From an uncultured Bosea sp. (lineage in GTDB: Bacteria > Pseudomonadota > Alphaproteobacteria > Rhizobiales > Beijerinckiaceae): a DNA stretch of 64,000 nucleotides. The translations under genes and the position numbers were made by a program. The stretch covers positions 9,231 to 73,230 of the forward strand of contig NZ_CAMFKW010000010.1 in assembly GCF_945957345.1 (NCBI RefSeq). Reading direction: 5' to 3'. Within the stretch, counting starts at the first letter, position 1; each line of letters opens with the position of its first letter. Of the stretch, positions 1 through 64,000 are shown in pieces. The notes beneath the pieces are model-generated. The model ran no database searches and had not been told where the DNA came from. It worked only from the letters and a program-made list of their open reading frames with translations.

Positions 1-1
1 C

Positions 2-463
2 CAGCTCGACCGCTTCCTGCTCGAGATCGATGTCGGTTATCCCGACCGCGAGGCCGAGCGCCGCATCCTGCTGGAGACGACCGGAGCCGCAGAATACAAG
101 CCCACGCAGGCGATGACCGCGGAGACGCTGATGTCGATCCAGCGCCTCGTCCGCCGCCTCCCCGTCGGCGAGGCCGTCGTCGATGCGATCCTCGACCTCG
201 TCCGCTCCGCCCGTCCCGGCGAGGGCGAGGCCTCGGTCACCGACAAGCTCTCCTGGGGCCCCGGCCCGCGCGCCAGCCAGTCGCTGACGCTGGCCGTGCG
301 CGCCCGCGCGCTCGTCGAGGGCCGGCTCGCTCCTTCCATCGACGATGTCGCGGCGCTTGCGATTCCCGTCTTGAAGCACCGCGTTGCCCTGACCTTCGCC
401 GCCCGCGCCGATGGTGAGACGGTCGAGGGGCTGATCGGCAAGCTCGTGGAACGGCTGGGATAG
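2..463 (+). CDS. MoxR-family AAA+ ATPase, C-terminal part (5' end lies outside the window)
   Basis: The frame is open from base 2 (QLDRFLLEIDVGYPDREAERRILLETT...SWGPGPRASQSL...ALAIPVLKHR). This is the MoxR C-terminal lid region, and it sits directly upstream of a DUF58 gene as in MoxR operons. Confidence 0.9.
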   Translation, partial: QLDRFLLEIDVGYPDREAERRILLETTGAAEYKPTQAMTAETLMSIQRLVRRLPVGEAVVDAILDLVRSARPGEGEASVTDKLSWGPGPRASQSLTLAVRARALVEGRLAPSIDDVAALAIPVLKHRVALTFAARADGETVEGLIGKLVERLG

Positions 464-467
464 GCCG

Positions 468-1385
468 ATGTTGCGCACGCGCGTTCTGGGTCCGGGCGAA
501 AGACGGCCATCACGGCCGGTCCTTACGGAGTCGCTCGACCTCGCCGCGCGCCTGCCGCGCCTGATCCTGGAGGCGCGGCGCGTTTCCGCCAGCATCCATG
601 GCATCCATGGCCGCCGCCGCTCCGGCCCGGGCGAGACCTTCTGGCAATACCGCCCGCTGGTCGCCGGCGAATCGGCCTCGCGCATCGATTGGCGCCGCTC
701 CGCCCGCGACGGCCATCTCTTCGTCCGCGAGCGCGAATGGGAAGCCTCGCATTCGATCTGGCTCTGGATCGACCGCTCGCCCTCGATGGGCTTCGCCTCC
801 TCGCTGGCCATGGCCTCGAAGCTCGACCGCGCGCTCGTCGCCGGTTTCGCCCTGGCCGAGACGATGGTCGAAGGCGGCGAGCGCGTCGGCCATCTCGGGC
901 TGACGCGGGCGCTGGCGTCGCGCCGCATCGTCGAGATGCTGGCGCAGGCGATCCTTGCGGATGAACGCAACGCCTCCTCCGACCTGCCGCCTGAAGCGCC
1001 GCTGCCCCGATTGGCGGAAGCGATCATCATCACCGACGGTCTCTCGCCCGCCACGGCGCTGACCCAGCGGATCGCGACGCTGGCCTCGTCGGGCGCGCGC
1101 GGCCATGTCCTGCTGATCGCCGATCCGATCGAGGAGACCTTCCCCTTCAGCGGCCAGGCTGAATTGTTCGATCTGGAGGATGGGCTGACCTTGCGCGTCG
1201 GCGATGCCGGCGCCTGGGGCGATGAGTATCGCCAGCGCCTCGCCGCCCATCGCGAGGCGATCACCGAAGCCTGTCGCAAGGCCGGCTGGACCCTGACGCT
1301 GCATCGCACTGACCGGCCGGCCAGCGAAGCGGTACTGCGCATCGCGAGTCTCGTCGCCGCCTCGCGCAGCGCCTCGGGCTTCTGA
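468..1385 (+). CDS. DUF58 domain protein (vWA-like MoxR partner)
   Basis: Motifs GxHGRRRSGPGETFWQYRPL..GE.ASRIDWRRSAR and LFVREREWE, plus WLWIDRSPSM (DxSxS). Lies 4 bp downstream of moxR. Confidence 0.9.
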   Translation: MLRTRVLGPGERRPSRPVLTESLDLAARLPRLILEARRVSASIHGIHGRRRSGPGETFWQYRPLVAGESASRIDWRRSARDGHLFVREREWEASHSIWLWIDRSPSMGFASSLAMASKLDRALVAGFALAETMVEGGERVGHLGLTRALASRRIVEMLAQAILADERNASSDLPPEAPLPRLAEAIIITDGLSPATALTQRIATLASSGARGHVLLIADPIEETFPFSGQAELFDLEDGLTLRVGDAGAWGDEYRQRLAAHREAITEACRKAGWTLTLHRTDRPASEAVLRIASLVAASRSASGF

Positions 1386-1396
1386 GGGGAACGCCG

Positions 1397-4225
1397 ATGT
1401 TGAGCGCCCTGCCCTTCAGCTTCTCCGCCCCGCTCGCCCTCGCGGCGCTCGCTTTGCTGCCGGCGCTCTGGCTGATCCTGCGCGTAACGCCGCCGCGCCC
1501 GCGCCGGATCGATTTCCCGCCGCTCAAGATCATGGCGGATCTGATCGCCAAGCGCGAGACGCCGGCCCATACGCCCTGGTGGCTGCTCGCCCTGCGCATG
1601 GCGGTGGCCGCGCTCGCGATCCTCGCCGTCGCCGGTCCGGTCTGGAACCCGGTTCGCGATGCCGAGCCCTCGCGCGGCCCCGTCCTGCTGCTGATCGACA
1701 ACGGCTTCGGCGCCGCGACCGACTGGTCGGAGCGCGTCGCGGTCGCCGAATCGCGCATCGCTGCAGCTACCCGCGAAGGCCGCCCGGTCGCCGTGCTCGG
1801 TCTCGCCGAAGCGCCGGCCGCGATCACACTCGCCGAGCCGCGCACCGCGCTCGACCGGTTGCGCGCGCTCGCCCTGCAACCGCATGCGCCGGACCGCGCC
1901 GCTCATCTCCAGCGTATCGAGGCCTTCCTGCAAAGCTCGCCCAGTGCCGAGATCGTCTGGGTCGCCGATGGGCTGGGCGTTTCCGACGATGGCAGCTTCC
2001 TCGCCCGGCTGAAGCAGGATGCGCAGGCCCGCCGCCTCGCTGTTCATGCCGATCCAGCCACGCAACTCGCCCTCTCCGCGCCCGAAAATCTCGCGGGCGC
2101 CCTGACCGTCAAGGTGCTGCGCCCGAGCGCCAGTGCGCCAGCGACGGGCCAGGTCCGCGCGCTCGATCTCAAGGGCCTGCCGCTCGGCAACGCGCCCTTC
2201 ATCTTCGAGGGCAGCGGCCTTGAAACCACCGCGCGCCTGACCTTGCCGATCGAGGTCCGCAACGCCGTCTCGCGGTTGGAGATCATCGGCGAGCGCAGCG
2301 CCGGCGCCGTGGCGCTGCTCGACGACAGCGCCAAGCGCCGCCGCGTCGGCCTGGTCTCAGGCGCAACCGCCGATACCGCGCAGCCCCTGCTGTCACCGAC
2401 CTATTACCTCTCCCGCGCCCTCCAGCCCTTCGCCGAAATCCGCGAGCCGCGCCAAGGCTCGACCGACCCGATCGGCGAAATGCTGGCGCAGAATCTCTCC
2501 GTGCTCGTCCTTGCCGATATTGGCGCGCTCGATCGCGAAACGGCCGATAAGGTCACGAGCTTCGTCGAGCGCGGCGGCGTGCTGCTGCGTTTCGCCGGCG
2601 CTCGTCTCGCCGCCGCATCCGACGACCTGACGCCGGTGCGTTTGCGCCGCGGCGGTCGCACGCTCGGCGGCGGCCTGTCCTGGGAGACGCCGCGCAAGCT
2701 CGCGCCCTTCACCCGCGAGAGCCCCTTCTTCGGCCTGGCCATCAGCGACGACATCCGCGTCAGCCGTCAGATCCTGGCCGAGCCGGAACCGAACCTCTCC
2801 CGCAAGACCTGGGCGGCGCTTGAGGACGGCACGCCCGTCGTCACCGCCGAGCGGCGCGGCGACGGCCTCGTCGCCATGGTCCATGTCACCGCCGACACCA
2901 CCTGGTCGAACCTTCCGCTCTCGGGCCTCTTCGTCGACATGCTCCGCAAGATCGTGAACCTCGCCGGCAACGGCCCCGCCGCGGCTGAAACCCAGGGCGA
3001 CGACAAGCGCGTCGAGACTCTCTCGCCGACCCGCGTGCTCGACGGTATCGGCCAGTTCCGCTCGGCGCCCGCGACCGCCCAGCCGGTGGCGCGCAACTAT
3101 GCCGGCCGCGCGACGCTTGCTCACCCGCCTGGCCTCTACGGCCCGACCGACGGCTCGCTCGCGGTCAACGCACTGACGCCGACCGACACGCTTGCCGCGC
3201 TCGACCTCGCGAGCCTCGGCGTCGCCGTCTTGCCGATCGACGAGCCGGTCGCGCGCGATATCCGCCCGCCGCTTCTCGTGCTCGCCCTGCTCCTGCTCGT
3301 CGCCGACACGCTGGCGACGCTCTGGCTCGGCGGACGCCTCAGCTTCGCCCGCCTGCGCAAGGCGGCCGCGCCCGCCGCGATCCTGCTCGCACTCGGAGCC
3401 TCATTCGCGCTGGCGCCCGATCATGCTCGCGCCCAGCAACCCGCGCCAACCCCGCAAGCCGACACCCGCCCGCCGATCCCGCGCGCCCTGCTCGCCAATG
3501 GCGCGCAGACGCGGCTCGCCTATGTCGTGACCGGCGACAAGGCGGTCGACGACATGTCCAAGGCCGGCCTCACGGGCCTCAACACGGTGCTCGGCGCCCG
3601 CACGGCGCTGGAGCCCGGCGAGCCTGTCGGCGTCAGCGTCGAGCGCGACGAGCTCGCCTTCTTCCCGGTTCTGTACTGGCCGATCGTCGCCGGCCGGCCT
3701 CTGCCTTCGGCCGAGACGTTGCGCAAGCTCGAAGCCTATATGAAGGGCGGCGGCCTCGTGATTTTCGACACCCGCGACGCGATGAGTGCCCGCCCCGGCG
3801 GCGGCACCACGCCCGAGGGCGACCAGCTCAAACGCATGCTGCAGACGCTCGACATCCCCGAGCTGGAGCCGCTGCCGCGCGACCACGTCCTGACCAAGAC
3901 CTTCTACATCCTCGACGAGCTTGTCGGCCGCTACGATACCGGTACGACCTGGGTCGAGACGCTGCCGCCGGCCGACAGCGACGGGCGCCGCCCGGCGCGC
4001 GCCGGAGATAACGTCTCGCCCATCGTCATCACCGCCAACGACCTCGCCTCCGCCTGGGCGATCGATCGGCGCGGCGAAGGGCTGGTGCCGCTTTCGGGCG
4101 GCGATCCACGCCAGCGCGAACTGGCCCTGCGCGGCGGCATCAATCTCGTGATGTATGCGCTCACCGGCAACTACAAGGCCGATCAGGTCCATGTCCCGGC
4201 CCTGCTCGAGCGGCTGGGACAATAG
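1397..4225 (+). CDS. Membrane protein with N-terminal BatA-like double-TM domain and C-terminal DUF4159 domain
   Basis: N-terminus LALAALALLPALWLILR.TPPRPRRIDFPPL...TPWWLLALR. C-terminus FFPVLYWP, GGLVIFDTRD, HVLTKTFYIL, LALRGGINLVMYALTGNYKADQVH. Confidence 0.85.
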   Translation: MLSALPFSFSAPLALAALALLPALWLILRVTPPRPRRIDFPPLKIMADLIAKRETPAHTPWWLLALRMAVAALAILAVAGPVWNPVRDAEPSRGPVLLLIDNGFGAATDWSERVAVAESRIAAATREGRPVAVLGLAEAPAAITLAEPRTALDRLRALALQPHAPDRAAHLQRIEAFLQSSPSAEIVWVADGLGVSDDGSFLARLKQDAQARRLAVHADPATQLALSAPENLAGALTVKVLRPSASAPATGQVRALDLKGLPLGNAPFIFEGSGLETTARLTLPIEVRNAVSRLEIIGERSAGAVALLDDSAKRRRVGLVSGATADTAQPLLSPTYYLSRALQPFAEIREPRQGSTDPIGEMLAQNLSVLVLADIGALDRETADKVTSFVERGGVLLRFAGARLAAASDDLTPVRLRRGGRTLGGGLSWETPRKLAPFTRESPFFGLAISDDIRVSRQILAEPEPNLSRKTWAALEDGTPVVTAERRGDGLVAMVHVTADTTWSNLPLSGLFVDMLRKIVNLAGNGPAAAETQGDDKRVETLSPTRVLDGIGQFRSAPATAQPVARNYAGRATLAHPPGLYGPTDGSLAVNALTPTDTLAALDLASLGVAVLPIDEPVARDIRPPLLVLALLLLVADTLATLWLGGRLSFARLRKAAAPAAILLALGASFALAPDHARAQQPAPTPQADTRPPIPRALLANGAQTRLAYVVTGDKAVDDMSKAGLTGLNTVLGARTALEPGEPVGVSVERDELAFFPVLYWPIVAGRPLPSAETLRKLEAYMKGGGLVIFDTRDAMSARPGGGTTPEGDQLKRMLQTLDIPELEPLPRDHVLTKTFYILDELVGRYDTGTTWVETLPPADSDGRRPARAGDNVSPIVITANDLASAWAIDRRGEGLVPLSGGDPRQRELALRGGINLVMYALTGNYKADQVHVPALLERLGQ

Positions 4226-4227
4226 CC

Positions 4228-6318
4228 ATGTGGAGCGTCTCACTCGCCCCGCTAGTGCCCTTGCCGCTGCTGATCGGCTTGGCCGTGCTCGCGGCGCTGG
4301 CTGCCGGTGCGGCCATCGTGCTGGCCGGCCGCAGCGCCATCCTGCGCGCGCTCGCGCTCGTCGTGCTGACGACGGCGCTGGCCGATCCCTCGCTCGTCTT
4401 CGAGGATCGCGAGCCGGTCAAGGACGTGGTCTCGGTGGTGGTCGATCGCTCGGCCTCGAACCGCCTCGCCGATCGCGCGGCCCAGACCGATGCCGCCGTC
4501 GCCGAGATCGAGCGGCAATTGCGCGGCATCCCCAATATCGAGCCCCGGATCGTCGACCTGCGGGACGCCCAAGGGACCAATGACGGCACCCGCCTGTTCG
4601 AAGCGCTGTCGAACAGCCTCGCCGACGTGCCCTCCGAGCGTGTCGCCGGCGCCATCGCGATCACCGACGGCCTCGCCCATGACGCGCCAGCCAATGCCGA
4701 GGCCCTCGGCCTGCGTGCGCCGCTGCATGTCCTGACCACCGGCCGCAATGCCGAGATCGACCGCCGCATCGTGCTGGTCGATTCGCCGCGCTTCGGCATC
4801 GTCGGCAAGGACCAGATCATCCGGCTGCGCGTCGTCGACAAGGGCGGCCCCGGCCGCGCTGGCCTCACGATCCGCCGCGATGGCGAGATCATTGCCCGCC
4901 GCGAAGTCGCGACCGGCCAGACCGTACAGGTTCCCGTTCGCATCGACCGGGGCGGGCCGAACGTGGTCGAGATAGAGGCCGCTCCGCTCAACAACGAATT
5001 GACGCTGGCGAACAATCGCGCCGTCATCACCATCGAAGGCGTCCGCGACAAACTTCGCGTGCTGCTGGTCTCGGGCGAGCCGCATCCGGGCGAGCGTACC
5101 TGGCGCAATCTCCTCAAGGCCGACGCCAATGTCGACCTCGTGCATTTCACCATCCTGCGCCCGCCGGAGAAGCAGGACGGCACGCCGATCAACGAGCTCT
5201 CGCTGATCGCCTTCCCGACGCGCGAGCTGTTCCAGGTCAAGATCAAGGAATTCGACCTGATCATCTTCGACCGCTACGCCAACCAGTCGATCCTGCCGCT
5301 GCTCTATTTCGAGAATATCGTCCGCTATGTCCGCGACGGCGGCGCGCTGCTCGTCGCGGCAGGGCCCGAATATGCGGGCTCCCAGACGCTGGCGCGCACG
5401 CCGCTCGGCCAGATCCTGCCGGCCCTGCCCGACGGCAGCGTCATCGACGAGGCCTATCGCGCCGAAGTCAGCGAACCCGGCAAGCGCCACCCCGTCACCC
5501 GCGACCTGCCGGGCTCGGAAGTCTCGCCCCCGCGCTGGGGCGAGTGGCTGCGCATGGTTGGCGCCCAGGCGCGGGCTGGCAGCGCGCCGGTCATGACTGG
5601 CCCGGGAGACCGCCCCTTGCTGATGCTGGCGCGCGAGCAGAAGGGCCGCGTCGCGCTCTTCCTCTCCGACCATGCCTGGCTCTGGGCTCGCGGCTTCCGC
5701 GATGGCGGCCCCTATCTCGACCTGCTGCGCCGCCTGAGCCACTGGCTGATGAAGGAGCCGGAGCTGGAGGAAGAGGCCCTGCGCGCCACCGTCCGCGGCG
5801 CGACCGTCGAGGTCGAGCGCCAGACGCTGCGCGACAACCCCTCGCCTGTCACCATCACCGGGCCGGACGGCCAGTCGCGGACAGTGACGCTCGAAGCCGG
5901 GCGCCCCGGCCTGTTCACGGCTCGGATCCCGACCAGCGAACTCGGTCTCTACCGGCTGACCGCCGACAATCTCACCGCCTTCGCCAGCGTCGGCCCCGAG
6001 AACCCGCGCGAACTGATGGAAGTGGTCAGCGACCCCACCGCGCTTCAGGCATTGGCACAGGCGACCGGCGGCTCTTCCCGGCGCATCGGCCGCGAGAGCA
6101 GCTCAGCCGTCAACGTGCCGCGCATCGTGCCGGTGCGCTCAGGCAGCCAGTTCGCCGGCAATGACTGGATCGGCCTCAGGATCAGCGATTCCGGCATCGT
6201 GCGCGGCGTGCGCATCTCGCCGCTCTTCATCGGGCTGATCGGCCTCGCCGTGCTGTTCGGCGCACTCGTCGCCGGTTGGCTCGGCGAGAGCGGCAGGCGC
6301 CTCAGGCGTCAGAGCTGA
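4228..6318 (+). CDS. Membrane protein with vWA-like and class I glutamine-amidotransferase-like (DUF1355-type) domains
   Basis: N-terminal TM segments; VVVDRSAS MIDAS-like motif; VLLVSGEPHPGERTWRNLLKAD and DLIIFD...GGALLVAAGP segment; C-terminal TM. Last gene of the MoxR operon. Confidence 0.75.
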   Translation: MWSVSLAPLVPLPLLIGLAVLAALAAGAAIVLAGRSAILRALALVVLTTALADPSLVFEDREPVKDVVSVVVDRSASNRLADRAAQTDAAVAEIERQLRGIPNIEPRIVDLRDAQGTNDGTRLFEALSNSLADVPSERVAGAIAITDGLAHDAPANAEALGLRAPLHVLTTGRNAEIDRRIVLVDSPRFGIVGKDQIIRLRVVDKGGPGRAGLTIRRDGEIIARREVATGQTVQVPVRIDRGGPNVVEIEAAPLNNELTLANNRAVITIEGVRDKLRVLLVSGEPHPGERTWRNLLKADANVDLVHFTILRPPEKQDGTPINELSLIAFPTRELFQVKIKEFDLIIFDRYANQSILPLLYFENIVRYVRDGGALLVAAGPEYAGSQTLARTPLGQILPALPDGSVIDEAYRAEVSEPGKRHPVTRDLPGSEVSPPRWGEWLRMVGAQARAGSAPVMTGPGDRPLLMLAREQKGRVALFLSDHAWLWARGFRDGGPYLDLLRRLSHWLMKEPELEEEALRATVRGATVEVERQTLRDNPSPVTITGPDGQSRTVTLEAGRPGLFTARIPTSELGLYRLTADNLTAFASVGPENPRELMEVVSDPTALQALAQATGGSSRRIGRESSSAVNVPRIVPVRSGSQFAGNDWIGLRISDSGIVRGVRISPLFIGLIGLAVLFGALVAGWLGESGRRLRRQS

Positions 6319-6817
6319 AGCGCATCGAGGTCACCGCCCCGCTGCGCTGCTTCAGCACGCCCTCGACCAACTCCAGCGCCAGGAAGCGCGCCGGATCGGC
6401 CGGCCCCGGCAGCACGAGTTGGCCGGGCGGCAGGACCTTGAAGCCGAAGCGAGCGTAATAGGGCGCGTCCCCGATCAGCATGATCAGGTCATGCCCGGTC
6501 TCGCGTGCCGCCTCAATCGAGCGGTTCATCAGCGCAGCGCCGATGCCCCGGCCTTCGAAGGCGGGATCGACGGTCAGCGGCCCTAGCATCAGCGCCTTGT
6601 GGCCGCCGGCCAGGACCGCCGTCACTTTCACGGAGCCGACGAGGAAGGTGCCGACATGGGCTGCGAAAGACAGGGCATGATCCGGCGGCACGCCCTCGCG
6701 CAGGCGGAAGGCGGTGCGGGCGAAGCGGCCGGGGCCGAAGGCGCGCTCATGCAGGCGCTCGATCGCGGCGGCGTCCACGGGGAGCTCGTGGCGGATGGTC
6801 AGAGGCAGGGATGTCAT
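6302..6817 (-). CDS. GNAT-family N-acetyltransferase
   Basis: LGPLTVDPAFEGRGIGAALM (acetyl-CoA motif A) and LIGDAPYYARFGF. Confidence 0.9.
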   Translation of the reverse strand: MTSLPLTIRHELPVDAAAIERLHERAFGPGRFARTAFRLREGVPPDHALSFAAHVGTFLVGSVKVTAVLAGGHKALMLGPLTVDPAFEGRGIGAALMNRSIEAARETGHDLIMLIGDAPYYARFGFKVLPPGQLVLPGPADPARFLALELVEGVLKQRSGAVTSMRFSSDA

Positions 6818-6895
6818 GATGATCGACGCTTAAGCGGGAGGCAGGTCGGCTGAGCGAGGGCAGGCGCGTGCGGGCGCACTACCGGGAGGGCGCAT

Positions 6896-6943
6896 TCAGC
6901 GCGCCGGTCGTCGCAGGTCTCGCAGGCTCAGCCGGATCATCAT
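6896..6943 (-). CDS. Candidate 15-aa leader peptide MMIRLSLRDLRRPAR upstream of the GNAT
   Basis: Read by hand: ATG ATG ATC CGG CTG AGC CTG CGA GAC CTG CGA CGA CCG GCG CGC TGA. GAGG lies upstream of the start. Three of five Arg codons are CGA. A 9-bp inverted repeat links 6847-6855 with 6926-6934. Confidence 0.4.
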   Translation of the reverse strand: MMIRLSLRDLRRPAR

Positions 6944-7161
6944 GAAAGCGCCTCTACAGCATCGGGCCGGAAAGGGAAATCCGCCTTTAGGAAAAATCTG
7001 ATGCGACGCAATAGGACTCCCGCGCGGTGTCCACCCATCTCGTATCGATCTCCTGGGGAGACTTGCCGGCCTTGCCGGATTGGTCTCAACTCCGGTCTAC
7101 AAGCGGGGGAACAGGTCACGCAAACCGGAGGCGATCTCGCTCTTCGGAACGGAGGAAGCCG

Positions 7162-8700
7162 ATGTCCCGATCGAAGCCGCTCGCCCCTGCCCTTCTTCTC
7201 GCGGCCCTGTGCCTGCCGGCGCTGGCCCAGCAGCCGGCCCCGCCGAAGGAGCCGGTTCGGGACGAGTTCTTCTGGCTCGGCGAGATGAACAAGGCGAGCA
7301 CCGTCATCAACGCCGAGCAGGGCCTGCTCGATCGGGAACTGGCGCCGAAGCTCGCGCAGGGCATCGCGAGGGTGATCGAGGCCGGCAATAAGCCCGGCGC
7401 CAAACGGCCCTCCACGGTCATCACCTTCGAGCCGCTGATGATCAAGGAAGCCGGCGTCGAGGTCACGCTGATCCATGCCGGCCGCTCCAGCCAGGACATG
7501 CACGCGACCTACCGCGCCGCGATCATGCGCGACCGGCTCCTGACCCTGGCCGACCGCCTCAACCAGGCAACGCGGACGATGGTCGAGCTCGCCGCGGCGC
7601 ATCGCGACACGGTCGTACCCAACTACACCAACGGCGTCGCCGCCCAGCCCAACAGCTACGGCCACTACCTTCTCGGCCTCGTTGCCGGGCTCGATCGCGA
7701 CGCCCAGCGCATCCGCGAGACCTATGCCCGCGTCGACCGCTCGCCGATGGGCACGACCGTGCTCAACGGCACGAGCTGGCCGCTCGATCGCCAGCGCATG
7801 GCGGATTATCTCGGCTTCGCCGCCCTCGTCGACAATGCCTACGACGCCTCGCAGATCGCGGCGGCCGACCTGCCGGTCGAAGTCAGTGGCATCGTCACCG
7901 GCATCGCGCTGCATGTCGGCGGCTTCATCGAGGACGTGATGACGCAATATGCCCAGGCGCGGCCCTGGATCCTGCTGCGCGAAGGCGGCGGCACGACCGG
8001 CAGCGGCAACACCTATGTCTCCAGCGCCATGCCGCAGAAGCGCAATCCCGGCCTGCTCAACGGCACACGCGAGGACGCCTCGACCGCGCTCTCGCTGGCA
8101 ATGGGCCCCGTGTTCAGGGCGCATAACATCCCGCCCGGCATGCCCGACGCCAAGGACGCCAAGACCAACAGCGCGATGGTCGACAGCGCGGCCAGGTCAC
8201 TGCAGGGACTGGATCGCATCCTGAAGGCACTCGCCATCGATCCCGAACGCGCGCTGGAAGAGCTCAATAGCGACTGGACGGCGTCGCAGGAGCTCGCCGA
8301 CGTGCTGATGCGGAAATACAAGCTGCCCTTCCGCGCCGGCCATCATTTCGCGTCGGAAGTCGTCGACTACGCCAAGCTCAACAATATCAAGCCGACCGAT
8401 TTCCCCTATGCGCAGGCGCAGGCGATCTATCGCAAGGCGGCGACGGAGCTGGGTCTGGCGGCGACGGAGCTGCCGATGAGCGAGGCCGAGTTCCGCTCGA
8501 CACTCGATCCCGTCGCGATCGTGAAGAACCGCGCCACCTCCGGCGGCCCGCAGCCGGCCGAGATGGACCGGATGCTGGCCGAAGCGAAGCAGCGCATCGA
8601 CCGGCAGGATGCCTGGATCAAGGACCGGCGCGCCAAGATCGCGGCGGGACTGGCCAAGCTCGACGCCGATTTCGCGACGCTGGCAAAAAGCGCGAACTGA
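7162..8700 (+). CDS. Argininosuccinate lyase/fumarase superfamily C-N lyase with N-terminal signal peptide
   Basis: SSAMPQKRNP signature, HAGRSSQD and VVPNYTNGVAAQP regions. GGAGGA RBS before ATG 7162. N-terminus MSRSKPLAPALLLAALCLPALA-QQ is Sec-like. Confidence 0.8.
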   Translation: MSRSKPLAPALLLAALCLPALAQQPAPPKEPVRDEFFWLGEMNKASTVINAEQGLLDRELAPKLAQGIARVIEAGNKPGAKRPSTVITFEPLMIKEAGVEVTLIHAGRSSQDMHATYRAAIMRDRLLTLADRLNQATRTMVELAAAHRDTVVPNYTNGVAAQPNSYGHYLLGLVAGLDRDAQRIRETYARVDRSPMGTTVLNGTSWPLDRQRMADYLGFAALVDNAYDASQIAAADLPVEVSGIVTGIALHVGGFIEDVMTQYAQARPWILLREGGGTTGSGNTYVSSAMPQKRNPGLLNGTREDASTALSLAMGPVFRAHNIPPGMPDAKDAKTNSAMVDSAARSLQGLDRILKALAIDPERALEELNSDWTASQELADVLMRKYKLPFRAGHHFASEVVDYAKLNNIKPTDFPYAQAQAIYRKAATELGLAATELPMSEAEFRSTLDPVAIVKNRATSGGPQPAEMDRMLAEAKQRIDRQDAWIKDRRAKIAAGLAKLDADFATLAKSAN

Positions 8701-8713
8701 GGGGCCGGGTGCC

Positions 8714-9223
8714 TCACCACTCCGCCGCAGGCGGCTGCCCGGAGAGGATCTCCGCCAGCCGCCGCCGCGTCGCCGGCGTCGTCCCTTCCGGCAGGCGATC
8801 GAGCGGAAAAAAGCCGGCTTCCGCGATTTCACGATCCGGCTGCTTGACATGGTCAACCCGGAACTGCCGCAGCACATAGACCGCGACATGGTCGCGCCGC
8901 GAAATCCTGCGATTGAAGAAGAGCCCGTGCAGGATCGGCCGTTCGGTCGGAGCGATGCCCGCCTCCTCCGACAATTCGCGCTCCAGCGACAATTCCGCCG
9001 TCTCGCCGACCTCGACCCCGCCGCCCGGAAAATGCCAGCCGGGCACATAGGTGTGGCGGATCAGGAAGACCTCGCCGCGCTCGTTCAGGACGACGGCGCG
9101 CACGCCAAAAGTCATGCCGCGCGCGAAGCGGAAATAGGCATGCAGCAGCCGGGTCACGAGACGCTGCGCGAGAGTCCGCGGCCTGTCCGGATCGGCATTC
9201 GGCTGAGGCGTCGCTGATTGCAT
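8714..9223 (-). CDS. NUDIX hydrolase
   Basis: Nudix box GGGVEVGETAELSLERELSEEAG. Start taken at ATG 9223; the ORF track uses GTG 9244. Confidence 0.9.
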   Translation of the reverse strand: MQSATPQPNADPDRPRTLAQRLVTRLLHAYFRFARGMTFGVRAVVLNERGEVFLIRHTYVPGWHFPGGGVEVGETAELSLERELSEEAGIAPTERPILHGLFFNRRISRRDHVAVYVLRQFRVDHVKQPDREIAEAGFFPLDRLPEGTTPATRRRLAEILSGQPPAAEW

Positions 9224-9255
9224 CCGATCGATTCTCAAGGGCACGTTAATTGTCT

Positions 9256-9270
9256 ATGCAAAAAACGCAT
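9256..9270. promoter_or_regulatory. LysR-type operator-like palindrome ATGC-N7-GCAT
   Basis: ATGCAAAAAACGCAT fits T-N11-A with dyad symmetry. It lies in the AT-rich divergent region between NUDIX and the small ORF. Confidence 0.35.
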
Positions 9271-9358
9271 GACGGACCGTCAAGCACCTCAATTGTTCTG
9301 CCACAAACGCGCCCCAAATGAGGCAGATATCGCACTGCAACATCAGGACCCCAAGACG

Positions 9359-9475
9359 ATGCTTCTCTCTTTCATCATCGCCCGCTTCAAGGCCAAGCCG
9401 GCCTATGTCTGGAAGCCCGCCGTCACGCTGACCGATTCCCGCATCGTGTCGGAACTGACCGGCGCCGCCAACTAA
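9359..9475 (+). CDS. Candidate 38-aa small protein MLLSFIIARFKAKPAYVWKPAVTLTDSRIVSELTGAAN
   Basis: AGGA upstream of ATG 9359; GC-rich third positions typical of this genome; followed by the hairpin AAGGTC-TTTG-GACCTT; fills an otherwise empty 325-bp gap. Confidence 0.5.
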   Translation: MLLSFIIARFKAKPAYVWKPAVTLTDSRIVSELTGAAN

Positions 9476-9548
9476 GGTCTTTGGACCTTTCCGCAGTCCA
9501 GGCGCGCCACGGCGCGCTTGACTGACGGCCTCCTGCGGAGGCAAGCGC

Positions 9549-10445
9549 TTGAGCGTGTTCAAGCTCGCGCATCTGTCCGACCCGCATCTCGGCCCACTCG
9601 CCGGGTTTTCGCTGCATCAGCTCATCGGCAAGCGCGCGACCGGCTATGTCAATTGGCGGCGCAAGCGCAGGCATGCCCATGACATGGATATCCTGGCGCG
9701 TATCGTCGCCGACATCCATGCCCAGGGTCCAGATCACGTCGCCTGTACCGGCGATGTCGCCCATATCGGCCTGCCCGACGAATTCAAGACCGCCATCGCC
9801 TTCCTCGACACGCTTGGCCCGCGCGAAACGGTCAGCTTCGTGCCGGGCAACCACGATACCTATGCCCGCTCCTCGTTGAAGCCTCTGGCGGGCCTACTTG
9901 CACCCTGGACAGCCGATGACGAGGGCAAGGCCGGCTATCCCTGGTATCGCCGCCGCGGCCCCGTCGCTCTGATCGGCGTCAATAGTGGCGTGCCCACCCT
10001 CCCCCTGATGGCGACAGGCCGCGTCGGCAGCGAGCAGATCGCCCGGACCGAGGCGCTGCTGGACCGTGCCCGCGACGAGGGACTGATCCGCGTCGTGCTG
10101 ATCCATCATCCCCCCTATGTCGGCGGCGCCAAGCGCGGCCGCGAATTGGTCGATGCCGCCTCCTTCGAGGCGATGCTGAAGCGCAAGGGCGCGGACCTCG
10201 TCCTGCACGGCCATAATCACAGTTTCTCGCTGGCCTGGCGGCCTGGTCTCAGCCGCGACGTGCCGATCGTCGGCGTGCCCTCGGCCTCGATCGGCCCTCG
10301 CGGCCATGGCGAGCTTGGCACCTGGCACCTGTTCCACATCGAAGGCGCTGCCGATGCACCGCGGATCACGCTGGAACAGCGCGGCTTCGAGCCGGACGGC
10401 ACCGTCATCCATCGCCAGGAGATCATTCTGACGAAAGCGACCTGA
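9549..10445 (+). CDS. Metallophosphoesterase (Icc/CpdA-like calcineurin fold)
   Basis: Motifs HLSDPH, CTGDV, VPGNHD, LIHHPP and LHGHNH. Confidence 0.9.
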   Translation: MSVFKLAHLSDPHLGPLAGFSLHQLIGKRATGYVNWRRKRRHAHDMDILARIVADIHAQGPDHVACTGDVAHIGLPDEFKTAIAFLDTLGPRETVSFVPGNHDTYARSSLKPLAGLLAPWTADDEGKAGYPWYRRRGPVALIGVNSGVPTLPLMATGRVGSEQIARTEALLDRARDEGLIRVVLIHHPPYVGGAKRGRELVDAASFEAMLKRKGADLVLHGHNHSFSLAWRPGLSRDVPIVGVPSASIGPRGHGELGTWHLFHIEGAADAPRITLEQRGFEPDGTVIHRQEIILTKAT

Positions 10446-10448
10446 AGG

Positions 10449-10610
10449 GTGTCATCCCGTGCGCGCTGCAGCGTGCAACGCTGCGGCGCAGACACGGGAC
10501 CGCGCGACGACAGAGGCTCCCGCCGTCGCACACCCAACAGTGTGCCCTTTTCTGAGAACGGTCCCGTGTCTGCGGAGCCGCACTGCGTGCCGCAGCGCGC
10601 ACGGGAACAC
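10449..10610. repeat. Palindromic intergenic REP/RIME-like element between convergent genes
   Basis: Arms of about 53 bp at 10449-10502 and 10559-10610 are imperfect reverse complements (TCCCGTGCGCGCTGC / GCAGCGCGCACGGGA; CGCAGACACGGGACCG / CGGTCCCGTGTCTGCG). Confidence 0.75.
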
Positions 10611-10617
10611 GCGGTCC

Positions 10618-11364
10618 TCAGACGCAGCGGCCACCGTCGACGGCGAGCACCGAGCCCGTCACCATGTCGGCCTCGTCCGAGCACAGGAACAGAGCGGCAT
10701 TGGCGATGTCCTGCGGCGTCGAGAACCGGCCCCACGGGATCGAAGCCGTGAACTGCTCGCGCCGCTCGGGCGTGTCCTCGCCCATGAAGGTGGCGAGCAG
10801 CGGCGTCTCGCCGGCGACCGGCGCGATCGCGTTAACGCGGATCTTGTCCGGCGCGAGCTCGACCGCCATCGACTGCGAGATCAGGTTCGCCGCGCCCTTC
10901 GAGCCGTTGTACCAGGTCAGGCCCGGACGCGGACGCACGCCGGCCGTCGAGCCGATGTTCAGGATCACGCCGCCGCCATGCTGCCGGAAATGCGGCACGG
11001 TCGCGCGTGCCATCAGATAGATCGACTTCACGTTCACCGCGAAGATCCGGTCGAACTCCTCCTCGGTCACCTCGATCATCGGCTTGTTGCGATGGGTGGT
11101 GCCGGCATTGTTCACGACGATGTCGAGCCGCCCGACCTTGGCCAGGATCTTCTCGACCGCCTTGTCGACACTCTTGGCCTTGCCGACATCGCAGGTCACG
11201 GCAAAGGCCTTGCGGCCGATCGCCTTGGCGGCTTCCTTGGCCTTGTCGCCGTTGATGTCCAGCACCGCGACGCGCGCGCCCTCCCGCACGAAGGTCTCGG
11301 CGATGCCGAAGCCGAACCCCTGCGCCGCGCCGGTCACCAGCGCCGTCTTGCCTTTGAGTCTCAT
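10618..11364 (-). CDS. Short-chain dehydrogenase/reductase (SDR)
   Basis: TGAAQGFG, VNNAG, YNGSK (YxxxK) and IRVNAIAP. GAGGGA RBS before ATG 11364. Confidence 0.92.
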   Translation of the reverse strand: MRLKGKTALVTGAAQGFGFGIAETFVREGARVAVLDINGDKAKEAAKAIGRKAFAVTCDVGKAKSVDKAVEKILAKVGRLDIVVNNAGTTHRNKPMIEVTEEEFDRIFAVNVKSIYLMARATVPHFRQHGGGVILNIGSTAGVRPRPGLTWYNGSKGAANLISQSMAVELAPDKIRVNAIAPVAGETPLLATFMGEDTPERREQFTASIPWGRFSTPQDIANAALFLCSDEADMVTGSVLAVDGGRCV

Positions 11365-11466
11365 GGTCGTCCCTCGCGGTCTTGTGGCCACGATGTTTGA
11401 AACGATTGAGCACAGCGGTAAATGCGCTTTTGCGCGCGGGCGGATGCGGAAATGGGATGGCGGGCC

Positions 11467-13272
11467 TTAAGCCCCGATCTCCTCGCGCAGCATCTCGAGC
11501 TCCAGCCAGCGCTCCTCGGCCTCGCCGATCTCGCGTGCCACCTCTTCGAGCCGCGCCGTCGCCTTAGCGAAGAGTTTTGGATCGCGCGTGTAGAGATCGC
11601 CGGCCACCGCCGTGTTGAGTTTCGCCGCCTCGGCCTGCAACGTCTCGATCTTCTTCGGCAGTGTCTCCAGCGCATGCTTCTCGTTGAAGGAGAGCTTGCG
11701 TTTGGACGCGGACGCGGCGGGCACTGCGGCAGCCTTGGGCTCGGCAGGCACCGCCTTCTCGATCGGCCGTGCCTTGGCCCCGACGCCGCGCCCGCGCTGC
11801 GCCAGCATGTCGGAATAGCCGCCGGCGAACTCGGTCCAGACGCCGTCGCCATCCGAGATCAGCACCGAGGAGACGACGCGGTCGATGAAGTCGCGGTCAT
11901 GGCTGACCAGCAGGACGGTGCCCTGATAGTCGGCCAGCAGTTCCTGCAGCAGGTCGAGCGTCTCGAGATCGAGATCGTTGGTCGGCTCGTCGAGCACCAG
12001 GAGGTTCGAGGGCTTGGCCAGCGCGCGAGCCAGCATCAATCGCCCGCGCTCGCCGCCCGAGAGCGCGCCGACCGGCGTGCCGCGCTGGATCGGCTGGAAC
12101 AGGAAGTCCTTCATGTAGGAGATGACATGGCGCGGCTGGCCGCCGACCATGACCTGGTCCGAGCCGCCACCGGTCAGCGCATCGCCGAGCGGCGTCTCCG
12201 GATCGAGGCTCTCGCGGCGCTGGTCGAGCGTCACCATCTCCAGCGCCGTGCCGAGCTTCACCTTGCCGGAATCGGGCTTGAGCGCCCCGGTTAGCAGGTT
12301 GATCAACGTGGTCTTGCCGGCGCCGTTCGGCCCGACGATGCCGATCCGGTCGCCGCGCGCGACGCGCAGCGACAGGTTCTTGACGATCGTGTTGTCGCCA
12401 TAGGCCTTGGCGACGTCGATCGCGTCGATGACGAGCTTGCCGGAGCTCTGCGCCTCGCTGGCTTCCAGCCGGACATTGCCTTGCGCGGCGCGCGCGGTAC
12501 GGCGCTGGTCGCGCAGCGCATGCAGCTCGCCCAGGCGGCGCTGGTTACGAGTCCGGCGGGCGCTGACGCCATAGCGCAGCCAGTCCTCCTCCCGGGCGAT
12601 CTTGCGGTCGAGCTTGTGGCGGTCGAGTTCCTCCTGCGCCAGCACCTCGTCACGCCAGGCCTCGAACTCGCCGAAACCTCGCTCCGCCCGCCTGGTCACG
12701 CCGCGATCGAGCCAGATCGTCGCGCGCGACAGCGAGGTCAGGAAGCGTCTGTCGTGGCTGATCAGCACCATGGCCGAGCGCAGCGATTTCAGCTCCTGCT
12801 CCAGCCACTCGATGACCGGCAGGTCGAGATGGTTGGTCGGCTCGTCCAGCAGCAGGATGTCCGGCTCCGGCGCCAGCACGCGGGCCAGTGCCGCGCGACG
12901 ACCCTCGCCACCCGACATCGAAGCCGGGTTCTCCTGCCCGGTCAGGCCGAGCTCGGTCAGCAGGTATTGCGCGCGATAGGCATCGTCGCCCGGTCCCAAG
13001 CCGGCCTCGACATAGGCGAGCGCCGTGTCGAACCCGGTGAAATCCGGCTCCTGCGGCAGATAGCGGATGGTCGCGCCCGGTTGGACGAAGCGCTCGGCAT
13101 GATCGGGCTCCACGATCCCCGCGGCGATCTTGAGCAAAGTCGACTTGCCCGAACCGTTGCGGCCGACGAGGCAGACGCGCTCCCCGGCCGAAACCGCGAT
13201 CTCGGCAGCTTCAAGCAGCGGCTGTCCGCCGAAGGTGAGCGCGACGTCGCGCAGATGCAGCAAGGGAGCCAT
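11467..13272 (-). CDS. uup: ABC-F family ATP-binding protein (Uup-like)
   Basis: Two ABC cassettes (GRNGSGKS, MSGGE, LLLDEPTNHLD; GPNGAGKT, LSGGE, LVLDEPTNDLD), no TM domain, and a C-terminal KLSFNEKHALE coiled coil. Confidence 0.85.
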   Translation of the reverse strand: MAPLLHLRDVALTFGGQPLLEAAEIAVSAGERVCLVGRNGSGKSTLLKIAAGIVEPDHAERFVQPGATIRYLPQEPDFTGFDTALAYVEAGLGPGDDAYRAQYLLTELGLTGQENPASMSGGEGRRAALARVLAPEPDILLLDEPTNHLDLPVIEWLEQELKSLRSAMVLISHDRRFLTSLSRATIWLDRGVTRRAERGFGEFEAWRDEVLAQEELDRHKLDRKIAREEDWLRYGVSARRTRNQRRLGELHALRDQRRTARAAQGNVRLEASEAQSSGKLVIDAIDVAKAYGDNTIVKNLSLRVARGDRIGIVGPNGAGKTTLINLLTGALKPDSGKVKLGTALEMVTLDQRRESLDPETPLGDALTGGGSDQVMVGGQPRHVISYMKDFLFQPIQRGTPVGALSGGERGRLMLARALAKPSNLLVLDEPTNDLDLETLDLLQELLADYQGTVLLVSHDRDFIDRVVSSVLISDGDGVWTEFAGGYSDMLAQRGRGVGAKARPIEKAVPAEPKAAAVPAASASKRKLSFNEKHALETLPKKIETLQAEAAKLNTAVAGDLYTRDPKLFAKATARLEEVAREIGEAEERWLELEMLREEIGA

Positions 13273-13408
13273 GATCCGTCCTGTGTTCGGCCTGCGGGAT
13301 AGACCGCCACTGCTCCGCTGTCACGTCCGCAAGCCATGGCACGACGCTTGCCAGCACCGATATGCCCCTTATCGTGACCGGAATTGTGGCCTGATGAGTC
13401 CAAGAGCG

Positions 13409-13747
13409 ATGTTCAGCGAACGCCCGATCGGGATCGGCCATAATGGCGGCCCGCCGCTGAAGGAGCGAAAGCGCCGCTCCGCCACCGGCTCCGGCAATAT
13501 CGGCCGCTATTTCGACTGGCGCTTCGCCCATCGCAAGGCCTGGAAGAAGCCCCGCGACGTCGCGCTGCGGCGCGAGGAGAAGGCCTCGGCCTTGGGCCTC
13601 ACCTATGAGGAATATTCGCTGGAGGTCATGGAGCGCGGCTATTACCCGCAGCCCGAGCATGTCGAGACGATCAAGTCGAAGCGCGCCCAGCGCCGCAAGG
13701 ATGGCGGCGTGGTCGGCCAGTCGCTGAAGGGCATGAAGCTGAGCTGA
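13409..13747 (+). CDS. Small basic hypothetical protein with IGHNGGP motif
   Basis: 3' part of track ORF 13130..13747; the 5' part overlaps uup. Codon usage looks coding from about 13409 (alternative ATG 13394). Confidence 0.65.
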   Translation: MFSERPIGIGHNGGPPLKERKRRSATGSGNIGRYFDWRFAHRKAWKKPRDVALRREEKASALGLTYEEYSLEVMERGYYPQPEHVETIKSKRAQRRKDGGVVGQSLKGMKLS

Positions 13748-13750
13748 GGT

Positions 13751-14797
13751 TCACCCGCCAAGCCAGCGCCGGACAAGGCGCGTCGCCGGCTTCTCGAAGA
13801 AGCGGTAGAGCAGCAGCGCTGCAACCACCGAACCGGCAAGCGCCAGCGCTATATAGAGCGCCGGCGAATGCAGCCCGAGCCTCAGCACGACCTCGCGCAT
13901 CCCGCGGATCACGAAGGGATGGACGAGATAGAGCGCATAAGAGGCGTCACCGACCGCAGCCAGGGCCTTGATTGGCGGCAGCGGCACGATCCCCTCGCGG
14001 CCGCAGCCGGCGGCGAGCATCAGCAGAACCGCCGCGCTGCCGCGCCACAAGACGCTACTCCAGGGGCCATCCGTGCCCGGAAAATGGGCAGCAGCGACCA
14101 GCAAACCAGCACCCGCCATCGCGACGGCGATCCGCAGCGCACCGTGAAAACGCAAGCCCTTCTGCCGGAGGACCGCGATACCCATCCCTGCTGCGAATTC
14201 GAGCACGATCGGCTGCCCCCAGAAGCCGAAGGGCAGCGCCAGTGGGCCGCTCAGGCTTTCCGCCCCGACCAGCAGCACCAGCACGAGCGTGATCGCCGGC
14301 AAGGTCCAGCGCCGCGGCACCATCAGCCCGGCGGCGAACAGGGCGTAGAACAGCATCTCGTAGTTCAGCGTCCAGCCCAGCGAATAGACCGGCTGGACGA
14401 AGCCTTGGGTCGAGATCACTGGCCAGAACAGGTAGGAGCCGAGGATCTGCTGGAGGCTCGGCGTTCCGGAATTGAGCAGGGCCGGAACCGCGAGTCCGAC
14501 CAGCAGGAACAGCGTCGTCATCGCCCAGTAGAGCGGCACGATGCGCGCGAGCCTCCGCTTCAGGAACAGGCGCGCGGCGCCGTCGCGCCCGAACAGGTCC
14601 TGCGAGGCATGGACCATGATGAAGCCGGAGACGACGAAGAAGATGTCGACGCCCGCCATCCAGGGCAGCAAATCGCTGCGCGTGAAGCTCAGGCCAGCCT
14701 GCGCCGCCACGATGGCAGCATCCGGCTGGACATGATGGATCGCGACCATGAATGCCGCGAGCGCGCGCAGAACCTGGATCGAATGGATGGGCTGCAC
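13751..14797 (-). CDS. Acyltransferase family 3 (ExoZ/OafA-like) membrane protein
   Basis: IQVLRALAAFMVAIHH, GVDIFFVVSGFIM, RRLARIVPLYW, GWTLNYEMLFY and GDASYALYLVH. Start placed at GTG 14797. Confidence 0.88.
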   Translation of the reverse strand: MQPIHSIQVLRALAAFMVAIHHVQPDAAIVAAQAGLSFTRSDLLPWMAGVDIFFVVSGFIMVHASQDLFGRDGAARLFLKRRLARIVPLYWAMTTLFLLVGLAVPALLNSGTPSLQQILGSYLFWPVISTQGFVQPVYSLGWTLNYEMLFYALFAAGLMVPRRWTLPAITLVLVLLVGAESLSGPLALPFGFWGQPIVLEFAAGMGIAVLRQKGLRFHGALRIAVAMAGAGLLVAAAHFPGTDGPWSSVLWRGSAAVLLMLAAGCGREGIVPLPPIKALAAVGDASYALYLVHPFVIRGMREVVLRLGLHSPALYIALALAGSVVAALLLYRFFEKPATRLVRRWLGG

Positions 14798-14831
14798 GCG
14801 AACCTGAAGAGATGCTGAGCGGAAAGACCGC

Positions 14832-15836
14832 TCAGCCAAACCACAGCCGCTTGGGATCGTCGAGCCCGAAGCGATGGAGATTGGCGGCGATCGCCGCCAA
14901 CCCCTGCTCGGCCGCATCCGTCGCGGTGATCACATGCAGGGCGAAACGCTCGGCCAGATCCTCCATCGGCGGCTTGCCGGCGAAGGCCGCACGAATCGCC
15001 GCCTTATCCCCGAGCGGCAGCAGATGCGGCGCGATGCCGCCTGCGATGTAGACGCCGCCCGTTGCCTTGAAGACCAGCGCAAGGTCGCCGGCCACCCGCG
15101 CCAGCAGGCGCCAGAAGCAGACCACCGCCATCAGCGACGCCGGATCGCCATCATGGGCGAGCCGGGAGACGTCGGCCGCGCTGACCTCGGCCTCCAGCAT
15201 GCCGGAGGTGCGGGCGACCGCCTTGTGCAGACGCACGAGCCCATCGCCGCTCAAGAGATGCTCGACCGTCAGGCGCGGGATGCCTTCGCTCAACGCCGGC
15301 CAGATTTTCTGCTCGGTCTGGTCCTCCGGTCCGATGCCGATATGGCCGGATTCGGTCGGAATCAGCACGCCGCGCTCGCCGCGCATCAGCAGCGCCGCAG
15401 CGCCGAAACCGGTCCCCGGCCCGAGCACGAGCTTCACGCCATCCGGCTCGGGCTCGCCCTCGACCAATGTGGTGAGATCATCAGACTTCAGCACGGCGAG
15501 CGAGGCCGAAAGCGCCTCGAAATCATTGACCATCAGGCCTTGAGTCAGGCCGAGCGCACCCGCGATTCGCGGCCCCTCCAAATGCCAGACGGCATTGGTC
15601 AGTTGCGCCTCCCGTCCTTCAAGGGGGCCGGCGACGGCGAGCACAGCGGAGCGCGGCTTCTCCGCCACGTCCGCGAGAACGGCACTGAAGGCCGCTTCGG
15701 GCGTCGGATAGCTGCCCGTGCCGATCCGCGCCAATGGCTGGGGCGCGCAGTCAGCATCGTTCACCAGCGACAAGCGGCAGTTCGTGCCGCCGATATCGGC
15801 GACCAGAACCGGGTAGGAGATCGAGGGCGGACGCAT
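14832..15836 (-). CDS. glk: Glucokinase
   Basis: VLVADIGGTN, VNDFEA, LGPGTGFG, ESGHI and GGVYIAGGI. Confidence 0.85.
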   Translation of the reverse strand: MRPPSISYPVLVADIGGTNCRLSLVNDADCAPQPLARIGTGSYPTPEAAFSAVLADVAEKPRSAVLAVAGPLEGREAQLTNAVWHLEGPRIAGALGLTQGLMVNDFEALSASLAVLKSDDLTTLVEGEPEPDGVKLVLGPGTGFGAAALLMRGERGVLIPTESGHIGIGPEDQTEQKIWPALSEGIPRLTVEHLLSGDGLVRLHKAVARTSGMLEAEVSAADVSRLAHDGDPASLMAVVCFWRLLARVAGDLALVFKATGGVYIAGGIAPHLLPLGDKAAIRAAFAGKPPMEDLAERFALHVITATDAAEQGLAAIAANLHRFGLDDPKRLWFG

Positions 15837-16615
15837 CAGAGCGGCTTCCGCCAGGGTGCGAACCAGCCGAGCCCTTCGAGCGTGCCGGCTTCCGGTCGAT
15901 ATTCGCAGCCGACGAAGCCGTCATAGCCGAGACCGTCGAGCTCGGCGAACAGCGTCGGATAGTCAGGCCCCGAGGCATCCGGCTCGTGCCGGCCATTGGC
16001 GCGGGCGATCTGGACATGTCCGACGAGCGGATAGAGCGCCTTCAGCTTCGCCGAGACGTCGCCATGGATCAGTTCGCAATGATACATGTCGAATTGCAGC
16101 CGCACGTTCGGCCTGCCGGATTCGCGGACATAGGCCGCGGCCTGCTCGAAATCGTTGAGGAAATAGCCCGGCATGTCCTTGCCGTTGATCGGCTCCACCA
16201 GAAGGTCGATGCCCTGCTCGCCGAGCTTGTCGGCGGCGTAGGCCAGCGAAGCCCGATAGGTCTTCTGCGCGACGGGATCGTTGGGATCGGCGAGCCCCGC
16301 CATCATGTGCAGGCGCTTGACCCCGGTTTCATGGACGTAAGCCAGCGCGGTATCGACCGACGCCCGGAACTCGGCCTCGCGGCCTGCCAATGAGGCTATG
16401 CCGCGCTCGCCCTTGGCGAAATCGCCGGGCGGGAGATTATAGAGCGCCTGGGTGAGATTGCCTCCCGCCAGCGCAAGCCCGACCTGCTCGGGCGTATGCT
16501 CATAGGGGAAGAGAAACTCGACTGCCTCGAACCCCGCCTCGGCGGCAGCCTTGAAGCGGTCGAGGAATTCCCATTCGGTGAACATCATCGACAGGTTGGT
16601 GGCAAAACGCGGCAT
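15836..16615 (-). CDS. Hydroxypyruvate isomerase / 2-oxo-tetronate isomerase family
   Basis: MPRFATNLSMMFTE, LLVEPIN, FDMYH, GHVQIA, GRHEP and VGCEYRP. Its stop overlaps the glk start. Confidence 0.88.
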   Translation of the reverse strand: MPRFATNLSMMFTEWEFLDRFKAAAEAGFEAVEFLFPYEHTPEQVGLALAGGNLTQALYNLPPGDFAKGERGIASLAGREAEFRASVDTALAYVHETGVKRLHMMAGLADPNDPVAQKTYRASLAYAADKLGEQGIDLLVEPINGKDMPGYFLNDFEQAAAYVRESGRPNVRLQFDMYHCELIHGDVSAKLKALYPLVGHVQIARANGRHEPDASGPDYPTLFAELDGLGYDGFVGCEYRPEAGTLEGLGWFAPWRKPL

Positions 16616-16729
16616 GGAAATCTCTGCAGGCTGGGCACGATCGATCGCCACAGGCTAAACTGATGCGCCCGCCGCGTCATGGCCAAACGCGACAGGGAGG
16701 CAATGCGTTCCGCTACGGCCGTCCGGCCG

Positions 16730-17707
16730 TTACTTCCTCTCCGGCTTCGGCGGCGGGTTGGGATCGCTGGAGAAGCGCCGGAACACCATGTCGGGCGAGG
16801 ATGTGTTGTGGCGCGAATGCGTCGTGCGCCCCATCCAGATATCGGTCGCCCTGCCACCGGGATAGGACATCAGCGCCTCCTCGCGCCAGCCCTTGGCGCC
16901 GGGCTCGCGCAGCGCGATGCGGGCGACATCGTTGTTGAACTCGGTAACATACATCGAGCGCAGCGCCAGAAAGCCCTTGCCCCCCGTCACCGGCTTGTCG
17001 AGGACGGCATCGAGCACCATCCGGTTCTCGTCGACGCTGTCGAGCTTGAGGCTGCCGGATGAGCCGTCCTTGAAGCTGAGCTTGAAGGTCAGCGTCGCGG
17101 GATCGAACGCAATCTCCTTGATATTCACGACCGGGCGCCCCTCCTGCTCGATTGGCCCGAACAGGAAGGAGGAACCGTAGGACGAGAAACCGAGATGCTC
17201 CGGCGGCAGCGGCCGGGCGCGCCAGTTACCGTCCTGTGGATAGACGACGAGCACTTCGTGCGACTTGTCTTTGCCGAGCTTCCAGAGTTGGACGAGATGC
17301 AGGTTCTTCTCCACGCGGTCGCCGACGCGGAAGGTCGCCTCCGCCGGGCGCCAGAAGCTCGGGAAGGTGTAGCCGACCAGCCAGTAGTCGATCGATTCGT
17401 AGAAGGTGACGCGGCGCGGCGGCGTCGGCGGCGAGAAGGACGGATCGCCCTTCATGTCGCAATTCGTCCAGTCGGCATCCCAATTGTCGCGCACGAGCCC
17501 CGCGACATAGGCCGGATGCGCCGCCTCGATCTGGAAGCGCCTGACCTCGGGCGAGACCACCTTGATCGTGACATTGTCCTTCTCGGCGCAGAGCACCGGC
17601 TCGGATTCGTTCTTCACCTCGACGGCGACCTCGCCTGCTGCCCGCGCTATCGTCAGCGAGGCGAGAAGAGCGATGGAAACCGCGAGCGGGCGAAGAAGGC
17701 TGGTCAT
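16730..17707 (-). CDS. Secreted hypothetical protein
   Basis: Signal peptide MTSLLRPLAVSIALLASLTIARA, strong coding-like codon usage, no family recognised. Confidence 0.7.
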   Translation of the reverse strand: MTSLLRPLAVSIALLASLTIARAAGEVAVEVKNESEPVLCAEKDNVTIKVVSPEVRRFQIEAAHPAYVAGLVRDNWDADWTNCDMKGDPSFSPPTPPRRVTFYESIDYWLVGYTFPSFWRPAEATFRVGDRVEKNLHLVQLWKLGKDKSHEVLVVYPQDGNWRARPLPPEHLGFSSYGSSFLFGPIEQEGRPVVNIKEIAFDPATLTFKLSFKDGSSGSLKLDSVDENRMVLDAVLDKPVTGGKGFLALRSMYVTEFNNDVARIALREPGAKGWREEALMSYPGGRATDIWMGRTTHSRHNTSSPDMVFRRFSSDPNPPPKPERK

Positions 17708-17885
17708 GGCGATCCCTAGCAAGAGTTTGGAAACAACCTGATCACGGCGAGATGAACGCCGGCTGACCAAAGCTGCGGCAGGAATGGGCGGGAAAGCGAC
17801 GGCAACCGCGACAACGCGCCACTCTCGCCGCGCATCACGGCACTGGTAGCAATAGCGGACGAGGACGCTTCTCCCTCTGCTACCG

Positions 17886-18290
17886 ATGGGGCGATCGATG
17901 CAACCGCTGCTTCTCGGGGCCGGCGTGGTGATGGCGTTGACGGCACTGGTCCATTCGGTCGTCGGCGAGATCCTGATCTTCCGGCAACTGCGGAACGGCG
18001 GCATCGTTCCGACGCAAGGCGGCCCCTTGCTGAGAGAGCGTCATGTCCGGATACTCTGGGCAAGCTGGCATCTCGTCAGCATCCTCGGCCTGGCATTCGC
18101 CGCGATCTTGATCGCGATGGCGCAGACGCCAGGTGAGCCTCTGCCGAACACATGGCTGCTGAAGGTCACAATCGCCGGCACGCTTGCCGGCTCAGTGCTC
18201 GTGCTATTTGCGACGCGCGGCCGTCATCCCGGATGGCTCAGTCTGCTCGTGGCGGCGATCCTGGCCTGGCTCGGCAGCAGCAGCCTGTAG
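17886..18290 (+). CDS. Small multi-TM hypothetical membrane protein
   Basis: Four hydrophobic segments (ALVHSVVGE, WHLVSILG, HPGW). Converges on fkbM. Confidence 0.65.
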   Translation: MGRSMQPLLLGAGVVMALTALVHSVVGEILIFRQLRNGGIVPTQGGPLLRERHVRILWASWHLVSILGLAFAAILIAMAQTPGEPLPNTWLLKVTIAGTLAGSVLVLFATRGRHPGWLSLLVAAILAWLGSSSL

Positions 18291-18298
18291 AAGGAGCC

Positions 18299-19057
18299 TC
18301 AGCCCGTCAGGATGGCGTAGACATCGCCCGAATTGGCCTCATGCGGCAGGCTGCGCAGGTAATCGCCCATCGCCTCCGCGCTTGCCGGCTCGCCGAGTTC
18401 GAGCATCTGGCTCTCGCCGATCGCGACATTGAAACGATACGGGCCGAGCGTCTCCAACAGGACGAGGCAAGCCTCGGCGACGTCGCGCTGAATCGTCGTG
18501 AACTCGAAGGAGATCACCGGCACCACCTTGGTCAGGCCGGCCAGCACATGCGCTTCGAAGCCCTCGACATCGATCTTGAGCAGCTTCGGCAGGCCGTAGC
18601 GCTGGATCAAGCGATCGAGCGTCGTGCAGGGAACCGTGATCTCATGGTCCCATATCTGCCCTTCCCAGCCCCGAGCGCCCACGGCCGCGCCGATGAAGGC
18701 GGCCGACGCGGTCGAGACGGTCGGGTTCCGACTGTTGATCCGCAGTGCGATCGAGCCCTCATGGTCGCCGCAGGCCGCCTCGATCAGCATCACCAGCGGG
18801 TCCCGCCGATGGATCAGTCGCGTGACGCGGGCCGGCCCAGGCTGCGGCTCGAGCGCGACCACGCGCGCACCCAGCCGGCGGAAGGACGAGACCCGGTCGC
18901 CGACATGGGCGCCAATATCGAAAGCGAGATCGCCCGGCGCCAGGAACGCCCCGTAGAGCCGGTCCATCGCCGCGTTGCGCTCCTTGTCGCCGTGATAGAC
19001 ACGCAGCGAGCGCGAGAGCGCCTTCACCGTCCCCTTCGGATAGGTGACGGCGTTCAT
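18299..19057 (-). CDS. FkbM-family SAM methyltransferase
   Basis: FDIGAHVG, VALEPQP and LLKIDVEGFE. Its start overlaps the opgH stop (ATGA). Confidence 0.9.
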   Translation of the reverse strand: MNAVTYPKGTVKALSRSLRVYHGDKERNAAMDRLYGAFLAPGDLAFDIGAHVGDRVSSFRRLGARVVALEPQPGPARVTRLIHRRDPLVMLIEAACGDHEGSIALRINSRNPTVSTASAAFIGAAVGARGWEGQIWDHEITVPCTTLDRLIQRYGLPKLLKIDVEGFEAHVLAGLTKVVPVISFEFTTIQRDVAEACLVLLETLGPYRFNVAIGESQMLELGEPASAEAMGDYLRSLPHEANSGDVYAILTG

Positions 19058-20883
19058 GCCGCCTCAATGTCGCGGATCGCGGCCAACACCGGCGGCAGGT
19101 CGAAATCTTCGGGGACGCCGCAGAGCCCACGCCGCGCCAGCCAGGCGCCGCAAGCCGGCGCCGCCGTCAGCATGGCGAAGGGGATCGCCAGCACATAGCC
19201 CGCGGTCAAAGGCAGCGACCAGATCAGCACCGCAGGCGCCATCAGGCCCAGCGTGACGAACAGATAGGCCCCGAACAGCAGATGCGGCCACAGGCCCGCG
19301 AAGGCCGTCGCGAACGACAGGGCATGCACATCGCGCGCCTGCCCGTTCCAGCCGATCCTCGCCCGCCCGAAGGCGAGCCCGATCATGAACAGCGTGGTCC
19401 GAAAGCTCGACACGGCGCCTTGCAGGAACGAGAAGGCGAGTTCGATCGCAGCCGAGGTCAGGAAGCGCGCCTTGCCGCCATAGCGAACGACGCCACCCCG
19501 CGTGAGCAGGATGTCGGCGAAACCGGCGAGCTTGGGCGAGAGATACATCGCGAGGAACAGTAGATAGAGCCCGGCAGCCGTCACGATCGGATAATCGGCG
19601 ATCGCCCGATCCTCGAAGACCTTCAGCGGCAAGAGCGCGATCATCAGCGTCCAGGCCGGCAGGCCGAGGAACATCAGGATCGCCCAGATCAGCTGGAAGC
19701 GGCTCATCGGCTTGAGACCAGGGATATCGAGCAGCTTGAGATATTGCAGGTTGCCGAGGCACCAGCGCAGGTCGCGCTTGGCGAATTCGAGCATGGTCGG
19801 CGGGTTCTCCTCCCAGCTTCCGCCCTCGACCGGCAGCACCCGCACCTCGTAGCCGGCGCGGCGCATCAAGGTCGCCTCGACCTGGTCATGGCTCATCACC
19901 GCCCCGCCCAGAGGCGGCCCGCCGGGCAGCACCGGCAGATGGCAGTGATCACGGAACGGCGCGATCCGCACCAGCGCGTTATGCCCCCAGAATGGCCCGC
20001 AATCGCCGCCCCACCAGGCCGAACCCATGGTGTAGGGCCGCATGCCGTGGCGCATGCCGAACTGGAAGATGCGGGCGAAGGCCGAATTGCTGGGCATGCC
20101 GACCACGAGACTCTGCAGGATTCCGAGCTTCGGATGGGCCTGCATCATTCGGGCCATGCCGAGGATCGTCTCGCCTGCCATCACGCTGTCGGCATCGAGC
20201 GGCAACATCAATTCGTAACGCTCGCCCCAGTGTTCGCAGAAATCGCGGAGATTGCCGGCCTTGAAACCGGCATTGTCGCTGCGGCGGCGATAGGTCACCC
20301 GCGCCGGCTCGCCGATCTCGCGCGCCCAGGCTTCGGCCAGCCTTTTCTCGGCTTCGGCAACCGCCGGATCATTGCTGTCCGACAGCACGAAATAATCAAA
20401 CCAGACACCCGCGCCGGTCGCATCGAAGCTGTTCTTGACCACCTTGAGCCGGCGGAAGGCCCGCGCCGGGTCCTCATTGCGCAAAGTCATCAGCACGGCG
20501 GTGCGCAGGGTAAGCGGCGTCTCCTGCTCCCTGGCGGCGGCGAAGGGCGCGACCTCGGCAAGCCCTTCCGTCTTGCCGTGGAGGAGCCAGAGCCCGATCG
20601 CAGCGTTCCAGAAGCCGAGCACGGTCCAGGGCGCGCCGAACAGGAAGGCGATGAAGATCGCGACATCCGCGACACTCCAGCCGCCCGCACCGAGCACGCG
20701 CGCCAATCCGGCGAGCAGCAGGGCCAGGGTGACGAGATTCATGGCGAGGACAAGGAACCGCCGGCGGCGCAGCACCGTTTCCGCTTGCAGCCCGGCCGGG
20801 GTCAGGCCGTTCGGCCCGGCCTCTTGCGTCGCCCGCCGGAACGTGGTCGGAGCGGGACGCTGGTTCATGGCGGTCTCTGTCAT
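19054..20883 (-). CDS. opgH: Glucans biosynthesis glucosyltransferase OpgH/MdoH (GT2)
   Basis: RNEDP, FKAGN, LPLDADS, FWGHNALVR, SHDQVEA, WEENPP and KRDLRWCLGNLQ, with multiple TM segments. Confidence 0.88.
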   Translation of the reverse strand: MTETAMNQRPAPTTFRRATQEAGPNGLTPAGLQAETVLRRRRFLVLAMNLVTLALLLAGLARVLGAGGWSVADVAIFIAFLFGAPWTVLGFWNAAIGLWLLHGKTEGLAEVAPFAAAREQETPLTLRTAVLMTLRNEDPARAFRRLKVVKNSFDATGAGVWFDYFVLSDSNDPAVAEAEKRLAEAWAREIGEPARVTYRRRSDNAGFKAGNLRDFCEHWGERYELMLPLDADSVMAGETILGMARMMQAHPKLGILQSLVVGMPSNSAFARIFQFGMRHGMRPYTMGSAWWGGDCGPFWGHNALVRIAPFRDHCHLPVLPGGPPLGGAVMSHDQVEATLMRRAGYEVRVLPVEGGSWEENPPTMLEFAKRDLRWCLGNLQYLKLLDIPGLKPMSRFQLIWAILMFLGLPAWTLMIALLPLKVFEDRAIADYPIVTAAGLYLLFLAMYLSPKLAGFADILLTRGGVVRYGGKARFLTSAAIELAFSFLQGAVSSFRTTLFMIGLAFGRARIGWNGQARDVHALSFATAFAGLWPHLLFGAYLFVTLGLMAPAVLIWSLPLTAGYVLAIPFAMLTAAPACGAWLARRGLCGVPEDFDLPPVLAAIRDIEAA

Positions 20884-20922
20884 GGTAGGCAGACAGGCTC
20901 GGACAGACGGGATCGGACGCGA

Positions 20923-21942
20923 ATGGCGCGGGAGCTAAAGCCTGCAACACCGATTGACGCAAGGACAAAGGCTCTTGCGCTTTGGTATACAGCGCCCCGT
21001 GAATGCAACCTGAATGAGGTCACGCTGCCCACCCTCGGGCCGGAGGACTGCCTGCTCACCACGCTCTGGAGCGGTGTCAGCCGCGGCACCGAGCGATTGG
21101 TCTGCGAAGGCCGCGTGCCCTGCTCAGAGCACGAGCGCATGCGGGCGCCCTTCCAGGAAGGCAGTTTCCCGTTTCCGGTCAAATACGGCTATTGCGCCGT
21201 CGGGAGGATCGATGCCGGCCCGCAGGACATGCTCGGCCGCATAGCCTTCTGCCTTCACCCGCATCAGGACCGCTTCGTCGCGCCGCGCGACAGGCTCGTC
21301 CCGGTGCCGGAGGACGTTCCCGCCCGCCGCGCCATCCTTGCCGCCAACATGGAGACGGCGCTCAACGCCCACTGGGACGCCGGCTCCGGCCCCGGTGACA
21401 GGATCGTGATCGTCGGGGGCGGCGTCCTCGGCCTGCTGGTCGCCTGGCTGGCCGCTCGATTGCCCGGGGCAGACGTCACGCTTGTCGATGTCGAGCCAAG
21501 CCGGGCTCCTCTCGCCGCAAATCTTGGCGTCAACTTCTCACCGCCCGATGCCGCGCCGCGCGACGCCGACATCGTCTTCCATGCCAGTGCGACGGCAGCC
21601 GGTCTCACGACCGCTATCGCCGCAGCCGGCACCGAGGCGCGCATCGTCGAGCTGAGCTGGTATGGCGAAGGCGCCGTTCCCGCCCCGCTCGGCGGCGCCT
21701 TCCATGCCCGCCGCCTGCAACTCGTCTCCTCGCAGGTCGGCCTGGTCTCGGCATCCCGCCGCGCACGTTGGAGCTATGCCCGCAGGGCTGAAGCCGCCAT
21801 GGCCCTGCTGATGGACGACAGGCTCGATGCGCTGATCACCGACGAGATCGCCTTCAACGAGCTGCCACAGCGTCTGCCCGGTCTGCTCGCGCCCGGCGCG
21901 GCTGGCCTGACCGCCGCGATTTGCTATGAAACGCGGCCCTGA
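20923..21942 (+). CDS. MDR-superfamily (zinc-binding-type) dehydrogenase
   Basis: VSRGTER, FPVKYGYCAVG, CLHPHQD, AILAANMETALN and IVGGGVLG. The 5' extension in the ORF track is the opgH antisense shadow. Confidence 0.85.
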   Translation: MARELKPATPIDARTKALALWYTAPRECNLNEVTLPTLGPEDCLLTTLWSGVSRGTERLVCEGRVPCSEHERMRAPFQEGSFPFPVKYGYCAVGRIDAGPQDMLGRIAFCLHPHQDRFVAPRDRLVPVPEDVPARRAILAANMETALNAHWDAGSGPGDRIVIVGGGVLGLLVAWLAARLPGADVTLVDVEPSRAPLAANLGVNFSPPDAAPRDADIVFHASATAAGLTTAIAAAGTEARIVELSWYGEGAVPAPLGGAFHARRLQLVSSQVGLVSASRRARWSYARRAEAAMALLMDDRLDALITDEIAFNELPQRLPGLLAPGAAGLTAAICYETRP

Positions 21943-21978
21943 CCGGGCCGCATCGCCAACCCATCTCCGGGAGATCGC

Positions 21979-22380
21979 ATGTTTTCCGTCGAAGTCCGCG
22001 ACCGCATCATGATCGGCCATTCCCTGCCCGATCCCTTCTTCGGTCCGGCGCAGAACATGCACGGCGCCACCTTCGTGGTCGATGTCGCCTTCTTCCGGGA
22101 GACGCTGAACCGGCAGAACGTCGTCGTCGATATCGGCGCGGCGCTCGACACCCTCGCTGAGACGCTGAAGCCTTTGAAGTACCAGAACCTCGACGCTCTC
22201 CCGCAATTCGCGGGCGTGCTGACCACCACCGAATTCCTCTGCAAGCACATCTTCGACGCCATGGCGGCGGCGGCGAAATCCGGCGCGCTGGGCGCCGATG
22301 GCACAGGACTGAGCAAAATTCGCGTGACCCTTCACGAAACCGACCTCGCTCGCGCCAGCTACGAGGGCGCGCTCGCGTGA
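21979..22380 (+). CDS. 6-pyruvoyl-tetrahydropterin synthase fold (COG0720) protein, atypical subfamily
   Basis: IGHSL..FFGPAQNMHGATF and C-terminal VTLHET. It lacks the QueD CxxxHGH motif. GGGAGA RBS. Confidence 0.85.
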   Translation: MFSVEVRDRIMIGHSLPDPFFGPAQNMHGATFVVDVAFFRETLNRQNVVVDIGAALDTLAETLKPLKYQNLDALPQFAGVLTTTEFLCKHIFDAMAAAAKSGALGADGTGLSKIRVTLHETDLARASYEGALA

Positions 22381-23441
22381 GCGGCATCGTCTTCGCCATC
22401 CCCGGCGATATCGACGCGCCTACCGGCGGCTACGGCTATGACCGACGCCTCCTGCGCGAGTGGCGCGAGGCGGGCATCGAAGCCCGACACCTCGCCCTGC
22501 CCGGCTCCTTCCCCTTCCCGACGGCCGAGAATCTCGCGGCGACGGAACAGCTCCTCGCAGCGACCGCATCCGACGACACCCTGCTCGTCGACGGCCTCGC
22601 CTATGGCGCCTTCCCGGAAGCGCTCACGGCACGTTTCGCGGATCGACTGGTCGCGCTGGTGCATCATCCGCTGGCGCTGGAAACGGGCCACAGTCCGGAA
22701 GCCTCCGAGAAGCTGCGGCGGAGCGAAACGCTGGCGCTCAGCAGTGCACGCGCCGTCATCGTCACCAGCCCTGCAACGAAGCTGACGCTGGAAGCGGAAT
22801 TCGAAGTCCCCGCCAACAAGATCGCCGTCGCGATTCCCGGCACCGATTCGGCGCCGCGCGCTCAGGGGTCCGGACGCCGCGAAGCGCTGCACATGCTCGC
22901 GGTCGGCTCGCTCATTCCCCGCAAGGGATACGGCTTCCTCGTCGATGCTTTGGCGTCGATCGCGGACCGGCCCTGGACGCTGACCATCGCCGGCTCGCCC
23001 GATCACGCGCCAGCAACGGCAGCCGACTTGCGTAACAGCATCGCCCGCGCGGGCCTCGCGGACCGCATTGCGATGACGGGCGGCGTGGGAGCGGACAGGC
23101 TCGCCCAACTCTATGACGAGTCTGATCTTTTCATCATGTCGTCGCTCTACGAAGGCTACGGCATGGTGCTGACCGAGGCGCTGGCGCGCGGCCTGCCGAT
23201 CGTCACCACGCTGAGCGGCGCCGGCGCCGAGGCGCTGCCCGATGCCGCCGCCCTCAAGGTGCCACCCGGCGACGCTGCGGCACTTGCCAAGGCCCTCGCG
23301 AGGCTGATTGATGCGCCGGCAGAGCGTCGGCAGCGTGCCGATGCCGCGTGGGCCGCAGCCGGTGATCTGCCGCGTTGGAGTGAGACCGCGCGCATCGTCG
23401 CGCAGGCCTGCCTGCACGACGGCGGCCGAAAGGTGGGATAA
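22377..23441 (+). CDS. Glycosyltransferase family 4 (GT-B)
   Basis: TGGYGYDRRL, LVHHPL and SSLYEGYGMVLTEALARGLP (E-x7-E). Start overlaps the PTPS stop (GTGA). Confidence 0.9.
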   Translation: MSGIVFAIPGDIDAPTGGYGYDRRLLREWREAGIEARHLALPGSFPFPTAENLAATEQLLAATASDDTLLVDGLAYGAFPEALTARFADRLVALVHHPLALETGHSPEASEKLRRSETLALSSARAVIVTSPATKLTLEAEFEVPANKIAVAIPGTDSAPRAQGSGRREALHMLAVGSLIPRKGYGFLVDALASIADRPWTLTIAGSPDHAPATAADLRNSIARAGLADRIAMTGGVGADRLAQLYDESDLFIMSSLYEGYGMVLTEALARGLPIVTTLSGAGAEALPDAAALKVPPGDAAALAKALARLIDAPAERRQRADAAWAAAGDLPRWSETARIVAQACLHDGGRKVG

Positions 23442-24280
23442 TGGCTGGTTTCTCTCCGGAATGGCTCGCATTGCGCGAGCCGGCGGATCATGCGGCACGC
23501 AACCCGCAGGTTCTCGCGGCGGTTGGCGGCTATTTCGCCGACAAGACCTCGCTCTCGGTGCTCGATCTCGGTTGCGGTGCCGGCTCCAACCTGCGCGCGA
23601 CCTATGCGGCCCTGCCCGATCGCCAGCACTGGACGCTCGTCGATCACGATGCCGACCTGCTTGCCTTCGCCCGTGAGCGCCTTGCCGATTGGGCCGACGA
23701 GGCGCGCGAGCAGGGCGAGGAGCTCGTGCTCGCCAAGGACAGCAAGTCGATCACGGTCGACACCCGCAAGGTCGACCTGAACACCGATCTCGAATGGGTA
23801 CTGGGCTGGCAACCCGACCTCGTCACCGCTGCCGCGCTGTTCGACCTCGCCTCGAAGCGCTGGATCGAACGCTTCGTCGCGGCGCTCGCCAGCCAGCACC
23901 TGCCGCTCTACGCCGTGCTCACTCATGACGGCCGCGAAGCCTGGCTGCCGGAGCATCCGGCCGATGCCGGCATCCATGCCGCCTTCACCGGCCACCAGCA
24001 TCGCGACAAGGGCTTTGGCCCCGCCGCCGGCCCGGAGGCTACCGAGATCATGGCGGAAGCCTTCCGGAAGTCGGGCTTCGCGGTTTCGAGCGGGGACAGC
24101 AACTGGCTGCTCGACGCGAAGCGCCGCTCCTTGCAGGAAGCGCTCGCCGAAGGCATCGCTGCAGCCGTTGGCGAGACCGATCGCCTGGATGCCAGGACGA
24201 TCTCGGAATGGCTCGCGGCACGGCGCGAGGCGCAGTCCGCGATGATCGGCCATCAGGACCTCTGGGCCCGGCCGATCTAG
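23441..24280 (+). CDS. Class I SAM-dependent methyltransferase
   Basis: WLALREPADHAAR and VLDLGCGAGSN. Start overlaps the GT stop (TAATG). Confidence 0.85.
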   Translation: MAGFSPEWLALREPADHAARNPQVLAAVGGYFADKTSLSVLDLGCGAGSNLRATYAALPDRQHWTLVDHDADLLAFARERLADWADEAREQGEELVLAKDSKSITVDTRKVDLNTDLEWVLGWQPDLVTAAALFDLASKRWIERFVAALASQHLPLYAVLTHDGREAWLPEHPADAGIHAAFTGHQHRDKGFGPAAGPEATEIMAEAFRKSGFAVSSGDSNWLLDAKRRSLQEALAEGIAAAVGETDRLDARTISEWLAARREAQSAMIGHQDLWARPI

Positions 24281-24287
24281 GAAAGCG

Positions 24288-24851
24288 CTACTTCGCCCAA
24301 GGCAGCATCCGCCGCATCACGCCGTCTTTGAGGATCAGGTAGTGGTGCAGCGCCGCGCCGATATGCACGAGCGCAAGCGCGCCGGTCGCCAACGCAAGCT
24401 TGCCATGGATGGAGAGCACCCGCTTGGCCGCCTCTTCGTTGGGCTTGGCCAGCGCCGGCAGGTCGAACAGGTCGAAGATCGTCAGCGCCGGAAACAGCGA
24501 CACCCCGATCCAGCCCAGCAGCGGCACGACGATGAGCAGCCCATAGAGCAGCCAATGCACGAGATGCGAGGCCGCCTTCTGCCACCAGGCCAGCGTCGGC
24601 TCGTCCGGCGGCGCGCCGTGCACGAGCCGATAGGCGAGCCGTCCGACCATCAGCCAAAGCAGCAGAAACCCGGTGAGCTTATGCGCGCTGTAGAGCCCGT
24701 TGGTCAGCCCGTCCCAGATATCTAGCACATTGCCGCGATAGCTCATCGTAAGGCCGACCGGGATCATCACCAGAACCGCAGCCACCGCGATCCAATGCAA
24801 CGTCCGGGCGACCGGGCTGTAGGCGCGGGTTGCCGGCATTTCGCCCTGCAT
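24288..24851 (-). CDS. Cytochrome b561 (di-haem cytochrome b)
   Basis: RTLHW, AHKLTG, SHLVHWLLY, HGKLA and HIGAALHHY, with four TM helices. Confidence 0.88.
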   Translation of the reverse strand: MQGEMPATRAYSPVARTLHWIAVAAVLVMIPVGLTMSYRGNVLDIWDGLTNGLYSAHKLTGFLLLWLMVGRLAYRLVHGAPPDEPTLAWWQKAASHLVHWLLYGLLIVVPLLGWIGVSLFPALTIFDLFDLPALAKPNEEAAKRVLSIHGKLALATGALALVHIGAALHHYLILKDGVMRRMLPWAK

Positions 24852-24916
24852 CGGAAAGCCTCCTATCCTGCGGCCTGAGTGATATTCATCTCACGTTCAA
24901 GCCTATGCGCCCATAG

Positions 24917-24941
24917 GACGGCGAGACGCTCCGGAAGTTCC
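24917..24941 (-). promoter_or_regulatory. Candidate sigma-EcfG (general stress response) promoter for cytochrome b561
   Basis: Minus strand reads GGAAC-N16-CGTC; the consensus is GGAAC-N16/17-CGTT. Confidence 0.45.
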
Positions 24942-24986
24942 CGTTTTTGTTTGCCGCCGGACACCATCTGACGTGGTTTTGATCAT

Positions 24987-25012
24987 GGAACCTGCACTGT
25001 CCCGGCCACGTT
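24987..25012 (+). promoter_or_regulatory. Sigma-EcfG-type promoter upstream of GTP cyclohydrolase II
   Basis: GGAAC-CTGCACTGTCCCGGCCA-CGTT is an exact GGAAC-N17-CGTT match. Confidence 0.65.
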
Positions 25013-25106
25013 GCTGGCAGAGTGCACTGCAACGCCCTATATCGATACCCGATGGTGCCCTGGATGCTCCTCGGCCGGTCGCCGGCCCAATCTGACGGAC
25101 TTTTCG

Positions 25107-26234
25107 ATGCCTGAGTCGCGTACGCTCTTCGGCCCATCCCTCCAGACGGATCTCGTGAAGGTCGAACGCGCGATCGCCGAGTTTCGCGCTGGTCGGCCCG
25201 TGCTGCTTCGCGATGGCGAGCGGCTGGCGCTCGCCCTCTCCGCAGAGCTGGCCGACGCTGAACTCGCGCACCGCTTCGACACACTCGCGCAGGGGCGCGG
25301 TCATCTCGTGCTCAGCGCCGCACGTCTGCGCCGCCTCGGCGCCAAGGGGCGCCTTGAGACCGGCATCTTCGCCTTGCCGACCATCGACACCGCCCGCATC
25401 GAAACGCTCGCGCTCAAGATCGACGGCCGTATGGACGCACCCGTCGCCCCGGCTTCAGCGCTGGATGAGGCTGCGCTGGAACTGGCGCGGCTGTCGCTCG
25501 TGCTGCCTGCGGTGATCCTCGTGTCGGTGAGTGCCGAGGCGGTCGCGAACGAGCCGCTCGTCGAGGTCGTCATCGCCGCCGTGAACGGCTACCGCGCCGA
25601 GCAGGCCGCGACGCTCAAGATCGTCGGCCGTGCGCCGGTGCCGCTCGAGGGCGCGCCCGACACCGAGTTCGTCGTCTTCCGCGGCGGCGAAGGCCTGCGC
25701 GACCAGGTCGCGATCATCGTCGGCAAGCCCGATCTGGCGGCGGCCGTGCCTGTGCGCCTGCATTCGGCCTGCCTGACGGGGGATCTCTTCGGCTCGCTGA
25801 AATGCGATTGCGGCGATCAGCTCCGCGAGACCGTGCAGTGGATGGCAGAGAACGAGGGCGGCGTCCTGCTCTATCTGGACCAGGAAGGCCGCGGCAACGG
25901 CATCTCCAACAAGATGCGGGCCTACAAGCTGCAGAGCCAGGGCTGGGACACCTACGATGCCGACGAGGTGCTCGGTTTCGATCTCGACCAGCGCCATTTC
26001 GACTTCGCCGCGACCATGCTGACGCAACTCGGCGTCTCCCGCGTTGTCGCGCTGACCAACAACCCGCAGAAGATCGGTGCGATCGAGGCAGCAGGTCTCG
26101 AGGTCGCCGCGACCCAGCGCGTGCTCGGTCGTCCGAACGCGCATAATGTCCGCTATCTCGCCTCCAAGCGCGACCGTGCCGGGCATTTCATCGACATGGA
26201 CGCGCTGATGGCGCGCGCCGCGCCGACGGATTGA
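25107..26234 (+). CDS. ribA: GTP cyclohydrolase II with degenerate RibB-like N-terminal domain
   Basis: Zn motif HSACLTGDLFGSLKCDCGDQL, DQEGRGNG, KMRAYKLQ and LTNNPQK. N-terminus ERAIAEFRAGRPVLL is RibB-like. Confidence 0.88.
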   Translation: MPESRTLFGPSLQTDLVKVERAIAEFRAGRPVLLRDGERLALALSAELADAELAHRFDTLAQGRGHLVLSAARLRRLGAKGRLETGIFALPTIDTARIETLALKIDGRMDAPVAPASALDEAALELARLSLVLPAVILVSVSAEAVANEPLVEVVIAAVNGYRAEQAATLKIVGRAPVPLEGAPDTEFVVFRGGEGLRDQVAIIVGKPDLAAAVPVRLHSACLTGDLFGSLKCDCGDQLRETVQWMAENEGGVLLYLDQEGRGNGISNKMRAYKLQSQGWDTYDADEVLGFDLDQRHFDFAATMLTQLGVSRVVALTNNPQKIGAIEAAGLEVAATQRVLGRPNAHNVRYLASKRDRAGHFIDMDALMARAAPTD

Positions 26235-26265
26235 CCGCGGGCTCGTTTGCGATCAGGCCTGGCCG

Positions 26266-28659
26266 ATGCCCGAGCCCGACAAGACCCTGCTCGACAGTCC
26301 GGGACGCTGGCCGCTCGCCAGCGTCTGCGCGATCGTGTTCATCGCCTGGCTCGCCTTGTCCTGGCCCTGGCTGTCGGGCACCGTCACCATTCCCTGGGAC
26401 GCCAAAGCGCATTTCCATCCGCAGCTCCAGTTCCTCGCCGATGCCTGGCACAAGGGCCTCTCGCCCTTCTGGACGCCCTATGTCTTTTCCGGTTCGCCGC
26501 AAGTCGCCGATCCGCAATCTCTAATCTTCTCGCCCTCCTTCGCCTTGATCGCCGCGCTGAACCCCGCTCCCGATTTCCGCTGGAGCGACGGCGCCCTGCT
26601 CGGCACCTTGCTGCTCGGCGCACTCGCGATCGTCGTGATCTTCCGCGACCGCGGCTGGCATCCGGCCGGTGCCGTCGTCGCCGCCCTCTCCTTCGCTTTC
26701 GGCGCGGCCGCAGCCTGGCGCATCCAGCATGTCGGGCAGGTCCTGAGCCTCAGCTATTTCGCGATCACGCTGTTCCTGCTCTCGCGGGCGCTGGAACGCG
26801 GCTCGATCGGCTATGGCTTCGCCGCCGGCATCATCTCAGGCTTCATGGTTCTGGGCCGTGATCAGGTCGCGCTTCTTGGCGTCTATGTGCTCGCCGGCCT
26901 CACCATCACCGCGATCCTGATGGCGCAAAGCCCTTGGCGCGCTTTCCGCGCCAGCCTGCCGCCGCTCATCGCCGGCACGGTCGGCGCCATTCTGGTTGCT
27001 ACGATCCCGATCCTGCTGACCGCCTTCATCGCGCAGGAATCGAACCGTCCCGCCATCGATTTCGTCGAGGCCGGCAAGGGCTCGCTCCACCCGGCGGCCC
27101 TGCTGACCGGGCTCTTCGCCAATCTCTATGGCGCGGCCGGCCCGCTCGCCGATTTCTGGGGTGCACCGAGCCCGGCCTGGGAAGCGCGCTTCGGCCCGCT
27201 CAGCCTCTTCCTCGCCCGCAACATGAGCCAGCTCTATCTCGGCCTGCTGCCGATGGGCCTGATCCTCACCATCGGCTTCGTCCGCGGCGCGCTCTGGCGA
27301 CGCGAGATCGTCCCACTCACCGTCGCGGCGATCGTCGTCCTGCTCTTCGCGCTCGGCCGCTATACGCCGGCCTTCAGGGTGCTGTTCGAGCTGCCCGGCA
27401 TCAGCTTCTACCGCCGCCCGGCCGACGCTCTCTTCATTCTCGGCGCCCTGCTCGCCCTGCTCGGCGGCTACCTGACCCATCTCGTCATGACGGGAGCCGC
27501 TCCGAAGGCGCGACCCTGGCAGATCGCGCTCGAGGCCCTGATCTTCATCGGCGCGCTCGCGCTTGCGCTCTGGCTGGCCTGGACGGTCGGGCGCATCCCT
27601 GTCGCGATCATGCCCCTCGTCATGGCCGCGCTATGCGGAATGCTCTCGCTCGGTAGCCTCGTCGCCGCTCACGGCCTGGCGAAGCGGGGCTCCGTGCTCG
27701 CCGCGACCTTGATTCTCGCCGCGACGCTGACCATCGACCTCGCGGTCAATAACGGCCCGAGCGAGTCCACCGCCCTGCCCGCGCAAACCTATGATGTGCT
27801 GCGCAAGGACAGCACCAACGACACCATCGCCCTTTTGAAGCGCGAGACGGCCCGCACCATGGCGCCTGATCGGCGCGACCGCATCGAACTCGCCGGCATC
27901 GGCTTCCACTGGCCCAATGCCAGCCTCGTCCACGATCTCGACAACACGCTGGGTTACAACCCGCTCCGGCTCGGCCTCTACACTAAGGCGACCGGCGCCG
28001 GTGACCATGTCGCCCTGCCCGACCAGCGCACCTTCTCCCCGCTGATGCCGGGCTATCGCTCGTTGCTCGCCGACATGCTCGGCCTGCGCTTCATCGCGAC
28101 CGGCGTCCCCGTCGAGGAGATCGACAAGCGCCTCAAGCCCGGCGACCTCAAGCAGATCGCCCGCACCAAGGACGCCTTCGTCTACGAGAACCCGCGCGCC
28201 CTGCCCCGTGTGCTGCTCGTCCCGCAGGCGCAGACGGCCGATTTCGATGCGATCCTGGCAAGCGGGCAATGGCCCCAGGGCTTCGACCCCACCCGGACCG
28301 CGCTGCTGGACCACGCCGTACCTCCGCCTCTCCCGAGCCCGGCCCTGCCGCTGCTGGACCGGGGCGGCCGCGAGCTACCCGGGTCGGCCCGGATCGTCGA
28401 CTACGGCACGACGCAGGTCCTGCTCGAAGCCGATGCGCCGCGCGGCGGCTATCTCGTGCTCAACGATGTCTGGCACCATTGGTGGCAGGTCGAGATCGAC
28501 GGCCAGCCCGCCGAATTGCTGCGCGCCAACGTCCTGTTCCGTGCTGTCGTCGTGCCGCCCGGCAAATCGACGGTGCGCTTCGTCTTCCGTCCGCTGGACG
28601 GGCTCTGGCACGATATCGTCGCCTATCTGCGCAAGCCTCAGGCAAGGCAGCCGGGCTAG
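26266..28659 (+). CDS. YfhO-like polytopic membrane protein (putative GT-C fold glycosyltransferase)
   Basis: More than 10 TM segments; PFWTPYVFSGSPQVADPQSLIFSP loop; C-terminal GYLVLNDVWHHWWQVEIDG...ANVLFRAV typical of YfhO-type proteins. Confidence 0.65.
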   Translation: MPEPDKTLLDSPGRWPLASVCAIVFIAWLALSWPWLSGTVTIPWDAKAHFHPQLQFLADAWHKGLSPFWTPYVFSGSPQVADPQSLIFSPSFALIAALNPAPDFRWSDGALLGTLLLGALAIVVIFRDRGWHPAGAVVAALSFAFGAAAAWRIQHVGQVLSLSYFAITLFLLSRALERGSIGYGFAAGIISGFMVLGRDQVALLGVYVLAGLTITAILMAQSPWRAFRASLPPLIAGTVGAILVATIPILLTAFIAQESNRPAIDFVEAGKGSLHPAALLTGLFANLYGAAGPLADFWGAPSPAWEARFGPLSLFLARNMSQLYLGLLPMGLILTIGFVRGALWRREIVPLTVAAIVVLLFALGRYTPAFRVLFELPGISFYRRPADALFILGALLALLGGYLTHLVMTGAAPKARPWQIALEALIFIGALALALWLAWTVGRIPVAIMPLVMAALCGMLSLGSLVAAHGLAKRGSVLAATLILAATLTIDLAVNNGPSESTALPAQTYDVLRKDSTNDTIALLKRETARTMAPDRRDRIELAGIGFHWPNASLVHDLDNTLGYNPLRLGLYTKATGAGDHVALPDQRTFSPLMPGYRSLLADMLGLRFIATGVPVEEIDKRLKPGDLKQIARTKDAFVYENPRALPRVLLVPQAQTADFDAILASGQWPQGFDPTRTALLDHAVPPPLPSPALPLLDRGGRELPGSARIVDYGTTQVLLEADAPRGGYLVLNDVWHHWWQVEIDGQPAELLRANVLFRAVVVPPGKSTVRFVFRPLDGLWHDIVAYLRKPQARQPG

Positions 28660-28760
28660 CGGCCGGGCATCGCCAGCAGGCGAAATTCCCACTCCTGCCA
28701 GGTTCCGCCGCTATCGCGTGGCAGGCAGCCCCGCAGACGATCGATACCTGTGAGACGACG

Positions 28761-30293
28761 ATGACGGCGACGACCGCTTCGACCCAGAGCGAGAGGAAAG
28801 CGACGCGGCGCGAATGGATCGGCCTGATCGCGATCGCCCTGCCCTGCATGATCTATTCGATGGATCTGACGGTGCTGAATCTCGCGGTGCCGACGCTGAC
28901 GCGCGAGTTGAAGCCGAGCGCCAGCCAGCTCCTCTGGATCATCGACATCTACGGCTTCATGGTCGCAGGCTTCCTGATGACCATGGGCACGCTGGGGGAC
29001 CGTATCGGCCGTCGCCGCCTGCTGATGATCGGCGCCGCCTTCTTCGGCGTCGCCTCGACCGTCGCCGCCTTCTCGAACAGCGCCGAGATGCTGATCGCGA
29101 TGCGTGCCGTGCTCGGCATCGCCGGCGCGACGCTGGCGCCCTCGACGCTTTCGCTGATCACCGTGATGTTCACCGACGAGAAGGAGCGCACCTTCGCGAT
29201 CTCGATGTGGATCGCCAGCTTCTCGGTCGGTGCCATTGTCGGCCCGGTCGCGGGCGGTTTCCTGATCGAGTATTTCTGGTGGGGCTCGGTCTTCCTGATC
29301 GCGGTGCCGCCGATGCTGCTCCTGCTCGCGATCGGTCCGGTGTTGCTGCCGGAGTACCGCGCTCCGGATGCCGGTCGCATCGACATCCTCAGCGCCCTGC
29401 TCTCGCTCGCTGCCGTGCTCGGCCTGATCTACGGCATCAAGCACTGGGCGGCCGACGGCTTCGACTGGGTGGGCGCAGCCGCGATCCTCGTCGGGCTCGC
29501 CTTCGTCGGGATCTTCATTCGCCGTCAGAAGCGGCTCCCCGATCCGATGGTCGATCTCGCCATGTTCCGCATCCCGGCCTTTCGGGCGGCGCTGGCGATC
29601 AACCTCGCCGGCATCCTCTTCATGTTCGGCAGCTTCATCTTCGTGGCGCAGTATTTCCAGCTCGTCGCCGGCTTGACGCCATTGCAGGCCGGGTTCTGGT
29701 CCCTGCCCTCGGCGATCGCCTTCACCCTCGCCTCCATCGTCACGCCGGCGCTGGTCGGCCGCTACAAGCTGGCGACGCTGATGGCCGGCGGCATGGCGGT
29801 TTCGGCACTCGGCTTCGTCTGGCTCGTCTTCGCGCCAGGCCTGGTGCAGATTGTCGCGGCCTCGGTCGTGTTCTCGATCGGCTTCACGCCGGTGATCACG
29901 CTGACGACCGGCATCGTCGTTGGCTCGGCTCCGCCCGAGCGAACCGGGGCAGCGTCGGCCATGTCGGAAACCTCAGTGGAACTTGGCGGAGCGCTCGGCA
30001 TCGCCGTGCTCGGCAGCCTCGGCGCCGCGCTCTATCGCAGCCGCATGGCGGATATCGCAGTGCCCGGCATCGGCACGGATGCGCTCGCCCCCGCGCGCTC
30101 GACGCTGGGCGGCGCGCTGGCGCTGGCTTCAGGACTGTCGGCGGATCAGGCCGCGCCGATGCTGGCGCGCGCCAGCGAGGCCTTCATGGCCGGCTTCCGG
30201 GCCTCCGCCATGCTCTCGATCGTCGGCATGCTGTTCTGTATTGCCGTCATCCTGACGAGCTTGCGCGACGCCAAGTCCGGCGGCGCGCACTGA
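28761..30293 (+). CDS. MFS drug:H+ antiporter-2 (QacA/EmrB-like, 14 TM)
   Basis: MDLTVLNLAVP, WIIDIY, GTLGDRIGRRR, GPVAGG and GAASAMSET. Confidence 0.9.
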   Translation: MTATTASTQSERKATRREWIGLIAIALPCMIYSMDLTVLNLAVPTLTRELKPSASQLLWIIDIYGFMVAGFLMTMGTLGDRIGRRRLLMIGAAFFGVASTVAAFSNSAEMLIAMRAVLGIAGATLAPSTLSLITVMFTDEKERTFAISMWIASFSVGAIVGPVAGGFLIEYFWWGSVFLIAVPPMLLLLAIGPVLLPEYRAPDAGRIDILSALLSLAAVLGLIYGIKHWAADGFDWVGAAAILVGLAFVGIFIRRQKRLPDPMVDLAMFRIPAFRAALAINLAGILFMFGSFIFVAQYFQLVAGLTPLQAGFWSLPSAIAFTLASIVTPALVGRYKLATLMAGGMAVSALGFVWLVFAPGLVQIVAASVVFSIGFTPVITLTTGIVVGSAPPERTGAASAMSETSVELGGALGIAVLGSLGAALYRSRMADIAVPGIGTDALAPARSTLGGALALASGLSADQAAPMLARASEAFMAGFRASAMLSIVGMLFCIAVILTSLRDAKSGGAH

Positions 30294-30302
30294 GCGTCGG
30301 CT

Positions 30303-31163
30303 TCAGGCCAGCGCACCCATCGCCGCGATCGGCTGGACGGGGAGCCCGTCCAGCACCTTGGCGAGGCCGGCCGGTTCGACCTCCCCGCCGCGCATCGTCT
30401 CGTCGCGGTGGATGCCACCGGCAATGAACAGGCTATCGAAGCCCATCAGGCGCGCGCCGGCCAAATCGGTGCGCACGGCGTCGCCGATCACCAGCACCTT
30501 GCCGGGCTCGACCGAACGGCCGCCCCGCGCATCGGCCGCTGCCGCGAGCGCGAGGTCATAGGCCGGGCGATAGGGTTTGCCGGCCCAGGCGACGGAGCCA
30601 CCGAGCTGCTCGTAGATCGTCGCGAGCGCGCCAGCGCAGGGCAGCAGGTCCTCGCCGACATGCACGACGAGATCGGGATTGCCGCAGATGAAGGGCAGGC
30701 CGCGCCGGGCGAAGCGCTCCAATAGCGGCCGATACTGCTCCGGCGTCTCGGTGCGGTAGTCGTTGAGCTCGGTCGCGACGACGATATCGGCCTTGTCCTC
30801 GTCGACCAGCTCGACATCGAGACCCTCGAAAACGGCCCGATCGCTCTGCCAGCCGATATGATAGGCGCGCTTGTGGTGGCTTTGCGCGATCAGCGCACGC
30901 GTCACGTCGCCGGAGGTGACGAGCCGGTCCCAGGCCTCGCGCGGCACGCGCTTGGCGTCGAGCAGTCCGGCGACCTGCTGCGACGGCCCCGGCGCATTCG
31001 AGAGCAGCACCACCGTGCCGCCGCGCTCGCGGAAGGCCATCAGCGCGTCGCAGGCCGGCTCCAGAGCCCAGAGCCCGTCATGCACGACGCCCCAGACATC
31101 GCTGATCAGCACATCGTAGCCGGCGAGGAGATCGCCCGCCCGCTTCAGAACCCGCACGTTCAT
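30303..31163 (-). CDS. HAD-superfamily subfamily IIA hydrolase
   Basis: DVWGVVHDG, LLSNAP, GKPY and IGDAVRTDLAGA. Confidence 0.88.
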   Translation of the reverse strand: MNVRVLKRAGDLLAGYDVLISDVWGVVHDGLWALEPACDALMAFRERGGTVVLLSNAPGPSQQVAGLLDAKRVPREAWDRLVTSGDVTRALIAQSHHKRAYHIGWQSDRAVFEGLDVELVDEDKADIVVATELNDYRTETPEQYRPLLERFARRGLPFICGNPDLVVHVGEDLLPCAGALATIYEQLGGSVAWAGKPYRPAYDLALAAAADARGGRSVEPGKVLVIGDAVRTDLAGARLMGFDSLFIAGGIHRDETMRGGEVEPAGLAKVLDGLPVQPIAAMGALA

Positions 31164-32101
31164 CAGGACCGCGCCTCCGCGGCGATGCGCGCCTCGACAT
31201 CGGCGCGGCGCGGCAGCGGCGCCACCGCCCCATAGCCCAGCGTCGACAAGGCCGCCGCGACATTGGCATAGGCACCGGCCGCGAAGGCATCGCCCGTGCG
31301 CAGATACTCGGCGAGGAAGGCGCCGTCATAGCAATCGCCCGCACCGGTCGCGTCGATCGCATCGACCTTGATCGGCCGGAACCGCTCACGCCGCACCGGC
31401 GTCGCCACCAGCGAACCCTCATGGCCGAGCGTCAGCGCGACCACGCGCGCGCCGAGCCCGAGATAGAAATCGACGATGGCGTCGGGATTGTTCAGGCCCG
31501 TGAGCTGCGTCGCGTCGTCGAGGCCGGGCAGGATGATGTCGGCCATGGCGCAGGCGGCATGAATGATCGCCTTGGCCCGGGTCAGCGGCCAGAGCTTCAG
31601 GCGCAGGTTGGTGTCATATGCGGTGAGCACGCCGGCCTTGCGCGCGGTGTCGAAAGCCTCGAACACGGCATCGCAGGCGCTGGCCGAGATCGCCTGGCTG
31701 ATGCCGGAGGCCTGGATGATCCGTGCGGAACGGATCAGGTCGCGCGGCAGGTCGCGCGGCCCGTAGAGGCTCGCGGCCGAGCCGGCACGCAGATAGGAGA
31801 AGACGTGGCCGGAAGGGCCGTGATCGACGAAATAGAGCCCGGTCGGCGCGCTCGGATGGGTGGCGACATGCGTGTCGTCGACGCCTTCGCGCTTCCACAG
31901 GCCACGGATCGAATGCCCGGCGCTGTCATCGCCCAGCGCCCCGAGATAGCCGACCGACATGCCCTGCCGCGCCGCCGCGACCGCGCAGTTCGAGGTATCG
32001 CCGCCATGGCCGAACAGGAAGCCGCCGCTCTCGGCGTGGGTCGCGTTGAACTCGCCGAGCGGTTCGCCGAGGCAAAGGAGATCGAAGCGGCTGTCGGTCA
32101 C
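31163..32101 (-). CDS. PfkB-family sugar kinase (KdgK-like)
   Basis: GGDTSNCAVAAARQG, YDTNLR and DATGAGDCYDGAF. Translationally coupled to the HAD gene. Confidence 0.85.
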   Translation of the reverse strand: MTDSRFDLLCLGEPLGEFNATHAESGGFLFGHGGDTSNCAVAAARQGMSVGYLGALGDDSAGHSIRGLWKREGVDDTHVATHPSAPTGLYFVDHGPSGHVFSYLRAGSAASLYGPRDLPRDLIRSARIIQASGISQAISASACDAVFEAFDTARKAGVLTAYDTNLRLKLWPLTRAKAIIHAACAMADIILPGLDDATQLTGLNNPDAIVDFYLGLGARVVALTLGHEGSLVATPVRRERFRPIKVDAIDATGAGDCYDGAFLAEYLRTGDAFAAGAYANVAAALSTLGYGAVAPLPRRADVEARIAAEARS

Positions 32102-32148
32102 GTTTCAAACCATTCAGATGGCGCGGAATGCCAGGGAATACAGCCTTC

Positions 32149-32180
32149 CTAGAGCATCGAATGGCAAAGTGAAATCCGGT
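32149..32180. repeat. Degenerate partial copy of the element at 50163
   Basis: CTAGAGCATCGAATGGCAAAGTGAAATCCGGT resembles TAGCATCGGTTCGAAAACTGGGAACCGG. Confidence 0.3.
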
Positions 32181-32227
32181 GTCGGCGAAGAATTCGACAG
32201 TCGGTCGGCGATGGCAAATGGCCGCGC

Positions 32228-33472
32228 CTATTCCGCCGCTTCGCGCTTCGGCGCCGCATTCATGAGTCGGTCGGCCAGCTTGACGATTTCCTGGCGCAGA
32301 GCCGTGTCCTTGGCTCCCGCCCCCCCGGCTTTGCGCAAGGCCGAAATCTCGTCCATGAGCTGGGTCCGGTCGGTTCTCGCCTGGGTCAGAGCACCCTGCA
32401 GGGTCTGGAGCTCGGCCCGCAATATCGCGATCTGGCTCTCGCGTTCGTTTTGGGCGTCCTGCAAGGTCGCGATCTCCTCCCGGTTCCGCCGCTTGGCCGC
32501 CTCATGATCGTCCTTTGCGGCGGTCAGCGCCAAGTCCAGCGCTCCGCGCATGTCCCTGGTCGCGGCATGCTCGGCCTGTTCCTGCCGAAGCTGCGTGTCG
32601 AGCTGCTGCGCCGCGACACCCGCCGCGCTGGCGCGGGCATCGGCCGCGGCAAGCCCGGCTTCGGCCTGTGCGGCGCGCGCGTCAAAGGCATCGGCCCGCA
32701 CCCGCTCGCCGTCGCGCTCGCCGGTCATCGCGGAAAGGGCTGCCTCGCTGCCTGCAAGGCGCTTTTCGGTCAGGGCGAGCTTATCGGCAAGATCGTCGCC
32801 CTTGCCTTGCAGAACCAGAATGCGGGTCCCGTCCTCGACATGCTCGACGCGCAGCTTTTCGGCAGTGCTGCGGCTCTCGGCCAATTCCCGTTCACGCTCA
32901 GCCAGAAGCGCTTCGATCCGCCCAACGGTCTCGCGTTCCCTGGCCAGCTCGTCATTGCGCGTGTTCAGGTCTGCGCCGGTGCCGGTCAAGGCCGAGCGAA
33001 CTTCTTCCAGGCTGCGTTCGACGCTTGCGAGATCGGCGACCCGCTTCTCCAGCGCCGCGGTCGTTTCGCCGTGGTTTGTACGCTCGCTCGCAAGCGCGGC
33101 CCGCGTGTTGGAAAGGTCGCTGCGTGTCCTCGCCAGATCGGTTTCGAGCCCATCGATACGGCCGTCACGCTCACCGAGCTCGCGTTCCAGCCGGCCGATC
33201 GTCATGTCGCGCCGGCCCAGCTCCTGCATGGCTCCGGCCTTGGCGGCAAAGCCGCGCTCCGCATCCTGCTCGGCCGAGCGCATGCGCAGCGCAAGCTCGG
33301 CGCGCAGGTGATCGCGATCGGCGGCGATTTCGGCAAGCGACAACGGGAATGCAGCTTCGGCCCGCTTGCGCGCCAGCCTGTCGGCCCGCCGCGCCAGCGC
33401 CGGCACGGCCGCGAGGGCCAGCAAGGCGGCACAGAGGAAGCCGAGCGCGAACAGCATGGCGGCTTCGATCAA
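32228..33472 (-). CDS. Membrane-anchored long coiled-coil protein
   Basis: One N-terminal TM helix followed by ARRADRL...PLSLAEIAADRDHLRAE and about 330 aa of heptad-rich Ala/Glu/Arg sequence. TTG start with GGGAG upstream. Confidence 0.8.
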   Translation of the reverse strand: MIEAAMLFALGFLCAALLALAAVPALARRADRLARKRAEAAFPLSLAEIAADRDHLRAELALRMRSAEQDAERGFAAKAGAMQELGRRDMTIGRLERELGERDGRIDGLETDLARTRSDLSNTRAALASERTNHGETTAALEKRVADLASVERSLEEVRSALTGTGADLNTRNDELARERETVGRIEALLAERERELAESRSTAEKLRVEHVEDGTRILVLQGKGDDLADKLALTEKRLAGSEAALSAMTGERDGERVRADAFDARAAQAEAGLAAADARASAAGVAAQQLDTQLRQEQAEHAATRDMRGALDLALTAAKDDHEAAKRRNREEIATLQDAQNERESQIAILRAELQTLQGALTQARTDRTQLMDEISALRKAGGAGAKDTALRQEIVKLADRLMNAAPKREAAE

Positions 33473-33585
33473 GTCTCAGGGCTCCCGCATGAGGGCTGAG
33501 GTCGAATCTGCCATGACGGCCGCGTTATGACCAGAGACAGTCCGTCCGATATCAGGACGTTCCTGAAACTTCCGCCGGCCAACGG

Positions 33586-34173
33586 CTAGAACGGGTTCCA
33601 GGTCGCCTGCTGCGTGAACTTGAGATAGCCGAGATTGACGCCGAGACGCCAGCCGACACCGGTACGGATCGGGACGACCATGATGCCTTCCGCCGTCAAC
33701 GCGGTGAAGCCGAAGCCGCCGATGAAATAGGCCGAACCGTCCACCCCCGCGAAGCGCTGGTAGAGCGCGTCGACCACCGGCAGGTTGTAGACCAGCATCA
33801 TCGTGCGGGCGCCCTCGCCGCCGAAATCGAAGCCGATCGACGGCCCCTGCCAGAACACACGGCGATCGCCGGCATTGCGCGTATAGAGCTGGCCCTCGCC
33901 ATAGCGCAGGCCGCCGACGAAGGCGCCGGAGGCTTCCTGGCCGAGGACATAGCCGTTCGGCTCGCCCCAGCGGCGCACCGCCTCCTCGATCGTCAGCGCG
34001 AGGCCGCGCGACACGTTGCCGAAGAACTTGTGGCCGGAGCCGACCAACTCGTTCTGGCTGAACGACTGCTGGTTCTGGTAGTTCTGGGCGCGCGCGGCAA
34101 GCGGCATTCCGCTCAGGCTCGCGCCGGCCACGGCGAGACCGCCCGTGATCAGGTTGCGGCGGGTCTGGGTCAT
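33586..34173 (-). CDS. eipA: DUF1134 / envelope integrity protein EipA
   Basis: GEPNGYVLGQEASGAFVGGLRYGEG, FWQGPSIGFD, PIRTGVGWRLGVNLGYLKFT and Tat-like TRRNLI. Linkage to chpT-ctrA matches known eipA synteny. Alternative start 34182. Confidence 0.85.
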   Translation of the reverse strand: MTQTRRNLITGGLAVAGASLSGMPLAARAQNYQNQQSFSQNELVGSGHKFFGNVSRGLALTIEEAVRRWGEPNGYVLGQEASGAFVGGLRYGEGQLYTRNAGDRRVFWQGPSIGFDFGGEGARTMMLVYNLPVVDALYQRFAGVDGSAYFIGGFGFTALTAEGIMVVPIRTGVGWRLGVNLGYLKFTQQATWNPF

Positions 34174-34364
34174 CAGCGACATCTCCAGGCAGGGCGCCAG
34201 ACAAGGCAGGACGCCGGGGCGGTTCGATCGTCCGTCCGCCCGGCACCGGCGGCGGCTGCGTGGCAGCCGGCTCGGGATGGATGCGGCACGGGCCGGGAGG
34301 CGGGCCGATCCTGGGCCATCCGCCGCCCGACCGAACGTCGAAACGGGACGTCCGGCGAATGCGA

Positions 34365-34387
34365 ATCAATTCGGTAACGAATTTGAT
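34365..34387. promoter_or_regulatory. AT-rich imperfect palindrome in the eipA/YHS divergent region
   Basis: ATCAATTCG-GTAA-CGAATTTGAT, with GANTC sites at 34363 and 34415. Confidence 0.3.
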
Positions 34388-34467
34388 ACGCTGCAAATCT
34401 ATCCAAGGCGTGAAGATTCCGGAGAGCCATTTGGCCCGGGACGGGACTTGCCAAAGGATTTGGTGCG

Positions 34468-35019
34468 ATGAAGGCCGCAACAAGGCAGCGTTGGCTCTCG
34501 CTCGCCGCAGGCTTCCTCGCGCTCTCCCCGATCGGCCAGATGGCGCTCGCCAGCGCACCGCTGGCCGCGCCCGAGACCCCCGCCCTCTCCTCGACCCTGC
34601 CCTCGGGCCTGCCGGGCCTGCCTTCGCTCGGCGAGGTGATGCAGCGGAACCTGAGCACCGGCCTCGCTATCAACGGCTTCGATCCGGTTTCCTACCGGCT
34701 AGGGGCAAAGCCTGCGGCCGGACGTCCCGAATACGAACTCCTCCAGGATCGGTTCGTCTGGCGCTTCGCCTCGCAGGCCAATCTCGAAGCTTTCCGGGAC
34801 GCCCCCGATGTCTACACGCCTGCTTTCGGCGGGTTCGACCCGACCGGCATCGCCAAGGGTGTCGCGGTCGAGAGCGACCCGAGCCAATTCGCGGTTATCG
34901 GATCGCGTCTGTATCTGTTCCGCTCCGCCGACAACCGGCAGCGGTTCCTGCAAAATGCCGAATTGCTGGCGCAGGCGGAAAATCGCTGGGACGCGGTGCT
35001 GCGCTTGATCGCCCGCTAG
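34468..35019 (+). CDS. Exported YHS-domain protein
   Basis: Signal peptide; AINGFDPVSY, WRFASQANLEAF, YTPAFGGFD and LYLF. Confidence 0.8.
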   Translation: MKAATRQRWLSLAAGFLALSPIGQMALASAPLAAPETPALSSTLPSGLPGLPSLGEVMQRNLSTGLAINGFDPVSYRLGAKPAAGRPEYELLQDRFVWRFASQANLEAFRDAPDVYTPAFGGFDPTGIAKGVAVESDPSQFAVIGSRLYLFRSADNRQRFLQNAELLAQAENRWDAVLRLIAR

Positions 35020-35022
35020 GCC

Positions 35023-35856
35023 TTAGCCGCCGCAATCCCCGGCGATGGCCCGGCGCGCCAGCGCCTCGCTCGACGCCGCGACGAAGGGCGGGTTGCGGAA
35101 CTGGCGCTCGCTGCGGCCGTAATCGGGCAAGGTGCCCTCCAGCGTCAGCACGATGCCGCCCGCCGCGGACAGGATCGCATCGCCGGCCGCGATGTCCCAT
35201 TCCATCGTCTGGCCGCAGCGGACATGGATATCGGCCTCACCCGAGGCGATCATCCCGAACTTCACGGCCGACGAAACCGGAATGCCCTTGCTGCAGCACA
35301 TCGACGCCGCGATGCCGTCGCTGCGGCCATCGCCATGGAAGCGACTGACCAGCGCGACCGGCCCTTCGCCCGGCACTGCCCGGACGCTCGTGCGCTTGGC
35401 CCCACCCAGAAGGGTGCCATCGCGGTCGAAATCCTGCGCATAGGCATGCGTGCCGGAGAACCAGAGCCGCCCCAGCGCCGGCGCAGCGATTGCGCCTGCG
35501 ATCGGCCGCCCGTCACTGACCACCGCGATCGCAACGCAATAGCTGTCGCCACCCGCGAGGAACTCGCGCGTGCCGTCGAGCGGGTCGAGCAGGATGAAGA
35601 TCGCGCCGGGCGCCGCATCCTGCGCCGTTTCTTCGCTGACGATCGGAAAGCCAGGCAGCAGGCGCGTCAACGCCACCTTGGCGGCATAGTCGGCCGCAAG
35701 ATCGGCGGAGCAGACCGGCGAACCGTCGCTTTTGAGCTTGACGTCGCGCGCCGCCCGCTTGGCCAGCAGGACGGCGGCACTCAACCCGGCAGCTTCCGCA
35801 AGTTTCCGCCCCAGCCCGTCGCGATCGCGCAGGCGGGGATCGTCATGGCCGATCAT
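35023..35856 (-). CDS. cysQ: CysQ / inositol monophosphatase family phosphatase
   Basis: KSDGSPV..AD, IVSEE, LDPLDGTREF and EWDIAAGDAIL. Confidence 0.75.
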   Translation of the reverse strand: MIGHDDPRLRDRDGLGRKLAEAAGLSAAVLLAKRAARDVKLKSDGSPVCSADLAADYAAKVALTRLLPGFPIVSEETAQDAAPGAIFILLDPLDGTREFLAGGDSYCVAIAVVSDGRPIAGAIAAPALGRLWFSGTHAYAQDFDRDGTLLGGAKRTSVRAVPGEGPVALVSRFHGDGRSDGIAASMCCSKGIPVSSAVKFGMIASGEADIHVRCGQTMEWDIAAGDAILSAAGGIVLTLEGTLPDYGRSERQFRNPPFVAASSEALARRAIAGDCGG

Positions 35857-35982
35857 CGCGGCCCATCCTTCCAGTAATCGCCCCTGATATGGCGATTAAC
35901 CACATGAAAACCAAGATAGCAGCATATCGGGTGAGAACGACGCCGCAATCCGGCGCGCCCCCGCTTCCAGGACCTCGCCCCC

Positions 35983-36624
35983 ATGACCGACATCTCGCTC
36001 GAGCCGCTCGATCTGGCTGCGCTTCTCTGCAGCCGCGTCTGTCATGACGTGATCAGCCCGGTTGGCGCGATTGTCAACGCTCTCGAAGTTCTGGAAGAAG
36101 ACGATCCCTCAATGCGCGATTTCGCGTTGGAGCTGATCAAGAAGAGCGCGCGGGCCGCCTCCGCCCGCCTGCAATTCGCCCGTCTCGCCTTCGGCGCGGC
36201 CGGTTCCGCCGGCGCGATGATCGATCTCGGCGATGCCGGCAACGTCGCCAACGGCTTCCTCAACGACGAGAAGCTCTCGCTCGACTGGGAAGCGCCGCGC
36301 GCCCTGCTGCCGAAGAACCAGGTCAAGCTGCTGCTCAACCTTCTGGTTATCGCCACCCAGGCCGTGCCGCGGGGCGGCAAGCTCGTCTCGCGCGCAACCG
36401 TCGAGGGCGAGCAGGGCACGTTCGAGATCACCGCGACCGGCTCGCATGCCCGTATCCCCGCCCATGTCGAGGAGCTTCTGGCCGGCCGTTCCGAGACCGG
36501 AACGATCGACGCCCATGCCGTCCAGCCGCTCTATGCCGGCATGGTCGCCCGCGCCGCCCAGATGGGCATCACCTTCGCCATCGAGGGCGATACCGTGACG
36601 ATAAAGGCCGCCAAGGCGGCCTGA
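35983..36624 (+). CDS. chpT: Histidine phosphotransferase ChpT
   Basis: LAALLCSRVCHDVISPVGAIVNALE...LQFARLAFGAAGSAG, the ChpT H-box. Confidence 0.93.
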   Translation: MTDISLEPLDLAALLCSRVCHDVISPVGAIVNALEVLEEDDPSMRDFALELIKKSARAASARLQFARLAFGAAGSAGAMIDLGDAGNVANGFLNDEKLSLDWEAPRALLPKNQVKLLLNLLVIATQAVPRGGKLVSRATVEGEQGTFEITATGSHARIPAHVEELLAGRSETGTIDAHAVQPLYAGMVARAAQMGITFAIEGDTVTIKAAKAA

Positions 36625-36716
36625 ACGATCGTTACCGGTCGAGGCGCGATCTCAACCGATCATAAACCGTTCTCCTGCTTTAGTTCCTGCAGCGTGCCGC
36701 GTTGAGTGAAGCCTGC

Positions 36717-39341
36717 ATGGACGAGTTGCTGCAAGAGTTCCTGACGGAGACCGGCGAGAATCTCGACACGGTCGACCGGGAACTCGTCCGCTTCGAGCAG
36801 GACCCCAACGACCGCGACGTCCTGCGGAATATTTTTCGGCTGGTCCACACCGTCAAGGGTACCTGCGGCTTCATCGGTCTGCCCCGGCTGGAAGCACTGA
36901 CCCATGCCGCGGAATCGGTGATCGGGCAGTTCCGTGATGGCGCCACCGTCAAGCCCACTGCCGTCACCGCGATCCTCGAGACCATCGACCGGATCAAGGA
37001 CATCCTTGCCGAACTCGCCGAGAAGGGGCAGGAGCCCGAGGGCAACGACGAGACGCTGATCGGCGAGCTTCTCGCCCTGGCCGATCGCGCCAAGGGCGAG
37101 CTCAAGCAGCAGCCGCCTTCGGAGGCCTCGCTCGATCCGGTTGCTGCCTATCTCGCCCGCCACGGTCAGGCTGTTCCCGAGACGAGCGCGGAGGACATCG
37201 TCTTCCGCAGCGCACCAGGGCCGCAGCGCGGGCGCGACGGCCGGATCGAGGGGCTCGAGGCCCCTGCCGCCGCCGAGGACGCGCCCGGCCCCGTCCGCAG
37301 CAGCGGCCCGGCGACGCTGCGCGTCAATGTCGACACCATCGAGCATCTGATGACGATGGTCTCTGAGCTCGTGCTGACGCGCAACCAGCTCCTCGAGGTC
37401 GCCAGGCGGCAGGAGGATGCCGGCCTCAAGGCCCCGCTCCAGCGCCTGTCGCTCATCACCGCCGAATTGCAGGACGGTGTGATGAAGACGCGCATGCAGC
37501 CGATCGGCAACGCCTGGTCGAAGCTGCCGCGCATCGTGCGCGATCTCAGCGCCGAACTGGGCAAGCGTATCGAATTGCTGACGGAAGGCGCCGAGACCGA
37601 GCTCGACCGCCAGATCCTCGACCTGATCAAGGACCCGCTGATCCACATGGTCCGCAACTGCGCCGATCATGCGATCGAATTGCCGGCCGACCGGCGCGAG
37701 GCCGGCAAGCCCGAGCACGGCAGCATTCGGCTCGCCGCCTATCACGAGGGCGGATCGGTCACGATCTCCATCGCCGACGACGGTCGCGGCCTCGACATCG
37801 AGCGCATCCGCAGCAAGGCCATCGCCAAGGGCCTCGCGGCCGAAGCGGAGCTGGACAAGCTCAGCGACGCGCAGATCGGCCGCTTCATCTTCCACCCCGG
37901 CTTCTCCACGGCCGACAGCGTCACCGCGGTCTCCGGCCGCGGTGTCGGCATGGATGTCGTCAAGGCCAATGTCGATTCGATCGGCGGCACGGTCGATGTC
38001 GCCAGCCGTCCCGGCCTCGGCACGACCATCACCATCAAGATCCCGCTCACGCTCGCGATCATCTCGGCGCTGATCGTGGTCGCGGGCGAGGATCGCTACG
38101 CAATCCCCCAGATCGCGGTACGCGAACTGGTCCGGGCCAAGGCCGGCGGCGACCACCGCATCGAGGAGATCAACGGCGCTCCGGTCCTGCGGTTGCGCGG
38201 GCGCCTGCTGCCGATCGTGTCCTTGCCCGGGCTCATGGCCTGCCCCGGCCGGGAACCGGCCCCGCGGGTGGATGGCGAGGGTTTCATCGTCGTCACCCAG
38301 ATCGGTGAGCGGCAGTTCGGTATCCTCGTCGACAGCGTCTTCCACACCGAGGAAATCGTGGTGAAGCCGATGTCGAGCAAGCTTCGCCACATCCATCTGT
38401 TTTCCGGCAACACCATCCTCGGCGACGGCACGGTGGTGCTGATCGTCGACCCCAACGGCGTCGCGCGGCTGGTGGGAGCGGCCATCTCCGAAAGCGTGGA
38501 GGCGGAGCCGCGCCAGGCTGCCGCTCAGGTCCATCGCGGCGAACGCACGACGATGCTCGTCTTCCGTGCCGGCGCCGACGGGTTGCAGGCCCTGCCGCTG
38601 TCGCTGGTGACGCGGCTGGAGGAGATCGAGGCCGGCGAGTTCCAGCGCAGCGGCGGCCGGACGCTGCTGCACTATCGCGGACGCCTGGTCTCGGTGACGC
38701 CGGTGGCGGGCACCCAGTTGCGCTCTGAGGGCATCCAGCCGCTGGTCATCATCTCTAATGGGGACCTCACCGTCGCGCTCGCCGTCGAGGAGATCGTCGA
38801 CATCGTCGAGGAGACCTTCGAGCTGGAGATGGCAGCGACGGAGGGGCGCGGCATCATCGGCTCGGCCATGATCCGCGGGCGAGCCACCGACATCCTCGAT
38901 CTCGCTCATTACCTGCCGCTGAACGAGCCCGGCTGGTTCGGAGCGGGCCGCAACGCCGAACTCCCCGGCCGCATCCTGCTGGTCGAGCCGTCCGACTTCC
39001 TGCGCGACATGCTCAGCCCGGTCCTGAAGGCCTCCGGCCGGATCATCGCGCCGCTGGCGGATTTTACGGAGGCCAGTCTCGCCTCGGCCGGCGAACCGAT
39101 CATGCTCGCGCTGCTCGACCTCGACAGCGACAGCGAAGCCGCCTTCGCCTTTGCCGCATTGCTGCGCGAGCGCACCAAGGGCGAGCGCCTGCGCATACTC
39201 GGCCTCACCACCTGCGCCACGCCGGACCTGCATATGCGCGCGGTCCAGGCCGGTCTCGACGACGTCATCGCGAAATTCGACCGCCGAGCCGTGCTGAGCG
39301 AACTCAACACGGCCGGCGCCGACCTGAGGCATGCGGCATGA
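36717..39341 (+). CDS. cheA: Chemotaxis histidine kinase CheA with HPt, kinase, two CheW-like domains and a degenerate C-terminal receiver
   Basis: IFRLVHTVKG, RVNVDTIEHLM, HMVRNCADH, ADDGRG, PGFSTA and GRGVGMDVV. C-terminus ILLVEPS...LLDLD...IAKFD. Confidence 0.93.
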   Translation: MDELLQEFLTETGENLDTVDRELVRFEQDPNDRDVLRNIFRLVHTVKGTCGFIGLPRLEALTHAAESVIGQFRDGATVKPTAVTAILETIDRIKDILAELAEKGQEPEGNDETLIGELLALADRAKGELKQQPPSEASLDPVAAYLARHGQAVPETSAEDIVFRSAPGPQRGRDGRIEGLEAPAAAEDAPGPVRSSGPATLRVNVDTIEHLMTMVSELVLTRNQLLEVARRQEDAGLKAPLQRLSLITAELQDGVMKTRMQPIGNAWSKLPRIVRDLSAELGKRIELLTEGAETELDRQILDLIKDPLIHMVRNCADHAIELPADRREAGKPEHGSIRLAAYHEGGSVTISIADDGRGLDIERIRSKAIAKGLAAEAELDKLSDAQIGRFIFHPGFSTADSVTAVSGRGVGMDVVKANVDSIGGTVDVASRPGLGTTITIKIPLTLAIISALIVVAGEDRYAIPQIAVRELVRAKAGGDHRIEEINGAPVLRLRGRLLPIVSLPGLMACPGREPAPRVDGEGFIVVTQIGERQFGILVDSVFHTEEIVVKPMSSKLRHIHLFSGNTILGDGTVVLIVDPNGVARLVGAAISESVEAEPRQAAAQVHRGERTTMLVFRAGADGLQALPLSLVTRLEEIEAGEFQRSGGRTLLHYRGRLVSVTPVAGTQLRSEGIQPLVIISNGDLTVALAVEEIVDIVEETFELEMAATEGRGIIGSAMIRGRATDILDLAHYLPLNEPGWFGAGRNAELPGRILLVEPSDFLRDMLSPVLKASGRIIAPLADFTEASLASAGEPIMLALLDLDSDSEAAFAFAALLRERTKGERLRILGLTTCATPDLHMRAVQAGLDDVIAKFDRRAVLSELNTAGADLRHAA

Positions 39342-39841
39342 CGGCGAACGCACCCCACATCCCAGAACCCGCGGCTCCCGGCTTCAGCGACTCGCTGGAC
39401 TATGTGACGATCCGCATCGGCGAGCAGCTTCTCGGCCTGCCGATCGGCCGCGTCCAGGACGTGTTCATCACCAACCGCATCACCGTGGTTCCGCGCGCGC
39501 CGGACGAGATCGTCGGCCTGATCAACCTGCGCGGCCGCATCGTCACGGCCATCTGCCTGCGCAAGCGTCTGGGGCGTCCGGTCGAGTTCAAGCGCGGCTG
39601 CCAGGGCAGCGACGAATTGACCGCGATCGGTATCGACCACCACGGCGAGGCCTACGCGCTTATCGTCGACGCGGTCGGCGAGGTCATCCGGCTCGACCGG
39701 TCCACCTTCGAGCCGCTTCCGGTCCATCTCGATCGCGTTTGGGCGGCGCTGGGGACAGGTATCCATCGCCTCGCCGACGAATTGCTCGTCGTTCTCGACC
39801 TCGACGCCGTTCTCGATCTCGATCTTCGCAGCGCGGCCTGA
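39338..39841 (+). CDS. cheW: Chemotaxis coupling protein CheW
   Basis: ITVVPRAPDEIVGLINLRGRIVTAI and LIVDAVGEV. Confidence 0.92.
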   Translation: MTANAPHIPEPAAPGFSDSLDYVTIRIGEQLLGLPIGRVQDVFITNRITVVPRAPDEIVGLINLRGRIVTAICLRKRLGRPVEFKRGCQGSDELTAIGIDHHGEAYALIVDAVGEVIRLDRSTFEPLPVHLDRVWAALGTGIHRLADELLVVLDLDAVLDLDLRSAA

Positions 39842-39872
39842 CGGCGGCGCCCCAATTCTGGAGACAAAAGTC

Positions 39873-40238
39873 ATGAAATACTGTCTCGTCGTCGACGACT
39901 CGGCGGTGATCCGCAAGGTGGCCCGCCGCATCCTCGAAGGGCTGCAGTTCCGCATTGCCGAGGCCGAGGACGGCGCGCGTGCCATCGACGCCTGCAAGGG
40001 CGAGATGCCGGATGCGGTCCTGCTCGACTGGAACATGCCGATCATGGACGGCTACGAATTCCTGCGCACCTTGCGCCAGATGCCGGGTGGCAAGCGCCCC
40101 AAGGTGGTCTTCTGCACCACCGAGAACGATATCGCCCATATCGCGCGCGCCATGCATGCCGGTGCGGACGAGTACATCATGAAGCCCTTCGACAAGGAGA
40201 TCGTGGCTTCCAAATTCCATCAGGTCGGGCTGCTCTGA
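39873..40238 (+). CDS. cheY: Chemotaxis response regulator CheY
   Basis: LVVDDS, LLDWNMP, FCTT and YIMKPF. Confidence 0.92.
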   Translation: MKYCLVVDDSAVIRKVARRILEGLQFRIAEAEDGARAIDACKGEMPDAVLLDWNMPIMDGYEFLRTLRQMPGGKRPKVVFCTTENDIAHIARAMHAGADEYIMKPFDKEIVASKFHQVGLL

Positions 40239-40326
40239 GCAGATGCGTTCCGGTGCGGCCGCGCATCGGGCACGCCGGGTCTGAAATATCTTCGCCCATC
40301 TCGCCGATCCAGTGAGAAACATCCTC

Positions 40327-41442
40327 ATGTTGTCTCCACGCGCGAATCCCGCAGGCCCCTCATCGCGGCACAAGACCGTGGTGATTGCCGACGATTCCGT
40401 CGTCGTCCGCGGGCTTTTTGCGCGCTGGCTGGGCGAGGCCGGCAATTTCCATGTCGTCGCGGTCGCCGGCGACGGCGAGACCGCCGTCGCCCACGCCACC
40501 CGCTTCAAGCCGGACGTGATGGTGCTCGACCTCGACATGCCCGGCGTCGACGGCGCCACCGCCCTGCCCCAGATTCTCAAGGAAAGCCCCAATACCGGCA
40601 TCCTGCTCGCAGCGACCCTGAACGAGCGTAACACCCGCCTCGCGCTGGAATGCATGACGCGGGGCGCGATGGATGTGGTCTCCAAGCCCGACAGCCGCAG
40701 CGGCATGACGCTGTCGCTCGACTTCCGCAGCGAATTCCTGCTCAAGCTCGGCAACATCGTCCAGACGCCGATGAAACCAGGCTCGCTGCCGCCGGAGATC
40801 GACACCGACCTGCCGCATGCCGGGCCGGTCAACCTGCGCCCGCTCGTCTCGGTGATGCCGCGCTATCTTGTGATCGGCGCCTCGACCGGCGGCCCTCGCG
40901 CGGTCGCCAAGGTGCTGTTCGATATCGGCGAGGGCTTAAACGACCTCACGACGATCATCGTCCAGCATATGCCGCCGCTCTTCACCGCCTCCTTCGCCGA
41001 GCAGGTCGCCGCCCATATCGGCGTCCCTGCCCGCGAGCCCTTCGACGGCGAGCGGCTGATGCGCGGCACGGTCTATATCGCACCCGGCGGCCGCCATCTC
41101 GGCATCGATCGCCGGCTGGGCCATATCGTCGCGCGCATCGGCGACGAACCGCCCGTCAATTTCTGCCGGCCTGCCGTCGACGTGCTCTTCGGCGAGGCCG
41201 CCCGCCATCTCGGCCCGGCCGCGCTCGGTCTCGTCCTCACGGGCATGGGCAGCGACGGCACCGACGGCGCCGGCGCCCTGCGCAAGGTCGGTGCAGCCGT
41301 CATCGCCCAGGACGAGCCGAGCAGCACGATCTGGGGCATGCCCGGCTCGGTCGTGCGCGCCCGCCATGCCAGCGCGGTGATCGCGCTCGACGAGATCGGC
41401 GCCTCGATCCGCTGCCTCGTCCGCGGGGTCCAGCCGGTATGA
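40327..41442 (+). CDS. cheB: Chemotaxis methylesterase CheB
   Basis: Receiver domain (IADDS, LDLDMP) plus the catalytic triad motifs GASTGG, QHMP and GMGSDG. Confidence 0.93.
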   Translation: MLSPRANPAGPSSRHKTVVIADDSVVVRGLFARWLGEAGNFHVVAVAGDGETAVAHATRFKPDVMVLDLDMPGVDGATALPQILKESPNTGILLAATLNERNTRLALECMTRGAMDVVSKPDSRSGMTLSLDFRSEFLLKLGNIVQTPMKPGSLPPEIDTDLPHAGPVNLRPLVSVMPRYLVIGASTGGPRAVAKVLFDIGEGLNDLTTIIVQHMPPLFTASFAEQVAAHIGVPAREPFDGERLMRGTVYIAPGGRHLGIDRRLGHIVARIGDEPPVNFCRPAVDVLFGEAARHLGPAALGLVLTGMGSDGTDGAGALRKVGAAVIAQDEPSSTIWGMPGSVVRARHASAVIALDEIGASIRCLVRGVQPV

Positions 41443-42326
41443 CCGAAGCCGATTTCGCCTTCCTGCGCCTCCTGCTGCAGCAGCGCTCCGGTCTGTCGCT
41501 GACCGCGGACAAGCGCTACCTCGCCGAGAGCCGGCTCGGCATTCTCTGCCGCCGGCGCGGCATCGCCGATATCGAGACGCTCGTCCGCCAGCTCAGGCTT
41601 TCCCGCGATGCAAGTCTGGAAAGCGCCGTGGTCGATGCCATGACCACCAACGAGACCCTGTTCTTCCGCGACCAGACGCCCTTCAACCTGTTCCGGGACG
41701 TGATCCTGCCGGAGCGCCTCGCCGCCAACGCCGCCAGCCGCTCGCTCCGGATCTGGTGTGCGGCCGTCTCCAGCGGCCAGGAGGCCTACTCGCTGGCCAT
41801 GCTGATCGACGAGCTCGGCGATCGGCTCGCCGGCTGGAAGATCGAGATCCTGGGCACCGATATCTCCGCAGAAATCCTGGAAAAGGCCCGCGCCGGCATC
41901 TACAGCCAATTCGAGATCCAGCGCGGCCTGCCTATCCAGATGCTGCTGAAGCATTTCCAGCAGGTCGGCGACAAATGGCAGGTCTCGCAGCGGATTCGCG
42001 CGATGGTAGAGTTCAAGCAGCACAACCTGCTGGATCGCAACGACCAGTTCGGGCGCTTCGACGTGATCTTCTGCCGCAACGTCCTGATCTATTTCGACGT
42101 GCCGACCAAGGTGAAGGTGCTGGAGCAGATCGCGCCGCGCCTCGTACCGGATGGGGCCTTCGTGCTCGGCGCCGCCGAGACGGTGCTGGGACTGGCGACG
42201 AAGCTCGTCTGCGACCCGCAGCACCGCGGTCTCTACCGGCACGCATCGATGGCCGCCCCGATAGCCGCCTCCGCTGCGCCCAGCCTCCGGCCGCGCACCG
42301 CCATCGGGGCCGCCCTGCGCGGCTGA
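41439..42326 (+). CDS. cheR: Chemotaxis methyltransferase CheR
   Basis: MTTNETLFFRD, RIWCAAVSSGQEAYS, GTDIS and DVIFCRNVLIYFD. Start overlaps the cheB stop (ATGA). Confidence 0.93.
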   Translation: MTEADFAFLRLLLQQRSGLSLTADKRYLAESRLGILCRRRGIADIETLVRQLRLSRDASLESAVVDAMTTNETLFFRDQTPFNLFRDVILPERLAANAASRSLRIWCAAVSSGQEAYSLAMLIDELGDRLAGWKIEILGTDISAEILEKARAGIYSQFEIQRGLPIQMLLKHFQQVGDKWQVSQRIRAMVEFKQHNLLDRNDQFGRFDVIFCRNVLIYFDVPTKVKVLEQIAPRLVPDGAFVLGAAETVLGLATKLVCDPQHRGLYRHASMAAPIAASAAPSLRPRTAIGAALRG

Positions 42327-42393
42327 GCCGGCCCGTCCGTCGTCCAGAGCTTCGCCTGCCGGAAAAGTCCGCGCCCCCAAAATGCGGGCCTTC

Positions 42394-42488
42394 CCGTCAT
42401 GGTCGGGCTTGTCCCGGCCATCCACGTCTTCACCGATCAAGGTCCGTGTTCAAGACGTGGATGCTCGCCACAAGGGCGAGCATGACGG
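42394..42488. repeat. Alphaproteobacterial REP-type palindromic element
   Basis: CCGTCATG-GTCGGGCTTGTCCCGGC-CATCCACGTCTT...AAGACGTGGATG-CTCGCCACAAGGGCGAG-CATGACGG, between convergent cheR and ctrA. Confidence 0.8.
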
Positions 42489-42525
42489 TATGATAGCCGG
42501 CCCGCCGTCCCGAACACCGCACAAA

Positions 42526-42550
42526 CAAAAACCCCGCCTCTCGGCGGGGT
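42526..42550 (-). terminator. Rho-independent terminator downstream of ctrA
   Basis: ACCCCGCC-TCTC-GGCGGGGT stem followed by a U tract on the minus strand. Confidence 0.75.
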
Positions 42551-42646
42551 CCCCGTCGACCTGTCGTGTACATCCGACGATCAGGTCAAGAACTGGTATG
42601 GCGTCGCTTCATGACCGCCCGATGACGGGCGGGCGACGGAATTGCG

Positions 42647-43348
42647 TCAGGCCGGGATGCGCTCGTCGACATCGGACGGCTCGCGCAGGACGTAGCCGCG
42701 GCCCCAGACGGTCTCGATGTAGTTCTTGCCGTCCGACGCATTGGCGAGCTTCTTGCGCAGCTTGCAGATGAAGACGTCGATGATCTTGAGCTCGGGCTCG
42801 TCCATGCCGCCATAGAGATGGTTGAGGAACATCTCCTTGGTGAGCGTCGTACCCTTGCGGAGCGAGAGCAGCTCCAGCATCTGGTATTCCTTGCCGGTGA
42901 GGTGGACGCGGGCGGCGTCGACTTCCACGGTCTTGGTATCGAGATTGACGACCAGGTCGCCCGTCGTGATGACCGACTGGGCGTGGCCCTTCGAGCGGCG
43001 CACGATCGCGTGGATGCGGGCGACCAGCTCATCCTTGTGGAACGGCTTGGTGAGGTAGTCGTCGGCGCCGAAGCCGAGGCCCTTCACCTTGTCCTCGATG
43101 CCGGCAAGGCCGGAGAGGATCAGGATCGGCGTCTTGACCTTCGCGACGCGCAGGCTGCGCAGAACCTCGTAACCCGACATGTCGGGGAGGTTCAGGTCGA
43201 GCAGGATGATGTCGTAATCGTAGAGCTTGCCGAGATCGACGCCCTCTTCGCCGAGGTCCGTCGTATAGACGTTGAAGCTCTCCGATTTGAGCATGAGCTC
43301 GATGCTTTGAGCGGTCGCGCTATCGTCCTCGATCAGCAGAACCCGCAT
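42647..43348 (-). CDS. ctrA: Cell-cycle master regulator CtrA
   Basis: [56 protein letters not shown]...[18 protein letters not shown]...ETVWGRGY. Confidence 0.97.
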
Positions 43349-43469
43349 GTCCACGTCCCCAATTTCGCCCGCAGGGCAGGTTTGACCGTTGTTCCGCCCG
43401 GACCTTCCCGGCCCTCGGCGACGACGCACTTGCCCAATGAAACGCCACGCGACACGCTACGAGGAAACT

Positions 43470-43541
43470 GGTTAACAAACCGTGATTCCCGAGCGCAAGC
43501 GCTTCCTCAGAGAAAGTGAACGATCCTTGTCGAGGTGAGTC
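43470..43541 (-). promoter_or_regulatory. ctrA promoter region with a CtrA half-site and two CcrM (GANTC) sites
   Basis: GGTTAAC at 43470-43476, GATTC at 43484 and GAGTC at 43537. Confidence 0.45.
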
Positions 43542-43656
43542 GAATTTGACACGGATCGCTGAACTTCTCGGCCGCGAAAGCGCCTTTCGCGGAGGGTTGC
43601 CTCGGGAAACAGGGCGATAATGGCCCTGCGACACGCGGCAGCCTCGATCTGCAGTC

Positions 43657-43684
43657 TTAACCACAGAGCTTAACAGCTGGTAAA
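43657..43684. promoter_or_regulatory. CtrA-box cluster upstream of fliI
   Basis: TTAA-CAGCTGG-TAAA (43670-43684, one mismatch to TTAA-N7-TTAA), preceded by a TTAACC half-site at 43657. Confidence 0.5.
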
Positions 43685-43783
43685 TGAGCGCAATTTGTTA
43701 GGAACCCTTACCAAATCATCCACAGGGGTTCCGCCAGCTGATAGCGCTGATCTGCACATGACCGATAACCTCGAAATATCCCG

Positions 43784-45130
43784 ATGAGTTCCCCCTCGCA
43801 CGGCCATGACCGCCTCACCGCCCTCGCGACCGCCATCGAGAATATCGAAGGCGTGACGATCTATGGCCGCGTCATCGGCGTGCGCGGCCTGCTGGTCGAG
43901 GTCGCCGGGCCGATCGGCACGATGAGCCTTGGCGGCCGCGTCGGCATTGAGATCGCGCCGGGCACGCGCGTTCCCTGCGAGGTTGTCGGCTTCTCCGGCG
44001 ACAAGGCGCTTGTCATGCCCTTCGGCGGGCTCGACGGCGTCCGCCGCGGCTGCCCCGTCCATGTCGATCGCGCCCAGCCGGGCTTGAGGCCGACGCCGGC
44101 TTGGCTCGGCCGCGTCGTCGACGCTCTCGGCCGCCCCGTCGATGGCGGACCGCCCTTGCCGCAGGGCGACACGCTCTTCGCATACCGCAACGATCCCCCG
44201 AATGCCCATAAGCGCCGCCGCGTCGGCCGGCCACTCGATCTCGGCGTGCGCGCGCTCAACACCTTCCTGACCTGCTGCATCGGCCAGCGCATGGGCATCT
44301 TCGCCGGCTCCGGCGTCGGCAAATCCGTGCTGCTCTCGATGCTCGCCCGCTATGCCCAGGCCGACGTCAACATCATCGGCCTCGTCGGCGAACGCGGCCG
44401 CGAGGTGCAGGAATTCCTCCAGGAGGATCTCGGCCCGCAGGGCCTCGCCCGCTCGATCGTCGTGGTCGCGACCTCGGACGAGCCCGCCCTGATGCGCAAG
44501 CAGGCGGCGCTGACCACGCTGACGCTTGCCGAGTATTTCCGGGATCGCGGCCTGCAGGTGATGTGCCTGATGGATTCGGTGACGCGCTTCGCCATGGCGA
44601 TGCGCGAGATCGGCCTCGCCGCCGGCGAGCCGCCGACGACCAAAGGTTATACTCCGACCGTCTTCGCCGAGCTGCCCCGCCTGCTCGAACGCGCCGGCCC
44701 CGGCACCGGCGACGGCGCCATCACCGGCCTCTTCACCGTGCTGGTCGATGGCGGCGACCATGACGAGCCCGTCGCCGACGCGGTGCGCGGCATTCTCGAC
44801 GGCCACATCGTCATGGAACGCTCCATCGCCGAGCGCGGACGCTACCCCGCGGTCAACATCCTGAAATCGGTCTCGCGCACGATGCCGCGCTCCTGTGACC
44901 CGGCCTATTATCCCGTCGTGCAGAAGGCGCGCTCGACGCTCGCGACCTATGCCGACATGGAGGAGTTGATCCGGCTCGGCGCCTATCGCCAGGGTGCCTC
45001 GGCCGAGGTCGACGAGGCGATCCGTCTCCATCCTGCGCTCGAAGCCTTCCTCAAGCAGGCCAAGGACGACGCGACGCCGCTGCACGAATGCTACGCACGC
45101 CTCGCCGCTATCATGAGTGGAACCGTCTGA
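43784..45130 (+). CDS. fliI: Flagellar export ATPase FliI
   Basis: [51 protein letters not shown] and [12 protein letters not shown]. Confidence 0.95.
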
Positions 45131-45483
45131 TGATCGCAGCGCTCCTGATCGGCCTCGTTGCGCTGATCCATGTCTACATCGTCATTCTGGAGATGCTGTG
45201 GTGGGACACCCCGCGCGGCCACAAGGCCTTCGGTCTCACGCCGGACTTCGCCGCACGCTCGAAGGTGCTTGCCGCCAATCAGGGGCTCTATAACGGCTTC
45301 CTCGTCGCCGGCCTCGTCTGGGGGCTCTGGCTTGGCGCGGAAGGCTTCGCGATCAAGCTGTTCTTCCTGGCCTGCGTTCTTGTCGCCGGGCTCTTCGGCG
45401 CGGCGACGGCCAGCCGCAAGATTCTCTACATCCAGGCCTTGCCCGCCGCGCTCGCCATTGTGGCACTGCTGGCTCGGTTCTGA
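45130..45483 (+). CDS. DUF1304 family membrane protein
   Basis: ALIHVYIVILEM...AANQGLYNGFL. Start overlaps the fliI stop (TGATG). Confidence 0.85.
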   Translation: MIAALLIGLVALIHVYIVILEMLWWDTPRGHKAFGLTPDFAARSKVLAANQGLYNGFLVAGLVWGLWLGAEGFAIKLFFLACVLVAGLFGAATASRKILYIQALPAALAIVALLARF

Positions 45484-45490
45484 GCAGGCC

Positions 45491-46759
45491 TCAGCCTCGC
45501 GCCACCATCCGCACCAGCGCGAACATCGCAGCGAAGCCGACGGCCTGAATCGCTGCCGAGATCATCAGCGTCGGGTTCACCCCGAGCCGCTCGACCATCA
45601 CCGCAAAGAGCAGCGGCGCTGCCGCGAAGGTCATGTTCTGGGGCACGGTGAGCTTGCCGAGCATCGCAGCGAAGCCATTCCGGCCGAACAGGGCGAGCGG
45701 CAGCGTCGCCCGCGCCACCGAGATCACGCCGAGCGCCGCACTGAACAAGGCGATGAAGATCGCCGCGGTCGTGATCGTCATCGGCACGAAGGGCAGCGCG
45801 AGGCAAAGCACCGGCCCCAGCAGCAGGCCGAACAGCGAGACCTTCTCCGCCGGCAGGCGCTCGCCCAAGGTCGCGTCGATAGCACGTGCGGCAAGCGTCG
45901 CCGGGCCGCTCAGGGTCGCGACCCAGACGGCCTCGGACTGCGTCAGTCCCGCCTCCTGGAACAACGTGATCAAATGCAGCGGCAATCCCCAGGACACGAG
46001 CCCACTCGCCGAGAAGGCAAGCGCCACCAGCCAGAAAGCAGCCCTGCGCGAATGCGCTGCCACGCTGCCTTGTTCGCTGGCAGAGGTCGCTCCGGCAACG
46101 TCAGCCGGCTTGGCCTCGGGCGCCGGCGCATGCCGGTAACGCGGGATCGACGCATAGATCGGCAGCACGATGACGAGCTGCATCGCCGCGAAGACGATAA
46201 GCGTGATCCGCCAGCCGAAGGCGTTCATCAGCGTGGCGGTCAACGGCCAGAACACGCTGGAGGCGAGCCCGGTGACCAGCATCATCAGGCCGATGACGCG
46301 CCGCGTCCGCTCGCCCATCAACTGGGCGATGGTGACATTGCCTGTATTGGCCAGCGACATCGCATGGCCGAGCCCGATCACGAGCCAGCTCGCGAGGTAG
46401 CTCACCGGTCCCTGCGCCAGCGATAGCACACCAAGCCCGAGCGCGCAGATCACGGCGCCCACGCACATCGAGCGCCGCGTGCCCTCGCGGTCGAGCACGC
46501 GCCCGATCGCGGGGGCGACAAGAGCACCTGTGATCAGCAGGATGGTAATGCCGCCGAAGACGATCTCGGCATTGAGTCCGATCTCGCGATCGAGCGCGCC
46601 GACCAGCACCGAGGGCGAATAGAAGGTCGAGCCCCAGCCGATGATGCGTGTGAGCGCGAGGCCCAGCAGCAGAGGGCCGTGCGCGCCGAAACGAGAAGTG
46701 GCAGCCAAGAGAGGGAATCCGCGGAGCAGGAGGCCGGGCGGCCTCGCCTCCCGATTCAC
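45491..46759 (-). CDS. MFS transporter
   Basis: RIIGWGSTFY, GLASSVFWP, FGWR and 12 predicted TM segments. Confidence 0.85.
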   Translation of the reverse strand: MNREARPPGLLLRGFPLLAATSRFGAHGPLLLGLALTRIIGWGSTFYSPSVLVGALDREIGLNAEIVFGGITILLITGALVAPAIGRVLDREGTRRSMCVGAVICALGLGVLSLAQGPVSYLASWLVIGLGHAMSLANTGNVTIAQLMGERTRRVIGLMMLVTGLASSVFWPLTATLMNAFGWRITLIVFAAMQLVIVLPIYASIPRYRHAPAPEAKPADVAGATSASEQGSVAAHSRRAAFWLVALAFSASGLVSWGLPLHLITLFQEAGLTQSEAVWVATLSGPATLAARAIDATLGERLPAEKVSLFGLLLGPVLCLALPFVPMTITTAAIFIALFSAALGVISVARATLPLALFGRNGFAAMLGKLTVPQNMTFAAAPLLFAVMVERLGVNPTLMISAAIQAVGFAAMFALVRMVARG

Positions 46760-46830
46760 TAGATCATCCCGACAACCCGTGGCAGCAGCCGGGGCGCGAC
46801 CTGATCATGCGTAAAAGGCAGCCCGTTCCG

Positions 46831-46846
46831 GTAAGGAAAGGTCAAC
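46831..46846 (+). promoter_or_regulatory. Degenerate CtrA box upstream of fliJ
   Basis: GTAA-GGAAAGG-TCAAC (two mismatches). Confidence 0.35.
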
Positions 46847-46942
46847 CTCCTTGCGCCATGTTGCTCCACGTCTCGCGTATGGAGTTCGGGCGCGCGCCGA
46901 GGGGTCGGCAGCGCCGATGCGTAATCAGGAGTTGAAAACGAC

Positions 46943-47347
46943 ATGAAGTCGCGAGAGACGCTTCTTCGGCTCAAGCGCTTCCAGGTCGACGAGAAACGTC
47001 GCCGGGTAAGCCAGATCGAGATGATGATCGCCGATTTTCATCGGATGGCGAGCGATCTCGATCGCGAGATCCAGGCCGAGGAATCGCGCGCCGGCATCGC
47101 GGACCCCGCCCATTTCGCCTATCCGACCTATGCCAAGGCAGCCCTCGGCCGCCGCGACAACCTGCGCCAGTCGGCCGACAACCTGAAGGGCCAGCTCGAC
47201 GAGGCCAAGGCCGAATTGCAGGAAGCCTTCGAGGACATGAAGAAGGTCGAGATTCTCGACGATCGCGAACGCGCTTCGGAGCGCGCGGCGGAAGCCGCCC
47301 GCGACCAGGCCACGATGGACGCGATCGGGCTGCGCTCGCGCGTCTGA
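46943..47347 (+). CDS. fliJ: Flagellar export chaperone FliJ
   Basis: MKSRETLLRLKRFQVDEKRRRVSQIE...HFAYPTYAKAA...FEDMKKVE, the alphaproteobacterial FliJ pattern. AGGAG RBS. Confidence 0.9.
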   Translation: MKSRETLLRLKRFQVDEKRRRVSQIEMMIADFHRMASDLDREIQAEESRAGIADPAHFAYPTYAKAALGRRDNLRQSADNLKGQLDEAKAELQEAFEDMKKVEILDDRERASERAAEAARDQATMDAIGLRSRV

Positions 47348-47367
47348 GCCCGTTTTCAAGAATTCAG

Positions 47368-47400
47368 AAAAAGGCGGCGTCCTCGGGGCGCCGCCTTTTT
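47368..47400. terminator. Bidirectional Rho-independent terminator between fliJ and the GNAT
   Basis: AAAAAGGCGGCGTCC-TCG-GGGCGCCGCCTTTTT. Confidence 0.85.
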
Positions 47401-48014
47401 CATGCAATGACGGGATGGTGCACGACGGAGTCGCGCCGCAGCTTGCCGCTCAGGCGTGGATCGTCGTCGACCTCGACCCCGCGCTTGAACACGGTGAAGC
47501 CCGAGCGCTGGTAGAAGGCGAGCGCGGCCGGGTGGTCGAGCGTGCAGGTATGCACCCAGAAGCGCGAGATCGGCTTGGCCCAGGCCAGCGCCAGCGCCCG
47601 GTTCATCAGCCAGCGCCCCGCACCCTTGCCGACCACGGGCTCGTCCAGCCCGAAGAAGGCGAGCTCGCCCTCCCCCGCCACGCGGAAATCCAGCTCGAGC
47701 AAGCCGACATCGCGCCCCTCATGGCGAACGGCGTAGACCTCGATGGCCGGGTCGGCGAACACCGCCCCGAGCTCGGCACGCGGCTTGGTCAGGCGGCTGA
47801 ACCACATCCAGCGCTCGCCGAGCAGCCGGTAGACGGCAAGATAGCGCTCGATCTCGGCGCGGCCGATCCCTTCGAGCGAAAAACCTTCCATGCCAGGAGG
47901 ATCGGGCCGCTCCGGCGGCCGTGCGAACATCTCCAGCGAAGTCACGATCGTCGCGATCTTGCCGGGCGGCAGGTCGGTCGTTCCGGTTAGGGTGATGGTC
48001 AGGCTCTGGGACAT
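47400..48014 (-). CDS. GNAT-family acetyltransferase
   Basis: LAFFGLDEPVVGKGAGRWLM and WVHTCTLDHPAALAFYQRSGF. Confidence 0.88.
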   Translation of the reverse strand: MSQSLTITLTGTTDLPPGKIATIVTSLEMFARPPERPDPPGMEGFSLEGIGRAEIERYLAVYRLLGERWMWFSRLTKPRAELGAVFADPAIEVYAVRHEGRDVGLLELDFRVAGEGELAFFGLDEPVVGKGAGRWLMNRALALAWAKPISRFWVHTCTLDHPAALAFYQRSGFTVFKRGVEVDDDPRLSGKLRRDSVVHHPVIA

Positions 48015-48054
48015 GGAAGGCAGGCGCGCTCGGCTCGAAAATCGGGATCGTCGC

Positions 48055-48075
48055 CGCGATCATGACATGATCGCG
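48055..48075. promoter_or_regulatory. Perfect 10-1-10 palindrome, candidate operator
   Basis: CGCGATCATG-A-CATGATCGCG, 20 bp upstream of ORF 48095 and 41 bp from the divergent GNAT start. Confidence 0.5.
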
Positions 48076-48094
48076 TTCGAAAGATCACGACGCA

Positions 48095-48517
48095 ATGATG
48101 CATGCCCGGCCTGAGAGCACAGACGGATCGAGGCGACGACCGCAAAGTCGTCGGCCCGCCAGCTGGCTGTTCGGCCTCCTGGTGATGTGCTTCGCTGTGC
48201 TGCCGCATCTCACGCTGGCAGCGTCGATGATGTGCATGCCGGTTCCTGCCCCAGAACACCATGCCGTGAGCATGCAGGCGACTTCGGGCGAACAGGCGCA
48301 CGCGCCGGCCCCCTGCCACAAGACCGGAGACGCGCAAGCAGCCGCAGGTCCGCCCTGCTGCATCATCGGCTGTGGCTTGATCGCCGAAGCCCCTGCCGCG
48401 CCCATGCGGCCGATCGCGGTCCGCTGGTCGCGGTTGCCGCCCGCCTCGGCCACGGTGGTTCAAGACCGTTCGACAGAACCGGCGGAGCGACCGCCGCGAC
48501 CGGCGCGTTTCGCCTGA
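48095..48517 (+). CDS. DUF2946/CopL/CutF-like exported Cys/His-rich protein with C-terminal RPPR motif
   Basis: Hydrophobic export signal, His/Met-rich middle, PCH and PCCIIGCG, C-terminal EPAERPPRPARFA. Confidence 0.65.
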   Translation: MMHARPESTDGSRRRPQSRRPASWLFGLLVMCFAVLPHLTLAASMMCMPVPAPEHHAVSMQATSGEQAHAPAPCHKTGDAQAAAGPPCCIIGCGLIAEAPAAPMRPIAVRWSRLPPASATVVQDRSTEPAERPPRPARFA

Positions 48518-48591
48518 AGCCGATTTTCCAGGGGATCACGATGCCGCCTCGCGGCACGGTCCGCCTATCCATCGATCAAGGATCTAGACAG

Positions 48592-48966
48592 ATGAAGCGT
48601 AACACCATTGCCCTCGCCGCCCTGCTTGCCGCCAGCCTGCTTGCCGGCACCGCCCAGGCCCAGCAGTCCCATGCGGGCCATGGCACCACCGCGCCCACGA
48701 AGGCTGGCGACAGCGCCTCGACCAGGGCCTATCGCGACGCCAATATGAAGATGCACAAGGAGATGGACATCCCCTATTCCGGCGATGCCGATGCCGATTT
48801 CGTCCGCGGCATGATCCCGCATCATCAGGGCGCGATCGACATGGCCAGGATCGTCCTGGCCCATGGCAAGGACCCCGAGATCCGCAAGCTCGCCGAAAGC
48901 GTCATCCGCGACCAGGAGAAGGAGGTCGCGATGATGAAGGACTGGCTGAAGAAGAACGGCAAGTAG
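48592..48966 (+). CDS. DUF305 (CopM-like) periplasmic metal-binding protein
   Basis: Signal peptide, HAGH, MKMHKEM, DADFVRGMIPHHQGAIDMA and IRDQEKEVAMM. Confidence 0.88.
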   Translation: MKRNTIALAALLAASLLAGTAQAQQSHAGHGTTAPTKAGDSASTRAYRDANMKMHKEMDIPYSGDADADFVRGMIPHHQGAIDMARIVLAHGKDPEIRKLAESVIRDQEKEVAMMKDWLKKNGK

Positions 48967-49125
48967 CCGCTCCTTCCCTCCCTTGACCCTGGGTGAGGAC
49001 GGGCAGTCTCAAATGCTTGCCCTCGCCCTTCCCCACTGGCAGAGAGGGGAAAGGTTCGCGCCGCAGCGGTGACGACGTGGGCCAGCCGTTGCCCGTCACC
49101 ATCCTGTTCAGAACCCGCGGCCTCC

Positions 49126-50163
49126 ATGAAACGTTATCTCGACTATCTCTGGCCGATCATCGGGCTCGTCGCGGTCGTCTGGTCCGTCGAACTGCTCTGG
49201 AGCAAGCTCAAGGCCGAAGCCGGCTCCGACGCCACGATCGAGGCGCTGCTCGCCGATGCCAGCCTCTGGCAGAGCATCAAGATCATCGCCCACCGCATCG
49301 GCCACAAGATCGCGGTGATCCCGCCGGAAGCCTTCTTCCATGCCGCGCTGGCGACGCTGGTCGCCTATGCCGCGCTCGCCTGGTACGACCGCATCGCCCT
49401 GATCCATCTCGGCAAGGAGAAGGGCATTTCCTGGTTCTATATCTCGCTCTGCTCCTTCGTGACCTATGCGCTCTCGCACAATATCGGCGCCTCGGTCTTC
49501 TCCGGCGGCATGGTGCGCTACCGTGCCTATACGGCGAAGGGCCTGACGGCGGCGGAGGTCGCCGTCCTCGTCGCGCTTTGCTCCTTCACCTTCGCCTTCG
49601 GCACGATCTTTCTGATGGGGCTGGTGCTGCTCTACGAGCCGCAGATCCTGCATCCGCTGGAACGGATGTCGAAATGGTTCGCGATCAGCGATGGCACGGC
49701 GCGCCTGATCGGCGTCGGCATGCTCGCCTTCGTCGCGCTCTACACCATCGGCTCGTGGCTGCGCTTCAGGCCGCTGAAGATCGGCAAGTTCGAGATCATC
49801 TATCCGCGGCTGCCCATCGTCTTCAGGCAGTATCTCGCAGCCCCGCTCGAACTCGCGGGCGCCGCCGGCATCATCTATTTCGCCCTGCCCGACCAGGGCA
49901 ATCCGGGCTTCCTGATCGTGCTGGGCGCCTTCCTGCTCTCCTTCTCGGCCGGGCTGCTCAGCCAGGTTCCCGGCGGCGTCGGCGTCATGGAGGCTGTCTT
50001 CCTGGCGGTGATGCCGACCGTGCCGGCACCGGCCGTCTTCGCCGCGCTGCTGATTTGGCGGCTGTTCTATCTCATCTTGCCGCTGGTCTTCTCGCTGCCG
50101 ATCGTGCTCGCCTTCGAGCGCGCGCAACTCAAGCGCAGCACCCGCATCGCCCCGCCGCCCTAG
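49126..50163 (+). CDS. UPF0104 / lysylphosphatidylglycerol-synthase TM-region (YbhN-like) protein
   Basis: YAALAWYDRIAL, YALSHNIGASVFSGGMVRYRAY, SQVPGGVGVMEAVF and ALLIWRLFY. Confidence 0.85.
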   Translation: MKRYLDYLWPIIGLVAVVWSVELLWSKLKAEAGSDATIEALLADASLWQSIKIIAHRIGHKIAVIPPEAFFHAALATLVAYAALAWYDRIALIHLGKEKGISWFYISLCSFVTYALSHNIGASVFSGGMVRYRAYTAKGLTAAEVAVLVALCSFTFAFGTIFLMGLVLLYEPQILHPLERMSKWFAISDGTARLIGVGMLAFVALYTIGSWLRFRPLKIGKFEIIYPRLPIVFRQYLAAPLELAGAAGIIYFALPDQGNPGFLIVLGAFLLSFSAGLLSQVPGGVGVMEAVFLAVMPTVPAPAVFAALLIWRLFYLILPLVFSLPIVLAFERAQLKRSTRIAPPP

Positions 50164-50208
50164 CATCGGTTCGAAAACTGGGAACCGGCTTTCGGGGCAA
50201 GCCGATGC
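50163..50208. repeat. Short palindromic intergenic repeat (Rhizobiales-type)
   Basis: GCATCGG...CCGATGC terminal inverted repeat around CGAAAACTGGGAACCGGCTTTCG, between convergent genes. Confidence 0.6.
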
Positions 50209-50221
50209 GCAAAAAAGGCCG

Positions 50222-51109
50222 TCAGCGCTTGAGCGCGATCGCCGCCGCGCCGAACATGAGCAACGCGCCGATCGCTTCCGACCAGCCGAAGGGCTCGCTG
50301 AGCGCCAGAACGCCGACCGCGACCGCGATGGCCGGGCTGACGAAGGCATAGAGCCCGGCCCGGAAAGCGCCCCAGTCGCGCAGCAGCCGCATATAGATGG
50401 TGAAGCCCATCAGCGAGCCGCCGATCACGAGGAAGACCACGGCCGGCAGGACCGGCCAGCTCGCCAGTGCTCGGACATCGGCATAGCTGATCGGCTCCAG
50501 CGCGAGCGAAACCGCGGTCAAGCCGATGCCGCCGATCAGCGTCTGCCAGCCGGCCAGCGTCAGCGTCGGCATCGTCCTGGCGATCGGCCGGGAGAGCACC
50601 GCGCCGACGCAGTAGAACAGCGTGCCACCTGCGACCGCCGCAAGCCCCATCGCTTCAAGCGGATCGCCATGGGCGACTGAGAGCCCGCCCATCGCCCGCG
50701 TCGCGAACAGGAAGCAAAGCCCGACGGTTCCGAGCGCAATCGCGGCGATCTTGCGCCCGTCGATGTGCACGCCCTCGATCGCCCGGCTGGCCAGCAGGGT
50801 ATAGATCGGGATGGTCGCGAAATTGACGATGGCCGCGAGCCCGGTCGGCGCGTGTTTCGTGCCCCAGAACAGCAAGGCATAATTGACGGTATTGAGCAGC
50901 AGAGCCGTGCCGATCAAACGGGGCCAGGCGCTGGCCGGCACCTTGGGCGCATCACGCCCGGCCCAGACCAGCATCAGGAAACCGGCGATCGAAAAGCGCA
51001 CCGCCGCCAGGAAGACCGGCGGCACATGCGTCGATCCGACCTTGACCGGCAGCCACGTCAGACCCCAGACGAGGCACATGACGGCGAAGAGGAGAGCGTT
51101 GCGCGACAT
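50222..51109 (-). CDS. EamA/DMT-family transporter
   Basis: VWGLTW, two EamA repeats and AFVSPAIAVAVG. Confidence 0.9.
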   Translation of the reverse strand: MSRNALLFAVMCLVWGLTWLPVKVGSTHVPPVFLAAVRFSIAGFLMLVWAGRDAPKVPASAWPRLIGTALLLNTVNYALLFWGTKHAPTGLAAIVNFATIPIYTLLASRAIEGVHIDGRKIAAIALGTVGLCFLFATRAMGGLSVAHGDPLEAMGLAAVAGGTLFYCVGAVLSRPIARTMPTLTLAGWQTLIGGIGLTAVSLALEPISYADVRALASWPVLPAVVFLVIGGSLMGFTIYMRLLRDWGAFRAGLYAFVSPAIAVAVGVLALSEPFGWSEAIGALLMFGAAAIALKR

Positions 51110-51192
51110 GATGTCCGCTTAGCCGCAGCCTATGGCGCTGACCATTGCGCCGCAGGCATCGCGCCCCCGTGGAAACGGGTGGCGCAAAGGGC

Positions 51193-53322
51193 TCAGACGC
51201 TGCCGACCGTCTTGAGGCGCACGCGCGGATGAATCTCGGCCTGCGACAGCACCGGCGTCTCCCGGCGGAAGCGCTCGATGATCTGGCGGGCGAAGGGCCG
51301 CGCCATCGCCGAAGTGACCAGCGCCGGCATCTCGCCGATGCGGGCGGCATCCTCGAACTTGTCGCGGACGTGATGCACGAATTCCTGCAGGCGCGAGGGC
51401 TGCATGGCGAGATGGCGATCCTCGCCCTGGCCGATGATCGACTCGGCGAAGACGCCTTCCCAGGCCGGCGACAGCGTGATGATCGGCAGCACGCCCTGCA
51501 TGTTGGAGAACTGGGCGCAGATTTGGCGGGCGAGGCGCGCGCGGACATGCTCGGCGATCTCGCGCGGATTGCGCATGCTCGCCGAAACCTCTGCGATCCC
51601 CTCGATGATCGTCGGCAGGTCGCGGATCGAGATGCGCTCGGAGAGCAGGAGCTGCAACACGCGCTGGATGCCGGTGGTCGAGATCTGGCTCGGCACGATC
51701 TCCTTGACGAGATCGGCATGGTCCTTCGGCAGCTCGCGCAGAAGCTTCTGCACTTCGGAATGCGAGAGCAACTCCGGCATGTTCGACTTCAACACCTCCG
51801 TGAGATGCGTCGAGATCACGGTCGCGGCGTCGACCACGGTGTAGCCGCGCAACTGCGCCTCGTCCTGCAGCGCCGCGTCGATCCAGGTCGCCGGCAGGCC
51901 GAAGGTCGGCTCCAGCACGTTGTGACCCGGCAGGTTCACGGCCCCGCCCATGGGATCCATCGCCATGTACTGGCCGGCATAGACGATGCCCTGGCCGGCA
52001 TCGATCTCCTTGATCTTGATGAAGTAGTGGTTCGCCTCGAGCTGGACGTTGTCGACGATGCGCACCGCCGGCATGACGAAGCCGAGTTCGGCCGCCAGCT
52101 GCCGGCGCAAGGCCCGGACCTGATCGGTGAGCCGGTCCTGCCCGCTCGGCGCGTTGACCAGCGGCAGGAGGCCGTAACCGATCTCGATCTTGAGCTCGTC
52201 CATCTTGAGGAGGTCGTTGAGCGTCTCCTCGCGTGGCGTACCATCCGCCGCGACCGTCCCCCCGGCCTGCGCCGGATCAAGCACACCCTGCTGCGCCTCG
52301 CGCGCCTTGGCCGCCTTGCCGAAACGATAGGCCAGGAAGCCCGCACCGGCCGCCAGCAGCAGGAAGGGCAGCATCGGGATGCCCGGTAGCAGCGCGATCA
52401 GCAGCATGACGGCGGCCGACATGCCGAGCGCCTTGGGATAGCTGGAGAGCTGCTTACCGAGCGCCTTGTCGGCCGCGCCGCGGACGCCCGCCTTCGAGAC
52501 GAGCAGGCCCGCTGCGGTCGAGACGATCAGCGCCGGCACTTGGCTGACGAGGCCGTCGCCGACGGTGAGCAGGGTATAGTTATGCGCCGCCTGGCCGAAG
52601 CTCAGCCCCTGCTGCGCCACGCCGATGACGATGCCGCCGAGCACGTTGATGAAGGTGATCAGCAGGGCGGCGATGGCGTCGCCGCGGACGAATTTCGAGG
52701 CACCGTCCATCGAGCCGAAGAAGGAGGATTCGTCCTCCAGCGCCTTGCGACGAACCTTTGCTGTATCCTGGTCGATGAGGCCGGCGGAAAGGTCGGCGTC
52801 GATCGCCATCTGCTTGCCGGGCATGGCATCGAGGGTGAAGCGCGCCGCGACTTCGGCGATACGGCCCGAGCCCTTGGTGATGACGACGAAGTTCACGATG
52901 ATCAGGATCGTGAAGACGATCACGCCGATCACGAAATTGCCGCTCATCACGAAGCCTGCGAAGGCCTCGATGACGTGGCCCGCAGCGGAAGTCCCCTCGT
53001 GGCCATGGGCCAGGATCAGGCGCGTCGAGGCGAGGTTCAGTGCCAGGCGGAACATCGTGACGATCAGCAGCACCGTCGGAAAGGCCGAGAATTCCAACGG
53101 CTCCTCGATGAACAGCGCCGTCATCAGCACCAGCACCGACACAATGATCGAGAGTGCCAGCATCAGATCGAGCAGGATCGCCGGCATCGGGAAGATGAGC
53201 ACCACCAGGATGCCCATGACGCCGACGGCAAGGAACAGGTCGGGACGGTTGAACAGCTTCCCGAGCGCGCCGCGATCGGGAATGGCGAAGCCTCCGCCCT
53301 GACCTGCCGTCACATCGGTCAT
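51193..53322 (-). CDS. flhA: Flagellar export apparatus protein FlhA
   Basis: FSAFPTVLL, RLALNLASTRLIL, KGSGRIAEVAARFTLDAMPGKQMAIDADL and FFGSMDGASKFVRGDAIA. Confidence 0.96.
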   Translation of the reverse strand: MTDVTAGQGGGFAIPDRGALGKLFNRPDLFLAVGVMGILVVLIFPMPAILLDLMLALSIIVSVLVLMTALFIEEPLEFSAFPTVLLIVTMFRLALNLASTRLILAHGHEGTSAAGHVIEAFAGFVMSGNFVIGVIVFTILIIVNFVVITKGSGRIAEVAARFTLDAMPGKQMAIDADLSAGLIDQDTAKVRRKALEDESSFFGSMDGASKFVRGDAIAALLITFINVLGGIVIGVAQQGLSFGQAAHNYTLLTVGDGLVSQVPALIVSTAAGLLVSKAGVRGAADKALGKQLSSYPKALGMSAAVMLLIALLPGIPMLPFLLLAAGAGFLAYRFGKAAKAREAQQGVLDPAQAGGTVAADGTPREETLNDLLKMDELKIEIGYGLLPLVNAPSGQDRLTDQVRALRRQLAAELGFVMPAVRIVDNVQLEANHYFIKIKEIDAGQGIVYAGQYMAMDPMGGAVNLPGHNVLEPTFGLPATWIDAALQDEAQLRGYTVVDAATVISTHLTEVLKSNMPELLSHSEVQKLLRELPKDHADLVKEIVPSQISTTGIQRVLQLLLSERISIRDLPTIIEGIAEVSASMRNPREIAEHVRARLARQICAQFSNMQGVLPIITLSPAWEGVFAESIIGQGEDRHLAMQPSRLQEFVHHVRDKFEDAARIGEMPALVTSAMARPFARQIIERFRRETPVLSQAEIHPRVRLKTVGSV

Positions 53323-53369
53323 CGACCGCTCCGCCCCACGCCTCATACGCCCCGAAGCAGGGCGCAGCT

Positions 53370-53408
53370 CGGCAATTCTTGCCGGGCATATGGTGAACGA
53401 GTGGTTAA
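53370..53408 (-). promoter_or_regulatory. Class II flagellar promoter of flhA: CtrA box plus FlbD ftr-like element
   Basis: Minus strand TTAA-CCACTCG-TTCA (53394-53408) and perfect palindrome CGGCAA-TTC-TTGCCG (53370-53384). Confidence 0.65.
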
Positions 53409-53430
53409 GACCGCCCAGGAAATTCCATCT

Positions 53431-53455
53431 GGAACCTTTTCCTGAACGCCCTGTT
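53431..53455 (+). promoter_or_regulatory. Sigma-EcfG-type promoter for Tat peptide 1
   Basis: GGAAC-N16-TGTT. Confidence 0.45.
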
Positions 53456-53546
53456 ATCGAAAGACCCTGTTACGGCCGCATTCGACCCGAGACTTCGGGA
53501 ACGGGCCGACAAACCGGCGTTTCAAGCCGGACTTGAGGAGGATCAA

Positions 53547-53876
53547 TTGGATAGACGTTCTTTCATCACCAGCCTTTTCGGTGGTCTCGCGATCGCCAGC
53601 ATCGGCGGCGCCGCCCTGGCAGGGACCGACCTTGCAAAGGCCGCTGCTCCGGCGCCTCAACCTTTGCCCCCTGCCGATCCACAGGCGCTCGACGCAAAAA
53701 CCGCGCGCAAGCTCGATGAGGCCGATGCCGAATTCACCCAGGTCGTCCGTCGTGAACGGGTTTATCGCCATAACCGCCGTGGCCGTCCCGTCGTCGTCGA
53801 TCGGCGCGTCGTGGTGCGGCGCGATCGGTTCGGCCGGCCCGTGCGCCGCGTCGTGACACGCCGCCGCGTCTACTGA
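53547..53876 (+). CDS. Tat-signal small protein with Arg/Val-rich C-terminal tail (paralog 1)
   Basis: TTG start after GAGGAGGA; MDRRSFI twin-Arg motif; DAEFTQ followed by a 44-aa tail with 18 Arg and 13 Val. Confidence 0.8.
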   Translation: MDRRSFITSLFGGLAIASIGGAALAGTDLAKAAAPAPQPLPPADPQALDAKTARKLDEADAEFTQVVRRERVYRHNRRGRPVVVDRRVVVRRDRFGRPVRRVVTRRRVY

Positions 53877-53882
53877 CGCCTC

Positions 53883-53935
53883 GCGGGCTTCTGCCCGCTC
53901 CTGGAAAGCCCCGCCGCTTCCGCCGGGAGCGGCGG
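53883..53935 (+). terminator. Two hairpins after the peptide gene (terminator-like, weak U tract)
   Basis: GCGGGC-TTCT-GCCCGC (53883-53898) and CCGCCGCTTCC-GCC-GGGAGCGGCGG (53911-53935). Confidence 0.45.
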
Positions 53936-53952
53936 TTCGATGGGAGGACGTC

Positions 53953-55401
53953 GTGCCGGCCCCTGACCTGACAGACGCAGCGCCTGTCATCGTCGAAACC
54001 GACGTGCCCGCCCGGCTCGACCGCCTGCCCTGGTCGCGCTTTCACACGCTCGTGGTCGTCGCCCTCGGCATCACCTGGATCCTCGATGGGCTCGAAGTCA
54101 CGCTCGCCGGCTCGGTCTCGGGCGCCCTCAAGGAAAGCCCGGCCCTCAAATTCACCAATACCGAGATCGGCATGGCCGGTGCCGCCTATATCGCCGGCGC
54201 GGTGCTTGGCGCGGTGTTCTTCGGCTGGCTCACCGACCGGTTGGGCCGCAAGAAGCTCTTCACGATCACGGTGCTCGTTTATCTCACCGCCGCGGCAGCC
54301 ACCGCCTTCTCCTGGAATGTCTGGAGCTTCATCCTCTTTCGCTTTTTCACAGGCATGGGCATCGGCGGCGAATACACGGCGATCAACTCGACGATCCAGG
54401 AACTGGTCCCGGCCCGTGTGCGCGGCTGGACCGATCTCGTCATCAACGGCTCGTTCTGGATCGGCGCTGCGCTGGGCGCGCTCGGCGCCATCGTCCTGCT
54501 CGATCCCGCTCTGATCGCCCCCGAATATGGCTGGCGCCTCGCCTTCTTCATCGGTGCGGCGCTCGGCCTCGTCATTCTCTTCCTGCGGCAATGGATTCCG
54601 GAAAGCCCGCGCTGGCTGATCAGCCATGGTCACCCCGAGCGCGCCGCGGCGATCGTCGCCGATATCGAGCGCCGGGCCGGCTTCGTCTCGCCTGCCGGCG
54701 AGGTCCTGCCCCTGACCCGCCTGCGCCCCCGCGCCGCGACACCGCTCGGCGAGGTCTTCCGGGCGCTTTTCGTCGTCCATCGCGAGCGCGCCCTGGTCGG
54801 ACTCATGCTGATGCTGTCGCAGGCGTTCTTCTACAACGCGATCTTCTTCACCTATGCGCTGATTTTGACCGATTTCTACGCCGTGCCCTCGCAGAAGATC
54901 GGCTGGTTCATCCTGCCCTTCGCGGCCGGCAATTTCCTCGGGCCCCTTCTGATCGGCCGCTTCTTCGATACGCTCGGCCGGCGCGTCATGATCGCCGCGA
55001 CCTATGCCCTGTCGGGGCTGTTGCTGACCGGAACCGGCTACCTCTTCTGGAAGGATTGGCTCACGGCCTCGCAGCTCACGCTCTGCTGGAGCGTCGTCTT
55101 CTTCTTCGCCTCGGCCGCTGCGAGTTCCGCCTATCTCACCGTCTCCGAGACCTTCCCGGTCGAGATGCGCGCGCTCGCCATCGCGATGTTCTATGCGCTC
55201 GGCACCGGCGCGGGCGGCATCGCCGGCCCCTGGCTCTTCGGCATCCTCATCGACACCGGTTCGCGTGGCAGCGTCTTCGGCGGCTATCTGCTGGGGGCCG
55301 TCCTGATGCTGGCGGCGGCCCTGATCGCGGCGCGCTTCGCGATCCGGGCCGAGCGCCAGCCGCTCGAAAGCGTGGCGAGGCCGCTCAATGCCGTCGATTG
55401 A
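53953..55401 (+). CDS. MFS transporter (sugar/aromatic acid porter-like)
   Basis: WILDGLEV, GWLTDRLGRKK, GIGGEY, PESPRWL, DTLGRR and ETFPVEMRA. Confidence 0.9.
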   Translation: MPAPDLTDAAPVIVETDVPARLDRLPWSRFHTLVVVALGITWILDGLEVTLAGSVSGALKESPALKFTNTEIGMAGAAYIAGAVLGAVFFGWLTDRLGRKKLFTITVLVYLTAAAATAFSWNVWSFILFRFFTGMGIGGEYTAINSTIQELVPARVRGWTDLVINGSFWIGAALGALGAIVLLDPALIAPEYGWRLAFFIGAALGLVILFLRQWIPESPRWLISHGHPERAAAIVADIERRAGFVSPAGEVLPLTRLRPRAATPLGEVFRALFVVHRERALVGLMLMLSQAFFYNAIFFTYALILTDFYAVPSQKIGWFILPFAAGNFLGPLLIGRFFDTLGRRVMIAATYALSGLLLTGTGYLFWKDWLTASQLTLCWSVVFFFASAAASSAYLTVSETFPVEMRALAIAMFYALGTGAGGIAGPWLFGILIDTGSRGSVFGGYLLGAVLMLAAALIAARFAIRAERQPLESVARPLNAVD

Positions 55402-55441
55402 CGCGCCGCGCGTAACCATAGCGCGCGAAAACCGCCCCAAT

Positions 55442-55467
55442 GGAACAAAGCATCATTTAAATGCATT
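55442..55467 (+). promoter_or_regulatory. Sigma-EcfG-type promoter for Tat peptide 2
   Basis: GGAAC-N17-CATT. Confidence 0.5.
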
Positions 55468-55535
55468 ATTCCCCACCGGCATTCCCTCACTAAGAATGCT
55501 GCTGGAGATAGGGTGACAACAGCCTGGAGGCCGTC

Positions 55536-55844
55536 GTGGACAGACGCTCATTCCTGATGACACTGGTCGGTGGTTTTGCCGCAGCCGGCATGGGCGGCAT
55601 CGCCGTTGCCGAAGCGGCCCAGCCCAAGCTGGCACCGCTTCCGGACGCCGAGCCCGCCAAGGGCGAGGAAGCCGTGACCGCCGAGATGAAGGAGGCGCTC
55701 GACAAGACCGACGCCGAATTCAGCCAGTACTACTACTATCGCCGGCCGCGCTACTACCGGCGCCACTACTACCGCCCGCGCTACTACTACCGGCCGCGCT
55801 ACTACGCACGCCCGCGCTACTATTACCGCAGGCGCTACTGGTAA
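55536..55844 (+). CDS. Tat-signal small protein with Tyr/Arg-rich C-terminal tail (paralog 2)
   Basis: GTG start after GGAGG; MDRRSFL; DAEFSQ followed by a 38-aa tail with 17 Tyr and 14 Arg. Confidence 0.8.
   Translation: MDRRSFLMTLVGGFAAAGMGGIAVAEAAQPKLAPLPDAEPAKGEEAVTAEMKEALDKTDAEFSQYYYYRRPRYYRRHYYRPRYYYRPRYYARPRYYYRRRYW
55773..55826 (+). repeat. Three tandem 18-bp repeats encoding RPRYY(Y/A)
   Basis: CGCCCGCGCTACTACTAC / CGGCCGCGCTACTACGCA / CGCCCGCGCTACTATTAC. Confidence 0.8.
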
Positions 55845-55860
55845 CGGCTGAACGCCCGGG

Positions 55861-57225
55861 TCAGGCAGCGCTGATGCGCGTCTGGCCCGGCTCGGCGACC
55901 GTGATCCCCGCCGACGTATATTCGCTGAGCTTGTTGCGCAGCGTGCGGATCGAGATTCCCAGGATCTTGGCGGCATGCGTGCGGTTGCCAAGGCAGTGAT
56001 CTAGCGTATCGAGGATCAGCTCGCGCTCGACATCGGCGACGGTATGTCCGACCAGCGAGCGCGTCATCGCCTCCGCCGTTTGGGCCGCGCGTGCAGCCGG
56101 ATCGCGTGACGGGGCCGGCGCCAGCGCCTCCCCTTCCGGGCTGAGCACGGCGGTCGCCGCGATTTCCGGCCCGCTCGCCAACAGCACCGCCCGGTGCATC
56201 GTGTTCTCAAGTTCCCGCACATTGCCGCGCCACGCACTGGTGAGCAGCAGCTTGCGTGCATCGGCCGCGATCGGCCTGGGCGGCAACCCGTTCAGATCAG
56301 CATATTTCTTGGCGAAATGATCGGCCAGCGCCAGGATATCGCCCGGCCGCTCGCGCAACGCCGGCAGGCGCAGATGCACGACATTGAGCCGATAGAGCAG
56401 GTCCTCGCGGAACGAGCCTTCGCGCACGGCGTCGGCAAGGTTGCGGTTCGAGGTCGCGATGATCCGGATATCGACCTTGACCGGCTGCGTGCCGCCGACG
56501 CGGTCGATCATGCGCTCCTGCAGCGCGCGCAGAAGCTTGGCCTGCAAGCGGACATCCATTTCCGAGATTTCGTCGAGCAGCAGCGTGCCGCCATTAGCCT
56601 CCTCGAACTTGCCGATGCGGCGCGCGATAGCGCCGGTGAAGGCGCCCTTCTCATGGCCGAACAACTCGGATTCGAGCAGATTGTCGGGAATCGCGGCGCA
56701 GTTCACCGCAACGAAGGGCCGGTCCTTGCGCCCCGATTTCTGGTGGAGGTGGCGCGCAATCACCTCCTTGCCGGTGCCGCTCTCGCCGGTGACGAGCACC
56801 GGCGCTTCCGAGCGCGCGATCTGCGTGGCGAGCTGCACGACGCGCTCCATCGCCGGATCCCGCCAGATCAGGCTGGACTGGTCGGCCGCAACCGCCTCCA
56901 GCACCGCCGCGATCAATTCCGGATCGGGCGGCAGCGGCACGTATTCGCGGGCGCCAGCCTGGATTGCGGCTACGGCGGCGCGCGTATCGGTCGAGGTGCC
57001 GCAGGCAACGATCGGCGTGCGGATGCGCTCGCTGTCCAGCGCCGCGACATAAGCCGCGATCGGCTGCACGACGTCGATCATCAGCAAATCGGCACCCTTG
57101 GCGCGCAGCACGGCCAGCGTCTGGTCGAGGCTTTCCGTATGGGTCACGGCCGCGCCATGCGACATGGCGATCTTGGCGGCTGCGATGATCTGTCCCTTGA
57201 GACCGCCGGCGATGATGAGGCGCAT
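55861..57225 (-). CDS. flbD: Sigma54-dependent flagellar activator FlbD
   Basis: GESGTGKE, ELFGHEKGAFTGA, LLDEISE, FREDLLYRL and C-terminal HTH GNRTHAAKILGIS. Located directly after fliF-G-H-N. Confidence 0.9.
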   Translation of the reverse strand: MRLIIAGGLKGQIIAAAKIAMSHGAAVTHTESLDQTLAVLRAKGADLLMIDVVQPIAAYVAALDSERIRTPIVACGTSTDTRAAVAAIQAGAREYVPLPPDPELIAAVLEAVAADQSSLIWRDPAMERVVQLATQIARSEAPVLVTGESGTGKEVIARHLHQKSGRKDRPFVAVNCAAIPDNLLESELFGHEKGAFTGAIARRIGKFEEANGGTLLLDEISEMDVRLQAKLLRALQERMIDRVGGTQPVKVDIRIIATSNRNLADAVREGSFREDLLYRLNVVHLRLPALRERPGDILALADHFAKKYADLNGLPPRPIAADARKLLLTSAWRGNVRELENTMHRAVLLASGPEIAATAVLSPEGEALAPAPSRDPAARAAQTAEAMTRSLVGHTVADVERELILDTLDHCLGNRTHAAKILGISIRTLRNKLSEYTSAGITVAEPGQTRISAA

Positions 57226-57266
57226 GGCTCAGGTCCTTCCGTTCGTCGATGTCATGGGGCGGGCCG

Positions 57267-57617
57267 TCACCGGTCCGCCTTGATGATTTCCGTCATGGTC
57301 ACGCCGAGCCGGTCCTCGACGACGACAACCTCGCCGCGTGCGACCAGCCGCTCGTTGACGAAGATGTCGATCGCTTCACCGACGCGCCGGTCGAGCTCCA
57401 GCACCGCGCCGGGCACGATCTGCAAGAGGTCGCCGACCGCGACCTTCGAAGAGCCGAGCACGGCGGAGACCGTGACTGGCACGTCGAAGACCTGCTCGAG
57501 ATCCTCGGCCGTCTTGACCGGCACCGGGCCGGAACGGGCGACCGACATGTCGCCTTGGTCGAAGGACAGGTCGGCCTGGTTCAGCGGCGGCAGATTGAGA
57601 TCGTTCTCCGGGCTCAT
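57267..57617 (-). CDS. fliN: Flagellar motor switch protein FliN
   Basis: VFDVPVTVSAVLG, LELDRRVGEAIDIFVN and ARGEVVVVEDRLGV. Confidence 0.93.
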   Translation of the reverse strand: MSPENDLNLPPLNQADLSFDQGDMSVARSGPVPVKTAEDLEQVFDVPVTVSAVLGSSKVAVGDLLQIVPGAVLELDRRVGEAIDIFVNERLVARGEVVVVEDRLGVTMTEIIKADR

Positions 57618-57628
57618 GGCTCAGACCT

Positions 57629-58213
57629 TCATGGTTGGCCATGGCCGAACACGCGCGCGACCGCCTGTTCGACCAGAGCCGTGAGTTGCTGGCTGTCGAG
57701 GACGAAGCCGCCCTCCGCCCATTCGATACGCCCGTCGCCGGGCACGATGTCGGATTGCCCGAGCACGATCAGCTTGCCGGCGAAGCCGTGTTCGGCCGCG
57801 AGCTTCCGGACCAGTTCTTCGGCCGCCTCGACCATGCTCTCATGGACGCGCAGCACCAGATGCGGCGCGGTGCGGGCATGGCTCAGGCACTCGCGAACGG
57901 CCCCTTCCAGAGCGGCCAACGGCTTCTCGGCCAGCGCCGCCCCAGCCAGTGCCTTCGCCGTCGCGATCGCGACATGCGCCGCATGTTCCTCGACCGCAGC
58001 CGTACGGGCCGCCTCCTGGGCGAACAGCCGCTCGGCCGACCGCGCGAGCTGCCCCGTCAGGCCGGCAAGCTGGCCCTGCGCCTCGCGATGCGCATGGTCG
58101 ACCCCGGCGTGAAACCCCTCCGCGCGCGCGGCGGCGAGTTCGGCCTCGCCGGCAGCCTTGCGGCTGCCTTCGCGGAAGTCGGTTCCAAACATGAATTTCT
58201 TCGCGGACGTCAT
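57629..58213 (-). CDS. fliH: Flagellar assembly protein FliH
   Basis: KFMFGTDF, ARAEGFHAG and GDGRIEWAEGG. Sits between fliG and fliN. Confidence 0.85.
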   Translation of the reverse strand: MTSAKKFMFGTDFREGSRKAAGEAELAAARAEGFHAGVDHAHREAQGQLAGLTGQLARSAERLFAQEAARTAAVEEHAAHVAIATAKALAGAALAEKPLAALEGAVRECLSHARTAPHLVLRVHESMVEAAEELVRKLAAEHGFAGKLIVLGQSDIVPGDGRIEWAEGGFVLDSQQLTALVEQAVARVFGHGQP

Positions 58214-58214
58214 C

Positions 58215-59294
58215 TCAGTAAACCAACTCGTCGTCGGCGCTGCCCTTGGACAGCACGATCTCGCCCTTTTCGGCCAGGTCCTTGGTCATCTGGACGAGCG
58301 TCGTCTGAGCCTCGTCAACCTCCTTGAGGCGCAAGGGGCCCAGGGTCGCCATGTCGTCCTGCATGTTCTTGGCGGCACGCTGTGACATGGCGCCGAAGAA
58401 GAGGTCGCGCATCGACTGGCTGGCGCCCTTGAGCGCGCGCGCCAGCATGCTCTTGTCGGCCTGGCTCACCAGGGTCTGCAACCCGGCGGGATCGAGCTTG
58501 GCGAGATCGTCGAAGGTGAACATCAGGGCGCGGATGCGTTCCGCCGAATCCTGGTTCGATGCATCCAGCGCCGCGAGGAAGCGCAGCTCGGTCTGCCGGT
58601 CGAAGCCGTTGAAGATCTCGGCCATCATCTCGTGCGGATCGCGCCGGCGCGTCTGGGTCAAGGTCGAGACGAATTCGGTGCGCAGCGTGTTCTCGATATG
58701 GTCGAGCGCTTCCTTCTGCACCGATTCCAGCCGCAGCATGCGGCCGACGACTTCGATCGAGAGATCGTTCGGCAGGTTGCGCAGGACGTTGGCGGCATGC
58801 TCGGGCCGGATCTTCGACAGGATCACCGCAATGGTCTGCGGATATTCGTTCTTGAGGAAGTTCGCGAGCACCACGGCGTCGATATTGCCGAGCTTCTGCC
58901 ACATGTTGCGGCCGGCAGGCCCGCGGATCTCCTCCATGATCAGCGCGACCTGGTCGGTCGGCAGGATCTTCTCGAGCAGCGAGATGGTCCGGTCGAACGA
59001 TCCCGTCACTGCGCCGGCGCTGGAGAGCTTGCCGACGAAGTCGAGCATCAGCCTTTCGACCTCGTCGGCATCGACCGTCCCGAGCTCCGCCATGGCGCGT
59101 GTGATGATCCGGATCTCGTCATCGTCGAATTCCTGCCAGATCGCGCGGCCGTGATCCTCGCCCAGCACGAGCAAGATGACGGCGGCGCGCTGCGGGCCGC
59201 TCATCTCGGCGACGGTGGTCACGCCGAAGCCGCCGCCCTCGATGGCGTCCTGGAAACCGGAGTTCCGCGGTGCGATGGATCGGGATTCGGCCAT
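58215..59294 (-). CDS. fliG: Flagellar motor switch protein FliG
   Basis: [37 protein letters not shown] and [12 protein letters not shown]. Confidence 0.95.
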
Positions 59295-59308
59295 GGTTCA
59301 GCGCCCCG

Positions 59309-61006
59309 TCACGCGGCGGACTTCTCGTGAATCCAGCTCCGCAGAACCGCGACCGAATCGGACGGGTTCTGCGAGACCAGGACCCCGATCTTTTCCACGG
59401 ACTGTGCCTTGAGCTGGCCCTTGACCTGCGCGATCGCCAGCATCCGCTCGGAAGGCGGCGCATCAACCTCGATGGGAAGCGGCTCGCCATCGGGACCGAC
59501 CGTCACCGCCCGCACGCTGCTGGCAGGGTCGCCGGTCGCACCGGCAGGCCCGGCCAGGGCGGTGCCGCCATTGCGCATGAAGGAGGGGATCGCACGGACA
59601 TTGCTGTTGTCGGAAGCCAGTACCTGCTTCAGCAGCGGGCGCACCACCGTCATCAGCACGATCACGGTGAGCAGCGAGATGACGCCGAGTTCGGCGAAGC
59701 GGACGAGGTCCTCGCGGGTGAAGGAGGTGAGCTGCTGCAGCAGCGTCTGCTCGGCGAGTTCGGCCGGCGGCGGCGGTGCCTCGGCGAAGCGCAGGTTGAC
59801 GACCTCGACCTTGTCGCCTCGGCCCTGATCGAAGCCGACAGCCGTGCGCACGAGCTCGCCGATGCGGTCCAGTTCCTCGTTGTTGCGCGGCTGATAGGAC
59901 AGTTCGCCGGCCGGGCTGCGGGTGTAGTTGCCGTCGACGAGGACGGCGACCGAGAGCTTCTTGACCCGCCCACCTTCCAGCACCTCGGTGCGGGTCGTGC
60001 GCGAGATCTCGTAATTGGCGACTTCCTCGTTCTTCGAGGAGTTCTCGCGCTGGTTCTGCTGCGCCCCTTGCGTCTGCTGCGCGCCGGGCAACTCGTTACC
60101 GACGGTCACCGTGCCGTTGCCGCCCTCGGTCGTGGTCGAGGCCTCCGTGCGGTTCTGGCTGGAGCGCAGGACGCGGCTTTCCGGATCGTAGCTCTCGGAG
60201 CGGCTCTCGACGCGGTTGGTGTCGAGCGCAGCCGAAACCTGCACCCGCGCCCGGCCGTAGCCGACGACGCTGGCGACGATGTCCTCGACCTGCGACTTGA
60301 TGCGCTTCTCGATCGCGGTCTGGCGCTCCTCGATGCCGAGGCCGATCAGGCCCTGGTCGCTCTGGGCGCCGTCCGCCAAAAGCCGGCCGCGCTCGTCGAC
60401 GATCGAGACGCGCTCGGGCTTCAGGCCATCGACGGCCGAGGCGACGAGATGGCGCACGGCCCGGACCTGCGCGGCGTCGAGATCGCCCGCGAGCTTGAGC
60501 GCGATCGAGGCGCGCGGCGGCTCGCGGTCGCGCTCGAACAGGCGCCGCTCGGGAATGACGAGATGGACGCGCGCCGACTGCACCCGGCCGATCGAGCGGA
60601 TGGTGCGCGACAGTTCGCCCTCGAGCGCGCGGAGATGATTGATGTTCTGGACGAAGCTGGTCGAGGAGAAGGCGTCGCCCTTGTCGAAGATCTCGTAGCC
60701 GACGCCGCCGCCGGCCGGGATACCCTTGCTGGCGAGGTCGAGGCGCAGGCGCGGCACATCGGCCTTCGGCACCAGCACCGTCTGCCCGTCGCCGCGGAGC
60801 TCATATTTGATGCCGCGCGCGTCGAGATCCTTGAGGATGGCGCTGACATCCTGGCTTCCCAGATCCGAGAACAGCACGCTCATCGCCGGCTGGGACATCC
60901 GCAGCATGACGAAGCCGAAGAAGCCGACGAGCACCAGCGTGACGGCCAGCATGGCCGCCAGGCGCGCCGCTCCGAATTTGGCAAACTGCTCGATCAGGCC
61001 GTTCAC
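59309..61006 (-). CDS. fliF: Flagellar MS-ring protein FliF
   Basis: GVGYEIFD, RALEGELSRTI, SARVHLVIPER, NYEISR and KKLSVAVLVDG. GTG start at 61006. Confidence 0.95.
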   Translation of the reverse strand: MNGLIEQFAKFGAARLAAMLAVTLVLVGFFGFVMLRMSQPAMSVLFSDLGSQDVSAILKDLDARGIKYELRGDGQTVLVPKADVPRLRLDLASKGIPAGGGVGYEIFDKGDAFSSTSFVQNINHLRALEGELSRTIRSIGRVQSARVHLVIPERRLFERDREPPRASIALKLAGDLDAAQVRAVRHLVASAVDGLKPERVSIVDERGRLLADGAQSDQGLIGLGIEERQTAIEKRIKSQVEDIVASVVGYGRARVQVSAALDTNRVESRSESYDPESRVLRSSQNRTEASTTTEGGNGTVTVGNELPGAQQTQGAQQNQRENSSKNEEVANYEISRTTRTEVLEGGRVKKLSVAVLVDGNYTRSPAGELSYQPRNNEELDRIGELVRTAVGFDQGRGDKVEVVNLRFAEAPPPPAELAEQTLLQQLTSFTREDLVRFAELGVISLLTVIVLMTVVRPLLKQVLASDNSNVRAIPSFMRNGGTALAGPAGATGDPASSVRAVTVGPDGEPLPIEVDAPPSERMLAIAQVKGQLKAQSVEKIGVLVSQNPSDSVAVLRSWIHEKSAA

Positions 61007-61060
61007 GCCGCCATCCGTCCCACAGAATCGCGGGGTACGGCACACCTGTCCCGCCCCACT

Positions 61061-61099
61061 AGGCAAGTTTTTCCCGGTGCATGGTTAGCGGCTGGTTAA
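61061..61099 (-). promoter_or_regulatory. Class II flagellar promoter of fliF: CtrA box plus ftr-like element
   Basis: Minus strand TTAA-CCAGCCG-CTAA (61085-61099) and AGGCAAGTTTTTCCCG (61061-61076), spaced exactly as at flhA. Confidence 0.65.
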
Positions 61100-61208
61100 T
61101 TTTTCCGGGCCAGGCGTTAACTTTATCGCAAAGCCTGACGCGCAAACGCCAAAGGCGCCGGCCTTGTTCGGGCCGACGCCTTTGAAAAGAAACGAGAATA
61201 TCTGCTTC

Positions 61209-61484
61209 TTACTGGCGGTAGTGCTGGATCCGGGTCGTCCGCAGGCCGGCGAGGCCGTGCTGGTCGATCGACATCTGCCAGCTCAGGAACTCGTCGACGG
61301 TCAGCGTATAGCGCTGGCACGCCTCTTCGAGGCTCAGCAGCCCGCCGCGCACGGCAGCCACCACCTCGGCCTTTCGCCGGATGACCCAGCGCCTGGTATT
61401 CATCGGGGGCAGGTCCGCGATCGTCAGCGGACTTCCGTCCGGTCCGATCACGTACTTCACCCGCGGTCGCAATGGCTCGGTCAT
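61209..61484 (-). CDS. sciP: CtrA inhibitor SciP (DUF1153)
   Basis: MTEPLRPRVKYVIGPDGSPLTIADLPP..TRRWVIRRKAEVVAAVRGGLLSLEEACQRY..GLRTTRIQHYR. Confidence 0.95.
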   Translation of the reverse strand: MTEPLRPRVKYVIGPDGSPLTIADLPPMNTRRWVIRRKAEVVAAVRGGLLSLEEACQRYTLTVDEFLSWQMSIDQHGLAGLRTTRIQHYRQ

Positions 61485-61537
61485 GGTACTCTCACACAAC
61501 TCAACAGAGCTACTGAGGGCAGCATAAGAGGCTGGCT

Positions 61538-61552
61538 TTAAGAATTGGCTAA
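61538..61552. promoter_or_regulatory. CtrA box upstream of sciP
   Basis: TTAA-GAATTGG-CTAA (one mismatch). Confidence 0.6.
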
Positions 61553-61591
61553 AACGATCGCCTCGGATGTCCACGACTGATTCGCCGCTGC

Positions 61592-62263
61592 TCAATCGCC
61601 GCGCACCACGCTCTTGACCTTGTCGATCGGCACCGTGATCGAGCCGATCTTGAGCATCGGGATCGACGAGGTGAAGTCGACGCCGTCGACCACGCCGCTG
61701 ACCTGCGTCTTCGCCGTGACGCTCTCGCCCAGCACATTCTTGGCGTCGATCGAGATGCTGTACTCGCCATCCGGCGCGGTGGTGCCGAGCGAGGTCGAGC
61801 CGTCCCAGCTGAAGGTCTGATCGCCAGCGGTCAGCGTCCGGGTCATCGTCTGGACGACGCTGCCGCTGGAGTTCTTGATGGTGATCGTGCCGGTGCCGGC
61901 CGAAGCCATGTTGACCTTCCAGTCGGCCTTGCCGTTGGCCAGTCGCGTCGTGGTGCCGTCGGCCGTGATCGTCGAGCCGATGAAGCCGACCGCGTTCGTC
62001 GCCGTCCCCGCCGCGCTGAGGCTGAGCAGGGAGCCCAGCGTCTCATTGGTCTTGAGCTGCTGCTCGACGCCGGCGAACTGCACGAGCTGCTGGGTGAACT
62101 GGTTGGTGTCGAGCGGGTCCAGCGGCGACTGGTTCTTGAGCTGCGTCGTCAGCAGCGTCAGGAACTGGTCGAAATTATTGGCGATGCCGCTCGTGGTGCC
62201 GGTCACACCGCTGGAGCTGGTGCCCGATGTGCCGGAAGTGCCTGATGTTCCGGAAACAGCCAT
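61592..62263 (-). CDS. flgD: Flagellar hook capping protein FlgD
   Basis: FLTLLTTQLKNQSPLDPLDTNQFTQQLVQFAGVEQQ and FSWDG. Confidence 0.94.
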   Translation of the reverse strand: MAVSGTSGTSGTSGTSSSGVTGTTSGIANNFDQFLTLLTTQLKNQSPLDPLDTNQFTQQLVQFAGVEQQLKTNETLGSLLSLSAAGTATNAVGFIGSTITADGTTTRLANGKADWKVNMASAGTGTITIKNSSGSVVQTMTRTLTAGDQTFSWDGSTSLGTTAPDGEYSISIDAKNVLGESVTAKTQVSGVVDGVDFTSSIPMLKIGSITVPIDKVKSVVRGD

Positions 62264-62278
62264 GGCGCTTGTCCTCGT

Positions 62279-63784
62279 TCAGATGCTGAGATCGACGCCG
62301 CCGAGCCGGACAAAGCGGCGCTGTGGGGCGGGGTCGGTCGAAAGGGGGGCGTCTTCGGTGAGTTCGAGACCGCTGGGCTGCCGCTGGCGCTGCGGCGCCT
62401 CGTCCTGCTGGCGGTTCTGGCGGAAGGCCGATTGATCGGACGGGTCGCGCAAGGTGATGTCGACGCCGCCATCGGACGGCTTCAAGCCCGCCTGCTCGAA
62501 GGCGCGCTCCAGCGTGCGTGCATCGCGCTGCAGGAGATGCAGAGTCTCGACCCGGTCCACAACCAGCTTAGCGCTGACCTCGCCCTTGTCGGAGATCGAC
62601 AGGTTGACGTCGACGCGGCCGAGCTCGTCGGGATCAAGCCGGATGTCGAACTGCCGCGAGCCGGACATCGCCCGCAGGCCGATCTCGATCGGCACGACAT
62701 GGATCGGCGTCGGCTGCTGGCTGCTCGCTGTACCCTGTCCGGGAGCTCCGGGCGCTGTGCCCGCCGCCGCATTCGGATCGAACGGCTGGAGCAGACGATC
62801 CTGTCCAGGCTTTCCGGGCACTTGCAACAGGGTGGACAGGTCGAACGGAGCCGCCGGCTGCTGCTGGAGAGCGTCGAACGCCTTCGCATCGGCGGAAGCC
62901 GCTGCACCTTTGGCGGCAGCCGGCTGATCGGCCTTGGCCAGGATGTCGGCGAATTCCTGCGCGCCCTGCCCCGTCGTCCCTGCGGCGTGGGCGTTGCCCG
63001 GCACTGCCTTGCCATCCGCCGCCGAAGCGGCCCCTGCCTGCGGCTGTTCCGGCGTTGAGAGCGCAACCAGCGGCAGCCCGGCGGCCGCGACGGCAAGGCC
63101 CGGCTTCGCGGTATCCTTCTTCGCTCCACCTTCGGCCGAGACGGCTTCCGTGGCCTCGCCGGCGGCTCCATCGACGGCAATCAGCGCCCCTTGCTGAAGC
63201 AGAGCAGGCACGATCGTCACTGCGACCGGCGTCGCCACAGCCTGATTTTGGGTCACCGGAACGGCGCCAGCCGCCGCGGCCTCGCCTTTATCTTCGGCTG
63301 CTGCCTTGCCTTCTTTCTTCGTCCCGTCCTTGCCGGCCTCGCCCACGGCCTCCCCGGCTTTCGTCGCGACACCTTCGCCAGCCGCATCGGGCTGAGTGCC
63401 GGCCTGGGCGGCGGCCATCGCGATCAGGAAGGCGATTCCGCTCGCGTCCGCCTTCGCGGCCGGCGGGGCGGGTTTGCCGGATGCTGCGGGCGCCGTGACA
63501 GGCACGGCCGGCACGACGGCGGTTTGAGATGCATTCGCTTGCGCCTGGACTTTGGCGGGATCGACGACCAGCTCGGCAACCGCGGCTTCCTGGGCCGCCA
63601 CGACCTCGCCGGAAGCAGCCGCCTTCCCTGTCGTGCCTGCCTTGGCCACGCCGGTGTCGACGGCGTCGGTCTCGGGCAGCGTGAAGACCTCGCCGCCCTC
63701 GCGCTGCTCGGTTTGAGCAGTGCGCGACCGGGCAGCCGGAGCGTCGGCAGTGGCCTGACTGGTGAACGCAGACTGGATCGGCAT
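62279..63784 (-). CDS. fliK: Flagellar hook-length control protein FliK
   Basis: Long Ala-rich N-region and C-terminal FDIRLDPDELGRVDVNL...LQRDARTLERAFEQAGL. Directly upstream of flgD. Confidence 0.9.
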   Translation of the reverse strand: MPIQSAFTSQATADAPAARSRTAQTEQREGGEVFTLPETDAVDTGVAKAGTTGKAAASGEVVAAQEAAVAELVVDPAKVQAQANASQTAVVPAVPVTAPAASGKPAPPAAKADASGIAFLIAMAAAQAGTQPDAAGEGVATKAGEAVGEAGKDGTKKEGKAAAEDKGEAAAAGAVPVTQNQAVATPVAVTIVPALLQQGALIAVDGAAGEATEAVSAEGGAKKDTAKPGLAVAAAGLPLVALSTPEQPQAGAASAADGKAVPGNAHAAGTTGQGAQEFADILAKADQPAAAKGAAASADAKAFDALQQQPAAPFDLSTLLQVPGKPGQDRLLQPFDPNAAAGTAPGAPGQGTASSQQPTPIHVVPIEIGLRAMSGSRQFDIRLDPDELGRVDVNLSISDKGEVSAKLVVDRVETLHLLQRDARTLERAFEQAGLKPSDGGVDITLRDPSDQSAFRQNRQQDEAPQRQRQPSGLELTEDAPLSTDPAPQRRFVRLGGVDLSI

Positions 63785-63838
63785 GAACGGTCCCGTGACG
63801 CGGGCAACAACGCGCCCGACCCTGTCCAGCAAGTTGCA

Positions 63839-63854
63839 AGCCAGAAACGTGCCG
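63839..63854 (-). promoter_or_regulatory. Sigma54 (-24/-12) promoter of fliK-flgD
   Basis: Minus strand CGGCACGTTTCTGGCT gives GG-N10-GC with GGCACG. Confidence 0.7.
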
Positions 63855-63859
63855 TTTTG

Positions 63860-63872
63860 AATCAAGGCCTTA
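63860..63872. promoter_or_regulatory. IHF binding site
   Basis: AATCAA-GGCC-TTA is an exact WATCAANNNNTTR match next to the -24 element. Confidence 0.6.
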
Positions 63873-63926
63873 GAGCGGTTGCGCCACGGCAGACAGGCAA
63901 GATGAGCCCGGTTTCGCAGCCCGGAT

Positions 63927-63941
63927 CGGCAGGATTTGCCG
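63927..63941. promoter_or_regulatory. FlbD ftr-like enhancer
   Basis: CGGCAG-GAT-TTGCCG within GATCGGCA-GGATT-TGCCGATC, about 75-90 bp upstream of the sigma54 site. Confidence 0.6.
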
Positions 63942-64000
63942 ATCCTGCTGGCGGCATCCGGCCAAAGCCGGTATAGAGCCGGCACATGCGCCGATGCCCG

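Follow-up and report, generated by a model that had tools for sequence, protein, structure and literature searches.

To what extent can the name of a gene product be trusted when the protein carries the fold of a cytoplasmic enzyme behind what appears to be an export signal? The aspartase/fumarase superfamily is known from textbooks as cytoplasmic, and among its argininosuccinate lyase (ASL)-like members both EDDS lyase and XcbC are cytoplasmic enzymes. We analyzed a 64,000-nucleotide stretch of a contig from an uncultured Bosea species (the window), which contains a gene for an ASL-like protein. Every database entry that we saw for this family is named argininosuccinate lyase; metabolic reconstructions consequently credit the respective genomes with a second ArgH, almost certainly wrongly. 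The features of the gene and of its product are the following.

7151..7156, forward strand: ribosome-binding site GGAGGA, read from the sequence, 5 nt before the ATG
7162-8700, forward strand: lyase open reading frame encoding 512 amino acids (Lyase_1/ASL_C2 protein)
7162..7227, forward strand: predicted Sec-type (type I) signal peptide, residues 1-22, with n-, h- and c-regions assigned by inspection and predicted cleavage after Ala22 (ALA/QQ)
7228..7257, forward strand: variable Pro/Ala/Gln-rich linker, residues 23-32, between the predicted cleavage site and the conserved domain
7258..8700, forward strand: mature ASL-like lyase domain, residues 33-512 and the stop codon (Lyase_1 and ASL_C2, with a long C-terminal helix at the end)
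7480..7497, forward strand: conserved region 1, GRSSQD, where ArgH has GRSRND (Arg115 to Ser110, Asn116 to Gln111)
7624..7650, forward strand: conserved region 2, YTNGVAAQP, in which Asn157 (7630-7632) replaces the general-acid His162 of ASL
7993..8007, forward strand: insertion of five residues, TTGSG, directly ahead of the SS loop
8020..8061, forward strand: SS loop and the next turn, SSAMPQKRNPGLLN, with Ser287 (putative catalytic base), Lys293, Asn295, Gly297 and Asn300 (8059-8061)
8122..8154, forward strand: clade-specific motif HNIPPGMPDAK (HNxxxGMxDxK), at the position of the ASL 320s loop and of Tyr320 of EDDS lyase, in the leaving-group pocket

The ATG at 7162 is favored as the start codon over an in-frame GTG at 7027 because GGAGGA precedes the ATG. 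The GTG, which would add an Arg-rich extension of 45 amino acids, is also ruled out by the homologs from other genera, which begin right at the signal peptide. The gene is monocistronic and is flanked by a divergent GNAT gene and a convergent NUDIX gene, with metallophosphoesterase and SDR genes also in the surroundings. Near the locus we found no second Lyase_1 gene, no arg genes and no xcb genes. An Rfam scan of positions 6700-9600 at a permissive threshold yielded sub-threshold chance matches only and no riboswitch, and a scan for promoters and terminators was likewise negative upstream of the gene. The public sequencing runs retrieved for expression were DNA or metagenome runs throughout. 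The own neighbors of the Bosea gene are functionally uninformative.

According to the original prediction, a Sec-like signal peptide takes the place of the WGGRF start of ArgH, and both sequence rules and the conservation among homologs bear this out. Residues 1-22 read MSRSKPLAPALLLAALCLPALA and are followed by QQ; a basic n-region leads into a hydrophobic core, about 16 residues long, and the cleavage motif is A-L-A. Laid out as MSRSK, PLAPALLLAALCLP and ALA/QQ, the peptide is free of charges in the h-region and has small residues in positions -3 and -1, in agreement with the rule-based definition of a Sec-type signal peptide. Inspection of the N-terminus revealed neither a twin-arginine motif nor a lipobox; the reading as a lipoprotein was rejected, as Cys17 follows a Leu and is not conserved. 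Nearly all full-length homologs possess an equivalent N-terminal peptide, of which the sequence diverges and the properties are kept across alphaproteobacterial, betaproteobacterial and actinobacterial members. Such conservation of properties in a divergent sequence argues for a real signal peptide rather than a chance hydrophobic stretch. In the full-length close homologs, every one of which has it, the peptide precedes a variable P/A/Q-rich linker (about 3 to about 55 residues among homologs), followed by the invariant mature start RDEFFWLGE; a few gut versions are without a signal peptide. From the sequence rules and this conservation, we infer cleavage and export of the Bosea protein, which very probably acts in the periplasm as a lyase of the aspartase/fumarase superfamily. 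The periplasmic proteome of A. xylosoxidans included three ASL-annotated proteins with predicted Tat signals (PMC11533796); these three, which may represent another family, show that ASL-like proteins can be periplasmic. The same proteomics study treated the exported ASL-like proteins as enzymes of arginine biosynthesis.

Pfam places the protein within the superfamily, with Lyase_1 at 92.3 bits (gathering score of 27) and ASL_C2 at 37 bits. The superfamily signature GSSxxPxKxN reads VSSAMPQKRN, the sole difference being Val286 in place of the leading Gly. A direct alignment with the E. coli and T. thermophilus ASLs confirmed the three motif readings from which the original prediction had started, namely an intact SSxMPxKxN loop (SSAMPQKRN, residues 287-295), RSSQD in place of RSRND (residues 107-112) and YTNGVAAQP in place of YTHLQRAQP (residues 155-163). 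It also revealed an exchange overlooked there: Asn300 occupies the position of ASL Glu296 (NPGLLN versus NPDxxE), the Glu being the partner of the His in ASL. Gly297 stands in place of Asp293 of ASL and Asp290 of EDDS lyase. These features and their conservation are direct observations. All six residues of GRSSQD are invariant in a 14-sequence alignment of close homologs, Asn157 does not vary in any of the alignments, and Asn300 is likewise constant among the close homologs. The SS loop, Thr156, Lys293 and Asn295 are invariant at overall identities of 33-100%, which suggests a likely active enzyme, the roles of the SS-loop residues being taken from PMC6973171 and PMC13411527. An AlphaFold2 monomer model has the all-helical ASL fold with a pLDDT of 68 and poorly modeled active-site loops. 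Members of the superfamily are homotetramers in which three subunits contribute to each active site; the low confidence in these loops would fit a position at the subunit interfaces and proves nothing.

How much of ArgH is left in this protein? The fold, the Lyase_1/ASL_C2 pair, the SSxMPQKxNP motif and the Thr of YT(H/N) are common to the query and to ArgH and the delta-crystallins (TIGR00838; PDB 1TJ7, 2E9F, 1K7W, 1DCN), with about 28% identity to E. coli ASL over 334 residues. The differences concern the active site as well as both termini: His162 and Glu296 are both Asn, Arg115 is Ser, Asn116 is Gln and Asp293 is Gly, the WGGRF start is missing, and a predicted signal peptide and a C-terminal helix are added. 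The 320s loop, which lines the arginine pocket in ASL (KGLPLAYNKD), is also different, and its counterpart HNxxxGMxDxK is kept across the RSRQD/RSSQD clade. The ArgH equivalog model TIGR00838 gives 180.8 bits, below its cutoff of 279.5. In a neighbor-joining tree of 84 sequences and 319 core columns, which is distance-based only and without bootstrap support, the canonical ASLs of E. coli and T. thermophilus form a clade of their own with the query outside; in distance from the query they occupy ranks 78-81 of 84, and about 77 of the 84 distant relatives are closer to it. With a score below the cutoff, a position outside the ASL clade, the loss of the His-Glu pair and of Arg115, and the export signal, the exclusion from ArgH is directly established, and the protein is almost certainly not an enzyme of arginine biosynthesis, as had been proposed. 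A second ArgH, possibly scavenging external argininosuccinate, would explain the domain architecture and the name given to all homologs by NCBI, UniRef and JGI; against the loss of four ASL residues (His162, Glu296, Arg115 and Asp293), the different arginine-pocket loop, the predicted export and the absence of arg genes nearby, we regard it as extremely improbable. The best PDB match and closest solved structure is EDDS lyase (E of about 1e-37, about 26% identity, query residues 40-494 aligned with chain residues 44-480). Both proteins are long (about 500 residues) and ASL-like with a C-terminal helix, and both have the catalytic Ser of the SS loop (Ser280 in EDDS lyase, Ser287 in the query). 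The canonical His is missing in both, with Asn in the query and Gln in EDDS lyase, for which the original prediction gave Thr-Asn in error, the actual sequence being Thr-Gln in YTQRKEAQP (PDB 6G3D-I, 6RX8; PMC6973171). However, EDDS lyase retains RSRND and the Glu of NPDSLE, neither of which is found in the query; its amine-pocket residue Asp290 corresponds to Gly297, its Tyr320 loop is swapped for the conserved HNIPPGMPDAK, and none of the 84 sequences in the neighbor-joining tree lies farther from the query. This bears on the original idea of a periplasmic C-N lyase degrading an aminopolycarboxylate chelator of the EDDS or iminodisuccinate type, a metallophore or an opine. While the part that makes the protein very probably a periplasmic lyase holds, the proposed substrates gained nothing from genomic context: TonB receptors, opine or metallophore ABC systems and chelator genes recur in none of 74 contexts, and the family is also at home in gut Sutterellaceae, Dialister and Phascolarctobacterium. 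In Agaricicola, LysR, TRAP transporter and MmgE/PrpD-family genes lie just downstream, and iminodisuccinate epimerase is presumably of the MmgE/PrpD family, but this arrangement is a single case. We found no evidence for the chelator or opine idea and consider such a substrate quite unlikely.

The loss of the His-Glu pair raises the further questions of whether the protein is an enzyme at all and, if so, what it eliminates. In 52 of 53 representatives, a His at position 157 is matched by Glu or Asp at position 300, and an acid at 300 accompanies a residue other than His at 157 in 1 of 28. The tree traces the loss of the pair to roughly one evolutionary event, so that these counts are not independent, and a reading of the covariation as independent events was dropped. 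Asn at this position could mean lost activity, since H162N, attributed to Vallee et al. in 1999 (PDB 1DCN), reportedly inactivates duck delta-2 crystallin; the exchange of His for Asn there is said to be a classic inactivating mutation that retains substrate binding. A catalytically dead, exported protein of the ASL fold with a binding or structural role in the periplasm, comparable to delta-1 crystallin, would accord with 1DCN among the PDB matches and with the additional loss of Glu296 and Arg115. Yet the SS loop with both serines, Lys293, Asn295, Thr156 and region 1 are nearly invariant down to 33% identity, which is hard to explain without catalysis, and superfamily members without the His are active enzymes. 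EDDS lyase is active without it, with Ser280 as the base (PMC6973171), and CreD, also devoid of the general-acid His, has Leu170 at this position (PMC13411527). A dead protein is hence very unlikely. The His-Glu relay protonates leaving groups, and its loss would be in line with a beta-elimination of a non-nitrogen leaving group, either anionic or O/S-linked. Candidates are phosphate, nitrite, sulfite, an alkoxide and a thiol, the last as found in S-(2-succino)cysteine, and such an elimination would be new chemistry in the ASL-like branch. The top NCBIfam match is indeed XcbC (NF052535, 184.9 bits), an ASL-like phosphosulfolactate phosphate-lyase of bacterial coenzyme M synthesis that eliminates phosphate (PMC9457059), and the alignment covers nearly the whole length (42-500 versus 42-486 of 495); the score, however, is far below the cutoff of 575 and barely above that for ArgH, and there is no xcb cluster at the locus. 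The authors of the work on CreD, which eliminates nitrite, proposed that nitrating enzymes are marked by a loop that reads SSxMPxKRNP with no Gly in front of it (PMC13411527), and V-SSAMPQKRNP of the query fits this signature. But KRNP also occurs in relatives that retain the His, and the nitrosuccinate lyase model reaches only 23 bits. CreD itself is very distant (23 bits, E of 3e-5) and belongs to another branch of the superfamily; its nitrite-binding fingerprint E49/H118/D125/H253/R341 is a feature of CreD and is not expected in the query. EDDS lyase shows that C-N bonds can still be cleaved without the His, and we hold a non-nitrogen leaving group to be rather unlikely. C-N chemistry of the Bosea lyase is plausible and likely, if unproven.

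The family is widespread and highly conserved. Relatives with at least 70% identity are found in Bosea, Achromobacter, Bordetella and Cupriavidus, and those with 50-70% identity in Comamonadaceae, Pseudonocardia and gut Sutterellaceae. Close homologs in Achromobacter, Cupriavidus and Agaricicola have no conserved neighborhood, thereby giving no contextual clue to the function of the Bosea gene. Across the 74 genomic contexts, LysR and GntR regulators, C4-dicarboxylate carriers (DcuC, DctA-like SDF and TRAP DctM) and porins recur. The 136 immediate neighbors include LysR (16), DcuC (5), GntR/FCD (4), and OprD, SDF, MFS and Porin_4 (3 each), with no conserved enzyme partner among them. These genomic associations are directly observed in the relatives, and those with transporters concern relatives at 44-57% identity, not the Bosea gene. 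In five Sutterellaceae versions without a signal peptide, a gene for a DcuC carrier (324-340 bits, cutoff of 100) lies immediately downstream on the same strand. Pfam searches of other neighbors in Mesosutterella, Dakarella and a Sutterellaceae MAG matched an amino-acid permease, an AAT-family protein and a DUF6198 protein, none of which could be interpreted. A Pseudomonas sister subfamily, also predicted to be exported, is encoded with an OprD porin on one side and a DctA-like SDF symporter on the other, a LysR gene lying further out, and TRAP DctM genes are nearby in several loci. The E. coli aspA-dcuA module consists of aspartase and a C4-dicarboxylate carrier. The cytoplasmic Sutterellaceae members resemble it in having a gene for a putatively fumarate-forming lyase followed by one for a Dcu-type carrier, which is a likeness of organization and not homology: the ASL-like branch is not aspartase, DcuC is not DcuA, and the Bosea protein is presumably exported and has no adjacent carrier gene. 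The adjacency of DcuC would fit import of the substrate equally well as handling of the product.

Taken together, we lean slightly towards a Sec-exported, stand-alone periplasmic beta-elimination lyase that forms fumarate from a small aspartate-type substrate. [quoted passage not shown] The succinyl (C4-dicarboxylate) moiety would most likely be bound by Thr156, Ser109/Gln111, Ser288, Lys293 and Asn295, with Ser287 of the SS loop taking the C-beta proton. As both partners of the relay are Asn in the query, we infer catalysis that would release fumarate together with a small leaving group in no need of protonation by a His-Glu pair. Our best guess for this group is ammonia or a small amine, with aspartate or an N-substituted aspartate as the substrate. 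General dicarboxylate transporters of the cell would then take up the fumarate, and the gene may represent a catabolic or scavenging module that consists of a single enzyme under separate regulation. That the whole His-Glu relay has been replaced in nature is relevant to whether the superfamily needs leaving-group protonation.

The Bosea lyase is a new variant within a known superfamily and is misannotated everywhere. With a conserved periplasmic branch, fumarate-forming chemistry would gain a new compartment, and this could explain how asaccharolytic bacteria such as Bosea, Bordetella, Achromobacter and Sutterella obtain carbon or nitrogen from an environmental or host compound. Predicted Sec or Tat signals are present in about half of the RSRQD/RSSQD clade, and fusions to M14 or AstE-type zinc hydrolase domains occur in some of its members. 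It is conceivable, although doubtful, that a large unrecognized extracytoplasmic group of the superfamily pre-processes compounds between porins and dicarboxylate transporters, and that the Asn/Asn subclade catalyzes an undescribed reaction with a new leaving group or class of natural substrate. A stable secreted variant would also be of practical interest because relatives without the His, such as EDDS lyase, are valuable hydroamination biocatalysts. Variation occurs even within Bosea, where some lineages have the TTGSG insertion and others are without it.

The Bosea protein combines Lyase_1 (92 bits) and ASL_C2 (37 bits) domains according to Pfam. We aligned it at the residue level with the argininosuccinate lyases (ASLs) of E. 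coli and T. thermophilus and with EDDS lyase, which bore out the motifs originally read in region 1, region 2, and the SS loop: HTGRSRND of the ASLs becomes HAGRSSQD, GYTHLQRAQP becomes NYTNGVAAQP, and the SS loop SSAMPQKRN is intact. In region 1, Ser takes the place of ASL Arg115, giving an SSQD motif that resembles the SSND or STND motif of fumarases and aspartases. The original prediction correctly recognized the replacement of the catalytic His by Asn but overlooked a second change: ASL NPDALE reads NPGLLN, in which the Glu of the charge relay with His is Asn300. Hence, ASL His162 and Glu296 are both Asn (positions 157 and 300). The superfamily His, as part of this His-Glu pair, usually protonates the leaving group (PMC13411527). 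The Asp within NPDALE, ASL Asp293, is Gly, and the equivalent Asp290 of EDDS lyase (PDB 6G3D-I and 6RX8) belongs to the amine pocket of that enzyme (PMC6973171). EDDS lyase had provisionally been taken to carry Thr-Asn in region 2, whereas it actually reads YTQRKEAQP, i.e., Thr-Gln. The 320s loop of the Bosea protein has the clade-specific sequence HNxxxGMxDxK. Directly ahead of the catalytic SS loop, at window 7993-8007, five extra residues, TTG(S/G)G, are inserted. This protein shares them with some Bosea lineages, whose proteins are 512-514 aa long, whereas the 507-aa proteins of other Bosea (92% identity) and those of every other genus do not have them.

The protein scores 180.8 bits against the ArgH equivalog TIGR00838 (cutoff 279.5) and stays under the cutoff of every NCBIfam model, the nominal top match being the phosphate-eliminating XcbC (184.9 bits, cutoff 575). 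Its identity is ~28% to E. coli ASL and ~26% to EDDS lyase. Among 1.84 billion cluster representatives searched, 383 matched at E < 1e-30. A distance-based neighbor-joining tree without support values was built from 84 sequences over 319 shared core columns. In it the canonical ASLs of E. coli and T. thermophilus pair up and, ordered by distance from the Bosea protein, occupy ranks 78-81 of 84; this distance and the score below the TIGR00838 cutoff support the earlier view that it is not an arginine-biosynthesis enzyme. The family (RSSQD/Asn/Asn) is nested within an RSRQD/Asn group, itself nested within a His-less clade of 27 representatives with N, W, L, G, or Q at position 157, mostly N at position 300, and one His/Glu exception. 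This clade is in turn nested within a 45-representative RSRQD clade keeping His and Glu or Asp, outside of which reside RSRND/His/Glu sequences. An acid occupies position 300 in 52 of the 53 representatives with His at 157 and in one of the 28 with another residue. On the tree the change maps to roughly one event, so these counts show a joint loss of the His-acid pair and do not represent many independent correlations.

By inspection, the first 22 residues are organized like a Sec type I signal (n, h, and c regions), with predicted cleavage between ALA and QQ, and contain neither a twin-arginine motif nor a lipobox. Among >100 homologues, the sequence of the N-terminal 20-30 residues diverges freely, and nearly all begin with basic residues, continue with a hydrophobic core free of charges, and end in small-x-small plus Gln. 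Next comes a linker rich in P, A, and Q (~3 to 55 residues), after which near-invariant sequence begins sharply at RDEFFWLGE. An N-terminus free in sequence, constant in properties, and ending at a sharp conserved start is the pattern expected of a working signal peptide, in agreement with the Sec-like signal proposed initially; together with the Lyase_1/ASL_C2 domains and the intact SS loop, it also supports a periplasmic lyase, predicting a compartment unexpected for this superfamily. Most family members bear a signal peptide; in several gut versions, mostly from Sutterellaceae (loci L062, L070, L072, L075, L079, L055, and L063-L067), the longest reading frame reaches only a few residues beyond the N-terminal edge of the conserved domain and leaves no room for one, so export is not universal. 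Sec export would mean that the protein folds and forms its tetramer in the periplasm, which is feasible because enzymes of the aspartase/fumarase superfamily need no cofactor. In the periplasmic proteome of Achromobacter (A. xylosoxidans), three proteins bearing the argininosuccinate lyase annotation and predicted Tat signals were detected and treated as arginine-biosynthesis enzymes (PMC11533796). Export of ASL-like proteins thus does occur and has escaped attention. The three probably belong to the exported ASL-like clade but to related subfamilies rather than to this family, since its Achromobacter orthologue has no RR motif.

The gene itself is an uninterrupted, monocistronic reading frame of 512 codons, placed as follows:

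6302-6817, opposite strand, GNAT acetyltransferase gene upstream of the lyase gene
7151-7156, + strand, ribosome-binding site GGAGGA, 5 nt 5' of the ATG at 7162
7162-8700, + strand, lyase gene
8714-9244, converging on the lyase gene, NUDIX hydrolase gene downstream

Further upstream, the frame is open as far as a GTG at 7027, adding an Arg-rich 45-aa extension (…NRRRSRSSERRKP) that is translatable in two further Bosea loci. We judged the 7027-7161 extension to be non-coding, and a longer, Tat-like precursor unlikely, in view of the ribosome-binding site at 7151-7156 and the lack of the extension in other genera. Further out, one flank holds a DUF58/BatA/DUF4159 cluster and the other metallophosphoesterase, SDR, ABC-F, acyltransferase, and glucokinase genes. 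The former, three successive genes at 468-6318 (+) directly upstream of the GNAT gene, has the layout of a Bat/aerotolerance-like cluster and encodes a DUF58 protein, a 942-aa BatA_N/DUF4159 membrane protein, and a 696-aa protein without a match in a Pfam search.

The family is a widespread, strongly conserved, and uniformly misannotated variant of a well-known superfamily, and we found no characterized member of it or of the wider His-less clade in the PDB, NCBIfam, or searchable literature. The closest homologues are from Bosea (92-99% identity), and conservation is unusually high: the Bosea proteins are 70-74% identical to those of Achromobacter, Bordetella, or Cupriavidus. Scanning one genome per species, we found members in Alphaproteobacteria (Bosea, Phyllobacterium, Aureimonas, Amaricoccus, Inquilinus, and Roseomonas-type genera), Betaproteobacteria (Alcaligenaceae, Burkholderiaceae, Oxalobacteraceae, and Comamonadaceae), Salinisphaera, Pseudonocardia, and, at 50-57% identity, the gut taxa Sutterella, Parasutterella, Mesosutterella, Dialister, and Phascolarctobacterium. 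Every member has GRSSQD and YTNGVAAQP, and almost every one SSAMPQKRNPG. The homologues from the actinobacterium Pseudonocardia (loci L039 and L042) are 66% identical to the Bosea protein and have a signal-like N-terminus, suggesting that the gene crossed phyla by horizontal transfer and that its product is secreted in a Gram-positive host.

Transporter associations were found for relatives rather than for the Bosea gene. In five signal-peptide-less Sutterellaceae loci (L062, L070, L072, L075, and L079), the lyase gene is followed, in the same direction and after 0-63 nt, by a gene for a DcuC C4-dicarboxylate carrier (324-340 bits, DcuC_1 cutoff 100); L072, L075, and L079 also have a divergent LysR gene on the upstream side, while the contigs of L062 and L070 end too near the lyase gene to show one. 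A Pseudomonas sister subfamily (44-48% identity, RSRQD, YTNGVQA(Q/M)P, signal peptide) has a conserved Cys-rich C(K/R)TTEECAAQA motif in its mature N-terminus, absent from the Bosea family. In three Pseudomonas species (L068, L081, and L083, ~6500-11800), an OprD-family porin gene is directly followed by the lyase, with a DctA-like SDF symporter next to it and LysR beyond, an order that would read as outer-membrane channel, periplasmic enzyme, and inner-membrane dicarboxylate uptake. The 136 immediate neighbours of 74 loci include LysR (16), DcuC (5), GntR/FCD (4), and OprD, SDF, MFS, and Porin_4 (3 each), and no recurrent second enzyme. TRAP DctM genes are close by in several loci; TctC/Bug genes are common nearby, yet abundant in those genomes generally. 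The two layouts are complementary: genes for cytoplasmic enzymes adjoin a carrier, and those for exported ones have no dedicated or a product-type carrier. This fits a one-step conversion of a small C4-dicarboxylate-type compound with products needing no dedicated enzymes.

Activity, product, and substrate are what we infer from these features. The residues holding the succinyl/fumarate moiety in characterized superfamily members (PMC6973171; PMC13411527) are invariant, namely Thr in region 2, Ser in region 1, both serines of the SS loop, and Lys and Asn in KxN; we therefore expect Ser287 to start a beta-elimination whose product is fumarate or closely analogous to it. The part of the site facing the leaving group is remodelled, with His162, Glu296, Asp293, and Arg115 changed and a clade-specific 320s loop. 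Considered alongside the DcuC association, these changes suggest a small leaving group for which enzymatic protonation would be unnecessary. Our first choice would be ammonia or an amine that is already protonated, released from aspartate or its N-substituted forms. The structure model of the Bosea protein is of only moderate confidence (pLDDT 68).

The main rival is an anionic leaving group, for example phosphate, nitrite, thiolate, or sulfite. The nitrite-eliminating CreD has no superfamily His, and the V-SSAMPQKRNP loop agrees with a signature proposed for nitrating enzymes (PMC13411527); XcbC, a superfamily relative, eliminates phosphate (PMC9457059). However, KRNP is also found in relatives retaining His. 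An aminopolycarboxylate chelator, metallophore, or opine, the substrates suggested originally, receives no support from genomic context and sits poorly with both the gut-anaerobe members and the lost amine-pocket residues of EDDS lyase, and would be less likely. One Agaricicola locus has LysR, a TRAP transporter, and an MmgE/PrpD-family gene downstream, a set that faintly recalls iminodisuccinate catabolism.

Two other arrangements were seen among relatives. On a metagenome contig (L006, 1019-3717), the gene for the signal-peptide-bearing P0135, 63% identical, overlaps the end of a family III CoA-transferase (CoA_transf_3) gene by 4 nt, which would make an apparent operon of a cytoplasmic with an exported enzyme. 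Multi-domain relatives of 880-930 aa (P0159, P0162, P0180, and P0196; also P0188, P0202, P0210, and P0222) join an N-terminal signal peptide, a Peptidase_M14/AstE-AspA-type zinc hydrolase, and a C-terminal ASL-like domain retaining His with Asp. They look like exported two-step enzymes, and NCBIfam PRK02186 calls them argininosuccinate lyase.

Follow-up and report, generated by a model that had tools for sequence, protein, structure and literature searches.

In a 64,000-nucleotide contig segment from an uncultured Bosea sp. (the window), a PTPS-family gene lies between genes for an OpgH glucosyltransferase and a GTP cyclohydrolase II, raising the question of what a GTP-derived heterocycle would have to do with the cell envelope. 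The initial annotation proposed a dedicated pathway to a glycosylated, methylated GTP-derived envelope metabolite. Comparative support for this proposal, from a survey of 90 related loci, was strong; the product itself is put forward as a prediction. Judged from sequence, the Bosea locus is probably (roughly 0.55) a version of a conserved orphan PTPS-IV cluster making a GTP-derived, glycosylated and methylated compound that is delivered to the envelope.

Gene organization of the Bosea locus

All genes initially named between 18299 and 28659 were recovered, with their coordinates and couplings, from ORFs, independent gene calls made on the identical metagenome contig, and Pfam and NCBIfam profiles. 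The features, including flanking candidates, are the following.

16730..17707, minus strand: hyp325, exported protein, fold unassigned; likely accessory member, syntenic with opgH-fkbM in Hyphomicrobiales
18299..19057, minus strand: FkbM-family SAM methyltransferase (PF05050 63 bits, TIGR01444 83 bits)
19054..20883, minus strand: short-form OpgH/MdoH, GT2 membrane glucosyltransferase (NF003963 933 bits, cutoff 884)
20884..20922, no strand: very short divergent opgH/MDR intergenic region, coordinates from ORFs
20923..21942, plus strand: MDR-fold NAD(P)-dependent oxidoreductase, zinc ligands absent; BchC-like and polyol-dehydrogenase-like, ADH_zinc_N match weak
21979..22380, plus strand: PTPS-IV (SCO6650-family) T-fold protein (PF01242 72 bits)
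22377..23441, plus strand: GT4 glycosyltransferase (PF13692 100 bits, PF00534 93 bits)
23441..24280, plus strand: class I SAM-dependent methyltransferase (PF13649 28.2 bits, gathering score 27)
24288..24851, minus strand: cytochrome b561, dihaem membrane cytochrome (PF01292 82 bits)
25107..26234, plus strand: RibA, long-form GTP cyclohydrolase II, 375 aa (NF006456 506 bits, PF00925 161 bits)
26266..28659, plus strand: GT-C-like (PMT_2/YfhO-like) polytopic membrane protein (PMT_2 26.7 bits, gathering score 26.1)
30303..31163, minus strand: HAD-IIA phosphatase, TIGR01459 family (136 bits); possible accessory member
31163..32101, minus strand: PfkB-family sugar kinase; possible accessory member on weak evidence

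The fkbM and opgH genes overlap by 4 bp, indicating translational coupling. The MDR gene is divergent from opgH, with 39 bp between its start and the longest opgH start. No match to a sigma-70 consensus was found in this intergenic region, and the opgH-MDR gap, computed from longest ORFs, was at most approximately 165 bp in 44 of 45 related loci. The MDR, PTPS-IV, GT4 and methyltransferase genes form an operon in which the last three are translationally coupled (overlaps of 4 bp for PTPS/GT4 and 1 bp for GT4/methyltransferase). The cytochrome b561 gene converges on the methyltransferase gene and separates ribA from the four-gene operon, and the polytopic protein gene begins 31 bp 3' of ribA. 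A gene of the Acyl_transf_3 family, to which OpgC belongs, is present upstream. Among the approximately 45 ORFs tested across the 64-kb window, no fol or que gene and no rib gene besides ribA was found, in agreement with the initial annotation; ribH, ribE and ribB were all absent near the cluster. An OpgG-like/OpgD gene was not recognised among the ORFs tested, and a riboswitch search at the locus, FMN riboswitches included, found none.

The PTPS-IV protein and its operon partners

The PTPS protein had been called atypical, and this was borne out by its membership in the published PTPS-IV/SCO6650 subfamily. It carries FGPAQ, named in the literature as the PTPS-IV signature, and the family profile matched PDB 3D7J (SCO6650 of Streptomyces coelicolor) with an E value of 1e-59. 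When aligned to PTPS and QueD, members of the PTPS-IV family had Pro/Ala in place of the Cys, HGA in place of HGH and Asn-Tyr in place of Asp-His, and retained the Glu of TTTE. By this alignment, PTPS-IV has lost its catalytic Cys, the third histidine of the zinc site and the Asp-His pair. SCO6650 is reportedly free of zinc and of PTPS activity. In RefSeq the orthologues nevertheless go by the name '6-carboxytetrahydropterin synthase' and carry a queuosine GO term, and the Pfam PTPS domain is found in the Bosea protein. However, the QueD model TIGR03367 gave 31 bits (cutoff 89), the residue replacements run throughout the family, and no queC/E/F, folE or fol gene occurs in the window or in nine annotated plasmid loci. 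A role as QueD or as a biopterin/folate PTPS, as the database annotation says, is hardly credible.

Neighbourhoods of the PTPS gene were surveyed in 90 related loci from Alpha-, Beta- and Gammaproteobacteria and Actinobacteria; 58 of these extended 6 kb or more to either side of the gene (full-flank loci). MDR, GT4 and methyltransferase genes surrounded PTPS-IV in 79, 77 and 71 of the 90 loci, respectively, and the order MDR, PTPS-IV, GT4, methyltransferase was nearly invariant. A RibD_C-type pyrimidine reductase gene was present in 55 loci, opgH (divergent upstream of MDR) in 54, FkbM in 33, cytochrome b561 in 28 and ribA, within 10 kb, in 27. By these findings, the four-gene operon is a genuine unit of deep conservation, and the gene cluster is conserved across bacterial phyla. 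Co-occurrence in other genomes was likewise found, ribA appearing in several independent arrangements and opgH adjacency in Alpha- and Betaproteobacteria, where the divergent opgH-MDR pair is retained from Hyphomicrobiales to Methylophilaceae and Alcaligenaceae. By our own estimate, chance would place a given single-copy gene no more than 10 kb away in well below 1% of genomes of this size. Measured against this, co-location of opgH (32 of 58 full-flank loci) and ribA (24 of 58) with PTPS is above chance, with the qualification that shared ancestry inflates the counts, many loci coming from related Hyphomicrobiales. Since the loci are phylogenetically non-independent, the divergent opgH adjacency could partly be inherited synteny. 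Some Streptomyces PTPS-IV paralogues are solitary, in a context unrelated to the cluster.

The best NCBIfam match of the MDR protein was BchC (56 bits, below cutoff), and its nearest PDB relatives, all weak, were iditol, sorbitol and galactitol-1-P dehydrogenases. The family conserves a GxGxxG motif and, at the positions of the usual CGSD and GHE motifs of zinc MDRs, SRGTE and YGY. For the GT4 protein, the nearest solved relatives were sucrose-phosphate synthase, MshA, BshA and PimB. The last three recall mycothiol, bacillithiol and PIM synthesis and act on a small polyol-phosphate, an organic acid or a phosphatidyl-polyol. GT4 scored low against them (64 to 32 bits) and is not their orthologue, and neither inositol-phosphate synthase nor thiol-pathway genes are linked to the cluster. 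The methyltransferase reached 27.5 bits with PF08242 (cutoff 30), exceeded the PF13649 gathering score only just, and had no informative relative in NCBIfam or PDB. Cytochrome b561 also adjoins the cluster on Agrobacterium, Rhizobium and Thiodictyon plasmids.

GTP cyclohydrolase II, the RibD_C reductase and the membrane modules

The zinc motif of Bosea RibA was found intact, as first noted, with the E. coli ligands Cys54/65/67 and Tyr105 kept, and its N-terminal half is degenerate and DHBP-synthase-like. RibAs linked to the cluster in Alpha-, Beta- and Gammaproteobacteria are likewise of the long form, and the zinc cysteines and Tyr105 are kept in all of the proteobacterial ones. At least five gene arrangements of ribA were found in the three proteobacterial classes, among them 3' of b561 in Hyphomicrobiales, first in the MDR operon in Paracoccus and Palleronia, after GT4/RibD_C in Betaproteobacteria and one Caulobacteraceae genome, and divergent with a CDP-alcohol transferase gene on Agrobacterium and Rhizobium plasmids. 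Some cluster-linked copies, on plasmids of Agrobacterium, Rhizobium and Palleronia, look dispensable. The Bosea enzyme, a catalytically canonical equivalog, could also feed riboflavin, and its gene may be the housekeeping copy.

The COG0720 subgroup clustered with ribA, mentioned in the initial annotation, also agrees with the literature, in which neighbourhoods of PTPS-IV containing PF00925 (GTP cyclohydrolase II) and RibD_C were described earlier, so that this tie is the already published part of the picture. PTPS-IV has further been tied to archaeal F420 synthesis, and not to the envelope, through unpublished data cited in PMC5041015. The RibD_C reductase, a usual cluster member, was absent from the Bosea locus. 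In other loci it matched best the RibD C-terminal-domain and bacterial RibD models, closely followed by the archaeal pyrimidinone reductase model, all below cutoffs. The cluster resembles the early riboflavin pathway in using a genuine GTP cyclohydrolase II, accompanied in most lineages by a pyrimidine reductase of the RibD_C fold. In contrast to that pathway, it has no deaminase domain, RibB activity (the N-terminal half of this RibA being degenerate), RibH, RibE or FMN riboswitch, and its partners are GT4, methyltransferases and membrane enzymes.

The single Streptomyces cluster RibA examined (Streptomyces fungicidicus) has Met at the position of Tyr105, and a creatininase-family gene adjoins it, a pairing that recalls the archaeal ArfA/ArfB/ArfC system. 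The creatininase family includes the archaeal deformylase ArfB. This version may reach the RibA intermediate by a two-step route. The Bosea locus shares with the SCO6650 subfamily FGPAQ, the 3D7J match, the loss of catalytic residues and the GTP cyclohydrolase II/RibD_C neighbourhood link, but differs from the Streptomyces loci in being without RibD_C and a creatininase-family partner, and in being joined to OpgH where the Streptomyces cluster has a CDP-alcohol phosphatidyltransferase.

OpgH was found in 32 and a CDP-alcohol/flippase module in 9 of the 58 full-flank loci, never both (0/58); neither was nearby in 17, so that envelope coupling is not universal in cis. Three components make up the alternative module. 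The CDP-alcohol phosphatidyltransferase scored 68 bits with PF01066 and had PgsA, below its cutoff, as best NCBIfam match; the MprF-like flippase domain matched LPG_synthase_TM at 125 and 104 bits; and the third protein is weakly sulfatase-like, its Pfam scores (23 and 16 bits) falling below threshold. Clusters of Agrobacterium, Rhizobium, Microbacterium, Streptomyces, Thiodictyon and Xanthomonas contain the transferase and the flippase domain. FkbM accompanies either module (in Rhizobium sp. SL42 its gene comes after that for the CDP-alcohol phosphatidyltransferase, not after opgH) and is therefore a cluster member rather than an OpgH accessory. No description of a link between OpgH or a phospholipid-type module and the PTPS-IV cluster was found in the literature.

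In E. coli, OPG is synthesized by OpgGH and then receives phospholipid head groups through OpgB/OpgE, with OpgC also acting on it; to our knowledge, none of the OPG substituents is GTP-derived. The Bosea locus resembles this system in its OpgH equivalog, and the CDP-alcohol module of other lineages is reminiscent of a scheme in which a phospholipid is first made and its head group then passed on to a periplasmic glucan. The Bosea OpgH is, in contrast, the short form, as in Caulobacter, where the product is not demonstrated; the authors of the Caulobacter study had no direct evidence of OPG synthesis and suggested 'unique chemistry' (PMC11389396). Possibly, the cluster underlies the periplasmic glucan pathway of Caulobacter-like bacteria, of which little is understood.

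Proposed pathway and alternative readings

From its class and catalytic residues, RibA is expected to turn GTP into 2,5-diamino-6-ribosylamino-4(3H)-pyrimidinone 5'-phosphate. In most lineages, a RibD_C-type reductase would convert this to the ribityl form or to a reduced dihydropterin-type ring; because no RibD_C gene lies at the Bosea locus, this step would there occur in trans or be skipped. PTPS-IV, its zinc site and catalytic triad lost but the Glu that anchors a 2-amino-4-oxopyrimidine ring kept, would bind the intermediate and might carry out a zinc-independent rearrangement or ring closure. The zinc-less MDR would oxidise or reduce the side chain, a polyol or sugar. A sugar would be added by GT4, which among solved structures is nearest to enzymes with small polyol-phosphate or small-molecule acceptors, and the class I methyltransferase would methylate the product. 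In Bosea and most Alpha- and Betaproteobacteria, membrane handling would fall to short-form OpgH with FkbM, joined in Hyphomicrobiales by the GT-C-like protein and the exported protein, and the moiety would therefore prime or decorate a periplasmic glucan. For Rhizobiaceae, Xanthomonas, Chromatiales and Actinobacteria, in which the CDP-alcohol/MprF-type flippase/sulfatase-like module takes the place of OpgH, the moiety would be the head group of a phospholipid. If the product is redox-active, cytochrome b561 may be its electron-exchange partner.

The chemical logic recalls the pterin glycosides of cyanobacteria and Chlorobium (biopterin glucoside, cyanopterin, limipterin), in which the side chain of a GTP-derived heterocycle is glycosylated by a group-1 glycosyltransferase and, in cyanopterin, the sugar is methylated; the likeness of GT4 to that enzyme is one of logic. 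Those pathways, in contrast, start from GTP cyclohydrolase I, have catalytically complete PTPS enzymes and yield products that are cytoplasmic as far as known. A precedent for the PTPS-IV step, conversion of a GTP cyclohydrolase II product to a pterin by a separate rearrangement enzyme, is the chlamydial RibA-plus-TrpF route to dihydroneopterin phosphate (PMC4161248). There the helper is an isomerase of the TIM-barrel type whose product is used for folate synthesis, whereas the candidate helper here is a T-fold protein and folate genes are not linked.

The genes could instead be neighbours without a shared job, OpgH-FkbM making ordinary glucans, RibA serving housekeeping riboflavin synthesis and the four-gene operon being unrelated, their proximity in Bosea being inherited synteny. 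The equivalog-level RibA match with all catalytic residues, its position beyond a convergent gene, the 27 of 90 loci with nearby ribA, the 17 of 58 without a membrane module and the common ancestry of many Hyphomicrobiales loci are consistent with this. We consider it unlikely, since ribA is linked in at least five gene orders in three classes, also on plasmids, and heads the operon in Palleronia; moreover, RibD_C recurs in 55 loci for no other obvious reason, the opgH-MDR pair is conserved as far as Methylophilaceae and Alcaligenaceae, and the two membrane modules substitute for each other. That substitution also bears on the idea that a new phospholipid or glycolipid head group is the primary end product and OpgH secondary: a heterocyclic polyol-phosphate would be joined to CDP-diacylglycerol, glycosylated in PimA/MshA-like fashion, flipped and kept as a membrane lipid, the lipid genes lying elsewhere in OpgH-type genomes. 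The transferase and LPG_synthase_TM domain in clusters of six genera, and PimB and MshA among the nearest GT4 structures, point this way. None of the three module genes, however, was found in the 64-kb Bosea window, and their never occurring with opgH in cis fits substitution better than co-operation, which makes this reading rather improbable. We know of no lipid with such a GTP-derived head group.

An early riboflavin/F420 branch in the archaeal/fungal order would have RibA, RibD_C and PTPS-IV (e.g. as the missing pyrimidine deaminase) produce 5-amino-6-ribitylaminouracil phosphate, with GT4, methyltransferase, MDR and OpgH as bystanders. The published archaeal and neighbourhood ties of PTPS-IV argue for it, as do the RibD and archaeal reductase matches, all sub-cutoff, and one locus (L095) with cofH, cofE, cofD and cofC a few kb upstream. 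Yet F420 genes were adjacent in only 1 of 91 loci, the MDR, GT4 and methyltransferase genes are linked to PTPS-IV more tightly and in more loci than ribA and RibD_C, and Bosea keeps PTPS-IV translationally coupled to its operon partners with no reductase, ribH, ribE or ribB nearby. We regard this branch as quite doubtful.

Several genes may be accessory to the proposed envelope pathway. Hyp325, which had no Pfam or NCBIfam match, adjoins the cluster in 19 of 90 loci and has approximately 2,800 homologues, which one source labels 'conserved exported hypothetical protein'; its AlphaFold model (pLDDT 84, pTM 0.82) is all-beta, with no fold match in PDB. The polytopic protein, which has a large C-terminal domain and a sub-threshold YfhO score (19.7 bits), is cluster-linked in 11 surveyed loci, all Hyphomicrobiales, some without adjacent ribA. 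Homologues of the HAD-IIA phosphatase lie near the cluster in 13 loci, at positions differing from that in Bosea, and Rhodobacterales clusters carry an inositol-monophosphatase-family gene instead. The PfkB kinase is otherwise rare near the cluster but closes it on the Palleronia plasmid.

Gene content and layout of the cluster in Bosea

Gene models from ORF listing and translation, and those called independently on a metagenome contig of identical sequence, gave the genes named in the initial annotation, and Pfam and NCBIfam searches confirmed the family of each. The G+C content of the window was approximately 67%, and its proteins were 84-98% identical to Bosea proteins, which places it in a Bosea species (Hyphomicrobiales). 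The cluster consists of the following genes:

18299-19057, minus strand, FkbM methyltransferase (PF05050, 63 bits), 4-bp overlap with opgH
19054-20883, minus strand, OpgH/MdoH (NF003963, 933 bits, cutoff 884; GT2-type PF13632, 53 bits)
20923-21942, plus strand, MDR-fold oxidoreductase (ADH_zinc_N and BchC-like matches, weak only)
21979-22380, plus strand, PTPS-domain protein (PF01242, 72 bits, cutoff 22)
22377-23441, plus strand, GT4 (PF13692, 100 bits)
23441-24280, plus strand, class I SAM methyltransferase (PF13649, 28.2 bits)
24288-24851, minus strand, cytochrome b561 (PF01292, 82 bits)
25107-26234, plus strand, RibA, 375 aa (NF006456, 506 bits, cutoff 464)
26266-28659, plus strand, polytopic PMT_2/YfhO-like protein (PMT_2, 26.7 bits, gathering score 26.1)

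The starts of opgH and the MDR gene are 39 bp apart, the PTPS and GT4 genes overlap by 4 bp, the GT4 and methyltransferase genes overlap by 1 bp, and the polytopic protein gene starts 31 bp after the end of ribA. The PMT_2 match of the polytopic protein, barely above the gathering score, spans residues 109-246, its YfhO match (19.7 bits, below the threshold of 28.5) is confined to the C-terminal tip, and a search for sequence relatives in the PDB found none.

No rib, fol or que gene was found among approximately 45 further ORFs tested in the 64 kb, and the canonical riboflavin operon (ribD deaminase, ribE, ribH and ribB) was absent among them. Neither an FMN riboswitch nor any other Rfam match was present across the 64 kb. 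These findings agree with the earlier statement that the cluster lacks riboflavin, folate and queuosine neighbors. Promoter and terminator consensus scans of the window gave matches no better than chance, and of the entries found in a search of sequencing runs, 19 were metagenome or DNA and one was a probable RNA run at low share (0.13).

Conservation of the cluster and its two membrane modules

One genome per species was scanned with an alignment of 12 sequences of PTPS-IV, the FGPAQ-containing COG0720 subfamily, and 80 loci from Alpha-, Beta- and Gammaproteobacteria were kept with 10-kb flanks. Nine annotated plasmid loci and one 6-Mb contig (L095) were added, giving 90 loci. Relatives of the window genes were identified by tblastn, and all ORFs were clustered for partners missing from Bosea. 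Many loci are truncated contigs, and the counts are therefore lower bounds. The cluster genes, which the initial annotation had grouped as one candidate pathway, do co-occur in other genomes, and the lineages involved are plant-associated, methylotrophic, marine and actinobacterial.

Minimum number of loci, among 90, in which each gene was found near PTPS-IV
MDR oxidoreductase: at least 79
GT4: at least 77
SAM methyltransferase: at least 71
RibD_C-type reductase (PF01872, 142 bits): at least 55
opgH: at least 54
FkbM: at least 33
cytochrome b561: at least 28
ribA: at least 27
exported protein (Bosea 16730-17707): at least 19
HAD-IIA phosphatase: at least 13
GT-C-like protein: at least 11

Membrane modules were counted in the 58 loci with at least 6 kb on either side. 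In 32 of these opgH was divergent from the MDR gene, in nine there was a CDP-alcohol phosphatidyltransferase set, 17 had neither module and none had both. Approximately five loci with both would be expected if the modules were independent (estimated hypergeometric probability of finding none approximately 3e-4, although the loci are not phylogenetically independent). The gap between opgH and the MDR gene was very short in nearly all loci. The CDP-alcohol type was found in Rhizobiaceae, Xanthomonas, Thiodictyon, Microbacterium and Streptomyces; its phosphatidyltransferase matched PF01066 (68 bits; best NCBIfam match PgsA, below cutoff) and its MprF-type flippase domain matched PF03706 (104-125 bits). 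No relatives of the CDP-alcohol, flippase or sulfatase-like genes were detected in the Bosea window by tblastn. FkbM occurred with either module, and in Rhizobium sp. SL42 ribA, the CDP-alcohol transferase and FkbM form one string. This substitution of modules is the main new result of the survey: it indicates that the product of the soluble enzymes is passed to an envelope-facing membrane enzyme. The survey defines the full conserved gene set and its wiring to envelope machinery, which narrows experiments to periplasmic and lipid fractions.

The Bosea OpgH is a short form without OpgG, and no OpgG-like gene that could serve as an OpgG/OpgD partner was found among the window ORFs tested. In Caulobacter, OpgH is essential and standard OPG assays fail; the authors of that work state that direct evidence of OPG synthesis by the short-form OpgH is absent and hold that an "undiscovered OPG pathway" must exist (PMC11389396; bioRxiv 10.1101/2022.04.12.488081). 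The genes neighboring opgH are mentioned in neither report. The observations come from a Caulobacteraceae MAG (L063) and from the 6-Mb genome L095, not from Caulobacter crescentus itself: in both, opgH and MDR-PTPS-GT4 face each other, and RibD_C and ribA come next. This position beside an enzyme that is essential in Caulobacter makes the core operon an obvious and concrete candidate for supplying the chemistry that the OpgG-less OpgH would need.

Several CDP-alcohol-type loci contain a membrane protein named "sulfatase"; its PF00884 scores are sub-threshold (16-23 bits), which makes the name weak. An ABC exporter of 600 aa, with ABC_membrane and ABC_tran domains fused in one protein, was repeatedly present within a few kb of the cluster in loci of the Hyphomicrobium type and of Betaproteobacteria (L013, L018, L019, L025, L026, L030, L031, L055, L066, L070, L073 and L074); next to it, several of the Hyphomicrobium loci have a second, short RibA. 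The exporter, a possible export component, was absent from the Bosea window.

PTPS-IV and its partners RibA, RibD_C and MDR

The Bosea PTPS contains the sequence FFGPAQNMHGATF at residues 20-32, which carries FGPAQ, the signature motif of PTPS-IV (PMC5445326). A representative search of a clustered library returned 1,107 relatives, and the motifs IAHS..FGPAQ.LHGAT, NLD, TTTE and ES were near-invariant in an alignment of 33 diverse members. The family profiles matched PDB entry 3D7J (SCO6650 of Streptomyces coelicolor) over its full length with E values of 1e-59 and 2e-57, compared to a far weaker 1e-8 for the second-best PDB match. The SCO6650 structure paper reportedly found both zinc and PTPS activity absent and the pocket compatible with a pterin.

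When compared at residue level with rat PTPS, human PTPS and E. coli QueD, the catalytic Cys of PTPS-IV is replaced within FGPAQ, the zinc motif HGH has become HGA, nearly invariantly among the 33 diverse members, so that the three-histidine zinc site is lost, and the Asp-His pair has become Asn-Tyr ("LDH" to "NY" ahead of NLD). The Glu of TTTE, the anchor for the 2-amino-4-oxopyrimidine ring in T-fold enzymes, is retained. The QueD model TIGR03367 scored 31 bits on the Bosea protein against a cutoff of 89. A QueD annotation fails these motif tests, and QueD or folate identity was rejected because the lost residues and the context without queuosine or folate genes both speak against it.

The MDR family (72 members) has SRGTE and YGY at the zinc-ligand positions and keeps the Rossmann GxGxxG; the ligands of a zinc-dependent polyol or alcohol dehydrogenase (Cys in GxCxSD, then His-Glu) were not found in it. 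The Bosea MDR scored 20.8 bits with ADH_zinc_N (cutoff 31.8) and had no ADH_N match. In RefSeq, the PTPS-IV orthologues at the annotated loci L086-L093 carry the name "6-carboxytetrahydropterin synthase" and a queuosine GO term, whereas the MDR is listed as "zinc-binding alcohol dehydrogenase". Judged from the residues, both names conflict with the loss of the catalytic Cys and zinc triad in PTPS-IV and of the zinc ligands in the MDR. The queuosine annotation of the orthologues is probably wrong, and this propagated annotation can be corrected.

Published PTPS-IV neighborhoods hold PF00925 and PF01872 (PMC5445326 supplement). Here PF00925 lies 2.7 kb downstream of PTPS-IV, and PF01872 is not in the window, yet it occurs in at least 55 of the 90 related loci. 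That supplement and a figure legend of PMC5041015 give PF00925 as "FolE2/GTP cyclohydrolase I" and explain FolE2 as "GTP cyclohydrolase II". The link of PTPS-IV to RibA and RibD_C is prior knowledge, and the initial annotation was accurate in pointing to a subgroup of COG0720 that clusters with ribA and lacks a known product, as FGPAQ, 3D7J and the published neighborhoods show. PF00925, which is GTP cyclohydrolase II (RibA) and not FolE2, is mislabelled in those papers, and the RibA link was thereby hidden. PTPS-IV and SCO6650 have been orphans since the structure was deposited, and their association with a RibA paralogue has lacked an explanation.

Alignment to 2BZ0 and multiple alignment showed that Bosea RibA retains the zinc ligands Cys54, Cys65 and Cys67 as well as Tyr105 (E. 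coli numbering), so the zinc motif is intact, as first noted. At least five arrangements of ribA around the cluster were found: after b561 (Bosea, Rhabdaerophilum, Alsobacter and Azorhizobium); at the head of the MDR operon (Paracoccus and a Palleronia plasmid, the latter with ribA-MDR-PTPS-MT-RibD in a single co-directional string, MT being the methyltransferase); after GT4/RibD_C (Betaproteobacteria, one Caulobacteraceae genome and L095); divergent from MDR together with the CDP-alcohol phosphatidyltransferase (Agrobacterium and Rhizobium plasmids); and downstream of the cluster (Xanthomonas). Nearly all of these RibAs share one long form of 344-394 aa whose N-terminal half is degenerate; the zinc cysteines and Tyr105 are conserved in every one. 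These findings show that ribA is a genuine recurrent partner of the cluster, and the ones carried on plasmids of Agrobacterium and Rhizobium point to dedicated ribA copies outside Bosea; the Bosea ribA itself may be a second copy or may also feed riboflavin synthesis.

The sole full Streptomyces cluster examined, on S. fungicidicus plasmid p1 (L086, 12645-14138), has a short RibA in which Met takes the place of Tyr105; a creatininase-family gene lies next to it in divergent orientation. In the Met-variant RibA SCO6655, the reaction ends at the formylated intermediate. The creatininase family is that of the archaeal deformylase ArfB; the L086 protein matched ArfB weakly (37 bits), and its best match was an MftE-like model. 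The Streptomyces pair would carry out in two steps what the proteobacterial RibA does in one, giving the diaminopyrimidine nucleotide. Read as such a two-step route, the pairing points to this nucleotide, or its reduced form, as the entry compound of the pathway. The next gene in L086 encodes a beta-lactamase-fold "serine hydrolase", the enzyme class to which Caulobacter EstG belongs.

The RibD_C reductase is a near-core member of the cluster. Its gene is usually convergent and directly 3' of the methyltransferase gene, and the protein is approximately 230-270 aa with a short N-terminal extension (L008, L013, L023, L088, L089 and others). It was missing from the Bosea window and from four Bosea genome loci; in the close relative Rhabdaerophilum it lies between b561 and ribA, and its absence from the examined Bosea loci indicates a lineage-specific loss or relocation. 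RibD_C-fold proteins reduce ribosylaminopyrimidines, and the fold also covers dihydropterin reductases such as DmrA.

Two Streptomyces plasmid loci (L085 and L090) carry solitary PTPS-IV paralogues without MDR, GT4 or methyltransferase, in a conserved context of cupin, MEKHLA, MBL-fold hydrolase, BTAD regulator and ECF sigma genes that differs from the cluster, so the subfamily must serve at least one further purpose.

Candidate product, alternatives and flanking genes

The best curated match of the MDR was BchC, which oxidizes the 1-hydroxyethyl substituent of a heteroaromatic ring, and its nearest solved relatives were polyol dehydrogenases, with weak scores throughout. The nearest solved relatives of GT4 were sucrose-phosphate synthase, MshA, BshA and PimB, whose acceptors are small phosphorylated polyols, small acids and phosphatidyl-polyols. 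Also recurrent in the vicinity of the cluster are a PfkB kinase and phosphatases of the HAD-IIA or inositol-monophosphatase family. A ribitylaminopyrimidine- or lumazine-type compound would fit, as would a pterin arising when the RibA product is rearranged and cyclized, a branch that resembles the chlamydial bypass by RibA plus TrpF, the precedent for obtaining a pterin from the RibA product (PMC4161248). We put the probability that the cluster makes a dedicated GTP-derived, glycosylated and methylated compound that is handed to the envelope at roughly 55%; confidence in any specific structure is much lower. The initial annotation, which had proposed such a metabolite tied to the envelope, was well directed and has gained broad comparative support; its product and mechanism are still hypothetical. 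A GTP-derived moiety carried by a glucan or phospholipid, should that be the product, would constitute an envelope decoration or cofactor of a new class.

Mere synteny around a housekeeping ribA may apply to Bosea itself; as a general explanation it is weakened by the varied ribA arrangements, the plasmid copies and the RibD_C partner. An alternative branch of riboflavin or F420 synthesis with a deaminase-like PTPS-IV would fit one published remark and one locus. PTPS-IV has been assigned to archaeal F420 synthesis on the basis of cited unpublished work (PMC5041015), and in L095 the genes cofH, F420-dependent oxidoreductase, cofE, nitroreductase-like, cofD and cofC (1-4457) lie 3-9 kb upstream of opgH and the divergent MDR-PTPS-GT4, an echo of that remark. 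However, F420 genes were adjacent in just one of 91 loci and were not accepted as cluster members, and this branch leaves the more tightly linked MDR, GT4 and methyltransferase unexplained. A lipid head group as the end product is a variant of the envelope-directed compound that we favor and may be the ancestral state.

A more elaborate form of the envelope-directed compound, to which we give little credence, is an exported, tethered, redox-active pterin- or lumazine-like glycoside acting as a novel periplasmic or membrane-bound cofactor. In Alpha- and Betaproteobacteria it would be anchored to OpgH-made cyclic glucans, and in Rhizobiaceae, Xanthomonas, Chromatiales and Actinobacteria it would itself form a phospholipid head group; its link to the quinone pool would be cytochrome b561. 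If true, such a glycoside would be the missing part of the "undiscovered OPG pathway" of Caulobacter-like bacteria, and could account both for the essentiality of short-form OpgH there and for the failure of standard OPG assays to detect what it makes.

Nothing relevant came up in literature searches for connections between OpgH, PTPS, GTP cyclohydrolase II or CDP-alcohol transferase, or in those on Caulobacter locus tags beside opgH and on SCO6650/6655. Within the searched literature, the complete set of genes, the alternation of membrane modules and the association with an OpgG-less OpgH all appear to be undescribed.

The genes flanking the cluster in the window were as follows:

13751-16651, minus strand, Acyl_transf_3 membrane acyltransferase, glucokinase and AP_endonuc_2/xylose-isomerase-like protein, upstream of the cluster
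16730-17707, minus strand, exported protein of no family (AlphaFold all-beta model, pLDDT 84, pTM 0.82)
17898-18290, plus strand, 130-aa small ORF between fkbM and the exported protein, also gene-called on the identical contig
33586-43429, downstream, EipA, inositol-monophosphatase-family gene, ChpT-like histidine phosphotransferase, CheA, CheB and OmpR-type response regulator
49069-50163, plus strand, membrane protein (LPG_synthase_TM, 25.7 bits, below the gathering score of 33.4)

The exported protein is syntenic with opgH-fkbM in 19 loci, all in Hyphomicrobiales; numerous Trp, Asp and Arg residues and a single Cys pair are invariant in it. Its confident model matched no PDB fold (best TM < 0.2), and the idea that this protein downstream of fkbM is an OpgG analogue is therefore unsupported. 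The small ORF has approximately four hydrophobic segments by eye and is kept in 12 loci. Acyl_transf_3 is the family of the OPG succinyltransferase OpgC; the acyltransferase, glucokinase and isomerase-like gene may be part of the glucan side of the locus, and the latter two also adjoin the cluster in other Bosea loci. No tblastn relationship was detected between the 49069-50163 protein and the cluster-type flippase domain of other lineages. The inositol-monophosphatase-family gene lies inside the cluster in Rhodobacterales and 6 kb from it in the Bosea window (35023-35856), where it may be unrelated. EipA is envelope integrity protein A, and the signalling genes are followed by the flagellar genes FliI, FlhA, FliG, FliF and FlgD.

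Follow-up and report, generated by a model that had tools for sequence, protein, structure and literature searches.

The window, i.e. the whole 64,000-nucleotide stretch of DNA from an uncultured Bosea sp. that was analyzed here, contains an operon whose core encodes a dehydrogenase, a small T-fold protein, a glycosyltransferase and a methyltransferase (Table 1). The T-fold protein belongs to the COG0720 subfamily PTPS-IV and is the subject of this study. Its reading frame is open and is preceded by a GGGAG Shine-Dalgarno sequence, and its TGA stop codon overlaps the GTG start codon of the following glycosyltransferase gene (GTGA). The best PDB matches of the dehydrogenase were polyol dehydrogenases. 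Those of the glycosyltransferase were sucrose-phosphate-synthase-like enzymes, MshA, BshA and PimB; MshA, BshA and the sucrose-phosphate-synthase-like enzymes, which are its closest relatives of solved structure, transfer sugars to phosphorylated polyols or small acids. A paralog of GTP cyclohydrolase II was found 2.7 kb downstream of the PTPS-IV gene.

Table 1. Genes and sequence features around the PTPS-IV gene. Positions are those of the window, and x/52 is the number of loci that contain the neighbor among the 52 compared loci with full 10-kb flanks.
Feature	Position	Strand	Matches and remarks
Conserved protein, start of the listed ORF uncertain	16730-18004	-	no Pfam or NCBIfam match; 21/52 loci
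FkbM-family methyltransferase, coupled to the GT2 gene	18299-19057	-	PF05050, TIGR01444; 23/52 loci and the Vreelandella locus
OpgH/MdoH-family GT2 glucosyltransferase, divergent from the core operon	19054-20883	-	NF003963, 933 bits (cut-off 884); 40/52 loci
MDR-superfamily dehydrogenase, BchC-like, 339 aa, first gene of the core operon	20923-21942	+	TIGR01202 (bchC), 56 bits; weak ADH_zinc_N match
PTPS-IV, COG0720/T-fold, 133 aa	21979-22380	+	PF01242, 3D7J match, AF2 model
Signature FFGPAQNMHGATF, residues 20-32 of PTPS-IV	22036-22074	+	alignments, motif census
GT4 glycosyltransferase	22377-23441	+	PF13692, PF00534; start overlaps the PTPS-IV stop
Class I SAM methyltransferase	23441-24280	+	PF13649, PF08242; start overlaps the GT4 stop
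Cytochrome b561	24288-24851	-	PF01292; conserved neighbor in alphaproteobacteria, 26/52 loci
GGAAC-N17-CGTT, EcfG-type promoter-like motif 5' of the GTP cyclohydrolase II paralog	24987-25012	+	
GTP cyclohydrolase II paralog, PRK08815 type	25108-26234	+	NF006456, 506.9 bits (cut-off 464)
Polytopic PMT_2/YfhO-like membrane protein, 3' of GTP cyclohydrolase II	26266-28659	+	weak PF13231, PF09586; 14/52 loci

The promoter-like motif in front of the GTP cyclohydrolase II gene recurs ~120 nt upstream of the gene in three other Bosea loci (two with a different spacer) and at -201 in one Rhabdaerophilaceae locus, as would fit an EcfG-type general-stress promoter. Given its position in the window, the likely start codon of the GTP cyclohydrolase II gene is the ATG at 25108. 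A pathway around PTPS-IV, as proposed below, may in Bosea be tied to the general stress response. A similar sequence, GGAAC-N16-CGTT, lies at 20754-20779 upstream of the dehydrogenase gene; it was absent in all 66 related loci compared (66/66) and was taken as a chance occurrence.

Family and active site of the T-fold protein

The protein matched the Pfam PTPS family (PF01242) with 72.3 bits (cut-off 22.4) along model positions 2-120 of 121. Its score against the NCBIfam equivalog of QueD (TIGR03367) was 30.9 bits, which is below the cut-off of 89.25. The best match among solved structures was 3D7J, the structure of SCO6650 from Streptomyces coelicolor, with an E value of 6.5e-38 over residues 1-132. 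An AF2 model of the Bosea protein had a pLDDT of 92.8, and Foldseek matched this model to 3D7J with a TM score of 0.91 at 54% identity. The human, rat and C. elegans PTPS and the E. coli QueD ranked after 3D7J, with TM scores of ~0.7. These matches assign the model to the T-fold, which is defined by a four-stranded sheet with two helices.

A canonical QueD encoded in another genome of the same order served as the alignment partner for mapping the active site. FGPAQ occupies residues 21-25 of the Bosea protein, with NMHGAT after it. In this alignment, the catalytic Cys of QueD corresponds to Ala24, the HGH of QueD to H28-G29-A30, with Ala30 in place of the third zinc His, and the Asp-His relay to K67-Y68. 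The first zinc His (H14), the C-terminal Glu (E120) and the Thr-Thr-Glu ring anchor (T83/T84/E85) are retained. The only Cys of the protein is C88, and an alignment of diverse members placed it in a column that is not conserved. Any Cys at all was found in 37 of 120 profile hits, the majority of family members being without Cys. The original prediction had stated that the catalytic Cys and the second His of HGH were missing and that the single Cys was located elsewhere, and both statements were borne out.

It had also stated that this motif separates the subfamilies of COG0720, and the comparison with these subfamilies led to the same view: the protein is not a QueD, a PTPS-II or a PTPS-III. 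It shares with QueD/PTPS-I (E. coli 4NTK, 3QN0) the T-fold (TM ~0.7), the first zinc His, the first His of HGH and both ring-binding Glu residues. However, neither CxxxHGH nor a displaced Cys with three zinc His was present, the third zinc His is an Ala, the relay is Lys-Tyr, and the genome lacks QueE. The likeness to PTPS-II (rat 1B66, human 3I2B) lies in the fold (TM ~0.7) and the Thr-Thr-Glu ring anchor, whereas the identity is only 24-25%, the zinc site is incomplete, and the PTPS-II motif CxxxxxHGH was absent from the Bosea protein and from all 390 homologs in the motif census. PTPS-III, the FolB-replacing type that forms 6-hydroxymethyl-dihydropterin, belongs to the same superfamily, but its motif ExxHGH was not found in the Bosea protein in this census.

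FGPAQ is a published signature of the COG0720 subfamily PTPS-IV, and PF00925 has been reported in the gene neighborhood of this subfamily (PMC5445326). For the signature, that article cites Phillips 2012 and Zallot 2016. The Bosea protein carries FGPAQ, is homologous to SCO6650 and has a PF00925 gene in its neighborhood, and it is a member of this already described subfamily. The structure 3D7J was released in 2008 as a '6-pyruvoyltetrahydropterin synthase homolog' of Streptomyces coelicolor. Hence, the odd motif is not new, and on novelty the original prediction was wrong. The protein adds a member to a subfamily that was already known, so that the finding itself is not novel. In the searchable literature we found no biochemical data on any PTPS-IV member, and nothing relevant on the SCO665x genes, on the gene combination described here or on a link with the general stress response. 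The structure study of SCO6650 is said to have been prompted by the nearby GTP cyclohydrolase II homolog SCO6655, and it reportedly found no zinc and no PTPS activity. SCO6655 is reported to form a formamidopyrimidine because a Tyr is replaced by Met.

The family is large. A word-indexed protein search returned at least 7,979 relatives of the Bosea protein among the 8,000 candidates scored, and the closest among the matches listed were proteins from Bosea whose annotation reads 6-pyruvoyltetrahydropterin or 6-carboxytetrahydropterin synthase. When cluster representatives were searched exhaustively with HMMER, 517 clusters (50% identity) were found at E ≤ 1e-10. The motif census covered 390 sequences, i.e. 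the best 150 of the 50%-identity cluster representatives and 240 closer hits. FGPAQ..HGAT was found in 113 of the 150 representatives and in all 240 closer hits, and the other 37 representatives had variants such as FGPAA or did not match the pattern. None of the 390 homologs contained HGH. PTPS-IV spans actinobacteria and alpha-, beta- and gammaproteobacteria, with FGPAQ..HGAT remaining stable between actinobacteria and proteobacteria.

The invariant or near-invariant positions were taken from two alignments, one of 29 and one of 30 diverse members; they are H14, S15, F21-G-P-A-Q25, H28-G-A-T31, D51, Y68, N70-L-D72, T84-E85 and E120. These residues coincide with the active-site positions of canonical PTPS/QueD, indicating that the PTPS-IV pocket is under selection and is not decaying. 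SCO6650 shares the FGPAQ..HGAT signature and 54% identity over the full length with the Bosea protein. The Bosea protein has E120-T-D where most PTPS-IV members have E-S-H. Among fused or longer homologs, tandem PTPS repeats and one fusion to an MDR dehydrogenase (P0122, a 50%-cluster representative) were the only arrangements observed, and none of them brought in an informative extra domain.

Gene neighborhood of PTPS-IV and the GTP cyclohydrolase II paralog

Gene neighborhoods were compared in 80 loci from reference genomes and five annotated loci (Streptomyces, Vreelandella, Thauera, Thermomonospora and Micromonospora), and the neighbor counts rest on the 52 loci with full 10-kb flanks. Distant low-GC homologs lie on contigs of ~1 kb or less and are outside this comparison. 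The core operon was highly conserved, with the GT4 gene present in 50 of the 52 loci, the MDR dehydrogenase gene in 49 and the SAM methyltransferase gene in 48. An OpgH-type GT2 or a CDP-alcohol phosphatidyltransferase (CDP-OH_P_transf) gene was present in 47/52. The OpgH-type GT2 joins the core in alphaproteobacteria, and the CDP-alcohol phosphatidyltransferase joins it together with a flippase-like protein in actinobacteria and beta/gammaproteobacteria. Since either the channel-forming GT2 or the phosphatidyltransferase occurs at nearly every locus, a membrane or extracytoplasmic destination is suggested for the product.

In three actinobacterial loci, a divergent CDP-OH_P_transf gene is followed by the genes for the dehydrogenase, PTPS-IV, GT4 and methyltransferase, with genes for a flippase-like protein (LPG_synthase_TM), GTP cyclohydrolase II and a creatininase-family or RibD_C protein nearby. 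The Thauera and Vreelandella loci have the same gene set, and the Vreelandella locus additionally contains the FkbM and GT2 pair. The Streptomyces homolog thus shares with Bosea the operon of dehydrogenase, PTPS-IV, GT4 and methyltransferase and a nearby GTP cyclohydrolase II. The two differ in that the Streptomyces-type cluster has the CDP-alcohol phosphatidyltransferase, the flippase-like protein, the creatininase-family gene and a Met for Tyr105 of GTP cyclohydrolase II, whereas Bosea has the OpgH-type GT2 and the FkbM methyltransferase instead and its GTP cyclohydrolase II keeps the Tyr. No homolog of the CDP-alcohol phosphatidyltransferase, of the flippase-like protein or of the cluster RibD_C was detected in the Bosea genome at E ≤ 1e-5. 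Creatininase-family homologs were present in this genome only outside the locus (C30, C47 and C48).

A GTP cyclohydrolase II gene was found within 10 kb of PTPS-IV in 26 of the 52 full-flank loci, in taxa that include Streptomyces, Thermomonospora, Micromonospora, Thauera, Vreelandella and Xanthomonas, and a RibD_C reductase gene was found in 17. The Bosea genome has three PF00925 genes; the copy in the window was the best match (161.7 bits) and the two others lie elsewhere. One of these, a RibBA-sized gene on another contig, is likely the housekeeping enzyme. Compared with E. coli RibA (2BZ0), the window paralog keeps the zinc Cys residues and the equivalents of Tyr105 (RAYKLQ) and Arg128. 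From these residues the paralog looks active, and the ordinary diaminopyrimidine product would be expected from it. In its N-terminal region, no more than a weak match of 26 residues to the RibB part of M. tuberculosis RibBA was seen. The Tyr105 equivalent was kept in 27 of 29 GTP cyclohydrolase II genes ≤10 kb from PTPS-IV, some of which are housekeeping-like, and the enzyme of the Streptomyces cluster has a Met at this position. The RibD_C protein of the Micromonospora cluster was closest to archaeal 2,5-diamino-6-ribosylamino-pyrimidinone 5'-phosphate reductase (TIGR01508, 127.8 bits, below the cut-off). No deaminase domain was found in the genes called at the five annotated loci, which fits an intermediate that retains the 2-amino-4-oxo face, the face recognized by Glu residues in PTPS/QueD.

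Co-occurrence was examined in 31 related genomes. PTPS-IV was present in 19 of 19 Bosea genomes and in one other genome (G019). Each of the 19 Bosea genomes has a PRK08815-type paralog at a distance of 3-17 kb from PTPS-IV, and in G019 a PF00925-type gene is located 5 kb away. No full-length paralog was found in the 11 relatives that lack PTPS-IV, except for two imperfect matches, i.e. a 330-bit partial match in a 69%-complete genome and a 177-bit match interrupted by a stop codon. Two observations stand against the link: half of the 52 loci have no GTP cyclohydrolase II in the 10-kb neighborhood, and the paralog in the window is a separate transcription unit, set apart from the operon by the divergent cytochrome b561 gene and preceded by a promoter-like motif of its own. 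The original prediction had proposed a new reaction, plausibly with the product of GTP cyclohydrolase II as the substrate instead of dihydroneopterin triphosphate. Synteny and co-occurrence support the link between the two genes, but the substrate idea had been anticipated, as the PF00925 neighborhood was already published. The prediction as a whole was partly supported.

Possible function of PTPS-IV

We consider it about an even chance that PTPS-IV is a zinc-free T-fold enzyme that acts on a 2-amino-4-oxopyrimidine made by GTP cyclohydrolase II, in a pathway to a glycosylated, methylated and envelope-directed product. The third zinc ligand is missing from PTPS-IV, along with the catalytic Cys and the Asp-His relay, and the enzyme would work without zinc. 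The ring of the 2-amino-4-oxo-pyrimidine would be held by T83/T84/E85 and E120, as in PTPS/QueD, and in place of the old site the protein has a conserved pocket of its own, made of H14-S15, F21-G-P-A-Q25, H28-G-A-T31, D51, Y68 and N70-L-D72. We infer that the substrate may be 2,5-diamino-6-ribosylamino-4(3H)-pyrimidinone 5'-phosphate or its ribityl form, supplied by the linked GTP cyclohydrolase II paralog. By analogy with T-fold precedents, the step itself would be an acid-base reaction. It could be an Amadori-type isomerization or ring closure, comparable to what GTP cyclohydrolase I does in the second half of its reaction, or a DHNA-like remodeling of the side chain.

In the remainder of this proposed pathway, the BchC-like dehydrogenase would oxidize or reduce the side chain at a secondary alcohol or ketone. 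GT4 would glycosylate a phosphorylated polyol, the acceptor expected from its relatedness to MshA, BshA and sucrose-phosphate-synthase-like enzymes, and the SAM methyltransferase would complete the head group. A membrane transferase would then send the product to the envelope; in alphaproteobacteria this would be the OpgH-type GT2, and elsewhere the CDP-alcohol phosphatidyltransferase with the flippase-like protein. More tentatively, PTPS-IV could be a catalytic step of a widespread undescribed pathway by which the product of GTP cyclohydrolase II becomes a pterin- or aminopyrimidine-type head group, glycosylated and methylated, on a membrane lipid or an exported glucan. Attachment to lipid would occur through the CDP-alcohol phosphatidyltransferase and the flippase-like protein (actinobacteria and beta/gammaproteobacteria), and attachment to glucan through the OpgH-type GT2 (alphaproteobacteria).

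A counter-point to an enzymatic role is that the loss of zinc and of the catalytic triad is equally expected of a non-catalytic binding protein. Such a T-fold protein would hold or transport a ligand of the pterin or pyrimidine type, or act as a scaffold on which the dehydrogenase or GT4 assembles. It would be consistent with the disappearance of the third zinc His together with the catalytic Cys and the Asp-His relay, with the retention of the ring-binding residues and with the fusion of PTPS-IV to an MDR dehydrogenase in P0122. We regard this as unlikely, because a new polar set (H14, S15, Q25, H28, T31, D51, Y68, N70 and D72) is invariant or near-invariant at the old active site and the stability of the motif between actinobacteria and proteobacteria seems to go beyond the needs of ligand holding. 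The retained Thr-Thr-Glu and Glu, which anchor pterins, and the T-fold itself would also suit a protein that binds a product of GTP cyclohydrolase I, i.e. dihydroneopterin triphosphate or a neopterin/biopterin derivative. The operon, with its GT4 and methyltransferase genes, would then make a pterin glycoside as in cyanobacteria, GT4 would be a pteridine glycosyltransferase, and GTP cyclohydrolase II would be incidental, in line with its absence from the 10-kb flanks of half of the loci. Cyanobacterial pteridine glycosyltransferases are members of glycosyltransferase group 1, which also speaks for this possibility. However, SCO6650 reportedly does not catalyze the PTPS reaction, the GTP cyclohydrolase II paralog accompanies PTPS-IV in 20 of 20 related genomes, and the genes called at the five annotated loci include no GTP cyclohydrolase I. 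Nor is a GTP cyclohydrolase I reported for PTPS-IV in PMC5445326, and a pterin glycoside appears improbable.

The sole functional assignment of PTPS-IV in print, given as unpublished work, is F420 synthesis (PMC5041015). PTPS-IV would here be one step of a supply route for F420 or flavin precursors, in which an archaeal-type series of GTP cyclohydrolase, deformylase and reductase leads to the ribitylaminopyrimidine for F0/F420. Some clusters do combine GTP cyclohydrolase II with a creatininase-family gene and an archaeal-type RibD_C reductase, and the Met for Tyr105 in the Streptomyces GTP cyclohydrolase II is reportedly the change behind formamidopyrimidine formation in SCO6655. However, this Bosea genome has no CofH/FbiC match, and among 25 other PTPS-IV genomes CofH/FbiC was above the cut-off in only five, a figure that concerns co-occurrence only. 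The cluster creatininase that was examined reached only 32 bits with the ArfB model, a housekeeping RibBA-like gene lies elsewhere in the genome, and the GT4, methyltransferase, GT2, CDP-alcohol phosphatidyltransferase and flippase-like genes would be left unexplained. The published statement cannot be the general explanation in proteobacteria, and we give a role in F420 supply little credence. PTPS-IV as a substitute QueD, making 6-carboxytetrahydropterin for queuosine, is hardly credible. The argument for it is that each of the Bosea genomes, this one and 18 others of which several are closed, has exactly one PF01242 match, so that PTPS-IV would be the sole representative of COG0720 in a genus with QueC and QueF. 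But QueE is absent from this genome, with no TIGR04508 match and no tblastn match with the QueE ORFs of same-order relatives, and the product of QueD would therefore have no consumer in Bosea. The Cys, third His and Asp-His relay are lost, the QueD model gave the low score noted above (30.9 against 89.25), the operon context contains no queuosine genes, and G019 carries both PTPS-IV and a normal QueD. QueC adjoins a YhhQ-like transporter gene, suggesting salvage of a precursor. Replacement of FolB, the role of PTPS-III, was also considered and rejected, since the genome contains a normal FolB (114.5 bits) and no replacement is needed.

The window contributes no new kind of protein. No published function for PTPS-IV was found in the literature, although a structure has been available since 2008, and database labels for its members are routinely wrong, naming them 6-carboxytetrahydropterin or 6-pyruvoyltetrahydropterin synthase. 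What remains of interest is the pathway, along with the comparative evidence that speaks against the QueD and F420 functions, both of which fit poorly in proteobacteria. A membrane-embedded transferase accompanies the core of dehydrogenase, PTPS-IV, GT4 and methyltransferase at almost every locus, and the comparative data yield a concrete gene set for genetic and metabolite or lipid studies. If the proposed head-group pathway is true, its product would be a new class of GTP-derived envelope constituent.

Neighbors of the PTPS-IV operon and promoter-like motifs

The PTPS-IV operon is flanked by a divergent OpgH/MdoH-family GT2 gene coupled to an FkbM methyltransferase, and then by a family-less protein (see the table below). 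Among the 52 PTPS-IV loci with full 10-kb flanks, the divergent GT2 was found beside the operon in 40 and the family-less protein in 21. In the Vreelandella PTPS-IV locus, FkbM and GT2 again occur as a pair.

The GTP cyclohydrolase II paralog is preceded by a promoter motif of the EcfG type, GGAAC-N17-CGTT, which recurs at three other Bosea loci and one Rhabdaerophilaceae locus. Since the listed TTG start of the paralog at 25011 sits within this motif, the true start is probably the ATG at 25108. On the minus strand, a GGAAC...CGTC motif points toward the gene for cytochrome b561. Two exact GGAAC-N16-CGTT matches were found elsewhere in the window; of these, the match that precedes the dehydrogenase gene was conserved in none of 66 related loci.

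Features in the window and in contigs C15, C24 and C27 of the same genome
Feature	Position	Strand	Context
OpgH/MdoH-family GT2 coupled to FkbM methyltransferase	18299-20883	-	divergent from PTPS-IV operon
Family-less protein, about 420 aa	16730-18004	-	after FkbM/GT2 pair
EcfG-type motif GGAAC-N17-CGTT	24987-25012	+	ahead of GTP cyclohydrolase II paralog
GGAAC...CGTC motif	about 24917-24941	-	facing cytochrome b561 gene
Exact GGAAC-N16-CGTT match	20754-20779	+	upstream of dehydrogenase gene
Exact GGAAC-N16-CGTT match	16686-16711	-	ahead of hydroxypyruvate-isomerase-like and glucokinase genes
Third, divergent GTP cyclohydrolase II-like gene	C27:28610-29146		open frame 451 aa; PF00925 60 bits
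QueC and next ORF	C15:76846-78128
QueF	C24:73067-73306

GTP cyclohydrolase II-like and PTPS-IV-like proteins

The N-terminal region of the GTP cyclohydrolase II paralog (about 200 aa, window 25108-25700) aligned only weakly, over 26 residues, with M. tuberculosis RibBA, in its RibB part. The third GTP cyclohydrolase II-like gene is conserved among Bosea genomes.

Some metagenomic proteins contain two to four tandem PTPS-IV-like stretches per chain (P0149, 488 aa; P0153, 824 aa; P0195, 855 aa; P0172; P0205), an arrangement that might reproduce the trimeric T-fold barrel within a single chain.

QueD variants and queuosine genes

The canonical QueD proteins of related families in the same order (loci L010-L015) carry the motif HPNSR[VI]HGH, in which the position four residues before HGH is not Cys, and a C-terminal CxEGC is present. 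Judged by these motifs, they resemble the QueD variant with a displaced cysteine that has been described within COG0720.

QueC and QueF are kept across the genus Bosea, whereas QueD and QueE appear to be missing. In the genome studied here, the ORF directly after QueC resembles a YhhQ-type preQ0 transporter. Together, these observations suggest that Bosea obtains its 7-deazaguanine precursor by salvage and does not make it from GTP.
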